A program made the translations under genes and the position numbers. This document shows, in pieces, positions 1-64,000 of a DNA stretch of 64,000 bases (position 1 is the first letter of the stretch; every line of letters starts with the position of its first letter). Source of the stretch: Laetmonice hystrix (Eukaryota); NCBI GenBank assembly GCA_965235115.1, contig OZ249436.1, positions 5,706,001 through 5,770,000 of the forward strand. The letters run 5' to 3'. Below the pieces are notes generated by a model. That model ran no database searches. It saw only the letters and a program-made list of their open reading frames with translations, and was not told the DNA's origin.

Positions 1-337
1 TCAGGCTAAGGGACAACCTCATCTCTTCTATCTTCCCGCGGAGCTCGGCTTCACGAACGGCCCTTGGGGAGTAATATTTCATAACTGGTGCAACCCTGCC
101 ACAGGCCGGAGCGTTGGGGCACGGTCTCGACAGGCAATATTTACAACCACGCTCAACCTTGTGTTGATGATCAGTCACCTTCATAACCTTCAGAATGTCA
201 TACAATCTACTGATATTATAAGTCTAACGTAATCGTAGGAGCTTGCAACAGAGTTTCATCGTCCTGCAAATAGATATATTGGCCTACTTCTCGGACTGAC
301 GGCTCAACGACCACCTCCTCCCACAACTCGGCATATT

Positions 338-558
338 CAGGGCCGGATCCAGAGGCACCCCCCCCCCCCCTTAGAAATCTAGAAAAATTCTTTCTGAACA
401 TGCTAAAGCCAGATTTCCACCAGATTGTCCTAATGCACAGTGCACAGTGGATGGCAAAGGAGCAAAATATAAATGTAATATCATGGTAATAAAGTGTTTT
501 TTCACCTGTTAAGTTGCAGCACCTGTTAAGTTGAAAAAAAATCCTGGATCCGGCCCTG
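338..558. mobile_element. Non-autonomous DNA transposon (MITE), CAG..CTG termini, 5-bp TSD
   Basis: TIR CAGGGCCGGATCCAG / CTGGATCCGGCCCTG; perfect flanking duplication ATATT (333-337, 559-563). Confidence 0.85.
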
Positions 559-1264
559 ATATTGTTGGCTGAAATTTGGCTAAAAACGCCTCGATCAAGA
601 TAAAGATGTTATTCACAACTTTAGCTTATATTGAGAGGTTAACATTTTTAGTTCAGGATGGCAGTATCGCATTAACAGTTCCGTCAAAACGCCTAGTATT
701 GCTGCCTGCACTCAACATCTCTCCAGGGAGAATCAAGGCGTTGCTTGGGTGTGAAATTGGGATTATGAGGACTGAGGCGGGCCCGTCACGACCATTGTTG
801 GTTGATGACAAGTGACAGATGTAAACACCTACCACCGGCAGAACGCGACATCTGCAAACTGGACCAGCAGGAGCGTGTGACGTGAGCACAATGACCCGTG
901 GAACAAATCTTGAGGATATTGCCAGTCGTCCGACATGACCTCGCTGGTAGATCATCGACGCCCGTCCATCCAAAAAGGGAGCCCCTGGGCGTTCCACTCG
1001 GTCCGTGCAGGGATGACAAAAGACCCAATTGCCAGACCCCGGGCGTTACCATGACTGACGCCCATATCCTTGCCCAGTTGTTGAAGGTATTTTACAGCGG
1101 TCACACTGTCTTGGGCCCATGGCCACTGTTGTTGAGGGTATTTTATAACGGTCAAACTCAGGCTTTGTGAAGGACTACAAAAACCCGGCTCCTGTAAACG
1201 AGAGAGAGAGGCTATATGCGGGGCGAGGTTACCAGTGGCGACATGTTTCAGATCTATCCCCCTG

Positions 1265-2760
1265 AGGATACGTCTCTGTACTCTGGGAGACCGCCATTTC
1301 TATAGATCTAGTTAGATACACACGACTTAAACAGTAGGATACGTCTCTGTACTCTGGGAGACCGCCATTTCTATAGATACAGTTAGATACACACGACTTA
1401 AACAGAAGGATACGTCTCTGTACTCTGGGAGACCGCCATTTCTATAGATATATTTAGATACACACGTCTTAAACAGAAGGATACGTCTCTATACTCTGGG
1501 AGACCGCCATTTCTATAGATATAGTTAGATACACACGACTTAAACAGAAGGATACGTCTCTGTACTCTGGGAGACCGCCATTTCTATAGATATAGTTAGA
1601 TACACACGACTTAAACAGAAGGATACGTCTCTGTACTCTGGGAGACCGTCATTTCTATAGATATAGTTAGATGCACACGACTTAAACAGAAGGATACGTC
1701 TCTGTACTCTTGGAGACCGTCATTTCTATAGATATAGTTAGATACACACGTCTTAAACAGTAGGATACGTCTCTGTACTCTTGGAGACCGTCATTTCTAT
1801 AGATATAGTTAGATACACAAGTCTTAAACAGTAGGATACGTCTCTGTACTCTGGGAGACCGTCATTTCTATAGATATAGTTAGATACACACGTCTTAAAC
1901 AGTAGGATACGTCTCTGTACTCTTGGAGACCGCCATTTCTATAGATATAGTTAGATACACACGTCTTAAACAGTAGGATACGTCTCTGTACTCTGGGAGA
2001 CCGCCATTTCTATAGATATAGTTAGATACACACGTCTTAAACAGTAGGATACGTCTCTGTACTCTGGGAGACCGCCATTTCTATAGATATAGTTAGATAC
2101 ACACGACTTAAACAGAAGGATACGTCTCTGTACTCTGGGAGACCGCCATTTCTATAGATATAGTTAGATACACACGTCTTAAACAGTAGGATACGTCTCT
2201 GTACTCTTGGAGACCGTCATTTCTATAGATATAGTTAGATACACACGTCTTAAACAGAAGGATACGTCTCTGTACTCTTGGAGACCGCCATTTCTATAGA
2301 TATAGTTAGATGCACACGACTTAAACAGAAGGATACGTCTCTGTACTCTTGGAGACCGTCATTTCTATAGATATAGTTAGATACACACGTCTTAAACAGT
2401 AGGATACGTCTCTGTACTCTGGGAGACCGTCATTTCTATAGATATAGTTAGATACACAAGTCTTAAACAGAAGGATACGTCTCTGTACTCTTGGAGACCG
2501 TCATTTCTATAGATATAGTTAGATACACACGTCTTAAACAGAAGGATACGTCTCTGTACTCTTGGAGACCGTCATTTCTATAGATATAGTTAGATACACA
2601 CGTCTTAAACAGAAGGATACGTCTCTGTACTCTCGGAGACCGCCATTTCTATAGATATAGTTAGATACACACGTCTTAAACAGAAGGATACGTCTCTGTA
2701 CTCTTGGAGACCGTCATTTCTATAGATATAGTTAGATGCACACGACTTAAACAGAAGGAT
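1265..2760. repeat. 71-bp minisatellite, about 21 copies
   Basis: Unit AGGATACGTCTCTGTACTCT(G/T)GGAGACCG(C/T)CATTTCTATAGATATAGTTAGATACACACG(A/T)CTTAAACAG(A/T), head-to-tail with few variable sites. Confidence 0.97.
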
Positions 2761-5006
2761 AAATACGAAACATACCACAGATATAATATTCATCTTATAC
2801 CATCAATTCGATACACATATAATCGCCCGAATGAAGTAATGTGTTTCAAGAAATCCGATTTGATTTCACCTTCACTTAAACACTGCTGTTCGAAATGCGT
2901 TCTATCAGCGACAGAACATCCACGTTTGGGGCAATGAATGATAAACTAATACTTTCCAAACTAAATGGAAAGGTTGGTTATGTTATTCTTATGTAGAAAT
3001 TTCTATGTAATAACGATGTCATAACCTTAATGACGTCAGTTTGTCCACAGCGATTATAATCGTACTTGACGTTTTGATCACTTACATAACGCCGTGTGTC
3101 TGACGTCACGCCACGTTTTTAATGAAATCACGACAACCATGTAACCCTGCCACTCGTCTGGTATGGCCGATGATAGAGGAGGTTTTAATGGTTATCAGTT
3201 TTATGTTTGGGTCGTTGTTCAATTACCTAATAAAGATTGTAATCAGTATTCCCCAGCGGGTTCCTTGCCGGAGTCTCAATCACCAATCCTCTTATACTTC
3301 AAGTCTTTGCCTTCTGGACGACCCCACTCACGGCGTTCTCATCTCTCTTCCTTTATAATTCACGCAGGCTATCGGATATACATATGCATCAGATAAAAAT
3401 CCGAATGGATGGATGGATAAAAAAAATAATGCAGATCCCCGAAGTGCTATTCGTATGCCGTATTCTAATCTAATTAAACTGTCTCATCTATTGCCATCCT
3501 GTTAATTGATTTTGGCTTGGCTTTGAAATCAACCTATGTGTTGTCATAAAAAATAGTACCCTCACCTAGGACCATTTGTCGCCCCTGCGTGAAGATGACA
3601 GACGCACTTTTCAATGTATCAGCAGTGCCGGAATGCTTTACTGCAGAGAATTGCCAATTGTTAGGGGGAATCCGTCGGCAGCGTCAAACCGAAGGTCATC
3701 ACAATGGAGTTGGGGTCAGTCAGGGCAGCGCATCCATTCCATAAGATATGAAGGGGTTCCGTGATTCAGCCTCCGTTTTTTGTTCCCGGCAATCCGAGCT
3801 GGGACACTGGCAGAATATTATATAGGGAAGCGACCACCTAATGGAGACCTTGGGCGTTATGATGATCTCCCTGGCCAATAGAGGTCGCTGTGTTGAGCGG
3901 TCATGAACGGCGTGCCGAGCAGTTAAATGGGCATTGTATCTACTATAGACTGCCCGTGAGCTTCCAGTTGTCCCAAGAATTCCAGTGGAGCGGTTTCTGG
4001 ACTCCCTCAAGATATAAAAAGAAATTCGTCTCACGTATGGACACTGGAGACTGTAGCTTCTCAAGAAACGACCGAGAATTCGGCCTGTTTTACCCGCTTT
4101 CAGGGGAACCTCGAGGTAGACCGATTATTTACTCACACGCGGTTCAAGGGATGTATAAAAAACAGACTTTCGTAAAATCTATTTTCTTGGTTTTTTTCCA
4201 TATAAGGATGAAACACTGCACACTATTCACTTTTTCTATAGTGCGACCTTAAATGACTAGATCTGAGGCAACAGGCGGTTATTTCATGAAAGTCGTCGTG
4301 TCAATAACGTGCTTAGAAATAAGATTGCCAATCTCAAACTATAGCACAAGGGTCGGGGAGTCCGGACTTTTGGGGACAAATGTGCTCGTTTTGATCTCAG
4401 TTGGCCATGAGATATGACCACTTAAGTTGTCACTGCTCCCTGCCATTGAATTCTCATCTTCCACAACCATGAATCGGCTCCCAGATTCTTTATCTCGGAA
4501 ATATTCTGAGAACAAGATTAATATACACAAGACATAATGGGTGAGCTCCAGGATTTCCTGACGGCGTGTCGTCTTGCCGTGAGACAATGCACATAAATAT
4601 TCTAACTATATTCCATGTCAGGCAATAGATCACGAGCAGTACAAGCACTAATACGTCTTTTTCTCTCTCTCTCCCTCCTTCTTTTTAATACTGATGGGGG
4701 GAGCATTCCTCTTCGATTTTTTTATCAAGCTGAAAACCCGGAAGGCAATTTAGCATATAAATTTCAAGCCCAGAATGGGACAGTGCCAAGCTGGATCAGT
4801 ATAAGGCAGTTCATCCGGCTGTTATCTGAGATATTCTTGGCATCAAGGGAATAGATGTGGACCCGCGCATAAAACCGATGAATTTAAGAACTACTTTAAG
4901 GGAAAGGAAACAGGGTACACATCTGAGTAATGTAGTTATCCCTTCCAGGGGGCAGTGGTGCCAAGTATATCTTCCAAGAGGATGTCTTTTCAACTATTTC
5001 ACATGG

Positions 5007-5257
5007 CAGTGGCGGATCCAGGATTTCAAAAAAGGGGGGGGGGGCAACTTTTGTTGGCTAATCAGTGGCCCATTTTCGGGGGGTCTGGGGGCCCTTTCCC
5101 AGAATTGCTATGTTTTTTGAACATGTAGACTAGAAATTTCCCCCAAATCTTTCAACGAAATTCCATTATTTTTAAGCATGAAACATAGATAATAGGCAAG
5201 CGTTTGGAAAATAGGGGGGCCGGGCCGGGTCGCCCCCCCCCCTTGAATCCGCCACTG
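5007..5257. mobile_element. MITE with CAGTGGCGGA TIRs
   Basis: CAGTGGCGGATCCA ... TGAATCCGCCACTG; flanks CATGG/CATTG (5-bp TSD, one mismatch); poly-G/C tracts just inside the TIRs. Confidence 0.8.
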
Positions 5258-7183
5258 CATTGTACAAAGGCTGTTAGGAGTTCAGTGACTGATACACCAC
5301 CCGCGACCGTCGACTGAAGATAAAACGGGAATAATATATCTGTTGGACTAAAGTTTAAGTTTTTAATCTGTTTGTAATGAATGGTAATAGCGCATTGTTT
5401 AAAATGTTACCTTTTTTAATGGCACACGTATGTGTTATGGTAGAGTTTGCTAATACTGCTCAGTGGCCGCCGGTGTCAGACAGCGATATTATCTCTAAAG
5501 TGCAATATCGTGTTCACCATTAAGAAAAAAAGCCTGACGAACGTTAGAGGAAAGATCAAAGCGTAACGGTGCTTCCTTTGTCATAAACGGAAGTTTTTTA
5601 GAAAACAGTTTTCAAGTAATTATTGATCGCACGTGTGTTGTAGTGAGCTTCTGTGTGTGTGTGCGGTATGAAGTGACGGTAGCAGTCGTAAAGAATGATT
5701 AGGTTGCTTTTATCCTCGATGACAAACAATGCAAGAACGAGGGGAAAAAGTACATACAATCATGGAGCTGTTTTGTGGTATCTAAAGAACATTGGTTTTG
5801 AAATTTGCAATGGTTATCGCTTCACTGTGGTCAGTTTGTCCTGAGTTTGTAATAATACATAATCTGCTCTCTGAGTAGTAAAACACATTTTCCTCGCTCT
5901 TACTTCGAATAATTTAAAGGACCTTTCTCTTGTGGTTAACAACATGTAGGCCTAGGTGTCTCAGAAAATTAATGTTTGTACTTGGCCTATTTACTAGTGG
6001 AATTGGTATTTCGATATCCTCGGTTTAATTTGGACTTCGGTTTTCTGGCCGCTAGGAGCAGGTCGTCCATCAAAACGTGACGTCAAGAGCAGATATGACG
6101 ATGGGGGTATGTATAAGAGAATTACGGACAGAAGAACTCGTTCGAATGCCGAACCGAAATCTTCCTTTTTTTCATGGACAGATGGTATTTTGGATGCAAT
6201 TATATTTTGGTGTTGTATTGCTATTGTAGGCGTTGGTGTTTTCATGTCTCGGTGCTGATATCCACCCAATGAAGTTGTGAGCACTTCAAAATGTCAGCCA
6301 GTTGCTTCATAGGAATTACCCGATTACTAAGGCATCTTTTGTGTTATCCTTTCAAAGAGGGGCGTCAAAGTCAAGATACACCCTCTCTCTATGTCATTGA
6401 CGATGGTAGATTTAGTGCAAGCCCAGAAGTTGTAGTACAATAATGGCACAGCTATTGAAAGCAGAATTACCCTTGGTCCTGAATACCGGAGGTTCATCCA
6501 TATTGAACCCATCTATTCGTTCCATCCTTTATTTCTGCCACATTTGTTGTTCGTCTGCCTATTGTCGTCTGCCATACTCGCGCCTTTTTTAGCTATCGCT
6601 TACGCATGCGCAGTACAGTGCTCCTTCAAGCCGTATTATAACGGGAAATGATCCACCCTTGCCAACAAGGCTGAATGTTATAGATAGTCGTTTATAGATA
6701 GTTGTTTCCTTATGCGTAGTTATTTCCTCATTACCAAAAGCAAAGTCTGCTTCGGGTCTGGGTCGTCGACTGTATTAGCTCAATTTTAGTCTGGGAAAGG
6801 TTATTGTTGACGATGCTTGCCAAACGCTCGTGAAAAGTTAAGCGCCTTTTAATAATTTAGTTCCTATTACCATTGGCTCATTTGTTTGTATTTCTTTTCC
6901 TGACATATTTACACCGTAATCAATCATCTAGAGGTCCCATATACCTTTCAAAATGGCTCCTGCAGGCAAATTTAATTTCTTTTCTTTATTTATAATTGTG
7001 AAATGTCACAGAAAAAGAACGCGATGTTGTTTATGACTGCAGGGGGAGTGAACCCGCTCATGGTGGAGAGCTTAATGACGTGGATCTATAAATACTGGCA
7101 GCAATATCTTGATCTCATTGGGATTGGGACCTATAGACTGAGTATTCTCGATACATTGAATGCATGATTGGGTTGCCTTGCAG

Positions 7184-9238
7184 GTGACGGTGATTTGAGT
7201 AAGGTAGAGTTGGACATGGTGGTGGAGGATTACGGGGATTCTCACCAACTTCGCTGTCACCACTGTTACCGTAGCGTGGACGGTGAGGCGTGTGTCAACC
7301 TTGAGTTCAGCAAGGTCGAGGTACAAGACTGCATGGTGGATGAGCCCTTCTGTCTGGTAAGACCACTGTCGGCTGTCATAATCCCATCACAAAATCGGGC
7401 GATTATTACACAATGGAATTTAACAGAGACTGATTTCTGTGTGGAGATTTAGTCGGAATGTTCTTCCCATGCTCACCAGCCGTAAGCCTCTGATGGAGTA
7501 GTTAATTTGATTGGTTAATTTCTACCGGAAACAGGCCCTGACACGTGATTGATTTTTTTCTCTCCATACACGGAGGTCCAAAAAGCGCTTTCCTCGTTTT
7601 ACATCCTGATATAAATGCTATATCTATTTTTCGAACCTTGTAGTAAATTTGAGTTTTCCCATCTGCTTATATTTTTGGCATCCTGCAGAAATTCCATGTT
7701 ATCTGCAAAGGTTACATGCAGGATCAATACAAGTGGGAGTACACTCCTCTGCTTTTTGGAATGTACATCATGTATAAATGTATACGAAATATAAAATACA
7801 TTACGTAATAGGATCCAAAAACAAAAAAGTTCTCTGAGATCCTTTCTTCCATCAATTTCGTATTCCATTCTCTATGCAATGTGTAAGCACTCAATCACAG
7901 GTTCTTTAATCAGTATCAAAACGAGGCCCGATAAGCTCCAATTTACCGCAGTTGTTATTTTATTACGCTTGGGACAGTTCAGGTGGCGACAGAAAATTAT
8001 CCCTCTCAAAATACCAATGAAGGCCTCGTCCTTCAGGGCAGCGGTCTCCGACGTGCTGCCAATTGAGTTTTCATTTACACGAACTTGATGTGATGGATCA
8101 TAGTTGGTATCAACGCCTTCAGCCCTCGTGTGTCCGGGCAGGCTCAATTCTGGCCGAATGTGTGGGCTGCTTAGGATATTAGCTTACGCAAGGCGTCAGG
8201 GAATTGGCAGGGCGAGGCCAAAGTGAATTTACCTTTGGCCCAATACGTTCTGAAAGGTATTGGACACAAATCCATACCGGAAGTGGTTCGAGCGAACTGG
8301 TGTGTCCAGAATATGAGGGCTGTAGTACGTTATTACCACCACCCGGCACTAACTGACTTACATCTCGTAAAATGTCATTTAGGTAATATCAATGACGAAG
8401 ACACGAACCTGTGCCAACAGCATACGTCACTAGCTGATGTAACACGATGCCATTATTTGTATTTCCAGGAAGAGCCCTATTTTGTAACAGGGTTTAGAAT
8501 CTTACAGTACCCACCATGTGGCTGATGAAAGTGGTCGTAAGGGCCGAAACTCCCCTATTCCTAAGTAATGTACCCTGCTGTGGGATAGAGTGGCCACAAG
8601 GACGAAGAGAACGCAGGTTCTGGATGCTCACAATCACAGTATCGGCGCTTACTGCCTTTTAATGAAGACACTGATGTATCAACTAATCCATATTTTGATA
8701 TGCATCCCCCATCTAAAGCACTGTTCTTCTTATTCCCAGTAATACGTATCGTATCCCTATGACCTTCTGATGGGGAAAGTCTCTCCTTTAAAAAAACTGA
8801 TTAAGTTCAGGATTATAGGCGTGACCTTTGTAAGTTTGTGGTTGTTAAATTCCTTATCAGGTACACTGCTTCTGTGACAACTTCCACTTATCTCTCAGTA
8901 ATGTGGTATTTCATGATGGTTGTTTTTAATATTCGCGCCTCTTTATTTGCAAACTACACTTCAAAATGGTTAATCATATCTTTCATTTTCCACAGGTGGA
9001 ACGTCTGATGACAAACAATGAGTTGACAACCTTTACACGCAGATGTTCGCGGGAATGTAAACAAGGATGTCAGTCAGTCGGAAACAACTATAAACTCGAA
9101 TACTGTTACAGTTGCTGCCAGACAGATTTCTGTAACGAAGACAATGGTGCAGCTAACTACGTTACTGTTCGGCTTCCAGCAGTGCTATTACTTACAGCGG
9201 CAGGCTATGCCATGTCCGCTTTCATTTCACTGGGATAA
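7184..9238 (+). CDS. GPI-anchored Ly6/uPAR three-finger protein (12-Cys LYPD6/quiver-like); signal-peptide exon not located
   Basis: Exon 7184-7356 (ttgcag| ... |gtaaga) encodes ..LRCHHCYRSVDGEACVNLEFSKVEVQDCMVDEPFCL. It joins in phase 0 to exon 8996-9238 (ccacag|) encoding VERLMTNNELTTFTRRCSRECKQGCQSVGNNYKLEYCYSCCQTDFCNEDNGA plus a hydrophobic tail and TAA. LxCxxC start, CCxxxxCN end and GPI-type tail are all present. Confidence 0.88.
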
Positions 9239-9277
9239 TTCTTGGACGTGAGGAAAGAGTCGGATATGGCAACAAGA

Positions 9278-9533
9278 CAGGGCCGGGGGGTGGGGTACAC
9301 GTGGGCTGGGGGAAGCCATGCCAGGGGGGTCCGGGGGCATGCCGGGAAATCTTGAAATTTAAGGTGTAAATTGGTGGCATTGGTGTATCTTACAAAGAGT
9401 ATAAATTAAGGTTTGAAATGACATAACATGTCAAAAGTGATCATTTTTAAGCCCAATATGCCTACTTGATTTTGGAGGGGGGGGGGGGGTTACAGACACT
9501 CCGGACCCCCCCCCCCCCTTGCGCACGGCCCTG
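9278..9533. mobile_element. Degenerate CAGGGCCG..CGGCCCTG MITE just 3' of the + strand Ly6 stop codon
   Basis: Short TIRs CAGGGCCG / CGGCCCTG; internal GGGGGTCCGGGGGCATG motif related to other MITEs in the window; no clean TSD. Confidence 0.6.
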
Positions 9534-9703
9534 ATAATATGTGTAGGCCTATGTGTCTCAACTTACTTTGCGATGGAAGACAGCTCCGTTTTATCCAAAG
9601 AGTAGAAGTATAGCGTCGAGCGACATGGATAGCAAACATCGTCCACATAAACAAAAACAGAGCTACACACGCAATTGGTCATAAACGGAAACTGAATATA
9701 TCT

Positions 9704-9931
9704 TAATCCCCCACTTACCTGCCCTATTTCCGAAGTCGCCGAAAATTGTCTAAGTCCGAAAAGGTACTACATTGGTCGGGGTACTACATTGGTCGGGGGT
9801 AACAACCGATAACAGAACAGCCCTATCAAAACCAGGTCATGTATCTGTCACATTTTGAAAAGGACATGCTGAGCTGTTTGAAATTTGAAATTTTATGCGC
9901 TAGGGAATAGGACAGGTAAGTGAGGGGATTA
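9704..9931. mobile_element. MITE with about 27-bp TIRs
   Basis: TAATCCCCCACTTACCTGCCCTATTTCC at left versus GGAATAGGACAGGTAAGTGAGGGGATTA at right (near-perfect inverted match). Confidence 0.7.
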
Positions 9932-10795
9932 TGGGGCCGACAGTAAAAGGCTACGGGAGGGGGTTAATTGGGCATACGTTGGGGGTATCACTATGGATTA
10001 TAATCACGTGGTATTAATGAAAGCACTCCCAAAGAAGGTAGTAGCCTAAACCTCGAATCTTCACAGTTTGTTTTGCTTGTCTCTATTGTGGCTATTCGTT
10101 CCAAGTCCTGTCTCATCCTAGGTGCTAGCATACATTACCTGCATATGAGGCGTCCTAGACTTTTCTACATGTCTGCGATATATAATATCAATAATACATG
10201 ACAAGAGTATACATGTACATCCCGTATCATGATTTTATGTGTGTATATTCTACAAAGGAATGATGTATTATCTATTATACATAACACAATAGTATACGTT
10301 TGGTTGATTCTCTATACATTATAGTATTCATACAGAACTCAAAGTAACACATACATTTCACCTGTACCGCTGTAGATATAAGTGTATACGCGGATATGTT
10401 TCTTCGGTGCCTATGTAGTGTCTCTTCTCAGAGAATTAAATATATACAAAATGTAAGTCGTATGTTTGATATTTCACTGCAATATCCCTTTCGCATCCAA
10501 GTCAGCAAACAATGTACCATACGCATACGTTGGGGGTATCACTCGCCAAGATTTCTGTTAGCAAACCGTTGTCGGTCTGAGCGTAGGCGGACAAAAACAT
10601 CCAAATAACCTCCCACTCGTCACGGAATTAACTTGAATGTCATCATGTTATTATCAGCAGGTAAAAAGATTGTTACACGCAACCTTTCGTTGATTATTTG
10701 AAAACAATATTCCGGAACACAGAATGACACGGACAGACGTGTAGGATATGATTTTTATATTGGAGAGGGGGGGCTACATGGTTTGTACTCTTTTG

Positions 10796-11246
10796 CTCTT
10801 GTCGTCACATAAAGTAGCTATATACTCTTGTCGTCGCGTACACATAAAGTAGCTATACTCTTGTCGTCGCGTACACATAAAGTAGCTATATACTCTTGTC
10901 CCGTACACATAAAGTAGCTATACTCTTGTCGTCGCGTACACATAAAGTAGCTATACTATTGTCGCGTACACATAAAGTAGCTATATACTCTTGTCGTCGC
11001 GTACACATAAAGTAGCTATAAACTCTTGTCGTCGCGCACACATAAAGTAGCTATATACTCTTGTCGTCGCGTACACATAAAGTAGCTATAAACTCTTGTC
11101 GTCGCGCACACATAAAGTAGCTATATACTCTTGTCCCGTACATATAAAGTAGCTATACTCTTGTCGCGTACACATACAGTAGCTATAAACTCTTGTCGCG
11201 TACACATAAAGTAGCTATAAACTCTTGTCGCCCACTCACACATAAA
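10796..11246. repeat. About 30-37-bp minisatellite
   Basis: Repeating CTCTTGTC(GTC)GCGTACACATAAAGTAGCTATA(TA), about 13 variable copies. Confidence 0.93.
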
Positions 11247-11442
11247 TGAGAACATCTTCACGGTAATCATGATTTTCTCCCCTCAAACTTTATTTGTAAA
11301 GAGGCTTACCCGAGATTCTCTTTGTCAGAAATAACTTACATAAAACATATCACAGGTGTTCCCGAAACGAGTTGCGAGTGGTTGGTCCCAAAATATGTGA
11401 TAAGGATCACTGTATCTGAGTGCTTATATATCATACGAGCTC

Positions 11443-11599
11443 CTCGCTATACTAGCAACAACTCCCTCTCACAAGTAGCGGCTCGCTATACTAGCCACAA
11501 CTCCCTCTCACAAGTAAAGGCTCGCTATACTAGCCACAACTCCCTCTCACAAGTAAAGGCTCGCTATACTAGCCACAACTCCCTCTCACAAGTAAAGGC
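11443..11599. repeat. 39-bp tandem repeat, 4 copies
   Basis: CTCGCTATACTAGCCACAACTCCCTCTCACAAGTAAAGG x4. Confidence 0.93.
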
Positions 11600-12001
11600 A
11601 AGTGTCCCGTTACTGTCACAACGGCTCGTGTTTACAGGAATGACTCTCACACAAATAACTACATACCGTTATTTCTTTAGCTCTGAGATGACAGTTTCCA
11701 TGGAGATCTTGACATTTTATTATGTTTGTCCCATACACAGATTTAATGCATGGAAACAACACAGAGCATGAAGAAACCAGGTCAGGTGGGAGATTTGATT
11801 TTCTTGCCACAAAGCAGTAGGTATTTTTAAACGCCTGTGAGCTGGGGGACAACCAGGCCATCGCTCTTTTGCTCCTCCAAATCAGCCACCTATTTAATGA
11901 ATTTTTATATGTAGACTATGCACTTGTTTGAGCGTGCTTTGTGTATCGCGGAGTGAAGCCCTATCCTAGCCTTGGTCTCTCAATATACATGCTATTTGTT
12001 G

Positions 12002-12241
12002 TCAGTCTCTCAGAGACAGTACTGTCGCCACAAGAAGCATCTTCACGTACACCGGAAGAGACAATGTGTGTGTCGCAGCGTTGTCCGTGTTGCATGCTGG
12101 GGTCGAGCAGCAGGAAGTACAGCGCATGTGCGTCACACCAAAGTAGTTGAACTTGCAGCCATACCGACATTTGCCCTTCACCGCACAACCACGTTCAATA
12201 CTGAGCGTCGTCCCGAAACCGTAATAGTCCGTACGTTCAGT
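12002..12241 (-). CDS. Second (distal) alternative terminal exon of the minus-strand Ly6 gene
   Basis: Acceptor ctgttttcag| in phase 0. Translates TERTDYYGFGTTLSIERGCAVKGKCRYGCKFNYFGVTHMRCTSCCSTPACNTDNAATHTLSLPVYVKMLLVATVLSLRD*, with 7 conserved Cys, CCxxxxCN and a GPI-like tail. Not in the ORF track. Confidence 0.82.
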   Translation of the reverse strand, partial: TERTDYYGFGTTLSIERGCAVKGKCRYGCKFNYFGVTHMRCTSCCSTPACNTDNAATHTLSLPVYVKMLLVATVLSLRD

Positions 12242-12801
12242 CTGAAAACAGTCAATACACTGAGTACATCGAGACTGTCAGCGACTTAGTGTAGAAAAGG
12301 CTATTAATAAATCGTCTTACTTACCTTTGCTTGGCGTAGATTTATACCTGCCAGACTGACTTGATGCAATATTTGATTGCCTTCCAGAGATAGTGACTTG
12401 GTCGACTTTTGCGGTGAAAGTTCAAATTTCTATTAACTTTATTTTGGCGATTTCAACTAGATTAATAATGGTTCTTTTTCCTTGGGGCTGATACACCAAT
12501 ACAAGAAAGCGAAGGTCATCTAATATTCTTCGTCAGCCGAGATTCACAACATTTTGAGATCGGAAAGGTTTCTATAGATATAGCGGCACACGATTACGGA
12601 TCTTCCTCCTAGCGATTTAATTGGTACTACATGTCCATACCGGCTGGTACCCCACCCCCACTTCCGGTCACGTGCTAAAGGTTCACATAAAATGACGTGC
12701 AGGCACAAAACGGTCCGATTTCCATCAAAATGTGGTCTTAAATTGTATATACTCAAAGAGAAACAAAAGTAGAAAATACCCATGAAATCAAAATTCTATG
12801 T

Positions 12802-15800
12802 TCACAACTTCTTGAACGAAATTTGCAATGCGGTGAGAGCAGTAATAACTAGATATGTGAGTCTCGACTGTGTGCACGTGGTTGCAGTATTGTCAGTGTT
12901 GCAGAAGTCCTTGTTGCAGCAAGACATACATTTCATGTATGTCACGCCATATCCGTTGAACCGACATCCGTAGAGACAGTCGCTTGTACATCCACGTTCA
13001 ATGGATAACACTGCAGTCCACCCGTACAAATCCAAACGGTCAACCTGCCAACAAACAAATAATAACAAGGTTACTCGACTGCCGAACCGTCCTATTTGTC
13101 TACAATAAACTGCTAGCTTATCCATGATGTAAAAATTTGTAGATGTTGACTTTCCTTTATCCTCTGACTAATGTATAGATATTGCTGTTATTATTTGTTG
13201 ATTACACAGTTAACAGTTGCATTACGACGTCGGTATGGAATAAGGAATGCTGTTAACGTTATGTTTCTGGAGCAAGGAACTTCATGATGACAAATGAGTC
13301 TCAGGCAGCAGTAATCGAGACCCAGGTGGCGCCACCAGGCCGGACAGTAATTTACATAGCCTATCGTAGCGGAAATGGAGACAGGAGAGAGACGATAACA
13401 CCATAGATTGTACCAGTAATTAGGTTGGGTGGATTGGTATTTTCTCATCGCGAGGCTCACAAGGATGGCTACTATGACAACACAGGTTGATTTAAGCATT
13501 GGTAATTGGGAGAAAATAATTTACGGTCTACGCACTCATCTTACACATTACCCTAGACGTCGGTCGGGTTCCATGGAAAGTGCTTTTGGATGAAATGACA
13601 AGTATCCATATCGAATGAACCGTATTTTGTGTGAGAGTCACCATCTGTACAGCTACTCATGTGTGGAAGCCATATAGGCAAGAATATCTACGAATGTTAA
13701 TCCGAGTAAAGTTGTGTCGAGTTAAAAAGAGAAACAAATTAAAAACCATCTAAAAATAAGCGCAATATGATAAGGCCCCAGAGATTTCATTTTGGTGTAA
13801 CGAACTGGTGCTACTGGAGAGCGTATGAAAGGCTCGGTGATGAGGAAAACTCAGGTTTTGTATTGAGACACTGGCTGTAACCTATACTAGGAAGCGTATG
13901 AAAGGCTCGGTAATGATGGAAACTCAGGTTTTGTATTCAGACACTGGCTGTGACCTACACTGGGCAGCGTATGAAAGGCTCGGTAATGATGTAAACTCAG
14001 GTTTTGTATTCAGACACTGGCTGTGACCTACACTGGGCAGCGTACGAAAGGCTCGATAATGATGGAAACTCAGGTTTCGTATTCAGACACTGGCTGTAAC
14101 CTATACTGGGCAGCGTATGAAAGGCTCGGTGATGAGGAAAACTCAGGTTTTGTATTCAGACACTGGCTGTGACCTGTACGCACTATAGCCGCTGCCACAC
14201 AACATTTTAGAGGTATGTATAGAGATGGCGAGTAGATTTCTGGTGCTAACAAGCCGTTTTTGCTGCTGATTGTTCGGTGTGGGATTCCGTAGTATTTCTT
14301 TTAGATCAGGAAGCAGCGCGTCTCCCGGAGGACTCCGATAACCTGGATGATTCGACCCAGGCCCACTCTTTATCTTCGAGCCTCGCGTTCAGTCAAATAG
14401 AAACTAGATCCTGGCCGTCTCAAACACATCTACGCGGACAAAATGAACGTCTTTAAAAGATATCTCCTGTGTTTCTGTGTCGTATAGTCTACGTAACGAA
14501 GTAAGACACAGGGCCCAAGGATCTGCCCTATATAAATTAGCTTTGCCTTCAAAGCTTCATCCACATAAACAGAACACATAGCTTTAATCCAGCCTATTTG
14601 TATGTATACTTACCTATACCTACTTGCAGCCAAGCATCCATACACACATGCATTACTTACTTCGGTATGTGTGGAATATAGGTCTTGACCTCATAATACG
14701 TATTGACATCAAATCTACGTCAACGAAAACCCCACGCAAATAAAAAAAAACCCTTTCTGTCCGGTCCTTAGAACCTCTTTGAATAAATCCTCGGATTGCA
14801 AGAAGGTATTTATTTCGAAGTGGAAGCGAGAAAGGAGTTGAGTGTATCTTTATCCCCGAATCTTTCCAGAAGCCACGTCATCTTATGGCTTCCACAGTCC
14901 CACAACAATCCTTCATGGCTCTCCCGCCAGGGGGCGCTCTCCGTCTATGATTGAACCATGTGCGGACCCTATTGCACAGTTCAATGCATCACGACGCCCG
15001 GCCAGTCTGCCTGAATTCACGCCCAGGGGAGCGTCACTCCCCTATTTCTCGCCAGGATGTAGAAAAACGGGCACCCAAGATATCAATATGTCACTAGGCA
15101 TGAAGCTAAATCAAAGCACACTCTTGTGTTGTAATGTAGCGCTGAAAAAAGGCATAGGTTATGTAGGCCTAAATTGTACACGTGAGTTGAGCCTAAATTA
15201 GTTAGACAAGACAGTGCAAACCCTAGGGCAGCTCCCAGCTTCTCTCCTGCCTAAACAGGAGCGAAGCGGAGAATTACCCTTGGGTTTGCATTTGTCTAAC
15301 TAGGCCTAGATTTGATTTCTACATTTAGCATTTAAGTAGGTGCAAATTGTAGGCCTATAGGTTAGATATCACTATGTGGCGATTTAAGTATAAATGACCC
15401 ATAATACATGTATTATGGATGTATCTACTGGTAACCGCACATCCTACATAATAAAGAAGCTATACTAAAATTGTCTAAAGTGTTGGAAGGTGACTGCGTC
15501 AAGGGAAACATACATCGTGCATACAGACACACACACACTAAACACCAGATGGCGCGGGTGTAGGTGGTCCATCTCGGACGCCGAAGGGTGGTCCACAATT
15601 GGTGACAGATGGGTGGAGGTGTGGGTAAAGAAATGAAGAATTTAAACCGGGAGACCGGGGTGAGGTTGGTGACAGGACGGTCCTGCCATACTCACATGGT
15701 TCACGTGGTCGTGTGCTTGGAGGGCATGCACGCAGGGCAGGATGGCCGTCATGTTTAAATGACGTCGTTGGTATACATGCAGACACATGCATGCATGCTC

Positions 15801-17092
15801 CTTGGTCTAAAGAACACTGGTATGTTTTTTTACCCGTGTGGTCTATCCGTAAAGACACCACAGTATCACATAACAGACTACACACCATTCAAAGATAATT
15901 ATGAAACTCATTTTCATTAATTATAAACTTTGCTTTATCTATAACTATTAACTACTAACTATTAAAATCAAATATGTTTACCTAGGACTTCTCATGGGTT
16001 CACTGGTCAAATTTACACCGTATGTTAATATAAAGGAACTATATATTTCAGTGGGGGATTCGGGGGCCTAAGGGGCCCGGGCCCCCCTTAGATTTTCCTT
16101 CTTTTTTTTGTGGATGAATATGCATTAGTACAGTCAAAATCAAGAGCCGAGCATAGCGAGGCAAAAATTATTAGGTGGGCTCCCCTTATCAAAATCCTGG
16201 TGCCCCCCCCCCTAAACAAAAACCTGGATCCCCCATTGTATTTGGTATAGGAAAAGTAGGGGAACATGCAGTGCTCTGCATCCCCTCGATTCTATGGGCC
16301 TACGCTTTATATTGCCAGTGGTGCTGGCAGTTTTACTGATTTACCCAGAGAAGTCCCATGTATATAGGCCTATAACTTGGTTTATTATATAGGGCATATA
16401 CTGTTAATATCGACTATTGACTTCAGTTTTGGGGAAGCACTGTGGAGTTAACCTACTGTTGCATGTAATATTCTTCTATTTCAAAGTAACATAGCCCGAT
16501 CTTTTAACTATATAGCTACTTGTTGAATATTGTAGGCCGCTAATCTCATTTGACAAAAGTCGTTCAATAATTCAATGAAAAGCAATACACTGATCTCGCG
16601 GCCTGTTGCTTCTTTTCATCGGACTATGCAACTTTCAATTCCTATGGGAAAGCTACCTCATCATTCTAGATTATCCATTCCATTATAGAGATCAGGTTTG
16701 ATGGTAAATCTAGCATCATGCACAGATTGTAAAAGGACGTGCTTTAAAAGGGCTGAGATCAAATCGTGCTTCCCGTCGATGACCTAGAGCAGTGGTAACA
16801 TGCAGTAAGGGCCTCACCTTGCAGTACTTGTGCTGGGGCCCACACACCCGGATGCTGACCGTGGTGACGTTATTTTTACACGGAGATTTGAAGGGGTCGT
16901 ACGTGTTCTTGTAGGTTTCCTTACACTCGTAACAGCGGAGGAAGTTTGGGTGAACCTCAATGCCGACACCCTCTAGGTCCTTCTTCAGACTATCGGGAAC
17001 GGGAGCGTTGGTAGTCAGGTCAGAGGTCACCCCGGTCATCGTCGTGTTGTCCTCGACCGAGGCTGCTTCCAGATGGGGCACAGCCAAAAACA
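12802..17092 (-). CDS. GPI-anchored Ly6/uPAR three-finger protein (12-Cys LYPD6/quiver-like); first exon not located
   Basis: Exon 17092-16818 (tttgtgcag| ... TGCAAG|gtgagg) encodes FLAVPHLEAAS..PNFLRCYECKETYKNTYDPFKSPCKNNVTTVSIRVCGPQHKYCK. It joins in phase 0 to exon 13044-12802 (ttggcag|) encoding VDRLDLYGWTAVLSIERGCTSDCLYGCRFNGYGVTYMKCMSCCNKDFCNTDN plus a hydrophobic tail. Confidence 0.88.
13821..14175. repeat. 73-bp tandem repeat, about 5 copies (intronic)
   Basis: GCGTATGAAAGGCTCGGT(G/A)ATGA..AACTCAGGTTTTGTATTCAGACACTGGCTGT.ACCTA.ACT.GG.A starting at 13821, 13894, 13967, 14040 and 14113. Confidence 0.93.
15199..15302. mobile_element. Small foldback/MITE remnant
   Basis: TAGTTAGACAA..TGCAAACCC versus GGGTTTGCATTTGTCTAACTA inverted ends. 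Confidence 0.5.
16049..16238. mobile_element. MITE, 5-bp TSD
   Basis: CAGTGGGGGATT ... GATCCCCCATTG; perfect TSD TATTT (16044-16048, 16239-16243). Confidence 0.8.
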
Positions 17093-17396
17093 CTGCACAA
17101 AGACACAATAACTTAATAGATAGACCTCAAGTACATGTGATATTGTTATATTTTAACCAATCACTGTAGGGCATCAGGTCAGGACCTAACAGAAAATGTC
17201 TACCGGGACGTTCAGTATGTCATTCGATCGCCTTTGAGACAAATTTTCATTGGTTCAAAAGGCACTAGCTTGTCATAAAGGACATTCTAGGATTAATATT
17301 ATTTGGGGCTATGTCACATGCTTCTGTATAAGTTAGGTCGTATTTAACGGTCCGGAACACACGGGTGGGTAGATTACTGTAAAACGAACCAGAATA

Positions 17397-17642
17397 CAGA
17401 CCCGGATCTAGGGGAGAGGGCAAGGGGGCCATCCCCCCTGAGGGATGAAGAAAATGTTTTTTGGGCTCTCTCATTAGGCTTCTTCAGCCTACGGTGCGAG
17501 AAAATTTCACTGACGTCTTAATTTGGCGCAAAAACGTTTTGCGCGAAAAGTGCGAAATTAAAACCACCGTGGAAAACCCCCCGAAATACGGTATTGTAAC
17601 CCCCCCCCCCCCCTCCTCAAGGAAATCCTGGATCTGGGCCTG
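17397..17642. mobile_element. MITE, degenerate 5-bp TSD
   Basis: CAGACCCGGATCTAGG ... CCTGGATCTGGGCCTG; flanks GAATA/GAGTA. Confidence 0.7.
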
Positions 17643-17706
17643 GAGTATCGACCTTCTGCGTTGTTTGCGCATGCAATGTTTGTCGACTTTCGTTCTATCG
17701 ACACAG

Positions 17707-19565
17707 TTTTTTTTTTTTTTTTTTTAAACAAGATGATCTTTATTGAAGAAGATATACACAAGGCTATAAGCCTGTTTCCTGGTAAACCTCCTACAATAGT
17801 CACGCGTTTCCCTAATACCTTATCCTCGATACTATCTATTACATAGGTATGATAGAAGAGTGAGATGATAATGAGATGTGTGGGTGATTATAGCATCTGT
17901 ACAGGGGGGAAATGCCATGATACACATAAATTACATGTCAACTTAATAGGGCCAATACAGGGGACAAACATACACATTCCTTCAATCTACAATACAGTTC
18001 TTTGTTTTGGATTTAAAAAGTTTATATGATGCACATACTTGGTGTTCCATACTTAGGCTATTCCAAAGTTTAGAGCCTTTGTACACCAAGGAGTCTTTGA
18101 ACTTTTCTAAATTAGGTTTAGTCACTACCATGAGCTTTTTCCTATGCTCTCTAGTTATTAGGTTTCTATTGTCTATATAGTGGGGGTCCGATGATCTTTT
18201 AAACATAAAGTTCGCAAGATGCTGTTTTCTTCTAGTAATTAGCTTACAGAGATTTAACTTTTCATGCAATTCATCAGTGGAAAGATGTTTTTGGTTGACA
18301 CCAGCTATGCATCTAAGAGACCGATTTTGGATCCTTTGTAACTTATCGAGTTTGTTTTGTGAACATGCCTCATAGAAGATGTCTGCATAGTCAAAGTATG
18401 GTAAAATCATTGTTTTATAGACTCTTTCGGCAGCAGCCTGAGTTAACAGTCGACGTAGCCTAGTTAGCATAAATAGTTTGTGACTTATGGTTTTTACCAT
18501 ATTTTTAAGATGGTTTTCAAAATTAAGTGTGCTGTCAAGAGTAAGTCCCAGGTACTTATACGAGTCTACTATAGCGAGTCGCTCATTGCCTAATGTCAGA
18601 TTGATTGGCGGAAGCCTTTTCTTTCTTTGTTTAGTAGTGAAGATCATAGCTTTAGTTTTTTTAACATTGATCGTTAATTTATTCAGGTTGCACCAATGCA
18701 TTAAACGGTCAAGGTCATCTTGAAGGCTCTGAACCGCACAATATACATTACTGTGTTTTTGGTAGACAGTTGTGTCATCAGCATATAATTGCGAACGTCC
18801 GTTTTGAATACAGTCTGGTAAATCATTCACGTACAATAGAAAAATAGCGGACCGAGAACAGAGCCTTGGGGGACCCCAAACGTGATGTTTGCAGTATCTG
18901 ACATAACATTATTTGCCAAGGTCTGTTGTTTCCTGTTGGATAGATAGTTAGTTATTAGGTTAAGGTTTATATTCCTAATACCAAGTAAGTCTAGTTTCCT
19001 GAGAAGAATTTCGTGATCAACCGTATCAAAAGCTTTTTTAAAATCAATAAAGACTGCCACAGTAATTTCTTGATTATTCATAGCTTCGTATATGTCATCA
19101 GTTAAGTCCGCTATTTTTCTAGTGGTTGAAAAACCAGGCCTAAAACCACCTTGTTTTTCAGATATTAGGTTATTTTCTGTGAGAAAAAGCATTAAATTTG
19201 CATGGATTACCCTTTCTAACATCTTCCCTGGCAGAGGAAGTAACGAGATTGGCCTTAGGTTTCCCACATCCGACTTATCACCATCTTTTTGTAGTGGAAT
19301 GACTGTAGCAACCTTCCAGCTATCAGGAAATAATCCATGTGTAAGGCATAGATTGAACAAGTGTGTGAGTTGAGGTATTAGGATTAGGAATGCGGGTTTG
19401 ATAATTTTCGATGAAATGTTCTTAATAGCAGAGGATTTGTATATGTTAATTTCTTTAACTAGCTTCTTAACCTCCTCTTCAGTGGTAACCATAGTTGGCA
19501 GTTCTAGGTTTGACCTGACCATATCCGTATCCCAGGGTTCTCTGAAGTGCTGGGCAAGGGCAAGC
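17707..19565 (-). mobile_element. 5'-truncated non-LTR retrotransposon (CR1/L2-group LINE) with frameshifted reverse transcriptase
   Basis: RT motifs NLRPISLLPLPGKMLE, QGGFRPG, FIDFKKAFDTVDH, GVPQGSVLGPL, then after a frameshift near 18836 YVNDL, LYADDT, YKYLGL. It has a 3' UTR, AATAAA (tttatt at 17739-17744) and a poly(A) tail (T-run 17707-17725). No endonuclease or ORF1. Confidence 0.93.
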
Positions 19566-19958
19566 TGGGCTGGGCACAGTCTGCCTGATAAAACCCCAGA
19601 AAACCCCTGCGTAAGATTACAATGGTCAGCCCCTGTTTCTGTGAGTCGATTTACAAACCTCCCTTTAAAATCGGCACCAACCCGCTGATCATGTTGGCAC
19701 TTTAAGATTGCCATCATATTGTAAACAAATGGAATTGCCTTGGACCATTTCAAATAATGATGTTATAGAACGTGAGGACTGAGCAAGCCCGCCTCCCATT
19801 CCCGCCAGACATCGCGAGGATTGCATTCCCTGTGAAGCACGTCCTCGGAATTCTGAGGGAATTAGGCTATGGGATTCTAAACTGTCCTAACGAATTATAC
19901 TTGACCGGCCTTCGTATCCAAATTGTTTTCTAATACATAGAATATTATTCAAATATAG

Positions 19959-21430
19959 CAGGGGCGCCGCTGCCGGGGGGGGGGGCGGGGGGAACATGTC
20001 CCCCCCCCCCCACTTTTGCTGGCGACCTAAAAAGGTCAAAGGCTCCTTGAAGTTGAAGCTAGGCCTAATGCTAATAGATAGATCTACAGGTTTTCTTATA
20101 CTCCCTATGCCTAGCTTTTTAAGGTGACTTGCCCATGGGAGGCAAATTAAAGATAGATTTTTATCATTTTTAATCTTGGCCTTCGCAGGCCTAAGCCTAT
20201 GTCATGTGTTTAGGAGATAGGTCTATGCTTTGCTGTTCTATAATTAATATGGGCCTAACCGCGGCCTAGATCCCCTGCAGCTTCCCTGTGTACCTTAGTC
20301 CTACCACACTGGCGGATCCAGGGTAGGGGGTCACATAGGGTCTGGACCCCCCTAAAATATATATATTTCATGGCGCCTCACGGCATTGTAGGGCTACATA
20401 AGACTTTTGACATCATTGGTCTTTAAATAGCTTTGTGCTCCAAAATGCATCAGATTTCACCAAATTACACCTTGAATTTGAGAAATTTCCGGGGGGCATG
20501 CCCCCGGACCCCCTAGTAAGGCTTTGTGCCTTCGGCGCTCGTACAGTCACACCGGTTGCGTCCCTAAAAACGTTGGCCCCCTACTTGAAAAAGCTGGACC
20601 TGCCCCTGTACCGTCTCTTGCTTAGCTCATAGACCTGAATATTCAGGTCAATCTTAAGCTCTAGGAAATCTAGGCCACGCTTTCATTATTGTCTGACAGC
20701 GTTAGGCCTGCGGCCGTCAACATTTTTCACCCCCATGTTGGGCCTTCCTATTTGATTTTGAAGAAAAAGACCTCATGCGTGAATGTATTCAAATAATGAG
20801 TGAGGTTTACCAATTTTTACTAGGCCTAGTGTGGTAGAATAGAAAGTGGCAAGTAGGATGGGGACGGTCTCTAATCTGTTTTATTTGGTAAAAGTGTGTT
20901 TTAGGCCTAGGCCTAATCGTCAACTTTTTTGGTTTCTGATAAATATTGCTTGATACTGTTTTTTGTGATGTCAACGGCCAGGTGGGGCCCACCTAAAAAA
21001 GATTTTTAGCCTCGCTACGCTCGGCATGATTTCCTTGTAACTCTAGGTACTAATATTATAATACATCTTCATACAAAAAAGGAAGATCTAAGGGGAGGCA
21101 AGCCCCCTGATTAATCCCTCACTGATTAATACATTAATCTTGAGCAAAAGGTCGGCACCGAAAGCTCTTTAGTTTGATGCTGAGAAGCCGGGAAATAGCA
21201 CCGATGGCCTTTTATATTCCCAAAGCCGGCCCCCCCCCCTTCGGCGCGTGGCACCTTCTGACCACCCCCCCCCCCCGCCCCCCCAAAGAAAATCCTGGGT
21301 CCGCCCTTTGGGGAGGAGGGGGGTGAATACACTGTTATTTTGCAATTCTTATGGTACATAAATCTCAGGGGAAAAGGTCAAACACACCAAGATTGTCCCC
21401 CCCACTTTGAAATAGGCAGCGGCGCCCCTG
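19959..21430. mobile_element. 1.47-kb non-autonomous DNA transposon, 5-bp TSD, carrying a nested MITE
   Basis: Perfect 16-bp TIR CAGGGGCGCCGCTGCC / GGCAGCGGCGCCCCTG; TSD TATAG (19954-19958, 21431-21435). Confidence 0.88.
20307..20608. mobile_element. Nested MITE (same family as 47834-48290)
   Basis: CACTGGCGGATCCAGG ... GCTGGACCTGCCCCTG; flanks TACCA/TACCG; internal TGTGCTCCAAAATGCATC..AAATTACACCTTGAATTT shared with the copy at about 48083-48130. Confidence 0.8.
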
Positions 21431-22445
21431 TATAGGTCACCCTTTGTCCATGTTAGGGAGGCATGGTGTCCCCCTTCCACACACCCCCCCCCCTTCCTAC
21501 GCCACACACCAGACGCTAATGACCACACCCTAATGAATTAAAGAAGTATACGTTACCAAGCAACAGAATCCCCGTTGTTACAGTAGTCCCCAGGTTTTTT
21601 AGCGCACAGGTGATTGATTCCATCATAAATATTATCGCGTCGGGGGTTTTTTTTGGTTCACTGTGTCTGCATTATCGTCCAGTTATGCTGGAGTCAGATT
21701 TGGTTATTGTCTCCGTGACTGACCATGTCTTCAACGACTGAAAAAATGTTGCCTGAGACCGCATCCAACCACTTCTGTCCTGCCAACTTGTCCGACATTG
21801 CATATAGCGACCTTAACGAGGCACACTGCATAAATACGTAGGGGTAAGCTTGGGTGCTTATCGATTGATCACTTTCCAATAATCACACCTCGAAATACCA
21901 GTCCTGAAATGGCGCAGATTCACTAAATGTTATCGATTCCATTGGTCACCATGGTTTCAGCGCACACGATAACTACGTCCTGCGTTCCGAGCCAGTGGCT
22001 TGACGCTCAGCGTCACTCTTCCACAGCCTGCATGCCAAAGTACACGGTATTGGCCCCGATTTATATCGATTGTCTACATAATGATAGATTATAGCCCGAT
22101 AATGTAAACTGTGCAGGAGGTTGCCATGACAGCAGCGCCTGGAAAAAATATGTCACTCTATAGGGCTAGAGAATTTTACATTTTTTTTCTGATTTCAGCA
22201 CGAGTAGGCCAACATTGCCTTAAGGGAACATACAACCAGACTTACAACAACCGGACATACAACCGGACATACAAATCTTTTTAGACATTTCTAGAGGCTG
22301 AGATTAGAATAAATGGATTTTTTTTAAATAGAGAAACTGGAAGGATAAAAAAGAGAAAGAGTGACGATTATTAGAAATATGCCCTGGGTCAAATATGAAT
22401 TTGACCTAGGTGAGTTGCTCAAATACATTTTCTTGACTATAATTG

Positions 22446-22452
22446 AGAGACA

Positions 22453-22505
<53 letters not shown>

Positions 22506-22542
22506 CAGCTCTAGACAGACACACACACACACACACACACAC
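22446..22542. repeat. Compound (GA)n-(CA)n microsatellite
   Basis: Directly visible. Confidence 0.95.
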
Positions 22543-23775
22543 AACCAAATACACACATCCCTCCCTCCCTCCTACATACATACATACCCACATACATCCC
22601 TATATAGGCCCTACATACAGATAAACAGATAAAGAATGCAATGTAGGCCTATGTTAATTACAACTTGGCGCCAACAAAAGGCGGCAACCCTCCATCTAAA
22701 CCCCCAAAAAGAAGACCACGCAGTGACCTGTAACCTATGGAGCAACTTTTATGACATCGTCACCACCTGCTAACAACACTAACTTGGTGATTGGTCTAAC
22801 CATCACCGTTCACCTTGTTCTAACCTTAGTACTTCTCACTAACTCATCACGACCACTTTTTACCTTAAGAACCACGGTCAGAGGCCAACACCCACGTGGA
22901 ACATTTGCATCCACGACCAGAACTAGGCCCCCCTTTCTACCCTTACATTACGAGTGCTCTGAAGCCATTTCGAGCGTTTCGTAACAAGTAGGCCTATTGT
23001 TTCGTCCACCGTTTCCAAAACGTATGGACTATCTGTTGTAGGTACGTGTTTCCACCGTTTACGGTATACCACCTACTTGACCAGCTTCCAGTGGTAGGCA
23101 ATCGTTACCACCCAGAATAAGGAGATGGTTGGGTGTTAACGCATTACCATCACATATTCTCCCATGAGACATATTTTATTTTTATTGCAATATTCACTTT
23201 CATGTCGTTTTTTTTCGCATTTGTACCCCAACGTCGCGGTTTCGGTCGCCATTTTGTTGGGGGCTATAAAGGACGGCAGTTGGTAAACATTCCCAATTGG
23301 AGTCAATGGAGCGTGTCCCATACCAGAGTGACCATTGTCCAGGGCCATTGGCCCGCAAAATTTAGATCTACACGCGCTGTGCAAAAGCAATGGGGATTGA
23401 CATGAAAACTGCCTGGCCCGTGATCCCGCCACTATTGTTATGGAGTCCTTGCTTGAAAGTGGTATTTGCACGTCGTGTGGAATGGCACAAGACGCCTACT
23501 GACTTATGTATAGGCCCCTACGTAGGCTTATATTTAGAGTGTTAAATAAACATAGGCCTATATATGTCTGATCATTTCGAAGCATTTCCGTGTGCAACCG
23601 CATCTGCCCGTCGGTAGCAGTACCCAGCTGTACCTCTTCATTTAGGGGAACAATGGTGCTCAAGTGCTAACCCGTTCAGCGCTGTGTGACGTATAGACCA
23701 CTCTATAGGTGTTTCCATTAACGCGGCTGCGGTCCGGGCACGGGTACGGCTGATAAGACACGTCGTTGTTTTTAA

Positions 23776-24095
23776 AGTCCAACAGACATCAAAATTTACA
23801 TGAAATTTAAGGCCAGATCCTGATGATACATGTAATTTGTTGTTGTTTAACTTAAAGGAGCGGTTATTGTACAAGAATATGAACTGTGTGTAAGCCGTTT
23901 TAAAGACCAATTCCCCTAGTGACGTCATCAGGGGCAATGGTAAGTGGGAGTGAGACTGTGATGTGGCACGTGATTCGAATTTTCAATATTTTTCTAAATT
24001 GAGAGGACTTCTCAGAAAACCTATCAGGGATACGGCTACAACTCAAAGTGATCTATCTAGATCAGTAAAGTTACCTATGTGATGTCAGTTGCACT
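23776..24095. mobile_element. Kolobok-like non-autonomous element (TTAA TSD)
   Basis: TIR AGTCCAACAGACATCA / TGATGTCAGTTGCACT (14/16); TTAA at 23772-23775 and 24096-24099; AG..CT termini. Confidence 0.75.
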
Positions 24096-24099
24096 TTAA

Positions 24100-24557
24100 A
24101 GCGGTGTTTCCATTAACGCGGCTGCGTTCCGGCTGCGGTCCGGGCACGGGTACGGCTGATATCGCACGTCGTTGTTTTTAATGTAAGTGTTTCCATTAAT
24201 GCGATCTCCGTACGGGGCCCGTACGGGCGTCGCATGCGGCTGTTCCCGATCGCGTCATGGAGCGATTCGAGAACAGCCGCAGATGAGCCGCATGAGGGAT
24301 CCCCTTGATCCTAGGTGGTCACGTGCATGTTGTTCACTCAAAAAATGGATGACACCATGCCTCACGTTGTCAGCAAGCAAGATATCCAAAAACTTAACGA
24401 AAAACTTATCGATCCGGCAGGTGTACGGCCTATGACCTGATACCAACAACATTGAGACGCAGCCGGGACGCACCTTTAAAAACAACGACGTGTCTTATCA
24501 GCCGTACCCGTGCCCGCACCGCAGCCGGGCCGCAGCCGCGTTAATGGAAACACCGCT
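24100..24557. mobile_element. Harbinger-like MITE copy inserted in inverted orientation into its own family member
   Basis: About 80-bp TIRs AGCGGTGTTTCCATTAACGCGGCTGCG..; TAA on both sides. Confidence 0.85.
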
Positions 24558-24939
24558 TAAAGGTGCGTCCCGGCTGCGTCTCAATGTTGTTGGTATAAGG
24601 TCATAGGCCATACACCTGCCGAATCGATAAATTTTTCGTTAAGTTTTTCGATATCTTGCTTGCTGACCATGTGAGGCATGGTGTTATCCATTTTTTGAGT
24701 GAAGAACATGCACGTGAACACCTAGGATCAAGGGGATCCCTCATGCGGCTCATCTGCGGCTGTGCTCGAATCGCTCCATGACGCGATCGGGAAGAGCCGC
24801 ATGCGACGCCCGGACGGGCGCCGTACGGAGATCGCATTAATGGAAACACTTATATTAAAAACAACGACGTGCGATATCAGCCGTACCCGTGCCCGGACCG
24901 CAGCCGGGCCGCAGCCGCGTTAATGGAAACACCGCTTTA

Positions 24940-25396
24940 ACCGGTGTTTCCATTAACGCGGCTGCGGCCCGGCTGCGGTGCGGGCACTGTACGGCTGATA
25001 AGACACGTCGTTGTTTTTAAAGGTGCGTCCCGGCTGCGTCTCAATGTTGTTGGTATAAGGTCATAGGCCATACACCTGCCGAATCGATAAGTTTTTCGAT
25101 AAGTTTTTCGATATCTTCCTCGCTGACCACGTGAGGTATGGTGCCATCCATTTTTTAAGTGAAGAACATGTACGGAACCACCTAGGATCAAGGGGATCCC
25201 TCATGCGGCTCATCTGCGGCTGTGCTCGAATCGCTCCATGACGCGATCGGGAAGAGCCGCATCCGACGCCCGGACGGGCGCCGTACGGAGATCGCATTAA
25301 TGGAAACACTTACATTAAAAACAACGACGTGCGATATCAGCCGTACCCGTGCCCGGACCGCAGCCGGACCGCAGCCGCGTTAATGGAAACACCGCT
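24940..25396. mobile_element. Harbinger-like MITE copy (intact)
   Basis: Same about 457-bp element, flanked by TTA on both sides (24937-24939, 25397-25399). Confidence 0.85.
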
Positions 25397-25793
25397 TTAT
25401 ACTCCCTCGTCCGTGGATGTGTATGTACTGCGCCACGCCAAGTTTATGGTCTGACCTCGTCCACCCCCAATACCGGGGGTACCGTGTCGTAGGCCTACAT
25501 GTGTATACCTGGAGAAATGAATGAGAGAAAACCCCCCGAAACTCTAATGGTGCAGGCTTGGAGACGTGAAGGAGCTATGAAACAGGATTTGACATTATTC
25601 TGTTCGGCATTTACGGAAACTTTGATATGAAATGAATGCATGTACATGTATGCATATTTAATCATGTCCTGGCGTCAAGATTGATGTCTTGAAAGCAGAA
25701 ACGTTTGTGTGAAAAGGGACCGGATGTGGTTGAAGTAAGGCTACGAGCAGCCGCTTTGATAGTTCAGTGGGCGACCGGTCACCGTCACACACA

Positions 25794-26738
25794 GCCGGCT
25801 TTCCACGGTCCGGTTTTTAGTGATGCGGTTGCCGCGTGCGGTCAATCGGATGCGGCAACCGCATCAAAGTGTGTTTCCATGGTCCGGTCCGGTGGAGCGT
25901 TTTTGGCTATATTTAATTGACCAAATTCCTGTGTGACGCCACGTGTGACGTCACGTAATGTGATAATACACTGGGCTTTCCCTGACCTGAATTTTCACTG
26001 TAATTGCGGATTGCGAACTCTAAAGACCTTCTGATGACCTACAGGAGTCTGACACATGGAGGCGGCTGTGTTGTTATACTGCCGCCCGCGAAATGTGTCA
26101 GACTCCTGTGGATGACCCCATTAAATGACGTCACAGGGGAATTTCCTTGCGGCCAAACGCAGTCCGGACGGTCAAACCGGACCATGGAAATGACACAATG
26201 AATTAAGCGGTGTTTCCATTAACGCGGCTGCGGTCCGGCTGCGGTCCGGGCACGGGTACGGCTGATATGGCACGTCGTTGTTTTTAAAGGTGCGGCCCGG
26301 CTGCGTCCCAATGCTGTTAGTATAGAGTCATAGGACATCCACGTGCCGAATCGATAAGTTTTTCGTTAAGTTTTTCGATATCTTGCTTGCTGACCACGTG
26401 AGGCATGGTGCCATCCATTTTTTGAGTGGAGAACATGCACGGGAACACCTAGGATCAAGGGGATCCCTCATGCGGCTCATCTGCGGCTGTGCTCGAATCG
26501 CTCCATGACGCGATCGGGAACAGCCGCATGCGACACCCGTACGGGCCCCGTACGGAGATCGCATTAATGGAAACACTTACATTAAAAACAACGACGTGCG
26601 ATATCAGCCGTACCCGTGCCCGGACCGCAGCCGGACCGCAGCCGCGTTAATGGAAACACCGCTTAATACCGGTTGGAAAAAACGGGTCCGGCAACCGCAC
26701 CGGACCGGACGAAAAAAACGAACCATGGAAAGGCGGCC
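25794..26738. mobile_element. Degenerate TIR element hosting a further MITE copy
   Basis: GCCGGCTTTCCACGGTCCGGTTTTT at left versus AAAAACGAACCATGGAAAGGCGGCC at right; internal TTTCCATGGTCCGG repeats. Confidence 0.6.
26206..26663. mobile_element. Harbinger-like MITE copy (fourth copy)
   Basis: AGCGGTGTTTCCATTAACG ... CGTTAATGGAAACACCGCT; body highly similar to 24940-25396; flanks TTA/TAA. Confidence 0.85.
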
Positions 26739-27196
26739 TAACCGTCAGTGCCCCCCTCAGGCCCCGTCGGTCCCCCTCAATAGTCCCCCTCTAGTCGGTC
26801 AGACCTGTTACATTCCTATTCGCCTGGTTGAATTGATCCTTTAGACTTTAAAATTGTTATGGCAAATGTCAAAAACTAGGACGTTCTATTCCTGCACGGT
26901 AAAATAAACATATTGTAGGTGGTCACTCGTCACTGTTCATAGCGCCTCTATAGTGATGAGTTCGGGAACTAAATTATGTTATCCGGGCCAGAAGCAGGCC
27001 ATTTGATGATTTTGGCGGCCCGCTCATGGTCAGCTGGCCGAACATGGTCGCTCGTGCCACCCATCAACCGGAGCCGGGTGGCCCACCTGTCCCTTAATTG
27101 CTATCTGGGTAGACTCTATTATGGTTGGAAACCCGGCCCTACCTCAGGTCTAAAATAATTGAAGAAAACTATCCCTCCCATCTCAGTTGGACCCCC

Positions 27197-27227
<31 letters not shown>

Positions 27228-27229
27228 AG

Positions 27230-28256
27230 ACAAGGCGCCCCCTTGAGGAAAGACGCCCCCTAGTGTTAACTCAGTATTTTATCCTTGAGTTGGGATTCCC
27301 TAGCGGTTATTTTGTGCACTAATGGACGTAGTGTTGACGCCAGGCCGTACAAGACGATTTGAGATATTTTCAAGAAAGTAGGTCAACATTACATTTTATG
27401 AATATTTTCGTATAAGGTTTGTGCAACACTCTTGTCCTCTGGTCACATTACCTTTGTGTGATTCAGCCTAAGTACTATCATGATAACATAACAGAAGTAA
27501 CTATCTGTAAATGGGGGAAAAGAGTTCGACCATCCACGCCGAAGATTTTATGTCACGCTCGCCTCGGTAAAAAATATACCCGTGAGGCAAAACGCCCCCC
27601 ACCCCGGGGGCAAAACGCCCCTAGGGGGCCTCATGCCCCAATGGTCATTCGTATATCAAAGGATAAAACTGGTTAAAAATCAAATAAAATGCTTGGGTGC
27701 AAAAGGGCGTTTAGAATTGGGCTAATTAAGCTAGCTTAGGCCTATTTGGCCTCTAGGGTGACAGGCCTACTTTGTCCTGGGGCCTATCGATCTTGGATCT
27801 AGGCCCCCACCCCCAAAATAGCCATTTTTAATAGGAAAAGGGGGCCAGTCCCCCCCCCCTTGAAATTTGGGGGCTTTTCACAGCCCGCAAATGCATCTTA
27901 TTTAAAATTCAACATAACAGATTGAAAGACCCACATTCAAAAGAAACGAAAACTCGTGAAATAGAAAAAGGAAAAAGAGGACATCTGCCAGGCTTTTATG
28001 GCTTGGATATAGGCGGGTGGGGCAAGACGCCTCCAGGGGGGCGTCTTACCTCTGGTATGGGGCAAGACGCCCCTTTGCAATTTTATTCGAAATAATTCAT
28101 TTTTTAAATGTTGTAAAAAGGATACAGCTAAAGGATATCAGCAATAAGTAGCTAAGATTTATATGTTTCTTTCCACAAAAAAACTACTCATGCTGATAAA
28201 ACGGGACGGCCTGGTAATGCTTTGACCCTTAAAGGGGGCGCCTTGCCCCTCTCTAC
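27230..28256. mobile_element. Probable non-autonomous DNA transposon with GGCAAGACGCC subterminal repeats
   Basis: CAAGGCGCCCCCTTGAGG at left versus CCTTAAAGGGGGCGCCTTG at right; repeated GGCAA(G/A)ACGCCCC motifs. Left terminus obscured by a poly-C/CA tract. Confidence 0.5.
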
Positions 28257-29198
28257 TCCACGTGTAGATCTACCCCCCCCCCCCCCCCCAACTCGCAGAC
28301 CTGTGCGTAGCCCTGGCCGACACCCACACATCCTGGATCCACCAGCTGATAGGGCCTACACCGGCGTAGGAACCGCCCCCCCCCCCCATATCAAAAGTTT
28401 AAGCCCCCCCCCCCCCCCCATCCCCCCCGCTTTCTGGTCGAGGCGGGTTTCGAGATCATGGCATTCATGAATGCTCAGAAAAGGCATTCCTGAAAAACAA
28501 TTTTCTGGGGGAGGGCCCCAGAACCCCCGCCAGGGCCCGCCTACGGTGGGCATGGATTATCCCCCCCCCCCTTTAGCCCCCCCCCCTTCCCCAACCAAAA
28601 AGAGCTTCCTACGCAGGCCTATGGCCTATAGTCGAGTAGACGTCCTTACCATTTCTATTAGGGACCCGGAAATTTTTAGACCCGCAAGAGATTATGATTG
28701 ATTTGTGTCCACATAGGCTCTGTGAAGATTTTCAGCTTTGTTGGCAGAAGTTGGCTGTTGAGGAATTTTTTTTATAAGCTAATTTGCATAAATAAGCATA
28801 ATTAATAACAAATCGTCATAAGCTCAGGTAACTTGAAAACCATTTGGCCTAGAATCATATGTAATAGCACTTTTCCATACAATATCAACACGGGGAATCC
28901 ATTTTTGACATTTGTTTTGCGATTCAAGGTCAAGGTCAAGGTCAAATATCAAGGTCAAGGCCAAAAAATGGCAAAAAAACGGGGATTTCCAGGACAGTTG
29001 GCCTAAAATCACATTTAATGGAGTGTTTCCTTACAATATAGAGGCAGGCAATCCAATTGTGGCATACGTCTTGTGATTCGACATTAAAGTCAAGGTCAAA
29101 TGTCAAGGTCAAGGCCACAAATGGCACAAATAGTCGGTCCGAAGTCCTTCCTTCCTGTAGTATCAGGGACATTTCAGCAGGAAACAAGCGCAAATTAC

Positions 29199-30395
29199 GG
29201 ACTACATGACTGGGGGCGGGGTGTGGGTGGGACTACATGACTGGGGGTGTGGGTTAGTGGGGTGTGGGTGGGACTACATGACTGGGGGTGGGGGTTAGTG
29301 GGGTGTGGGTGGGACTACATGACTGGTGGTAGGGGTTAGTGGGGTGTGGATGGGACTACATGACTGGGGGTGGGGGTTAGTGGGGTGTGGGTGGGACTAC
29401 ATGACTGGGGGTGTGGGTTATTGGGGTGTGGGTGGGACTACATGACTGGAGTGGGGGTTAGTGGGGTGTGGATGGGACTACATGACTGGGGGTTAGTGGG
29501 GTGTGGGTGGGACTACATGACTGGTGGTAGGGGTTAGTGGGGTGTGGATGGGACTACATGACTGGGGTGGGGGTTAGTGGGGCGTGGGTGGGACTACATG
29601 ACTGGGGGTGGGGGTTAGTGGGGTGTGGATGGGACTACATGACTGGGGGTGGGGGTTAGTGGGGTGTGGGTGGGACTACATGACTCGGGGTGGGGGTTAG
29701 TGGGGTGTGGATGGGACTACATGACTGGGGGTGGGGGTTAGTGGGGTGTGGGTTGGACTACATGACTGGGGGTAGGGGTTAGTGGGGTGTGGGTGGGACT
29801 ACATGACTGGGGTGGGGGTTAGTGGGGTGTGGGTGGGACTACATGACTGGGGTGGGGGTTAGTGGGGTGTGGGTGGGACTACATGACTGGGGGTGGGGGT
29901 TAGTGGGGTGTGGGTGGGACTACATGACTGGGGTGGGGGTTAGTGGGGTGTGGGTGGGACTACATGACTGGTGGTAGGGGTTAGTGGGGTGTGGATGGGA
30001 CTACATGACTGGGGTGGGGGTTAGTGGGGTGTGGGTGGGACTACATGACTGGGGTGGGGGTTAGTGGGGTGTGGGTGGGACTACATGACTGGGGGTGGGG
30101 GTTAGTGGGGTGTGGATGGGACTACATGACTGGGGGTGGGGGTTAGTGGGGTGTGGGTGGGACTACATGACTGGGGTGGGGGTTAGTGGGGTGTGGGTGG
30201 GACTACATGACTGGTGGTAGGGGTTAGTGGGGTGTCGATGGGACTACATGACTGGGGTGGGGGTTAGTGGGGTGTGGGTGGGACTACATGACTGGGGTGG
30301 GGGTTAGTGGGGTGTGGGTGGGACTACATGACTGGGGTGGGGGTTAGTGGGGTGTGGGTGGGACTACATGACTGGGGGTGGGGGTTAGTGGGGTT
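29199..30395. repeat. About 41-bp G-rich minisatellite, about 29 copies
   Basis: GGACTACATGACTGGGG(G)TGGGGGTTAGTGGGGTGTGG(G/A)TG repeated. Confidence 0.96.
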
Positions 30396-30397
30396 AT

Positions 30398-31791
30398 GCT
30401 GCAAGGTGTGGGTGTGGGGTGTGGATGGGTGTCTTGCAGGGTGTGGGGTGTGGGGTGTGGGTGGGTGTCTTGCAGGGTGTGGGGTGTGGGTGTGGGGTGT
30501 GGGTGGGTGTCCTGCAGGGTGTGGGGTGTGGGTGTGGGTCCTGCAAGGTGTGGGGTGTGGGTGTGGGGTGTGGGTGGGTGTCCTGCAGTGTGTGGGTGTG
30601 GGGTGTGGGGTGTGGGGTGTGGGTGGGTGTCCTGCAGGGTGTGGGGTGTGGGTGTGGGTCCTGCAAGGTGTGGGGTGTGGGTGTGGGGTGTGGGTGGGTG
30701 TCCTGCAGGGTGTGGGGTGGGGTGGGGATGGGGGTCCTGCAAGGTGTGGGGTGTGGGTGTGGGGTGTGGGTGGGTGTCCTGCAGGGAGTGGGGTGTGGGG
30801 TGTGGGTGGGTGTCCTGCAGGGTGTGGGTGTGGGTCCTGCAAGGTGTGGGGTGTGGGTGTGGGTGTGGGGTGTGGGTGGGTGTCCCGCAGCGTGTGGGGT
30901 GGGGTGGGGATGGGGGTCCTGCAAGGTGTGGGGTGTGGGTGTGGGGTGTGGGTGGGTGTCCTGCAGGGAGTGGGGTGTGGGGTGTGGGTGGGTGTCCTGC
31001 AGGGTGTGGGGTGTGGGTGTGGGTGTGGGTCCTGCAAGGTGTGGGGTGTGGGTGTGGGTGTGGGTGTGGGGTGTGGGTGGGTGTCCCGCAGCGTGTGGGG
31101 TGGGGTGGGGATGGGGGTCCTGCAAGGTGTGGGGTGTGGGTGTGGGGTGTGGGTGGGTGTCCTGCAGGGTGTGAAGTGTGGGTGGGGGTATGGGTGGGTG
31201 TCCTGCAAGGTGTGGGGTGTGGGTGTGGGGTGTGGGTGGGTGTCCCGCAGTGTGTGGGGTGGGGTGGGGATGGGTGTCCTGCAAGGTGTGGGGTGTGGGT
31301 GTGGGGTGTGGGTGGGTGTCCTGCAGGGTGTGAAGTGTGGGTGGGGGTATGGGTGGGTGTCCTGCAAGGTGTGAAGTGTGGGTGGGGGTATGGGTGGGTG
31401 TCCTGCAAGGTGTGGGGTGTGGGTGTGGGGTGTGGGTGGGTGTCCTGCAGGGTGTGGGGTGGGGTGGGGATGGGGGTCCTGCAAGGTGTGGGGTGTGGGT
31501 GTGGGGTATGGGTGGGTGTCCTGCAGGGAGTGGGGTGTGGGGTGTGGGTGGGTGTCCTGCAGGGTGTGGGGTGTGGGTGTGGGTGTGTGTCCTGCAGGGT
31601 GTGGGGTGTGGGTGTGGGTCCTGCAAGGTGTGGGGTGTGGGTGTGGGTGTGGGTTGTGGGTGGGTGTCCCGCAGCGTGTGGGGTGGGGTGGGGATGGGGG
31701 TCCTGCAAGGTGTGGGGTGTGGGGGGGGGGTGTCCTGCAGGGTGTGAAGTGTGGGTGGGGGTATGGGTGGGTGTCCTGCAAGGTGTAGGGT
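30398..31791. repeat. Variable-length GT-rich minisatellite punctuated by TCCTGCA(A/G)GG
   Basis: TCCTGCARGG followed by variable numbers of TGTGGG(G) units. Confidence 0.95.
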
Positions 31792-33099
31792 GTTAATGTG
31801 ATGCTTAACGAGTAACATGGTGATTAACGTGATTATTATGAGGATTAATGTGATGCTTAACGAGTAACGTGAGGATTATTGTGAGGATGGCGATGAAGAT
31901 GGTGATGTCAAATGTACTGATATTTCATGATATCTGTACTGTAGTTAACTTTCTGTTATTCAATAAATGATCAGTACGTTGTAACCCACAAATTTGTCCT
32001 AGAAATTGACCTTTGACTTTGACCGAGCCTCTCACAATATCCCAGTTTTGGGCCATTTGTGGCCTTGACCTTGACATTTGACCTTAACTTTAATGTCGAC
32101 TCACAAGACGTATGCCACAATTGGATTGCCTGCCTCTATATTGTAAGGAAACACTCCATTAAATGTGATTTTAGGCCAACTGTCCTGGAAACCCCAGTTT
32201 TTTTGCCATTTTTGGCCTTGACCTTGATATTTGACCTTGACCTTGACCTTGAATCACAAAACAAATGTCAAAAATGGATTCCCCGTGTTGATATTGTGTG
32301 GAAAAGTGCTATTACATATGATTCTAGGCCAAATGGTTTTCAAGTTACCTGAGCTTATGCCGATTTGTTATTAATTATGCTAATTTATGCAAATTAGCTT
32401 ATAAAAAAAATTCCTCAACAGCCAACTTCTGCCAACAAAGCTGAAAATCTTCACAGAGCCTATGTGGACACAAATCAATCATAATCTCTTGCGGGTCTAA
32501 AAATTTCCGGGTTACCTGGGTTGGCTACCCGACTACTAGACCTTCGTCATGTCTCGGCTTGAAGCGCACAGCGAACGGCTGTTTTCTCCGGTAGATGGCA
32601 CTTGTAACAGCAACCAGAACATACAAGTGAGATAATGACTGATCCCGTCGACAGGTAGCTTGTCATATTTCCCGCCCACCTGTAATAAAACGAATATTTA
32701 AACTGTAATGTTTTAGAACACATGGCGAAAGGATAAAATTTCTAAAATAAGAGGAGTGATTTTATATTTAAAAGCACCATTCTTGTGGAAGAATACATAG
32801 TTTGAGGAATCTACGAACATCTCTATGAGTACGAGATGACGACGAACTAAGATGGCTGCACCCTAGTGCAAGGTTCGATCTGAGAATAACCCGACATAAT
32901 ATTGTCGTTGGGACTGCATTCTGCTTTGCCGTGTTCTGGACATTGATACATTTTTGGTAAGCCATGTATATATGTAATGACTGTGAAGTTGATGTGAGTA
33001 TAAGGAGTTTGGGAAACTAACCGACGGCGTGGTTTTAGGCCTGTAATATTCCGTGTATTTGAATGGGGGACCGGGGGAAGGAAGTGGACGGGCCCGGCC

Positions 33100-33280
33100 G
33101 CCTCGTGAATAACACGTCACGAGTGCCATCGAGCTAGCGACAAGCCATTCCGTGATACGCCCATAGACGGCACACTGTGATCCTTAAATAATGTTTGGAT
33201 CAAAATGTTCTAGTTATCAACTATTGACAGTCGTGTTCAGCCTTCTCTCTTAGCCGATAGACGATCGCCGGGGATAGGTT
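33100..33280 (+). promoter_or_regulatory. Probable Erlin promoter / non-coding first exon
   Basis: Locally CpG-rich stretch; candidate donor ATAG|GTTTGG near 33278; acceptor tacttcag| at 33845, just upstream of the ATG; TGACGTG (reverse strand) at 33113-33119. Confidence 0.35.
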
Positions 33281-33869
33281 TGGGTGCAGTCATGTCATGG
33301 CCATTGCATTGGCTATTGACTGTTGATAGACCTTACTATTCTAATCTAAGACTAAGCTGTGGCTGTGCCGAGCCTAACTGAGCCGTGTCGTGACTAACCA
33401 AAGACCATTGCCCCTGCAGGAAGTTACTGCAGCCAACTGTGCATGACCTAATCTTTATTTGAGAAAGTCTATAAAGATCTTTCTGTCTGACATTGCATTA
33501 TTAATATATTGTTTTATAATGTGATTTCCCGATTTGCCACATTGGCTTAAAAATAAGGATTGGGGGGAAATCAACTTTTTCTCTCTCTTGGAATCCAAAA
33601 TAGGCTATATATGCTGCCCCCCCCTTCAAAAAAAGACAACCTCAAGCGTCCACTGGCCTCTGTGGCCCAAAGCTAAATTCCTTTTCCTGATTTTCGGTTT
33701 CCTGAGTTGGGGCAATTGCCCCTGCCCCCATTCCCAGACCTATGAATATAACTGATAAATAATTGGGGGGGGGGGGGGGGGGGGGGGTGAGAGACATGCA
33801 TACCTTGACTGGTGCCATAATGATTGTAATATTCTATACTTCAGATAAAAACCTTGAAGCAGTCTGACC

Positions 33870-36800
33870 ATGCCTCCAGCCATCACCTTTGCTGCTGTTG
33901 CCATTGGTTTTCTGGCCATTTTCCTTAACTTCTCTGTTCACAAGATAGAGGAGGGACATGTTGGGGTCTATTACAGGGTAAGTACTGACATTGATAGTGC
34001 TGCTACTATCATCTTGGAGCACTCAGATACATAATGATTGATCAAAAAATGTATTGATACAGCAAGCCTCACAGTTTATTTTTGAACCAGGGAAACTTTC
34101 AATTTTGAAAAGAACATTTGTGGATGGTGGAGAGGGATGGTGGCAGAAAAAGTCAGTTTGACGAACCTGGAAAACGTGTTTACATTTGACCCCTGAAAAT
34201 TAACATTTTAAGTGTTAAGATTTCGTTTTTCCAAGACAAATGGTCAATTAGTGATGATCACCACTGCTCTGTTTTAGGGAGGTGCCCTGTTGTCCAGGAC
34301 AAATGGTCCAGGTTATCACATGATGATTCCGGTAATCACGACATACCGTTCTGTTCAGACAACACTACAAACAGATGAAGTGAAAAATGTTCCATGTGGA
34401 ACAAGGTAGGCTCATAGTTATGTTTCAAGCATTTGTCTGGGATCTGGATGGAAGGGTTGAAGAACAGTCCAAAAACCAAAACATAGGTGTCTCGATGTAA
34501 ATCCATTTCTTGTACAAATTAATTGGTCATTTGATGACAGCAACGCTATTGCTAGTGTTACTCTATCAACCATTACTTCATGACATACTGGCATACCATG
34601 TGTTATAATGCTCTTTTCCTTAAAAACCCTACGGCAGTAACTTCTGGGCCTGTTTTACTAAGGTGTCTATAATAATGACGTCGTTAATTTAACGTAGAAG
34701 TGAATGGGTTGCAAACGGGCCCCTCATGCATTATCAGCTGTGCATTATATCCAATATTCTCTTTCCATTTCAGTGGTGGTGTTATGATCTATTTCGATAG
34801 GATTGAAGTGGTCAATGTACTGTCACAGTCCTCGGGTATGTTTAAATATTTACAATGATCTACTTTATATCTGTTCTCTAGGCCCAGGATATATGTGGAG
34901 AAGTAATTCTTGTATCTTAACATTTGTTATTCCTGGGTAGTTGTGTTCTGTGGTCATTATTTCAGTACACATACCTGCCATATTTTATTAATTGTCACTT
35001 TGATAGCTTAGGCTGTAAAAATAAATATCTGAAGACTGAACTTTCCAGCCTGTCAGATGCGTCCTGATCAGGAACTTATATTGAGATGTTCAAAGATGGT
35101 TTTATTGAGTTGAATGTTGATTAGGATCAGTATGTTCTGTAAAAGGTTCTGTTTTGTTTTCCAGTTTATGATGTAGTTAAAAACTACACGGCAGATTATG
35201 ACAAGGCCCTCATCTACAACAAGGTCCACCATGAACTCAACCAGTTCTGTAGTGTTCACAACCTACAGGAGGTCTACATTGACCTCTTTGGTATGTGTTT
35301 CTCATGTAAAATCTTTAAAGCTATTAAAAGCTGCACTTGATGTTTATCAGGAATGTTCAACAATGAGATGCCGAAAAGAAAAAATAGAATCTCCATTTGT
35401 GGAATTGGGGAATAAAGACAATATCATCTCCAAATTTAACAGGCAGCAACCAGAGAAGAACAATCTGTCCCATCACCCTTACCTGACAGTGTTATGGTAA
35501 TTAATGTTCTGACTGCCTATAAATGGCAGGTAGTTCCAACCCAGTCCATTCTTTCACAGTCACATCTGCAGAGATACTTGGGTGTACGTTTATTTAAAGA
35601 ATTCACAATAAATATCTCTTGACCCAAAAATATTCACAAAGAGATTTTACACTACTTCGGTTGAATATGATCAGTTTTATTTTGTTGTTACTTGTTACAG
35701 ATAAGATTGATGAGAACCTGAAGAGTGCATTGCAAGTAGACCTAAATATTATGGCACCAGGGCTTTTCGTTCAAGCTGTTAGGGTCACCAAGCCCAAGAT
35801 TCCAGAACAGATCCGGAAAAACTATGAAATCATGTGAGTTGGCTAGAAACCTATTTCTTCTAAACCATGCATGCAACATCTAACTTCTAACATCATATTT
35901 TAATTTTATTTAAAAGGAGTTATTTCACTTAGTCTGTGTGTGACGTCAGAGACAATTTTGATTAAGGTAACTTAATTTTTATAGCATCGAACTACAGCAA
36001 TGTAAAAAGAGGGCTTGATATACTTTATAAATGCTTTTACATTTGGTAATATTGTCCCAAAATATGTGTACATGGTGAGCAATAACAATATGGGATGTGT
36101 TTTTTGGCTTACAGGGAAGGTGAAAAGACGAAGCTGATGATAGTACAGGAGAAGCAAAAGGTTGTGGAGAAGGAAGCTGAGACTGATAGAAAAAGAGCAA
36201 TCATTGGTAGGATTTTCTCATGATTATGCAACTTGTATTGACTTCATGTCTCAGTGTTTTGGAAAACATCAGATTTTGATGGAAAGATGTCGTATTTGAT
36301 GGCTAATGGTGCCTCCTGATATCAAATGTAAACTAAATGGCAGTAATTGATATTATGACTAGGAAATGCAGAAATCTTCTGCAAAGTCTTCCTTTGCTAT
36401 TAACTTAATAACAGAAAATATTGAGATTTGAACAATGAGACAACTGTCAGAAAAAGTTTTAGAGTTCTGTTATTGAGGATCATTGAAAGGAATCTAATAT
36501 AAACGTGACCATGACCATCACTGTCTGTTATTTCAGAGGCCAAAAAAATTGCTGAAGTGGCAAAAATTCAGTGGGATCAAAAGATTATGGAGAAGGAATC
36601 TGAGCGGAAGATCGCTGAGATTGAAGGTTTGTAAATTATAGTTAACACTTTTTAAAAAGTAGTTAATCTAAATGCTAATGTCCAGAATAGGACACTAGAT
36701 GACGAACACTCCTTTTTCCAGTCCCGAAGTTACACAGCACAATAGTAAAGTTTCCTTACGGAACCCTGCAATGAAAGGGACAACTTTTATCAGTCCCAAA

Positions 36801-37667
36801 GGTGTGTCCAACTTGGAGGCTGTACTGCACAGTATTTAGAAAGTGCTACTTGATATCAGATAGTTATGAATTTGAATCTTGAATCTATGAAAGCATAAAA
36901 CTAAGTAATTTTCTTTCTAATTGCTTTCTGGTTTTCAGATCAAACCCATTTAGCAAGAGAAAAAGCTAAAGCTGATGCAGAATTCTACAAAACGGAGAAG
37001 ATTGCAGATGCCAACAAAGTAGGTACACATAAGGGAAGTGGCGGTGGCCGAGTGGGCATGGGCGTCGATACCTTATGCTATGCGAATGGGTGCAGTAATC
37101 TTGCGGCCGGGGTTCGATTCCACTAGAGGACTACAACTTTTCTCTTTCCGGACATTCTCAAAGTAACTGGGTTACGCCTGATGCCCGTGCATTTAAAAAT
37201 GAAAAATGTGTGAATGATGAGTAGGGCTCGATGAGGGAGGATCCAGTTCAATTTATAATGAAAAACACTATAGACTGCAATGATCTGTCAGCTAATCAAC
37301 TATGAATAATCACAGATGATGTTTTTGTCATAAAAGAAAATTATCTGATTTTAATCTCGTATACATGCAAGGAGTTTGCAATGGTGAATGGAAACAATTG
37401 AATAGATTTTCGAGTGAATATATTATGATATGATAATGTATCAATTCTCTTGTGTTACAGTTACTTTTGACGCCTGAGTACATTGAACTTCGTAAATATG
37501 AGGCCATCAGTGCAAACAACAAGGTTTACTTCGGCGCTAATATCCCCAACATGTTTGTTGATAACAACTTGATATCAGCTGGAAAAGCAACTTCAGTACC
37601 ATCATCATCTTCGAGTTTTTCATCTTCAACTCAGTCCAAAGATAAAAAGGTAGACATGCAAGGCTGA
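33870..37667 (+). CDS. ERLIN: Erlin (ER lipid raft-associated SPFH protein; ERLIN1/2 co-ortholog), 341 aa, 9 coding exons
   Basis: Exons 33870-33977, 34278-34405, 34774-34835, 35165-35290, 35701-35833, 36115-36206, 36537-36626, 36939-37018 and 37461-37667; all GT-AG, frame preserved (1026 nt). Diagnostic peptides [84 protein letters not shown]. Confidence 0.97.
37036..37130 (+). mobile_element. tRNA-derived SINE head / tRNA pseudogene in the last Erlin intron
   Basis: Pol III A-box TGGCCGAGTGG (37045-37055) and B-box GGTTCGATTCC (37111-37121); acceptor and T stems do not pair, so not a functional tRNA. Confidence 0.6.
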
Positions 37668-40600
37668 AAACCTTTTAGACTTCTGTTACTCAACCATTCG
37701 TTCTAGTCAGCGATGTGTAGTAAAAAAACTGACTTTATTAGGTTATTTGTTGGTAATACCATACTAATCCTACTTAATATTAAACTGGAAACATAATACA
37801 ACTGTACAAAATCATAACTGTTTCAAGAGATCCCTTTTGTTGTGCACGTCATAGTAACAAATAGCTGTTATCTACTTGTGATGTTTGCTTGCAGTAGGCC
37901 TGAGGTATGCGGCTTTATGGAGAGCCTCTCCGCAACTGTTCGCACTCTGGGAACTACAGACACCCTTCTCCAAACTTCACACCTGTAGAAGGGAAATTTT
38001 ACAACGCAAATTATTTTTATGACGTACTTAGGAATAAAAATAATGCACACTGCTCATGATACACGAGAGTATTGATGGAGGTTGAAGAGAAAACTATTTT
38101 TCTATTGTTGGGTGTTTATATTTCGTAACTCACCGAGTTGTTCTTGAAATGGTGTGATTTTTTTTTCTATGGAGAAACTGGTAAGAGGCTGCGCTCGACA
38201 GTGTTTTTCGTGAAGTTTAGAGATATGACTCCCTTTTCTTTTCTTTTTTTTTCATTGTCGTTGTGGCATTTGGTCTGTATCTCGATTGAATATATATATT
38301 TGGTTCCAAGCTGACTAATGAGCTTTTGACCTAGTATCTGTTTGTTTTGCAGCCACTATTTTTACAGTATTTTGGTGTCGGCATAATATCAGGAACTGCA
38401 CTGTAATTTTTTTACGTTTGATTCTCAAGTGTTGATTGCTCAGGCAAACGAGGTTATTCTTATGTATATATCTATGTGGTAACAGTTGAAATGTGCGTGT
38501 ACAAGTGTCCAATGTTAAAACGATTTAAGGTTTATGTTGTATCCATTGCCGAATCCAGAAATATGCCAGATAGCATAGCTTTCACACTTACCGGGGTACT
38601 AGTGTCAATGTTTGGATGTACATGTATCTGGTCATGGGAGTTGCTGCAAACCCGAGAAAAATTGATTCACTTTTAATTTAACCCAAATTCTGGATGGAAA
38701 CGTGATCCAATCCTGCGTATATAGTATTCATGGGACTGGCTGACTTTAGGTAGCTGGTGTATATTTGAATTCTTTGATGGATTATAGTATCTATTTTATG
38801 CGAGGATGAAGAAGCATTACTTTGTATATAGGCCGACTTCAAGGCATGAACCTGAAAGTCAGGACATACAAAGGAGTATATTTGTCAAAATGTATCCAAG
38901 TAAACCTTGAACAGCATTCCAGCAGATAGGTCCATGTCATAAACACTGTATGAAGACATGTAATCTGTTTGTCGCTAGCAGTAACATGTATGGAACTCAT
39001 GCAATCGGAATGTTCCAGTTCAAACCACAGAGTAGACAGATACGCTCAACAGATTGTTATGGATAATACACCATGTATTGTGTAACTTTGTTTTAATGTA
39101 TGAGTCCTTGTGAAAAGTGACATTTACACATTAATGTATTTGTTTCAACAGCTGTAGAACCCGCTTTATGGGGCCACGGTCACCAGTAGCACAAGGTATT
39201 AAGTTCAATATTCATGTGTAAACCTTTAAAATGGTTGAAATATGTTTCTCCAGAAGTAACTTCAAAGTTACCTTACTATGCTAAGTTAGATCAAGTGGGA
39301 CTAAAGGCTTCATGGCAAACACATTGATGTACAAATGTGATACTGATGGCTATGAAGACTTATACTAGGAAATATTCAGGCAACGTGGTCATCTAAATGC
39401 ACAGTGTGTAACTAAGTGAGGATGGATAAGGAATCCCAGTGGATCCTTCCTACAGTTGGGGAATTAAACTTGAATGTAGCAAGAGGCTCTTCTCCATAGC
39501 CTTGGCCGAAATATCTCATATCCTGAGTTGTTGTGTTTGTCCCGGACTAGACACAGATTTCATGTCGACTATCTGTGGTATCGATGTTTCGTGGACAGTT
39601 GCCAGCATTACGTGGTAAGATTTTTATCACGTTAGCAACTTGATATTTCGATGGAACGTTGTGGAAGTGTGAAGGAGTGTTGTGCGAAATCCTCAAAGTT
39701 TTACTGATCTGGCAGAGATGGTGCACTTCTTGGGGCTCTTGCGGATCGCATATACACACGGTACCATGGCTGATGTGACACGTTCCAGTATTGTGAGTAA
39801 AACAAAAAAGAAATCTAGTGTAGGATCAAATTCTTGTACAATACACTGTTATAAAGTGCGGCAGAGTATTGGAACGTCTGCTATGGCCTAGGAATTCTTG
39901 GTGATAATATTTGGCAGTATTTATGAAAAATGCCAAAGATCACGCAACTACATGTATTAGGTTGACTTATTATTTGTGGTCTAGAATTTCTGTAAAAGGG
40001 GGTGGGGGGGGTGGGGGGGGGTGAAGGGGGAAATATCACTTTTGATATAGACTTACAAGTATATCCCTCTTCACCCGGAACATACGGTGTAATTATTTTT
40101 ACTATTCGATGGTTTCAGGGACAATGGAATACATAACGTTGTCATCGTTTCTAAACGTGACAAATAAATCTAGACTACATTAATAAATGTACAAAAAAAA
40201 TGTATCCCTATTTCCTATCAGCAAAACTGGCTCGCTCCTAATTTGCCATGTTGTCTTTGATATTGATCGTATCTATGAACGTGTGTCGTGGGTAAAGACA
40301 AAATGAACCGTGATACTTGTGAAAGGAGTAAAAAAAAGGTTTTCCGTCAGTGAATTATATAATTTAACAAACCTTTAGTCGCACCTGTTATACCGATGAC
40401 GTTTTAGATATTTAAGTTTTTAGACATTTCTTAAATTTTTGAATTGGCTGATTTAGACAAAAATAGACATGTTAATACCTGACCTTTTTGATTACCAGTA
40501 TTACAATAGTCATGCCGGGTTACTGAGATCAGGGTTTCCAACTTCTTACTTTTACTAGCGTGTATCTGATCGGTCTCATCTGGATTATGTGGTGGCACAT

Positions 40601-40760
40601 CTTTTTTATTTTGCAGCACATTGTTCTCCTCTGGTGGCGCGATACAATTCATGTCCCGAATTGTAGAAATTTACAATAAAAATTAAATCTTAAATAAAGG
40701 TCTGCTGGCGTTTGATCTCTATATTTTTATAATTTGCTTGAGTGTAGATACAGATACATA

Positions 40761-41049
40761 CAGTCTGTTCGCTGTAAGAAGAGCTCGAACATATTCATGA
40801 CCCTCCCGCCCCACTCCTCCAGCGTGTCCAATAACAGGCCGCGGGCCGTAACGGCTGCCCGCGGGAGGATGTAAACCTGGGGTGAACACTCCATTTGGGG
40901 TAATACAGAACCACATGGAGTTTGGTGCCATTCTTGAGTGACAGGCGGTGACGACTTGTGATACGCCAGCTGTGTGTAGACGGGAGGAGGGGGCAGGTCA
41001 CAACTTATAATGAGGCCGAGGTCAAGCTCTTCTTAGAGCGAACAGACTG
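40761..41049. mobile_element. Foldback MITE (Tc1/mariner-like CAGT ends) upstream of WAPL
   Basis: CAGTCTGTTCGCTGTAAGAAGAGCT / AGCTCTTCTTAGAGCGAACAGACTG; TA on the left only; additional internal inverted segments. Confidence 0.72.
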
Positions 41050-41339
41050 TTGTAACATACACGGCCTGAAAAAAGTCTCTCACTCTGTCTACTTTATTAA
41101 TATTCCGACAATGTTCAGTAATCTTTGCTCTATAACTAGTCAGAATTAATGTTTTCAATGATGGAAGAAGGCAAGTTTCAAATTAACGGTAATATACCGT
41201 TGACTGCTTGGACATAGAGGGTGGAAAACATAGGATTCGGGACACTTCAGTATGAGGCGCCGTCTGGTGTCTCAGTGGCGTACTATAATGCGGATGAAAT
41301 AATGACTCGTCCCGAGCCGGTTATACGGACGGGCGGATT

Positions 41340-42060
41340 GAATTTTCGGCTAGCTCTGCTTCCTGAACCCCGCGACACGCATGCTCAAAGGTCACAAGGG
41401 TTCATCTTCAAAATGGCGCTCAACGTGAAGTCCCTCTGTTTTTGTATACTCCGAAGTAAAATCTCCAGCTTATTGTGATCTCCTACTGGATATTTATATG
41501 AAAAGTATACGTAAAGGTGAGTCCAACCGGTGTTATACAGCAAATAGTTATGCGATAGTCGGTGGTATTGTAGTCGCTGAGAAAACACCATGTATGTGTG
41601 TTGTTTATAGGGAAGCTTCGGGGTTTCAAAGTGTTTTGCTTCGTTTTTGTTCCTTGCTGGCCACATCATTTCATGACATTTGCAAATGACACATTTTTAT
41701 AGGACCAAAGTGAATATATGGAGAATTAGGCAGGCGTGAGGGTGTTAGGTGCCGAATCCATGGTACAGGCGTGTACCATACTTAGGTCATGTTAACAACG
41801 AAAACGGAGCAGTGCAATCGACGTCGACGCTGAGCACAAATGTCGAAAATCCGTGTTGATCGCGTAAGGTTTTCAGACCGGTACTTGCCCAAAATAGTCG
41901 GTCTCCGAATCTGTGTTTTGATGGCTGGCTTGGTTTTTCGCTAATAGAAAAGATAGAATGGTCAAAAAAATGTGAGAGTACTTCCCAAGGCCACCTGACA
42001 CGTTCTTGAAGTTGTGGCTTCAGTAGGTCGGGTGGATAACAAAATGGCGAGTTGGCCAAC
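41340..42060 (+). promoter_or_regulatory. Probable WAPL promoter / 5' UTR region
   Basis: CpG-rich relative to flanks; YY1-type AAAATGGCG at 41410-41418 and 42041-42049; lies upstream of the WAPL acceptor at 43385. Confidence 0.35.
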
Positions 42061-43425
42061 CAAAGCAAGCAGTAAACGTTGGTTCACAGAGATGAACACT
42101 GTTTTCTTGGGTTCATTATGTGGAGCCAGAGAAATGTATGCCACAGGTTAAAGCTTTTCAATTAGCCAATGAATGAATTGGAACATGTCGACGTTGTTCC
42201 TTTCATTACATGGACACAGATGTCAATAAACATAAATGCTAATTGTGCTGGTAACCTTAGACCCACTGATAGGAGTACTAGTGTTACTCCTAACAGTTGC
42301 AAACAGATAGCACTTTCTATGGCCAGTATGGGTAGCACTTATATAAATGAAGAGAGGTACATAATACAGAACAACTTCAATATGAGCTGTTAGCAAAAAA
42401 GCTTTCAACTTAAGTAGGACAACACTGGCAGTTTATTGACATAGAGAACATGCCAGTTTATTGACATACAGTACCTCAGGTTAGCAATGCCTTATCTTAC
42501 ATGTAGCACTTGATATCTTTTGTTATGACGTAATATTGCCTTCATGACAAATCTTATCATATGTACTGGTTCATATCTTTGGTAACATAACATAATGGGA
42601 TATTTGTCGCGTAAACACTAATTCAATAAATTATAGCTGAGTATAAATAATTTGTAGATATCAAAGTGTTAACCAGGGTATTTTGATTATCTTTAGTTAT
42701 TATTAATTAGATTCATCATAATCCAATCCTGTTTATGTTTGTCAGCTGTGAGTCGTTGCCCTCACCATGGTGGGGTGGCAGCATTATTCACTGGGTATAT
42801 CAGATGACCTATATTTTTAACCTATAGTTTTAGCCTATAGTTTTCTTTGAATGGGATGGGAGGCCTGGCATTTATTGATGCCTCAAAGGGAAAGGTTCTA
42901 ATTCGGGGGCAAACAAAGTGATTGAGACTTATTTATGTTATTGAATAGTTATTGCTGGGAACATCGTTTTGTCAAATTTTGACAAAACGTTTTAGATGTC
43001 CACAGACCTCAGTGCGTGGTGAACTCTGGGAGAGATTGGGTATGAAGTAGCACTAGCTGGATCCATGCACACCAAAACTCAAAATGGAACAGTCTGCAGG
43101 ACTGTGTTATATAATATGAGCTTTTGGTTAACGTAATCGTAACTTTAATATGCCTACTCATTATTTTGTCCTTTATTCTCAGGGCCACCAGAAATTCTGG
43201 CAGGCAACCTTTTTTGAACACTAGATAATAGGTTTATTTATCTGACAGTCTTGAAATAAGTTCCCCGAAGTAAAAATTCTGTTGGTATGATGGTATTGTT
43301 TGTAATTTACTAAAGAAACGTCCAGAAATTTTGTCAAACTATTGAGGCTTTCTCTGACAGATTTGCTTTATTTTCATGTTTCAGAAAAATGTCATCGTGA
43401 TTTGATGCCTTCCATCTAACCACCA

Positions 43426-44958
43426 ATGCAGCCAGGTGAATCTGCCAAGATGATGCCTAGATATGTAGCTAAGACATATGGCCGTGTGAACACGAAGGAA
43501 ACTTATGCAAGTAAGGCCTTTGATGACATTTTCAAAGACAATCGACCTTCAACTGCAAAAGCAGCAACCACAGGGTCCAAATGGGGGAATGCCAAATTCA
43601 CGTCAACAAGAGCATCAGCCACTCCAACACCTCCGGACGAGGTGGACCCCAAGAGGCGTAAGGTGGAGGCTGAACCTGTCAAAGTGTTTGATGGCGAAGA
43701 CCCATTTAGCTTTGATGAAGCAGAGGGTCCAGTTCGATCCTCAAAGCGCACAGGAAGTGAGCGGAGAGCATCCCCACTGACTCTTGGACAGAATCAACCC
43801 AAGGCTGCTAAGAAACCAGTTGCAGTCCACTCCAGTCGCTCTGTCCCAGGGCTTGCACAGTCAAAGTCTTTGTTGAACTCTAATAACAGGACTGAAACAA
43901 ATGCCCTAAAATCACTGGAATCAAATTCAAAAATCAGCCATTCAAAAGTGCCGGATGAGGAAGAAGCGGGTGTGAAAAAGACAGTGGTCCGGACATACAC
44001 GAGAGTAGGTCGTAATGGAGCAGCGAAACCAGCTGCCAAACCACTTACTGTTACTTCCGTTAAGTCCCAGCCTGACAATCGCAAGCAGGTTTCAGTCGAA
44101 TCCTTCACCCAGAAAGTTCCCTGCTTGACCCTCACAAGGGACAGGCTTCAAAAGCACAACCTTCAAAACTCGCAACCAGACAAGCCAATGCGCAAAAAGT
44201 TCTTTGTGTCATCACCAACTGGAAAGGGTGCAGACCTCCTAGACCACAATTATTCACATCCTGAAGAGACCAGCGATGAGGACGTCGAACAAGGAGACTC
44301 TCAGGAAACAAAACTTTTTGAGAGTGACTTTGAATTTGACTCTGATGGTGAACTAGAAAGTGGTGATCCAGAAATAATCTTCAACTCTCCAAAGAAACGT
44401 GCATTAGAAGCACAGACATTACAGCTTGGGAATACAGGCGAGAGCAGATCGTGTGATAACAACCAAGACAGTGATAGTGAAGAAGGACCCCAGTCCCCCT
44501 TCTCAGTAAGTGATGACGACAATAACTACGAAGTGGAAGACAACAGGTCAAAAAGAAAACGAGCTAACCCTGAAGTTCAGTACATGGCAACTTACTCACC
44601 TACAAAATGTACTTTGACTCTTAAGAAAGCTCATTCTGCAAGCGCAGCTGGGTCTAGTAACTCTCAGGGTAGTCAGAGAAAGCCGCTGCTAACTTACTCT
44701 AAGTCTGCTCAGCAGTTGGGCCAGTCGCAGTTGAGTAATTTAGAAGTGAAAGGTTCAGGTAGAATGGTTGCAAGACCAGGGCGGTCTGATTCACCTGCAT
44801 CTGTTGGTAGTGCTAGTAGTGTCACCAGTCGAGACTCTTCGTCAAGCCAACATCGCACAACCAACCCAAGGATTACCTACACAAGGAAGAGTCTCCTCGA
44901 CAGACAAAAGGATAAGAAAGAGCCCATGGTACGCAAACTCCTGACAAGTCCCAAGAAG
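43426..44958 (+). CDS. WAPL: Wings apart-like (WAPL) cohesin release factor, first coding exon (disordered N-terminal region); rest of gene presumably beyond the window
   Basis: N-terminus MPRYVAKTYGR..ASKAFDDIF..SKWGNAKF..PKRRKVE..EDPFSFD parallels vertebrate WAPL MTSRFGKTYSR..SSKFDEVF..TKWGETTF..PKKPKVE..DPFGFD. Acceptor tttcag| at 43385, donor AAG|gtaggc after 44958. True start may be 43450 or 43453. Confidence 0.88.
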
Positions 44959-45050
44959 GTAGGCACCAGTTTTGATCTGTTATAATTAAATATTAGCTTT
45001 TGGGACCTGTAAATGGAAAATTCATAATTAATGCAGCTTCTTGCCACTAG

Positions 45051-45341
45051 CAGGGTTTCCGCCAGAAAAAAAATTTAGGGTACGGACCAGGGGAAGGGTT
45101 AGGGTTAGGGTTAGCCTAACCCTCACCCTAACTGCTGTTACAAATACGGGAAAATTTAAATAAAGACTGCATATACTGTACAACATTATATTTGATTCCT
45201 TCAAGTTGCTCAAGGCATCATCAGGTTTTTATCACTTCATGGATGAATGGTTACCTAATGATTTTGAGGGTATGGATTCGTACCCTGGAAAAATTTTAGG
45301 GTACAGAATTTTACCCATTTTACCCTCTGGCGGAAACCCTG
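45051..45341. mobile_element. MITE, 5-bp TSD
   Basis: TIR CAGGGTTTCCGCCAGA / TCTGGCGGAAACCCTG; TSD ACTAG (45046-45050, 45342-45346). Confidence 0.88.
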
Positions 45342-45512
45342 ACTAGCCAAGGAGTAAGTGGTGCTTTGGCAGCTTGTAGCTTATACTTAGTTATAGGAAC
45401 TTATAGCTATTTAAGTTGTGCCCTTTAAAATTTATAAATTACCGTTAGTGATGACCTTGAATTGTCAAACCAAGGTCACGCATCTTTATGAGAGTTGTAT
45501 TTTGGATCATTT

Positions 45513-46498
45513 CACCGGGTATCTGACGAAGGGGTGAATATTCATTATGTCACAAACAGGCCAATCATACCATGCTATTTTTTGAAGCTTATAATTCAGG
45601 GAATGAATTTAGGGAAAATTTTCTAGGATTCCGGCAGAATCCTAAAACGAAAAGTGGGTCCTTCCAGAAATTTTAGGATTCCGCCTCAGTGTGTTCTGGG
45701 ATTCTGCCTATTTTTTCAATTATTGACAAAAAAATTACCGCGACTGCTTTTATTTATACTGATCCATGGTCGACCTGAAAGCCGACGAGGCTGCCAATCC
45801 CGTTCACGTTTGTTTAGATCATACAAACAATCTTTCACCCTCTCTAGGCCCCTTTCCTGGCTCTCTGCCTTCTGTTTCTTCTGAGGAACAGACGATCCTC
45901 CCAGACAAAATGCTAAGATACTAGCCTACATGACTGTAGGTGTTGGCTGGTAACTTTCAAATGAAATCGTTGGCGGTTCGTTTCATGAACATGCTTCTGG
46001 AAATGGACAGACTCACAGATATGGCAAAATACCACTTTTTTTAGCCAATGGAATCAGTCGCCTGTAGCTGGCGTGATTTACTGCGGATTACCATGCCAGT
46101 AATGTTCCTAATATCGCTTGTTCGTAATATGGCTCAGGAGACTGACTGTTGAAGATCATTTGTCACCAAAAAATATGTCCTACTGAGCTCCTACAAAGTT
46201 AGGATTCCGACGGAATCATAGAATCGTGGATTTTCGGCTCTCTTATGCTTTCAGACCAAAATCTGGGATCCTCGGAAGCACAGAATCCTGCTAAATTCGC
46301 AGCCTGTAATTTAAATGTAAAAATGATCAATATTGGACAGAACCTGACAGAAGTAGTCGTGTCATTCATTATACTAAAAAAAATAACTAAATTTTTAAGG
46401 AAAAATGTGGGGAAAGAAGAAATTCATTTACCGGGGTCAAGTTTCCATATGCTGATTTCTCAGATATGTATATTCGCCCCTTCGTCAGATACCCAGCG
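45513..46498. mobile_element. Chapaev-like (CMC) non-autonomous element, 4-bp TSD
   Basis: TIR CACCGGGTATCTGACGAAGGGGTGAATA / TATTCGCCCCTTCGTCAGATACCCAGCG; ATTT on both sides. Confidence 0.72.
45597..46306. mobile_element. Nested CAGG..CCTG element, 5-bp TSD
   Basis: CAGGGAATGAATTTAG / CTAAATTCGCAGCCTG; TSD TAATT; subterminal GGATTCCG/GAATCC repeats. Confidence 0.75.
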
Positions 46499-47251
46499 AT
46501 TTTAAAGTTCCAGTTGGCTTCCTTTCTTTTATGGACACAATTAAATACTTAAGGCTAGTGGCATTGAAAATGAAAGGCCAAAGTTCAGGCTGAACAAGTC
46601 TGCACCACAGGAAGATTTTTATATGTAGGCTTTTATTCTTTGAAAATTACATAACATAAGTCTTCAGTTTTGTGGCCCTGCAGACCTGTAGATTTTTACA
46701 ATGCTCAACGCAAAAGGCAGTGACATGGTACAGGAGTATGAGGTGGGGCAGTCAATTAAAAATTAGGGGTTCTAGGCTTCAGCGGCCTCATTTCTCCTGT
46801 CCTGAAGGTGTTGCACCCTAGAATCCAGTGTCACATAATAGTACTGATAGCGCAGCAATGTCGTATGACAGTGCCGGGTTGAATACCACTGTGTATTGGC
46901 ATTTGGGGTCGACCGAGGCAACAGAATTCGAGCTCGGGCGACTACACATTCACAGAACACATACCCGGTTGGCGAGTAGCATATTCTGGGGATAGACCTA
47001 CTAGCCCGGCTGGCTAGTTCCTACAAACTTTAATTTCCACCGCTGGTACAATTGATTTCTGAGAGTTACCCATTCTGCATTCCATAGGAAGCTAAGTGGC
47101 CTTATTGTACGCTGACTGGTGCAAAAACCGGTCACCAAGACCCAGGTGGTCCATTGTCTTTATTGTGTTTATCACTAAGCCTAAGGTAACAGAACGTTGG
47201 TTTCATGATTTCTAGCACTTGGTAAATGACAATCTGTTAGTACACGAGACC

Positions 47252-47679
47252 CAGGGCTTGTCCTTTGACTTTGAAAAAAGCAGGTGCACAAAATTTTGTG
47301 CACCTTGAAAGAGGTAGGCACGCTTTTTTTTTTTGTGCACCTAAAATGTGGTTGGCGCACAATTTATTTTTGGGTCAGATGAGGTGTAATAGTGTGTATC
47401 CTCGCAACCGTCACACATCCCATCCGTCTTGACTGTACTGTTAATGATCAACCATAGGCACATGGTTACTGCCAGGGTACAAGCACATATATAGTATGTA
47501 CATTAATGAAGCAATAAACACCATTGTATTGTTCTCGTAGTCAGGTGACAAGTAGTCCGAGGCGCGCAAATTTTCAAGTTTTATTTTTGCAAGGTGCACG
47601 TTTTTTTGCACTCCTCTGTCCCATTTTAGGTGCGCCATGACGCGCGCGTGCAATTGCGCACCTTAAAGGACAAGCCCTG
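47252..47679. mobile_element. MITE, 6-bp TSD
   Basis: TIR CAGGGCTTGTCCTTT / AAAGGACAAGCCCTG; GAGACC on both sides (47246-47251, 47680-47685); subterminal GTGCAC/GCGCAC repeats. Confidence 0.85.
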
Positions 47680-47816
47680 GAGACCACATCACCTGCAGAG
47701 TAGAATGTCAAGGTTCTGAACCCCCTTGTCGTTCAACGTTTGTTGTCCGTACTTGCATGGTCAGGTGGGAGTTCTACTTGTGTACAGTCAACTCAAGTAA
47801 ACTTACAAATACACTA

Positions 47817-48837
47817 AGGCCGTGTCCACACCTCACTGGCGGATCCAGGGGGGGGGGGTTCAGGGGGTTCGAACCCCCCCTAAAATTTTGCAGATACACA
47901 CATTTTAACTTAACATTATAATTTAGAATTTTTTTTTTCTTTCAGTCGCAAGATAAAAACCACCTAAAAAAATTGTTTGCCTCGCTACGCTCGGCATGAT
48001 TTCATACTATAGCCAAACATGCTGTTAGACTTGAGGAGGCCTTTTTGCCCTTGGTCACATTGGTCATTGAATAGCTTATTTTGTGCTCCAAAATGCATCG
48101 GATTGCAACAAATTACACCTTGAATTTCAAAATTTTCTGGGGGGCATGCCCCCGGACCCCCCCAGGAAGGCTTCGGGCCTTCGGCGCTTGCAGACTTCGC
48201 ACCTTCGGCGCTCGTACAGTCACGTCTGTGTTACCCCTAAACACGTTGAACCCCCCCCCCCCCTAACGGAAAAAGCTGGATCCGCCCCTGCACCTAGTTG
48301 CTGGGAGAGCTTCTGCCGGTAGAAATGATAAGGTCTGACTACCCACGCTTTGCCGCAGGAACTTTCTTGCCGCTATAGCGGTAGTGAGCTCCCATGGAAC
48401 CTACACGGGATGCATTGGAAAAAAGTGGAATTTCATCAAATTCATTAGAACACTAAATATGTCGCATAAAAACTTATTGGACATACGTTGTAATTTAATC
48501 CAGAGGGGGGGGGGAGGTTGGTTGGGGGCCCCTACTTTTAACAGAAATAAGATGTTCAGTGAAGAATTTGATCATTTACTTGTGCGAGAGTTTCGGCAAT
48601 CATCAATGACCATGCGCTTGTAATGCCTCTGGTTGCTGCTTTCGGCAAATCCCACTTTCACACTACAGCCATCCGAGGTCAGATTTCTGCCGGCAGAGCT
48701 ATTCCTTCCCTCCACCCAAAATATGTTGGCAGCTCTTAAACCGTGGGTAATTTACCTCAGGTACGTGCGTTCACACCTGGTGCGCTCCCGCTATAGCGGG
48801 TATTTGCCGGCAGATTTCCCTAATGTGAACACGACCT
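47817..48837. mobile_element. TIR element (AGG..CCT, TA flanks) interrupted by a nested MITE
   Basis: AGGCCGTGTCCACA / TGTGAACACGACCT; internal inverted blocks (CTGCCGGTAGAAAT versus ATTTCTGCCGGCAG). Confidence 0.65.
47834..48290. mobile_element. Nested MITE, 5-bp TSD
   Basis: CACTGGCGGATCCAG / CTGGATCCGCCCCTG; perfect TSD CACCT (47829-47833, 48291-48295). Confidence 0.88.
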
Positions 48838-49185
48838 TAGATAACATCCCCACTGACTCCTGCCGGCTATGGTGAGTGACCTTTCCGAAGTGTTGATTAG
48901 ACTGACGATAATCATCAGAAGAGGCATTGTTAGTGAAGAGGTTCACCGTTCTTGAGGGGAAATTAGCTCAGTGATGATATCTTCACAGCGTCACCTGGTG
49001 TCGTGAGGTCTTGGTTAATGTGTGGTTTGGGAACCTGACCAAGGACGAAGCAGCTGCCCATACATTTACATACATTGTATTGCTTCGACGCAGAGAACAA
49101 ACCGTTGTAGCCCATTTCTATGACGTTTTATAATGATGTAGTGAAGGACATGGAGAAAGTCCAAGGACTGTATCTTAATTTGTGT

Positions 49186-51563
49186 AAACTGTATGGAGCT
49201 GGTTATCTACCGGGACGGTGGCAGTGAAGCTTGCCGGTGTGAACTGTATCCAGAGCTGGTTATCTACCGGGACGGTGGCAAAGCTTGCCGGTGTGAACTG
49301 TATCCAGAGCTGGTTATCTACCGGGACGGTGGCAGTGAAGCTTGCCGGTGTGAACTGTATGGAGCTGGTTATCTACCGGGACGGTGGCAGTGAAGCTTGC
49401 TGGTGTGAACTGTATCCAGAGCTAGTGGTCTACCGGGACGGTGGCAGTGAAGCTTGCCGGTGTGAACTGTATCCAGAGCTGGTGATCTACCGGGACGGTG
49501 GCAGTGAAGCTTGCCGGTGTGAACTGTATGGAGCTGGTGGTCTACCGGGACGGTGGCAGTGAAGCTTGCCGGTGTGAACTGTATGGAGCTGGTGGTCTAC
49601 CGGGACGGTGGCAGTGAAGCTTGCCGGTGTGAACTGTATGGAGCTGGTGGTCTACCGGGACGGTGGCAGTGAAGCTTGCCGGTGTGAACTGTATGGAGCT
49701 GGTGATCTACCGGGACGTTGGCAGTGAAGCTTGCCGGTGTGAAGTGTATGGAGCTGGTGGTCTACCGGGACGGTGGCAGTGAAGCTTGCCGGTGTGAACT
49801 GTATGGAGCTGGTGGTCTACCGGGACGGTGGCAGTGAAGCTTGCCGGTGTGAACTGTATGGAGCTGGTGATCTACCGGGACGGTGGCAGTGAAGCTTGCC
49901 GGTGTGAACTGTATGGAGCTGGTGGTCTACCGGGACGGTGGCAGTGAAGCTTGCCGGTGTGAACTGTATGGAGCTGGTGGTCTACCGGGACGGTGGCAGT
50001 GAAGCTTGCCGGTGTGAACTGTATGGAGCTGGTGGTCTACCGGGACGGTGGCAGTGAAGCTTGCCGGTGTGAACTGTATCCAGAGCTAGTGGTCTACCGG
50101 GACGGTGGCAGTGAAGCTTGCCGGTGTGAACTGTACCGGGACGGTGGCAGTGAAGCTTGCCGGTGTGAACTGTACCGGGACGGTGGCAGTGAAGCTTGCC
50201 AGTGTGAACTGTATGGAGCTGGTGGTCTACCGGGACGGTGGCAGTGACGCTTGCTGGTGTGAACTGTATCCAGAGCTAGTGGTCTACCGGGACGGTGGCA
50301 GTGAAGCTTGCCGGTGTGAACTGTATCCAGAGCTGGTGATCTACCGGGACGGTGGCAGTGAAGCTTGCCGGTGTGAACTGTATGGAGCTGGTGGTCTACC
50401 GGGACGGTGGCAGTGAAGCTTGCCGGTGTGAACTGTATCCAGAGCTGGTTATCTACCGGGACGGTGGCAGTGAAGCTTGCCGGTGTGAACTGTATCCAGA
50501 GCTGGTTATCTACCGGGACGGTGGCAGTGAAGCTTGCCGGTGTGAACTGTATGGAGCTGGTGGTCTACCGGGACGGTGGCAGTGAAGCTTGCCGGTGTGA
50601 ACTGTATGGAGCTGGTGGTCTACCGGGACGGTGGCAGTGAAGCTTGCCGGTGTGAACTGTATGGAGCTGGTGGTCTACCGGGACGGTGGCAGTGAAGCTT
50701 GCCGGTGTGAACTGTATGGAGCTGGTGGTCTACCGGGACGGTGGCAGTGAAGCTTGCCGGTGTGAACTGTATGGAGCTGGTGATCTACCGGGACGGTGGC
50801 AGTGAAGCTTGCCGGTGTGAACTGTATGGAGCTGGTGATCTACCGGGACGGTGGCAGTGAAGCTTGCCGGTGTGAACTGTATGGAGCTGGTGATCTACCG
50901 GGACGGTGGCAGTGAAGCTTGCCGGTGTGAACTGTATCCAGAGCTAGTGGTCTACCGGGACGGTGGCAGTGAAGCTTGCCGGTGTGAACTGTACCGGGAC
51001 GGTGGCAGTGAAGCTTGCCGGTGTGAACTGTACCGGGACGGTGGCAGTGAAGCTTGCCAGTGTGAACTGTATGGAGCTGGTGGTCTACCGGGACGGTGGC
51101 AGTGACGCTTGCTGGTGTGAACTGTATCCAGAGCTGGTGATCTACCGGGACGGTGGCAGTGAAGCTTGCCGGTGTGAACTGTACCGGGACGGTGGCAGTG
51201 AAGCTTGCCGGTGTGAACTGTATCTAGAGCTAGTGGTCTACCGGGACGGTGGCAGTGAAGCTTGCCGGTGTGAACTGTACCGGGACGGTGGCAGTGAAGC
51301 TTGCCGGTGTGAACTGTATCCAGAGCTGGTGATCTACCGGGACGGTGGCAGTGAAGCTTGCTGGTGTGAACTGTACCGGGACGGTGGCAGTAAGCTTGCC
51401 GGTGTGAACTGTACTGGGACGGTGGCAGTGAAGCTTGCCGGTGTGAACTGTACCGGGACGGTGGCAGTGAGCTTGCCGGTGTGAACTGTACTGGGACGGT
51501 GGCAGTGAAGCTTGCCGGTGTGAACTGTACCGGGACGGTGGCAGTGAAGCTTGCCAGTGTGAA
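49186..51563. repeat. 55/57/39-bp composite minisatellite (in WAPL intron)
   Basis: GTGAACTGTAT(G/CCA)GAGCTGGTG(G/A)TCTACCGGGACGGTGGCAGTGAAGCTTGCCGGT, with a 39-bp deletion variant increasing toward the 3' end. Confidence 0.96.
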
Positions 51564-54500
51564 ACAAACCCAAGTCCCCCTGAGCATTCCTAGGAGTTGA
51601 AAGTCCGTGATGTTGTATTATTTAAATATTTCCTCATAATCCTATTTGGAAAGTTTGTTTTTTTTAGGGGGGGGGGGGGGGCTGAGCCTTTTGGACAAAT
51701 TAGGGCCTCTGCTTGGACACTACTTCATTCTGGACCGTAGCCAGGTCGATTTAGAAAGTGTGTGCGTGGGGGGTGGGGGGGGGGCTAAGGTTTGTGGCAA
51801 GTTAGGTTCTCTGCTTGATTCATTCTGGAATTCAGCCATGTCTAAAAAATGGGGCAGCCCCCCCCCCCCCCCCCCCCACACACACACACTTCCGCGATGG
51901 CTGCATATGCCATGAAAACGTGACAATTGTCGCTGGTTTACAGGCAGAATTGTCCTTTTTTCCAGGTCCGTAATATTTTTTATTTTGGGAAAGAAAATCA
52001 GCATTTGGTACTTTTCGGTATTTTTCACATTGTGTCCGTAAATGACAAGGAGACGTATTGACTGTCGGGGCCTAGACCCGGGAGTGCTGGTATACACACA
52101 GATTTCCCAGTCCCGCTGGAACCTGCAAGATTCCCCCGAAATATAGGTCCTAGTACCTAGAATATCAATATCTTCATAATCCTAGCCCTAACCCTAAGTG
52201 GACGGCCTCGGGCCTGCATACCCAGGGACTTAATTTCCTTTCACACTGGCATGGGCTTAGAGAGCAGCAGATGATGGCGGGTTTGGGGGCGTTCCTCGCC
52301 CCCGACTCCAAGGAATTGTACGGAAGTTAGCAGTAAAGTCTGTGGCCCTGTGTAGGTCTATGTATATGCGTGGCACTCACGCAGGGTCCCCGTTTATCAC
52401 AGCTATAATGCGTGCCAAGCGCTCACAGAGCTGACACCCTCTACAACTGCTCTGAGTGACATCAACAAGTCTGAGTGAAACACCTAGAATCTCCGTATCT
52501 GAAACTGACTCATCTCGGTTCACTCAGCAGGTCTGCGGCCACCTGGTGGCCGCAACCGACACTGACCATCATTACAGCCAGTCAAAATAATAGGAGCCAT
52601 TGCGCATAGCTAATGATGGTTGTAAATTGATAGGGCACTGATGGGCCTGGAGGGAGGCTGGTGCAGTTGGAGCAAGAGAAGGCCAATTCCTGCAGGCCAA
52701 GAACCCTGAAGGCATCCTACGAGGTCACCTGAAGATGGCAACCATGATAAGACATCTATGGCTGTAGGTTGAGATGCCTAACTCCGTGAGAGCGGGTACC
52801 ATGACTTTGACCATCATTGCTTTAATAAGTCTGCGTTCAGTAATTGGTTCCAACTTGTGGTGCTTGATTAAAGTGTTCGGTATTGTTACTGAGTGTGATA
52901 CAAGTGGGTGATGGGGCTCTGGATGCTCAGAACGTCCAAGGCTTTCTCTTGTTCAGGTTCTTAACACATGTAGGCACAGGCATCTGTGTAATTGGCAATT
53001 TTTCTGTCCTATTCTGCAGTCGAGGGATTTTAAGATTTGAATTATTATAAAGAAGTCAGCCACTGCTCTTCTTCAATTAATTATACCTTGAAATATTACA
53101 TTTTAAAAAGGCGAGAACCTTGCAGAATGTTATAGTAAGTGGTATCATAATGGTGATATTAGATTTTTAGTGCACAAATTCAATATATCATGATGCCAGG
53201 TTTTGCTTGCTCAGTTGAATGCGTGGATAGCTCTAGCTGGCAATCAAACTGTCGCACATGGAGGTTGACCTTTCCCCTGGAGAACCCTCCCGGCTACCCG
53301 GAGATAAATGGCGGTTCCATGGTGGGCACTGATGACCTGACAGCAGGAGCTTTAACAAGATTTCAACAGCCACTAGAGCCAAGGACATGGCGCACGACAA
53401 GGGTAGTGCATTGCCTGAGAAAATGAAGTGGTCTTATATTGAGTACCAGTTACCGTAATGGCATAAAGTAGGACTCAAGGCTGGGAGTTAGTCGCAAGTC
53501 TATTATATCGTTATAGAAATCGTATACCTGTATTCTGAAACATTAGGCAAATCGCATAATACCAGCAAGTGTATCTTTCTAAAATCCTTGCGTGTGAAAG
53601 CGCAACCTTGGAGCAAACCTAGCCATCACATGAGATTTAAAAGATGAACAGATCTATGAACATCCCTTTTGGTTTTTCTTTCTTTGTATTTTGGTTGGCC
53701 CAATTTTAGCGATATATTAAAAATGGAGTTCATGAAATTATCGCTGTGACCTTCACACTAAAGGGAGAAGACGCCGTCAGGCAAGTGTTGAATCGACTGA
53801 GACCAGAAACTTTGGTGGTCACGAAGGTCATGTTTAGTAACCTAAAACTTGGATAGATTCCCTGCTAAATGGAACCGTTTTATGACGGCACAGAATCAAG
53901 TTAAAGAAAAACGGCTCTCTAATGTAAGGTGACAACATTTTGTTTCAGTGAGATGGAAACGAAAATATACCCAGTATGTTTTATAAAAAAAGAATTGTTT
54001 GAAAAAGGACAAGTAGTTATAATGTCATGGTTTTTGTTATTGCCACTGTGGTATAAAAAGTTGTAGGGGTACCTGGGGCGCCAAACCTGAGGCAGTCGCG
54101 CCATTAACATTATGAGGTTGCTCGGTAACAGATACGTTAACGGTGTGACATTATTTGTACGGATAAGGAGAACGTAAAAAAAAGTACAGAAGTAATTTAT
54201 GTCTGTACTTCAGATAAGAAGCGAGTGAAAGTCTGCCTGTCACATAACACGTAAATAATGTAAGCAGAAGAACGATTTACGCGAATATCTCGATCTGATA
54301 GGTACGACTGACTTAGCGGTATGTAGTTCTGCTTGTTTATCCACCAAAACCACATGGCCTGCAGTAAAAAAGAATCTTTGAAGTACGCTCTTTTATATAA
54401 TGTATAATTTATGTGGTAATATATTCTTGCGAGTAGGTCAGTAAGCTGTCAACAAAACAACGGTTTTTACATACTTTTATATTTTTGGATTCTTTATCGA

Positions 54501-54779
54501 AGCCAAATAAACAACAAAAACTTGCATGAGTTAACAGTAAAGATTTCCATCGCATTAACAGTTTAATCTTAAACTGTTTATTTTCAAATAGACTGAAGTG
54601 AATGTCTTGATTTTAGCAGCTACCTAAACGAGAAACTGTCAGCAGGGTTGTAAACAGCTCACCGCACGGGGACGGCCAACCACAGTCTAAGTTAATGGAG
54701 TCTTGAGCAATAGCGACTGGCAGTCTGACGGACTAGAAATACCAACTGTCCAGGTGTCCTTCCAAATGATGAACTGTGA

Positions 54780-55357
54780 AGCCTGCCTCACACTTCACGA
54801 TTTTGGGCTGCCAATGTATAGGACACGATTTTCTGTTGTGTCTATAAATCAGGGGATACACACTGCGACTTACGATTTTTTGTCACCGACTATTTGCTGC
54901 TGACAAAAAATCGTAAGTTGCAGCATGTATCACCTGCTGTAACACTGCTAGATTTCTTCCGACCCGACGATTTGTCGCCGACGATTGTTGTAGGGTATGA
55001 TACACGTCACGACTTACGACTGTCACGATTGTTTTTAGCGCTAAAAACTGGGTCACGACGAAAGCGTGTAGCATGTATCACCCGCTTAAGTCCCGTGATA
55101 TTTCACGACACTATTTTTTGTACACGACACAACATTATGATTTCCTGCGACATGATGAGAAAAACTGTTGTACAACAGAAAAATGTTCAACATGTTGAAA
55201 CCCCCACGATACGCCAAGACAGATTTGTGTCATGTCGTGTCGGCCAACCTCTCGCACGTTACGATAACCACAGACAACACGGCAAATTTGTTCTGTCCTG
55301 TCGTGTCTCGCATACACTTGTCGTGTCGTTAGAAAATCGTGTAGTGTGAGGCAGGCT
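54780..55357. mobile_element. Harbinger-like MITE (3-bp TSD) with a nested related element (about 54846-55086)
   Basis: TIR AGCCTGCCTCACACT(T/A)CACGATTTT / AAAATCGTGTAGTGTGAGGCAGGCT; TGA on both sides. Confidence 0.8.
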
Positions 55358-55588
55358 TGAGTCGCTGGTTGGACCAGCCCTTGAGGTAAAACAACCCCTA
55401 GATCGTCACCATGAGTGTTGGTTGAAACATTAGCCACAACGGCCCTCTCATGGTAGTCTGGGCGCATTTCCAGTCGCTCTGTCCGTTTCACTCCGAATAC
55501 ATGATAGGATGTTCATGTTTACAATTACTGTTTCAATCTTTGCCAAGCTTCTTTTGCATAAAGCTGATTAGATTGAGACCATGAGCCA

Positions 55589-55765
55589 GCCCCTGGTTTT
55601 TAGTTCGCAAACCGAGTCTTAAGATTCAAATCATAAGACTGAACTCTTGTTTCAGAGCTTCTGATTGGTCCTTCAAATGAAGTCAGCCAATGAGAGACCA
55701 TAGCAAAAGTCGGTCTTAAAATTTCAGTCTTAAGATTGGTAAAATGACGAACTAAAAACTGGGGC
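55589..55765. mobile_element. Small palindromic MITE
   Basis: GCCCCTGGTTTTTAGTTCG / CGAACTAAAAACTGGGGC inverted ends, with internal inverted blocks (CTGATTGG / CCAATGAG). Confidence 0.65.
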
Positions 55766-56119
55766 CTCGGGCCTGGGGTTTATTGGCACCGATAATTATA
55801 GACCATGTATGAGATTTTACGACGGGATCTGCGGCAGATTCAACATTTGAATTAGTTAGATCCAGGCAAACCCTGCTCATACCTGCCTCGAGTGGGAGGT
55901 GACCGAATCATTACGACATTGAGCCATGGCCTGATTAGCCAATAAACGATTGGCGACACCTTTGTGGCTTCGCAGTTTATGCATGACTTGACTGGCTGTA
56001 ATGTAATGAAAACAATTGCTGACAGAAAATGGAACCAATAAGTACCAACAGCGTTCGTCAGTTACTTTGGAGGTTTCAGCAAATTTGTTCTGTCCAGAAT
56101 TGGAGTTCGGTTATCGTGT

Positions 56120-57206
56120 GATCTGGAGATCGTGTGATTCACAGACAGATAGAACATGGAGAGAAGTGTACGGTCTCGAATGTGACTCGACAGATCTGGA
56201 GATCGTGTGATTCACAGACAGATAGAACATGGAGAGAAGTGTACGGTCTCGAATGCGACTCGACAGATCTGGAGATCGTGTGATTCACAGACAGATAGAA
56301 CACGGAGAGAAGTGTACGGTCTTGAATGCGACTCGACAGATCTGGAGATCATGTGATTCACATCTACAGATAGAACACGGAGAGAAGTGTACGGTCTCGA
56401 ATGTGACTCGACAGATCTGGAGATCGTGTGATTCACAGACAGATAGAACATGGAGAGAAGTGTACGGTCTCGAATGCGACTCGACAGATCTGGAGATCGT
56501 GTGATTCACAGACAGATAGAACATGGAGAGAAGTGTACGGTCTCGAATGTGACTCGACAGATCTGGAGATCGTGTGATTCACAGACAGAACACAGAGAGA
56601 AGTGTACGGTCTCGAATGCGACTCGACAGATCTGGAGATCGTGTGATTTACAGACAGATAGAACATGGAGAGAAGTGTACGGTCTCGAATGTGACTCGAC
56701 AGATCTGGAGATCGTGTGATTCACAGACAGATAGAACACGGAGAGAAGTGTACGGTCTCGAATGCGACTCGACAGATCTGGAGATCGTGGGATTCACAGA
56801 CAGATAGAACACGGAGAGAAGTGTACGGTCTCGAATGCGACTCGACAGATCTGGAGATCGTGTGATTCACAGACAGATAGAACATGGAGAGAAGTGTACG
56901 GTCTCGAATGTGACTCGACAGATCTGGAGATCGTGTGATTCACAGACAGATAGAACATGGAGAGAAGTGTACGGTCTCGAATGCGACTTGACAGATCTGG
57001 AGATCGTGTGATTTACAGACAGATAGAACACGGAGAGAAGTGTACGGTCTCGAATGCGACTCGACAGATCTGGAGATCGTGTGATTCACAGACAGATAGA
57101 ACACGGAGAGAAGTGTACGGTCTCGAATGCGACTCAACAGATCTGGAGATCGTGTGATTCACAGACAGATAGAACACAGAGAGAAGTGTACGGTCTCGAA
57201 TGCGAC
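56120..57206. repeat. 73-bp minisatellite, about 15 copies
   Basis: GATCTGGAGATCGTGTGATTCACAGACAGATAGAACA(T/C)GGAGAGAAGTGTACGGTCTCGAATG(T/C)GACTCGACA. Confidence 0.96.
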
Positions 57207-60044
57207 TTTAAATTAAGACCTTTTAGTAGATTAAAAATTGATCTTAAAGAGAAGATAGCAGTGTTGGAAACCTTGAGACAATATTAATGTTAGAGGTGTT
57301 GGCTATTAATACTTGTAGCAGGTCAGTTGAGCAGGCGTTGAGTTTCAGATGTACTGTAGACTTGCACCAGTCCCAGCTGGGCAAACGTCCGACCACTGCA
57401 GTTTGAGGATGTATTGTACGTATCTCAGACCCTCAAGCATGTAATGATGTCGTACGTCATAGATCGTGAGGTAAGCCTGCCACAGACTGTTGTTTCCTGC
57501 GCTGACGACTAAGCAGTTACCGATACTGAATGCATTCAGAGGTACTGTAGCCAGAAAATAAATGTCTTTTAGGGGAACATTGTGTATGGTGGCGCTGTGT
57601 CCAATATAGGATGGCTGTGTAGGTGACTTATTGTCTACGGGCAGCCTGGCTTGTGGTGGGCACATTGTGGGAAGCTATAACACAGGCGGTATCTCTCCAT
57701 CTACTGCTGGGGACCACTTCAGTCATATAATAATAACATAGTCCTTCAGCCTACACAGTGAGGACATGCTGCTTAACGTTCATTGATTGGTTCCATGTTG
57801 TTCCGAGTACATTCAGTTGTTTATAACGATCACCATCTTACATGAATCGGTAGATTGGATTGAAAGCTTGTCTCTGAGTGTATGCCACCGAGAACGTAAA
57901 TGTAGCACTCCACGTTGTCATCAAACCTAGGAGACCATTTACACGCCAGGGTGTGTGTCTTTCTATCACTCAGCAGGATTTAGGCATTAATTTCAGCCCA
58001 ACTCGGTACTTGTCGCATTTTGTTTTAACTTCATTTATAGAATGGACATGGTATAAAATCATCAAGAAATTAGAGAAGCAAGAAACAAGATTTGTTTTTC
58101 CAAAACCCAGGGATAAAAATTTCTGAATGTGTTCGTGAGGTGCTCGTGTGATCACTGTCAGATTATCTCACCATTTTATCGGTGATGTCGAATGATACAG
58201 AATCAGCAGAATTGGTCAAATTGTGCTGACATGTCAGAGTTGATGAGGGGGGGGGGATCAGAATTGATGTAATATGCCGTGGCGAGTGCGTGAAATCTAT
58301 GTGATACATGGGTAGATACAAAAGTAGTGATGGGGACATTAATAAGCATACCATATGCTTAATAATGTTTTTATATGAGGGAAATTATTATGAATCGTAC
58401 CAATAAGTTTACATCCCAAGTCAGCAGGAGAAGTAACTGGCCGGGAATGTTTGAGAGCACAATCTGTGCAAGGTCTGCTGATGATAATAGGTCGGTGTTA
58501 TGAAACGTTTTTCTCTGTTATTGAAGCTTGTGGGGAGGAAGTTATTATGTAGAATCCCTGATTACAAAAACCAGGAGTATAGGCTTGAAGGCATGAAGTA
58601 ATAGGTGGAGTATGTTACATTGTAATATGTGACCTGGTACAGTCATCTGTCTGCCTCTCCTTGGATTTTTAAACCGTTTTGTGGTTTTAGTAAAAGTAGA
58701 GATATTCTGTAGTTTTAAATTGTTGCAACTCCATAGAGTCAGTACTGAGACATTTCGGGATTCACCTTTAGTTGGGAGAGCCAATCTCACTTTATCTGTT
58801 TTCTTGTGGAAGTACCCTGGTTGTTGTGTGCAGGATCTGTTCAAGTGGGACAAATATTTGTTTTTCTTTTTTTCTTCAACTGTGATAAAATTTCTGTTGT
58901 ATTGGACTGATTCAGTCCATATTGATACCAGTTCATACAAGTAGCGCCCACGACTTGGTTGTTACATACCGTTCAGGAAGTAGATACTCGGCCATGCCAG
59001 TTATAAATGAACTCCCATAATATGTAGGTCTACAGAGTGTACGGCATACAAGGAAAACGATGATGAAGGGTCTCTAGCTGAGGTTGGGGGTGGGGGCTGG
59101 GGTTGGGGGAGTGGGGAGGGCAGGGGGGGGGGGCTGTGGTCGGGAGGGGCTCATCACATGGTGGGCTCGTCACTGCGTCAGATCGCATGACCACATTTCT
59201 ACATTTACTCAAGTTGCATGATGCAGAGAAAATTCCCTGCCTGGTCATAACAAAGAAACTGAAGCCCAGAGGCAGTGGTCACTGACCATGGATCAGAAAA
59301 TTTAATTACCAGAATTCAACTTCTTTTATTATGGAAAAACATTGAAGTCAAGGAAAACAGCAGTGAAGTAGAATTGGACAGCACTTAGATTTGAGGGAAG
59401 TCCAAATTCGTTTATTTTGTCTTTACCAAGACTCCTAAAAAATAGTCTGAAATTGTTTTATATGATATGGGCTTAAATTATGCTTGGTGATGAAAGCAGT
59501 CACCGAGGAATTAATATAAGAAAAAATCAAGCATTTTGGGAACACTGAACTGATTAATTGAACTATGACGATCCACAGAACGTAGTTCTTACCGTGACTG
59601 AAGTTGGATTTGTCGTGTGAACAAAGCCATCTACTGAAAGTTTTTATCTATGCAATCATTTCTCACTCAAAATCCTGGCCATAGATAAATGAAAAAGTGA
59701 GGATACATCGTGTCACAGTTGTGATCACTAACAAAATAATTAAATTATTGAAGACATTTGATCCAATATTGTTTATTTGGTATAGTACACGACTCAGCAG
59801 TGAACGAATGTGTCTTATATTGAGTGGAGGCGTGTGACTTGGAAAGAAACGCTAGCATGTATAAAGGCGATGTTTCCCAGTGGCACATTGTCCGTATTAG
59901 GTACTAGATCATCATTATATACTGTGTCCGACATCAGTAACAATGGCTCGTTTCCCCAGTAATAGGTTAATCAGAAAGGAAATGTGTGGTTGTAATTAGA
60001 TATATATCTGATACACTAGAGTAGCACTCCCAATAGTTTTACTT

Positions 60045-63000
60045 ATCACCCAGCCACAGAGCTCACACAGGTTGAGGGTCACTGTCATTGATATCACCCA
60101 GCCACAGAGCTCACACAGGTTGAGGGTCGCTGTCATTGATATCACCCAGCCACAGAGCTCACACAGGTTGAGGGTCACTGTCATTGATATCACCCAGCCA
60201 CAGAGCTCACACAGGTTGAGGGTCGCTGTCATTGATATCACCCAGCCACAGAGCTCACACAGGTTGAGGGTCACTGTCATTGATATCACCCAGCCACAGA
60301 GCTCACACAGGTTGAGCGTCACTGTCATTGATATCACCCAGCCACAGAGCTCACACAGGTTGACCCAGCCACAGAGCTCACACAGGTTGAGGGTCGCTGT
60401 CATTGATATCACCCAGCCACAGAGCTCACACAGGTTGAGGGTCACTGTCATTGATATCACCCAGCCACAGAGCTCACACAGGTTGAGGGTCGCTGTCATT
60501 GATATCACCCAGCCACAGAGCTCACACAGGTTGAGGGTCGCTGTCATTGATATCACCCAGCCACAGAGCTCACACAGGTTGACCCAGCCACAGAGCTCAC
60601 ACAGGTTGAGGGTCACTGTCATTGATATCACCCAGCCACAGAGCTCACACAGGTTGACCCAGCCACAGAGCTCACACAGGTTGAGGGTCACTGTCATTGA
60701 TATCACCCAGCCACAGAGCTCACACAGGTTGAGCGTCACTGTCATTGATATCACCCAGCCACAGAGCTCACACAGGTTGACCCAGCCACAGAGCTCACAC
60801 AGGTTGAGCGTCACTGTCATTGATATCACCCAGCCACAGAGCTCACACAGGTTGACCCAGCCACAGAGCTCACACAGGTTGAGCGTCACTGTCATTGATA
60901 TCACCCAGCCACAGAGCTCACACAGGTTGACCCAGCCACAGAGCTCACACAGGTTGAGGGTCGCTGTCATTGATATCACCCAGCCACAGAGCTCACACAG
61001 GTTGAGGGTCACTGTCATTGATATCACCCAGCCACAGAGCTCACACAGGTTGAGGGTCACTGTCATTGATATCACCCAGCCACAGAGCGTACACAGGTTG
61101 AGGGTCAGTGTCATTGATATCACCCAGCCACAGAGCTCACACAGGTTGAGGGTCGCTGTCATTGATATCACCCAGCCACAGAGCTCACACAGGTTGAGGG
61201 TCACTGTCATTGATATCACCCAGCCACAGAGCTCACACAGGTTGAGCGTCACTGTCATTGATATCACCCAGCCACAGAGCTCACACAGGTTGACCCAGCC
61301 ACAGAGCTCACACAGGTTGAGGGTCACTGTCATTGATATCACCCAGCCACAGAGCTCACACAGGTTGAGGGTCACTGTCATTGATATCACCCAGCCACAG
61401 AGCTCACACAGGTTGAGGGTCGCTGTCATTGATATCACCCAGCCACAGAGCTCACACAGGTTGACCCAGCCACAGAGCTCACACAGGTTGAGGGTCACTG
61501 TCATTGATATCACCCAGCCACAGAGCTCACACAGGTTGAGGGTCACTGTCATTGATATCACCCAGCCACAGAGCTCACACAGGTTGAGGGTCACTGTCAT
61601 TGATATCACCCAGCCACAGAGCTCACACAGGTTGACCCAGCCACAGAGCTCACACAGGTTGAGGGTCACTGTCATTGATATCACCCAGCCACAGAGCTCA
61701 CACAGGTTGAGGGTCGCTGTCATTGATATCACCCAGCCACAGAGCTCACACAGGTTGAGGGTCGCTGTCATTGATATCACCCAGCCACAGAGCTCACACA
61801 GGTTGAGGGTCGCTGTCATTGATATCACCCAGCCACAGAGCTCACACAGGTTGAGGGTCACTGTCATTGATATCACCCAGCCACAGAGCTCACACAGGTT
61901 GAGGGTCACTGTCATTGATATCACCCATCCACAGAGCTCACACAGGTTGAGGGTCGCTGTCATTGATATCACCCAGCCACAGAGCTCACACAGGTTGAGG
62001 GTCGCTGTCATTGATATCACCCAGCCACAGAGCTCACACAGGTTGGCCCAGCCACAGAGCTCACACAGGTTGAGGGTCACTGTCATTGATATCACCCAGC
62101 CACAGAGCTCACACAGGTTGAGCGTCACTGTCATTGATATCACCCAGCCACAGAGCTCACACAGGTTGACCCAGCCACAGAGCTCACACAGGTTGAGGGT
62201 CACTGTCATTGATATCACACAGCCACAGAGCTCACACAGGTTGACCCAGCCACAGAGCTCACATAGGTTGAGGGTCACTGTCATTGATATCACCCAGCCA
62301 CAGAGCTCACACAGGTTGAGGGTCACTGTCATTGATATCACCCAGCCACAGAGCTCACACAGGTTGAGGGTCGCTGTCATTGATATCACCCAGCCACAGA
62401 GCTCACACAGGTTGACCCAGCCACAGAGCTCACACAGGTTGACCCAGCCACAGAGCTCACACAGGTTGAGGGTCACTGTCATTGATATCACACAGCCACA
62501 GAGCTCACACAGGTTGAGGGTCACTGTCATTGATATCACCCAGCCACAGAGCTCACACAGGTTGAGGGTCGCTGTCATTGATATCACCCAGCCACAGAGC
62601 TCACACAGGTTGAGGGTCACTGTCATTGATATCACCCAGCCACAGAACTCACACAGGTTGAGGGTCGCTGTCATTGATATCACCCAGCCACAGAGCTCAC
62701 ACAGGTTGAGGGTCGCTGTCATTGATATCACCCAGCCACAGAGCTCACACAGGTTGAGGGTCACTGTCATTGATATCACCCAGCCACAGAGCTCACACAG
62801 GTTGAGGGTCGCTGTCATTGATATCACCCAGCCACAGAGCTCACACGGGTTGAGGGTCGCTGTCATTGATATCACCCAGCCACAGAGCTCACACGGGTTG
62901 AGGGTCACTGTCATTGATATCACCCAGCCACAGAGCTCACACAGGTTGACCCAGCCACAGAGCTCACACAGGTTGAGGGTCGCTGTCATTGATATCACCC

Positions 63001-63072
63001 AGCCACAGAGCTCACACAGGTTGAGGGTCGCTGTCATTGATATCACCCAGCCACAGAGCTCACATAGGTTGA
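60045..63072. repeat. 48/27-bp minisatellite, about 3 kb
   Basis: ATCACCCAGCCACAGAGCTCACACAGGTTGAGGGTC(A/G)CTGTCATTGAT interspersed with a 27-bp deletion variant. Confidence 0.97.
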
Positions 63073-63423
63073 AGGCACTTGAGGGTCACTGTCACTGATA
63101 AGTACCAGTAGGTGAAATCCACAATCAAAATCTATAGACAGGTCTGTACAACTCGGCATGGTTGCCAGAGCCGGGGTTTGAATGGTACATTGCATAGTTC
63201 CTATAATAACTGTATAATAACTTGGGTTCATTAGGTTTTATTTAGCGATAGACTAGGAAATCTGGTCTCCAGAAGCAGCTCTTGAACAGATTCTTTCCCT
63301 AGCTAAAGACCTGGAACGCTTTGGTGATGTATGCTTCACAGTTAACTCCAGTCAACATGGTCTATAAACGGTCTTGGTAACCAAGATAAATCGTGAAGCT
63401 TTCACTGTACCACAGACTCGCCT

Positions 63424-63960
63424 CCTGTGTGGACCGGTGCATGAGACCGGGCCCTCTGTGTGGACCGACCCGTCAGACTTGGCCTGCTGCGTGGACCGGT
63501 CCAGCAGACTTGGCCCTCTGCGTGGACCGGTCCATGAGACCAGGCCCTCTGTGTGGACCGACCCGTCAGACTTGGCCCGCTGCGTGAACCGGTGCATGAG
63601 ACCGGGCCCTCTGTGTACACCGGTCCGTCAGACTTGGCCCGCTGCGTGGACCAATCCATCAGACCGGTCCAGTAGACATGGCACTCTGCGTAGATTGGCC
63701 CGCTTCGTGGACCGGTCCAGAAGACTCGGCCCCCTGGTTAGACCGGCCCAGTAGGCCCGGCCCTAGTGTGGACCGGTCCAGCAGACCGGGCCATCTGTGT
63801 GGCATGGTCCGGCAGACATGGCCCCCTGTGTTGACCAGTCCAGCAGACTCGGTCCGCTGGGTGGACCGGTCCAGCAGACCGGGCCCTCTGTGTGGCATGG
63901 GCCAGAAGACCGGACCCTCTGTGTGAACTGGTCCAGTTGACTGGGTGTTCTGTGTGGATA
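63424..63960. repeat. Degenerate about 31-bp tandem repeat
   Basis: Recurring CTCTG(T/C)GTGGACCGGTCCAGCAGAC(T/C)(T/G)GGCC-like units. Confidence 0.8.
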
Positions 63961-64000
63961 GGTGTGAAGGGAATGTAAGTGCGCCGGAATGGAGGTCCGC

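Follow-up and report, generated by a model that had tools for sequence, protein, structure and literature searches.

The minus strand of the window, by which we mean the whole 64-kb stretch of DNA analyzed here, carries one exon for the first half of a Ly6/uPAR protein, followed by two homologous exons for its second half. The shared first-half exon (17092-16818, minus strand) is preceded by AG, enters in phase 1 and leaves in phase 0 through the donor AAG/GTGAGG. It encodes the probable end of a signal peptide, a Thr/Ser-rich spacer and LU Cys1-5 (finger I plus the base of finger II), matches a first-half HMM with an E-value of 8.2e-15, and is 56% identical to residues 51-95 of Capitella ELT89557. 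At its start, the exon has a run of hydrophobic residues and a plausible site for cleavage. The start-codon exon, expected to hold the bulk of the signal peptide, was not found: three candidates from a strict scan and 202 phase-1 donors from a relaxed one included none that was convincing.

The proximal last exon A (13044-12802, minus strand; HMM E-value 7.6e-23) and the distal last exon B (12241-12002, minus strand; 4.9e-18) are each preceded by CAG, start in phase 0, contain seven Cys and are open to a TGA. Exon A encodes finger II, finger III with an extra Cys pair, the motif CCxxxxCN, a hydrophobic GPI-type tail and the stop, and exon B has the same layout with a Cys6-Cys7 spacing of five residues instead of three. 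The GPI-type tails of A and B are 32 and 29 residues long, with small residues after CN, and both contain a hydrophobic stretch of 12 residues (Kyte-Doolittle 2.0 and 2.2). Homology between the two exons is far beyond chance (tblastn E-value 5e-20, 57% over 56 columns), and they form a same-strand tandem with equal acceptor phase and a stop in each. Coordinates, frames, splice dinucleotides, translations and Cys counts in an earlier sequence-only reading of this locus were all borne out on recheck, and so were the synonymous codon differences, which affect 13 of the 30 residues identical in A and B. The two-residue indel that it placed in a loop is present, but sits in the Cys6-Cys7 linker between fingers II and III; the larger difference between the exons lies in 22 of the 52 aligned LU residues. 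A paralogue, absent from that reading, lies on the plus strand and is convergent with the gene.

With either last exon, the 5 + 7 Cys follow the ten-cysteine LU pattern ending in CCxxxxCN, and the predicted product is an uncharacterized 12-Cys Ly6/uPAR protein of a spiralian type, whose nearest solved structures are those of LYPD6/6B. LYPD6B and LYPD6 were the best sequence matches of a family profile among solved structures (E-values of 6e-4 to 2e-3), with Cys aligned to Cys in LYPD6B; no solved structure was matched by an earlier 18-row profile. Pfam searches were run on the half-domains only, where B reached 20.5 bits against UPAR_LY6_2 (cut-off 31.5) and A had no match, and among the 55 aligned family members 18 matched Toxin_TOLIP and only six QVR at an E-value of 0.01 or better. 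In an atlas search, exon B returned LU-clan neighbours and the shared exon only leads below 0.9. A fold model of the relative P0031, taken as a stand-in for the isoforms, is a three-finger fold (pLDDT 88) with Lynx1 as its best Foldseek match (E-value 3.3e-4) and exclusively LU or three-finger chains among its top matches, while a model of Capitella P0011 from 18 rows was poor (pTM 0.41) and was set aside. Finger II of the P0031 model is formed by strands 46-54 and 57-66, with the exon boundary placed at residue 48/49. Because this is the base of finger II, the proposal of a shared finger I with different fingers II and III holds, and the swappable exon is predicted by the model to carry finger II nearly in full, together with finger III and the anchor signal.

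Comparison of the two last exons over 52 LU codons gave a dS of 1.58 and a dN of 0.43, and their flanks are no more alike than shuffled sequences. The comparison between the two exons that was proposed with the original reading returned an old pair (dS about 1.6). Between B and P0001 from another assembly, 45 of 54 residues of the LU part and 7 of 25 residues of the tail are identical; A shares 37 of 51 LU residues with each of P0002 and P0003. In a tree of 24 rows, B groups with P0001 (support 99/95), and an exclusive clade of A and B is rejected (p-AU 3.9e-5, 24 rows); the trees are without vertebrate sequences.

All three genomic runs covering 11610-13800, which come from one sample, gave unspliced contigs without joints or loose ends; one of the three contigs may be the window's own source, and the shared exon lies outside the stretch compared. 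The 19 substitutions in these contigs fit one second haplotype, and A and B are found on a single contig in two of the three runs. The A-B pair is not an assembly artefact: a haplotype mis-join or a recent duplication is ruled out by the dS of 1.6, the unrelated flanks and the single contigs. Four of the five allelic changes in B are silent (P 0.014-0.027). Measured against the rate in flanking non-coding sequence, B shows no shortage of amino-acid changes (one seen, 1.5 expected) and an excess of silent ones (four seen, 0.5 expected), so that the polymorphism signal rests on five sites. Exon A has no allelic change where 2.0 are expected, which is uninformative (P 0.14). Judged from these comparisons, the duplication looks old and both copies look to be under selection.

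Only one front half of this kind was detected. In the 627-Mb genome, the shared exon gave one match among two candidates scored, and three full-length relatives used as queries each recovered the same four exons, namely the shared exon, A, B and the last exon of the plus-strand paralogue, with nothing else below an E-value of 0.2. Searching longer proteins with the shared exon as query added nothing (0 of 26 candidates scored). Scanning the window for the Cys pattern plus a donor gave six matches, a single one of them on the minus strand. As originally stated, there is no Cys-bearing front-half exon between A and B: three-frame inspection, the HMM and the pattern scan found none in the 560-nt gap, which also holds no open frame with a Cys or a start codon that would feed the B acceptor, and neither the HMM nor the pattern scan traced a decayed second front half. 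The search for separate first exons of B likewise returned none, by homology in window and genome and by pattern in the window. Since only one front-half exon of the subfamily was found genome-wide, no separate front half is detectable for B. The first-half HMM scored the front half of the plus-strand paralogue, which the pattern scan did recover, with an E-value of only 1.7, so that homology searches could miss a very divergent second front half.

Candidate poly(A) hexamers on the minus strand follow both last exons. For an isoform ending in A there is an AATAAA at 12438-12443 without a clear U/GU-rich downstream element, and there is an ATTAAA at 12616-12621 in the same region between A and B. 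An isoform ending in B could use an AATAAA at 11716-11721 or a second one at 11289-11294, which has the most T/G-rich downstream stretch among the six hexamers examined. The three AATAAA hexamers named in the sequence-only reading do exist, but they are weak evidence, since 0.36-0.38 hexamers are expected by chance per 560 nt, which puts those found here at chance level, and the proximal one lacks a clear downstream element. The region downstream of A also contains a near-consensus 5' splice site (12319-12326, minus strand), 83 nt upstream of the B acceptor and absent from the earlier reading. It scores 8.8, compared with 6.6 for the donor of the shared exon, its 8-mer occurs four times in the window (2.3 expected), and it could splice read-through transcripts onto B.

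The best reading, which we hold to be probable on sequence grounds, is one gene with two alternative last exons chosen by alternative polyadenylation. Of the original proposal of one gene with two interchangeable last exons, the single front half and the two intact, conserved exons stand, and the junctions are predicted ones. Its term mutually exclusive does not apply in the strict sense, because both exons are terminal, which points to alternative polyadenylation instead. According to this model, the gene would encode a putatively GPI-anchored, single-domain, 12-cysteine Ly6/uPAR protein, and an old tandem duplication would have given the two copies of its last coding exon. In one route the shared exon would be spliced to A and the transcript would end between A and B; in the other, A would be skipped, the shared exon joined to B and the end placed beyond B. 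Which route is taken would depend on how the A acceptor, together with its poly(A) site, competes with the B acceptor. Finger I would be common to both resulting proteins, whereas finger II would be exchanged almost completely and finger III completely, together with the anchor signal; therefore, the proteins most likely differ in membrane partner or binding strength, and they are probably used in different cell types. Nicotinic receptors or K channels may be suggested as partners by analogy, and ion-channel modulation by this subfamily is likewise drawn from analogy only.

We consider it unlikely that one last exon is used now and that the other is a recent, undecayed remnant, functional in ancestors and perhaps derived from a tandem gene that lost its 5' exons. 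Frames, all seven Cys, acceptors and tails are intact in both exons while the flanks have lost all likeness, and the silent-biased alleles in B as well as the missing trace of a decayed second front half also argue against it; on the other side, the tree does not separate exon duplication from whole-gene duplication with 5' loss, Capitella has two complete genes of such a type, and the unchanged A alleles are uninformative. Less probable still is that B is mostly reached by read-through: after splicing of the shared exon to A, the transcript would run past the proximal poly(A) site, and the donor at 12325 would be joined to the B acceptor. B would then lie in the 3' UTR of an A-coding message that is possibly decay-prone, and B protein would be rare or absent. 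The closeness of this donor to the consensus and to the B acceptor and the weak proximal hexamer speak for such a route, but in a UTR, 45 of 54 residues would not stay identical to a foreign orthologue while the tail drifts, and the donor 8-mer occurs four times in the window against 2.3 by chance. Read-through can also coexist with alternative last exons.

The lowest probability, and a small one, goes to B terminating a gene of its own, with 5' exons that escape detection through divergence, lie interleaved with the A gene, or are added by trans-splicing. The sensitivity limit of the HMM leaves room for this, and there is a precedent in LYNX1 and SLURP2, which were once taken for isoforms and later shown to be separate units (PMC4839075). 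Against it stand the gap before B, where no Cys- or start-bearing open frame feeds its acceptor, the pattern scan, which recovers the divergent paralogue and finds no second minus-strand front half in 64 kb, and the closeness of B to members of the family that have readily detectable front halves. The stop at the end of A, and the fact that B by itself amounts to half a domain, exclude a two-domain read-through protein, and the opposite strand excludes B as part of the plus-strand paralogue.

Duplicated alternative last exons have counterparts in a human catalogue, in which 77 of 236 substitutions arising from tandem exon duplication are C-terminal (PMC8373072), and CAPZB is an example of a tandem C-terminal exon swap by alternative poly(A) (PMC3228551). 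The pair described here resembles these human cases in its tandem homologous last exons of equal phase with their own stops, old and conserved; unlike them, it belongs to an invertebrate Ly6 gene, would exchange the greater part of a small domain locked by disulfides, and has predicted junctions. Within the sensitivity of our searches, the upstream exons are shared and not duplicated, as in alternative last exons, whereas strict mutually exclusive exons of the Dscam type are internal and share downstream exons (PMC3228551, PMC8373072), and both exons here are terminal. The arrangement had been called unusual for the family: no published duplicated last exon in a Ly6 gene was found in titles and abstract openings, a search whose coverage leaves out most subscription journals, and 'Ly6' is absent from the main text of PMC8373072, but duplicated homologous last exons as such are a catalogued class (PMC8373072, PMC3228551).

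Both exons share with LYPD6/LYPD6B (PDB 6gbi, 6ib6, 6zso) an extra Cys pair in loop 3 at aligned positions, a pair described for those proteins in PMC6600238. B also has their five-residue Cys6-Cys7 spacing, found in only three of 83 family rows; identity is low, and the likeness is one of sequence match and Cys pair. Spiralian 12-Cys relatives (Capitella ELU09984 and ELT89557, Owenia CAH1793617, Ridgeia KAK2177026, and mollusc, brachiopod and nemertean members) have the same Cys skeleton, and genomic ORF matches indicate a phase-0 intron just after Cys5. We know of no duplicated last exon in LYPD6 or LYPD6B. Among 25 profile-search matches inspected by name and sequence, no pair of one front half with two back halves was evident, and Capitella carries two related last exons in different genes, whole-gene copies with a front half each. 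A metagenome scan with exon B reduced 167 pattern matches to two loci, both chance motif matches in unrelated sequence, and so yielded no foreign locus. QUIVER/SLEEPLESS of Drosophila and LYNX1 of mammals are GPI-anchored three-finger proteins, as the protein here would be. The typical three-exon LU gene has a signal exon and two LU exons with the anchor signal in the last, as outlined in PMC6600238 and PMC4839075, which put the internal intron at the tip of loop 2; here it is in phase 0 at the base of finger II, so that a swap would replace almost the whole finger.

As a mechanism this is ordinary; isoforms are known to arise in this way, and it does not make any long-standing question testable. 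It is conceivable, though rather doubtful, that the exon pair forms a lineage-wide regulated switch with one promoter and one finger I, in which the entire target-binding finger II, finger III and the anchor signal are exchanged by cell type to address two receptor or channel classes, and message decay is linked to this choice through the strong donor ahead of B. If so, nature would have run a finger-swap experiment on an LU scaffold, and the case would be the first described duplicated last exon in a Ly6 gene within the literature searched. Ly6 families are described in PMC6600238 as diversifying via whole-gene duplication. If both junctions are real, this gene would diversify by exon choice instead, and with its intron at the base of finger II the choice would swap the loop that carries target binding in QVR/SSS, where loop 2 is needed for both targets (PMC4735452). 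The locus would then offer a ready isoform pair for the role of fingers II and III on a constant finger I, within a spiralian subfamily without described function, and invertebrate Ly6 gene counts could miss products.

Reading and translation of the minus strand bore out the three exons claimed by the sequence-only reading. Preceded by AG, the shared exon (17092-16818, minus strand) is entered in phase 1 and has a phase-0 GT donor; it encodes a hydrophobic start, then a Thr/Ser-rich spacer and Cys1-5 of a 12-Cys Ly6/uPAR (LU) protein. The proximal last exon A (13044-12802) and the distal last exon B (12241-12002), both on the minus strand, are each preceded by CAG and read in phase 0 without interruption as far as a TGA. 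Each encodes seven Cys and a hydrophobic tail, and the two match at E 5e-20. None of the candidates for a start-codon exon, three from a strict scan and 202 phase-1 donors from a relaxed one, was convincing. The presumed intron end 5′ of the shared exon (17093-17126, minus strand) is open in frame for 12 further codons without an ATG and resembles the start of a signal peptide, so that the real acceptor could lie further upstream, or the stretch could merely be a T-rich tract.

The same reading had found no Cys-containing front-half exon between A and B. In the organism's own genome (627 Mb, 35 contigs), the shared exon gave one match (two candidates scored), and exon A gave three (four scored): itself, B and a last exon belonging to a divergent paralogue; exon B found the three local exons plus four rows at E 0.5 or worse. 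Three full-length relatives each recovered the same four exons, i.e., the shared exon, A, B and the paralogue's last exon, and their only extra rows (E 0.95 and E 0.21) both contain stops. The paralogue (7184-7356 and 8996-9238, plus strand; first exon not located) matches the minus-strand gene in its 12-Cys layout and in its phase-1 and phase-0 introns, and forms a tail-to-tail pair with it; the two are the only clear subfamily members found in the genome. A first-half HMM built from 20 of 89 proteins, applied to the window as 3286 six-frame pieces, recovered the shared exon at E 8e-15 and no other piece under 0.6, at a sensitivity that scored the paralogue's front half at E 1.7 only. Among six matches to a Cys-pattern-plus-donor scan of the window, one is this paralogue front half, four fall within a plus-strand repeat rich in GT, and the shared exon is the sole one on the minus strand. 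Thus, within the limits of detection, exon B lacks a separate front half.

The LU parts of A and B, aligned over 52 codons, have 30 residues in common, of which 13 are encoded by different codons; dN is 0.43 and dS 1.58, the latter near saturation (ratio about 0.27). The flanks of the two exons (300 nt of upstream intron and 300 nt on the 3′ side) resemble each other no more than shuffled sequences do. The sole match to B among 23 candidates, P0001 from an ENA assembly, is an exon of type B that shares the acceptor position and the 2-residue insertion of exon B, and is identical to it at 45/54 positions in the LU part and 7/25 in the tail. B and P0001 group with a support of 99/97 in a 53-row tree and 99/95 in a 24-row tree, and exon A clusters with other foreign exons at weaker support. 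An exclusive A+B clade was rejected (p-AU 3.9e-5, on 54 columns only and for a group chosen after the first tree had been viewed). The tree and the identity between B and P0001 argue that the duplication predates the divergence from P0001's species, and that the LU part of B stayed under constraint. The pair could have arisen either by exon duplication or by duplication of a whole gene and loss of one 5′ half; in Capitella, two genes of this kind occur, both complete.

Among 1.84 billion representatives, exon A found 75 matches, and of the 21 looked up, the named ones or cluster members come from Owenia, Capitella (two genes), Lamellibrachia, Ridgeia and Tubulanus. The best matches of the shared exon are annelid, which makes an annelid the probable source of the window. 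A profile search returned 25 proteins, chiefly of molluscs, annelids, a brachiopod and a nemertean and annotated, for example, as uncharacterised, hypothetical or LU/toxin-like domain protein. Against solved structures, a 55-row family profile matched LYPD6B and LYPD6 best (E 6e-4 to 2e-3), and this family also has the additional Cys pair in loop 3 that the portion of PMC6600238 consulted reports for LYPD6. The model of the relative P0031 is three-fingered (pLDDT 88, pTM 0.72), with Lynx1 as best structural match (E 3.3e-4). Its equivalent of the exon boundary, residue 48/49, falls near the beginning of strand 46-54, which is the rising strand in finger II. The last exon would therefore contribute almost the whole of finger II, together with finger III, the CCxxxxCN loop and the putative anchor signal. 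Since many genomic ORF matches run from intron into the same position, the phase-0 intron seems to be characteristic of the family; in contrast, typical LU genes, as described in the same portion of PMC6600238, carry an intron at the tip of loop 2.

Allelic variation was read from genomic contigs of a single sample, in three runs, two of which have A and B on one contig; the region has 19 substitutions in 2191 nt. Exon B carries five, four silent and one Leu to Val in the tail (silent bias P 0.014-0.027, varying with the transition bias). Compared with the non-coding rate, its amino-acid changes are not depleted (1 seen vs 1.5 expected), whereas the silent changes, at 12064-12212 in the second haplotype, are in excess (4 vs 0.5, P 0.0014) and mark a locally deep allele split. 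Exon A has no allelic changes vs 2.0 expected (P 0.14).

A fragment in two frames (17710-19762, minus strand), which we take from its motifs to be a LINE-like reverse transcriptase, lies ∼600 nt 5′ of the shared exon in the same orientation as the Ly6 gene. It terminates in an AATAAA and a poly(A) stretch, and could cause premature ending of Ly6 transcripts. Exons at about 33100-37660 (plus strand), head to head with the upstream region of the Ly6 gene, presumably belong to an ERLIN/SPFH-domain gene, judging by motifs, and a 521-codon open frame with YGR/YTR-type motifs (43420-44985, plus strand; no Pfam family) resembles, we presume, the N-terminal exon of WAPL. At 24100-26700, a MITE-like element of ∼400 nt, bounded by terminal inverted repeats that are GC-rich, was recognized by eye in several nested copies of direct and inverted orientation. 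Minisatellite arrays occupy 1265-2761 (71-nt unit), 13812-14179 (five copies of 73 nt, within the intron before exon A), 29218-31793 (41 nt), 49182-51563 (55 nt), 56120-57207 (73 nt) and 60044-63072 (48 nt).

Alternative last exons are the economical reading of this locus, with splice junctions predicted from genomic sequence, and the interpretation as one gene with two interchangeable last exons is probably right. In transcripts, the shared exon would be joined either to A, with cleavage in the stretch between the two last exons, or directly to B, leaving A out. The AATAAA reported after each last exon is indeed present but weak as poly(A) evidence, being at chance level (0.36-0.38 expected per 560 nt), and the proximal hexamer has no T/G-rich stretch downstream. 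A near-consensus donor at 12319-12326 (minus strand), 83 nt 5′ of the acceptor of exon B and in phase 0 with it, follows an open stretch that contains neither Cys nor a start codon, and is identical in contigs of the other haplotype. It could be a route for splicing read-through A transcripts onto B, or may be a chance occurrence (its 8-mer occurs four times in the window vs 2.3 expected). The two last exons of the sequence-only reading stand, but not their class as mutually exclusive: in the sections of PMC3228551 and PMC8373072 consulted, terminal homologous exons are chosen by alternative poly(A) use rather than by strict mutually exclusive splicing.

The same architecture is already catalogued in human, where 77 of 236 tandem-duplicated substitutions are C-terminal, according to the main part of PMC8373072. 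We found no Ly6 gene with duplicated last exons in the literature consulted, although the supplement of that paper could list one, and "exon", "splic" and "isoform" are absent from the available text of a 2026 survey of invertebrate LU proteins (PMC13719153). LYNX1 and SLURP2, formerly regarded as isoforms and later demonstrated to be separate units (PMC4839075, excerpt), call for caution in reading A and B as isoforms. Because loop 2 of QVR/SSS is required for both of its targets (PMC4735452, excerpt), the different fingers II and III of the two predicted isoforms would probably mean different partners or affinities.
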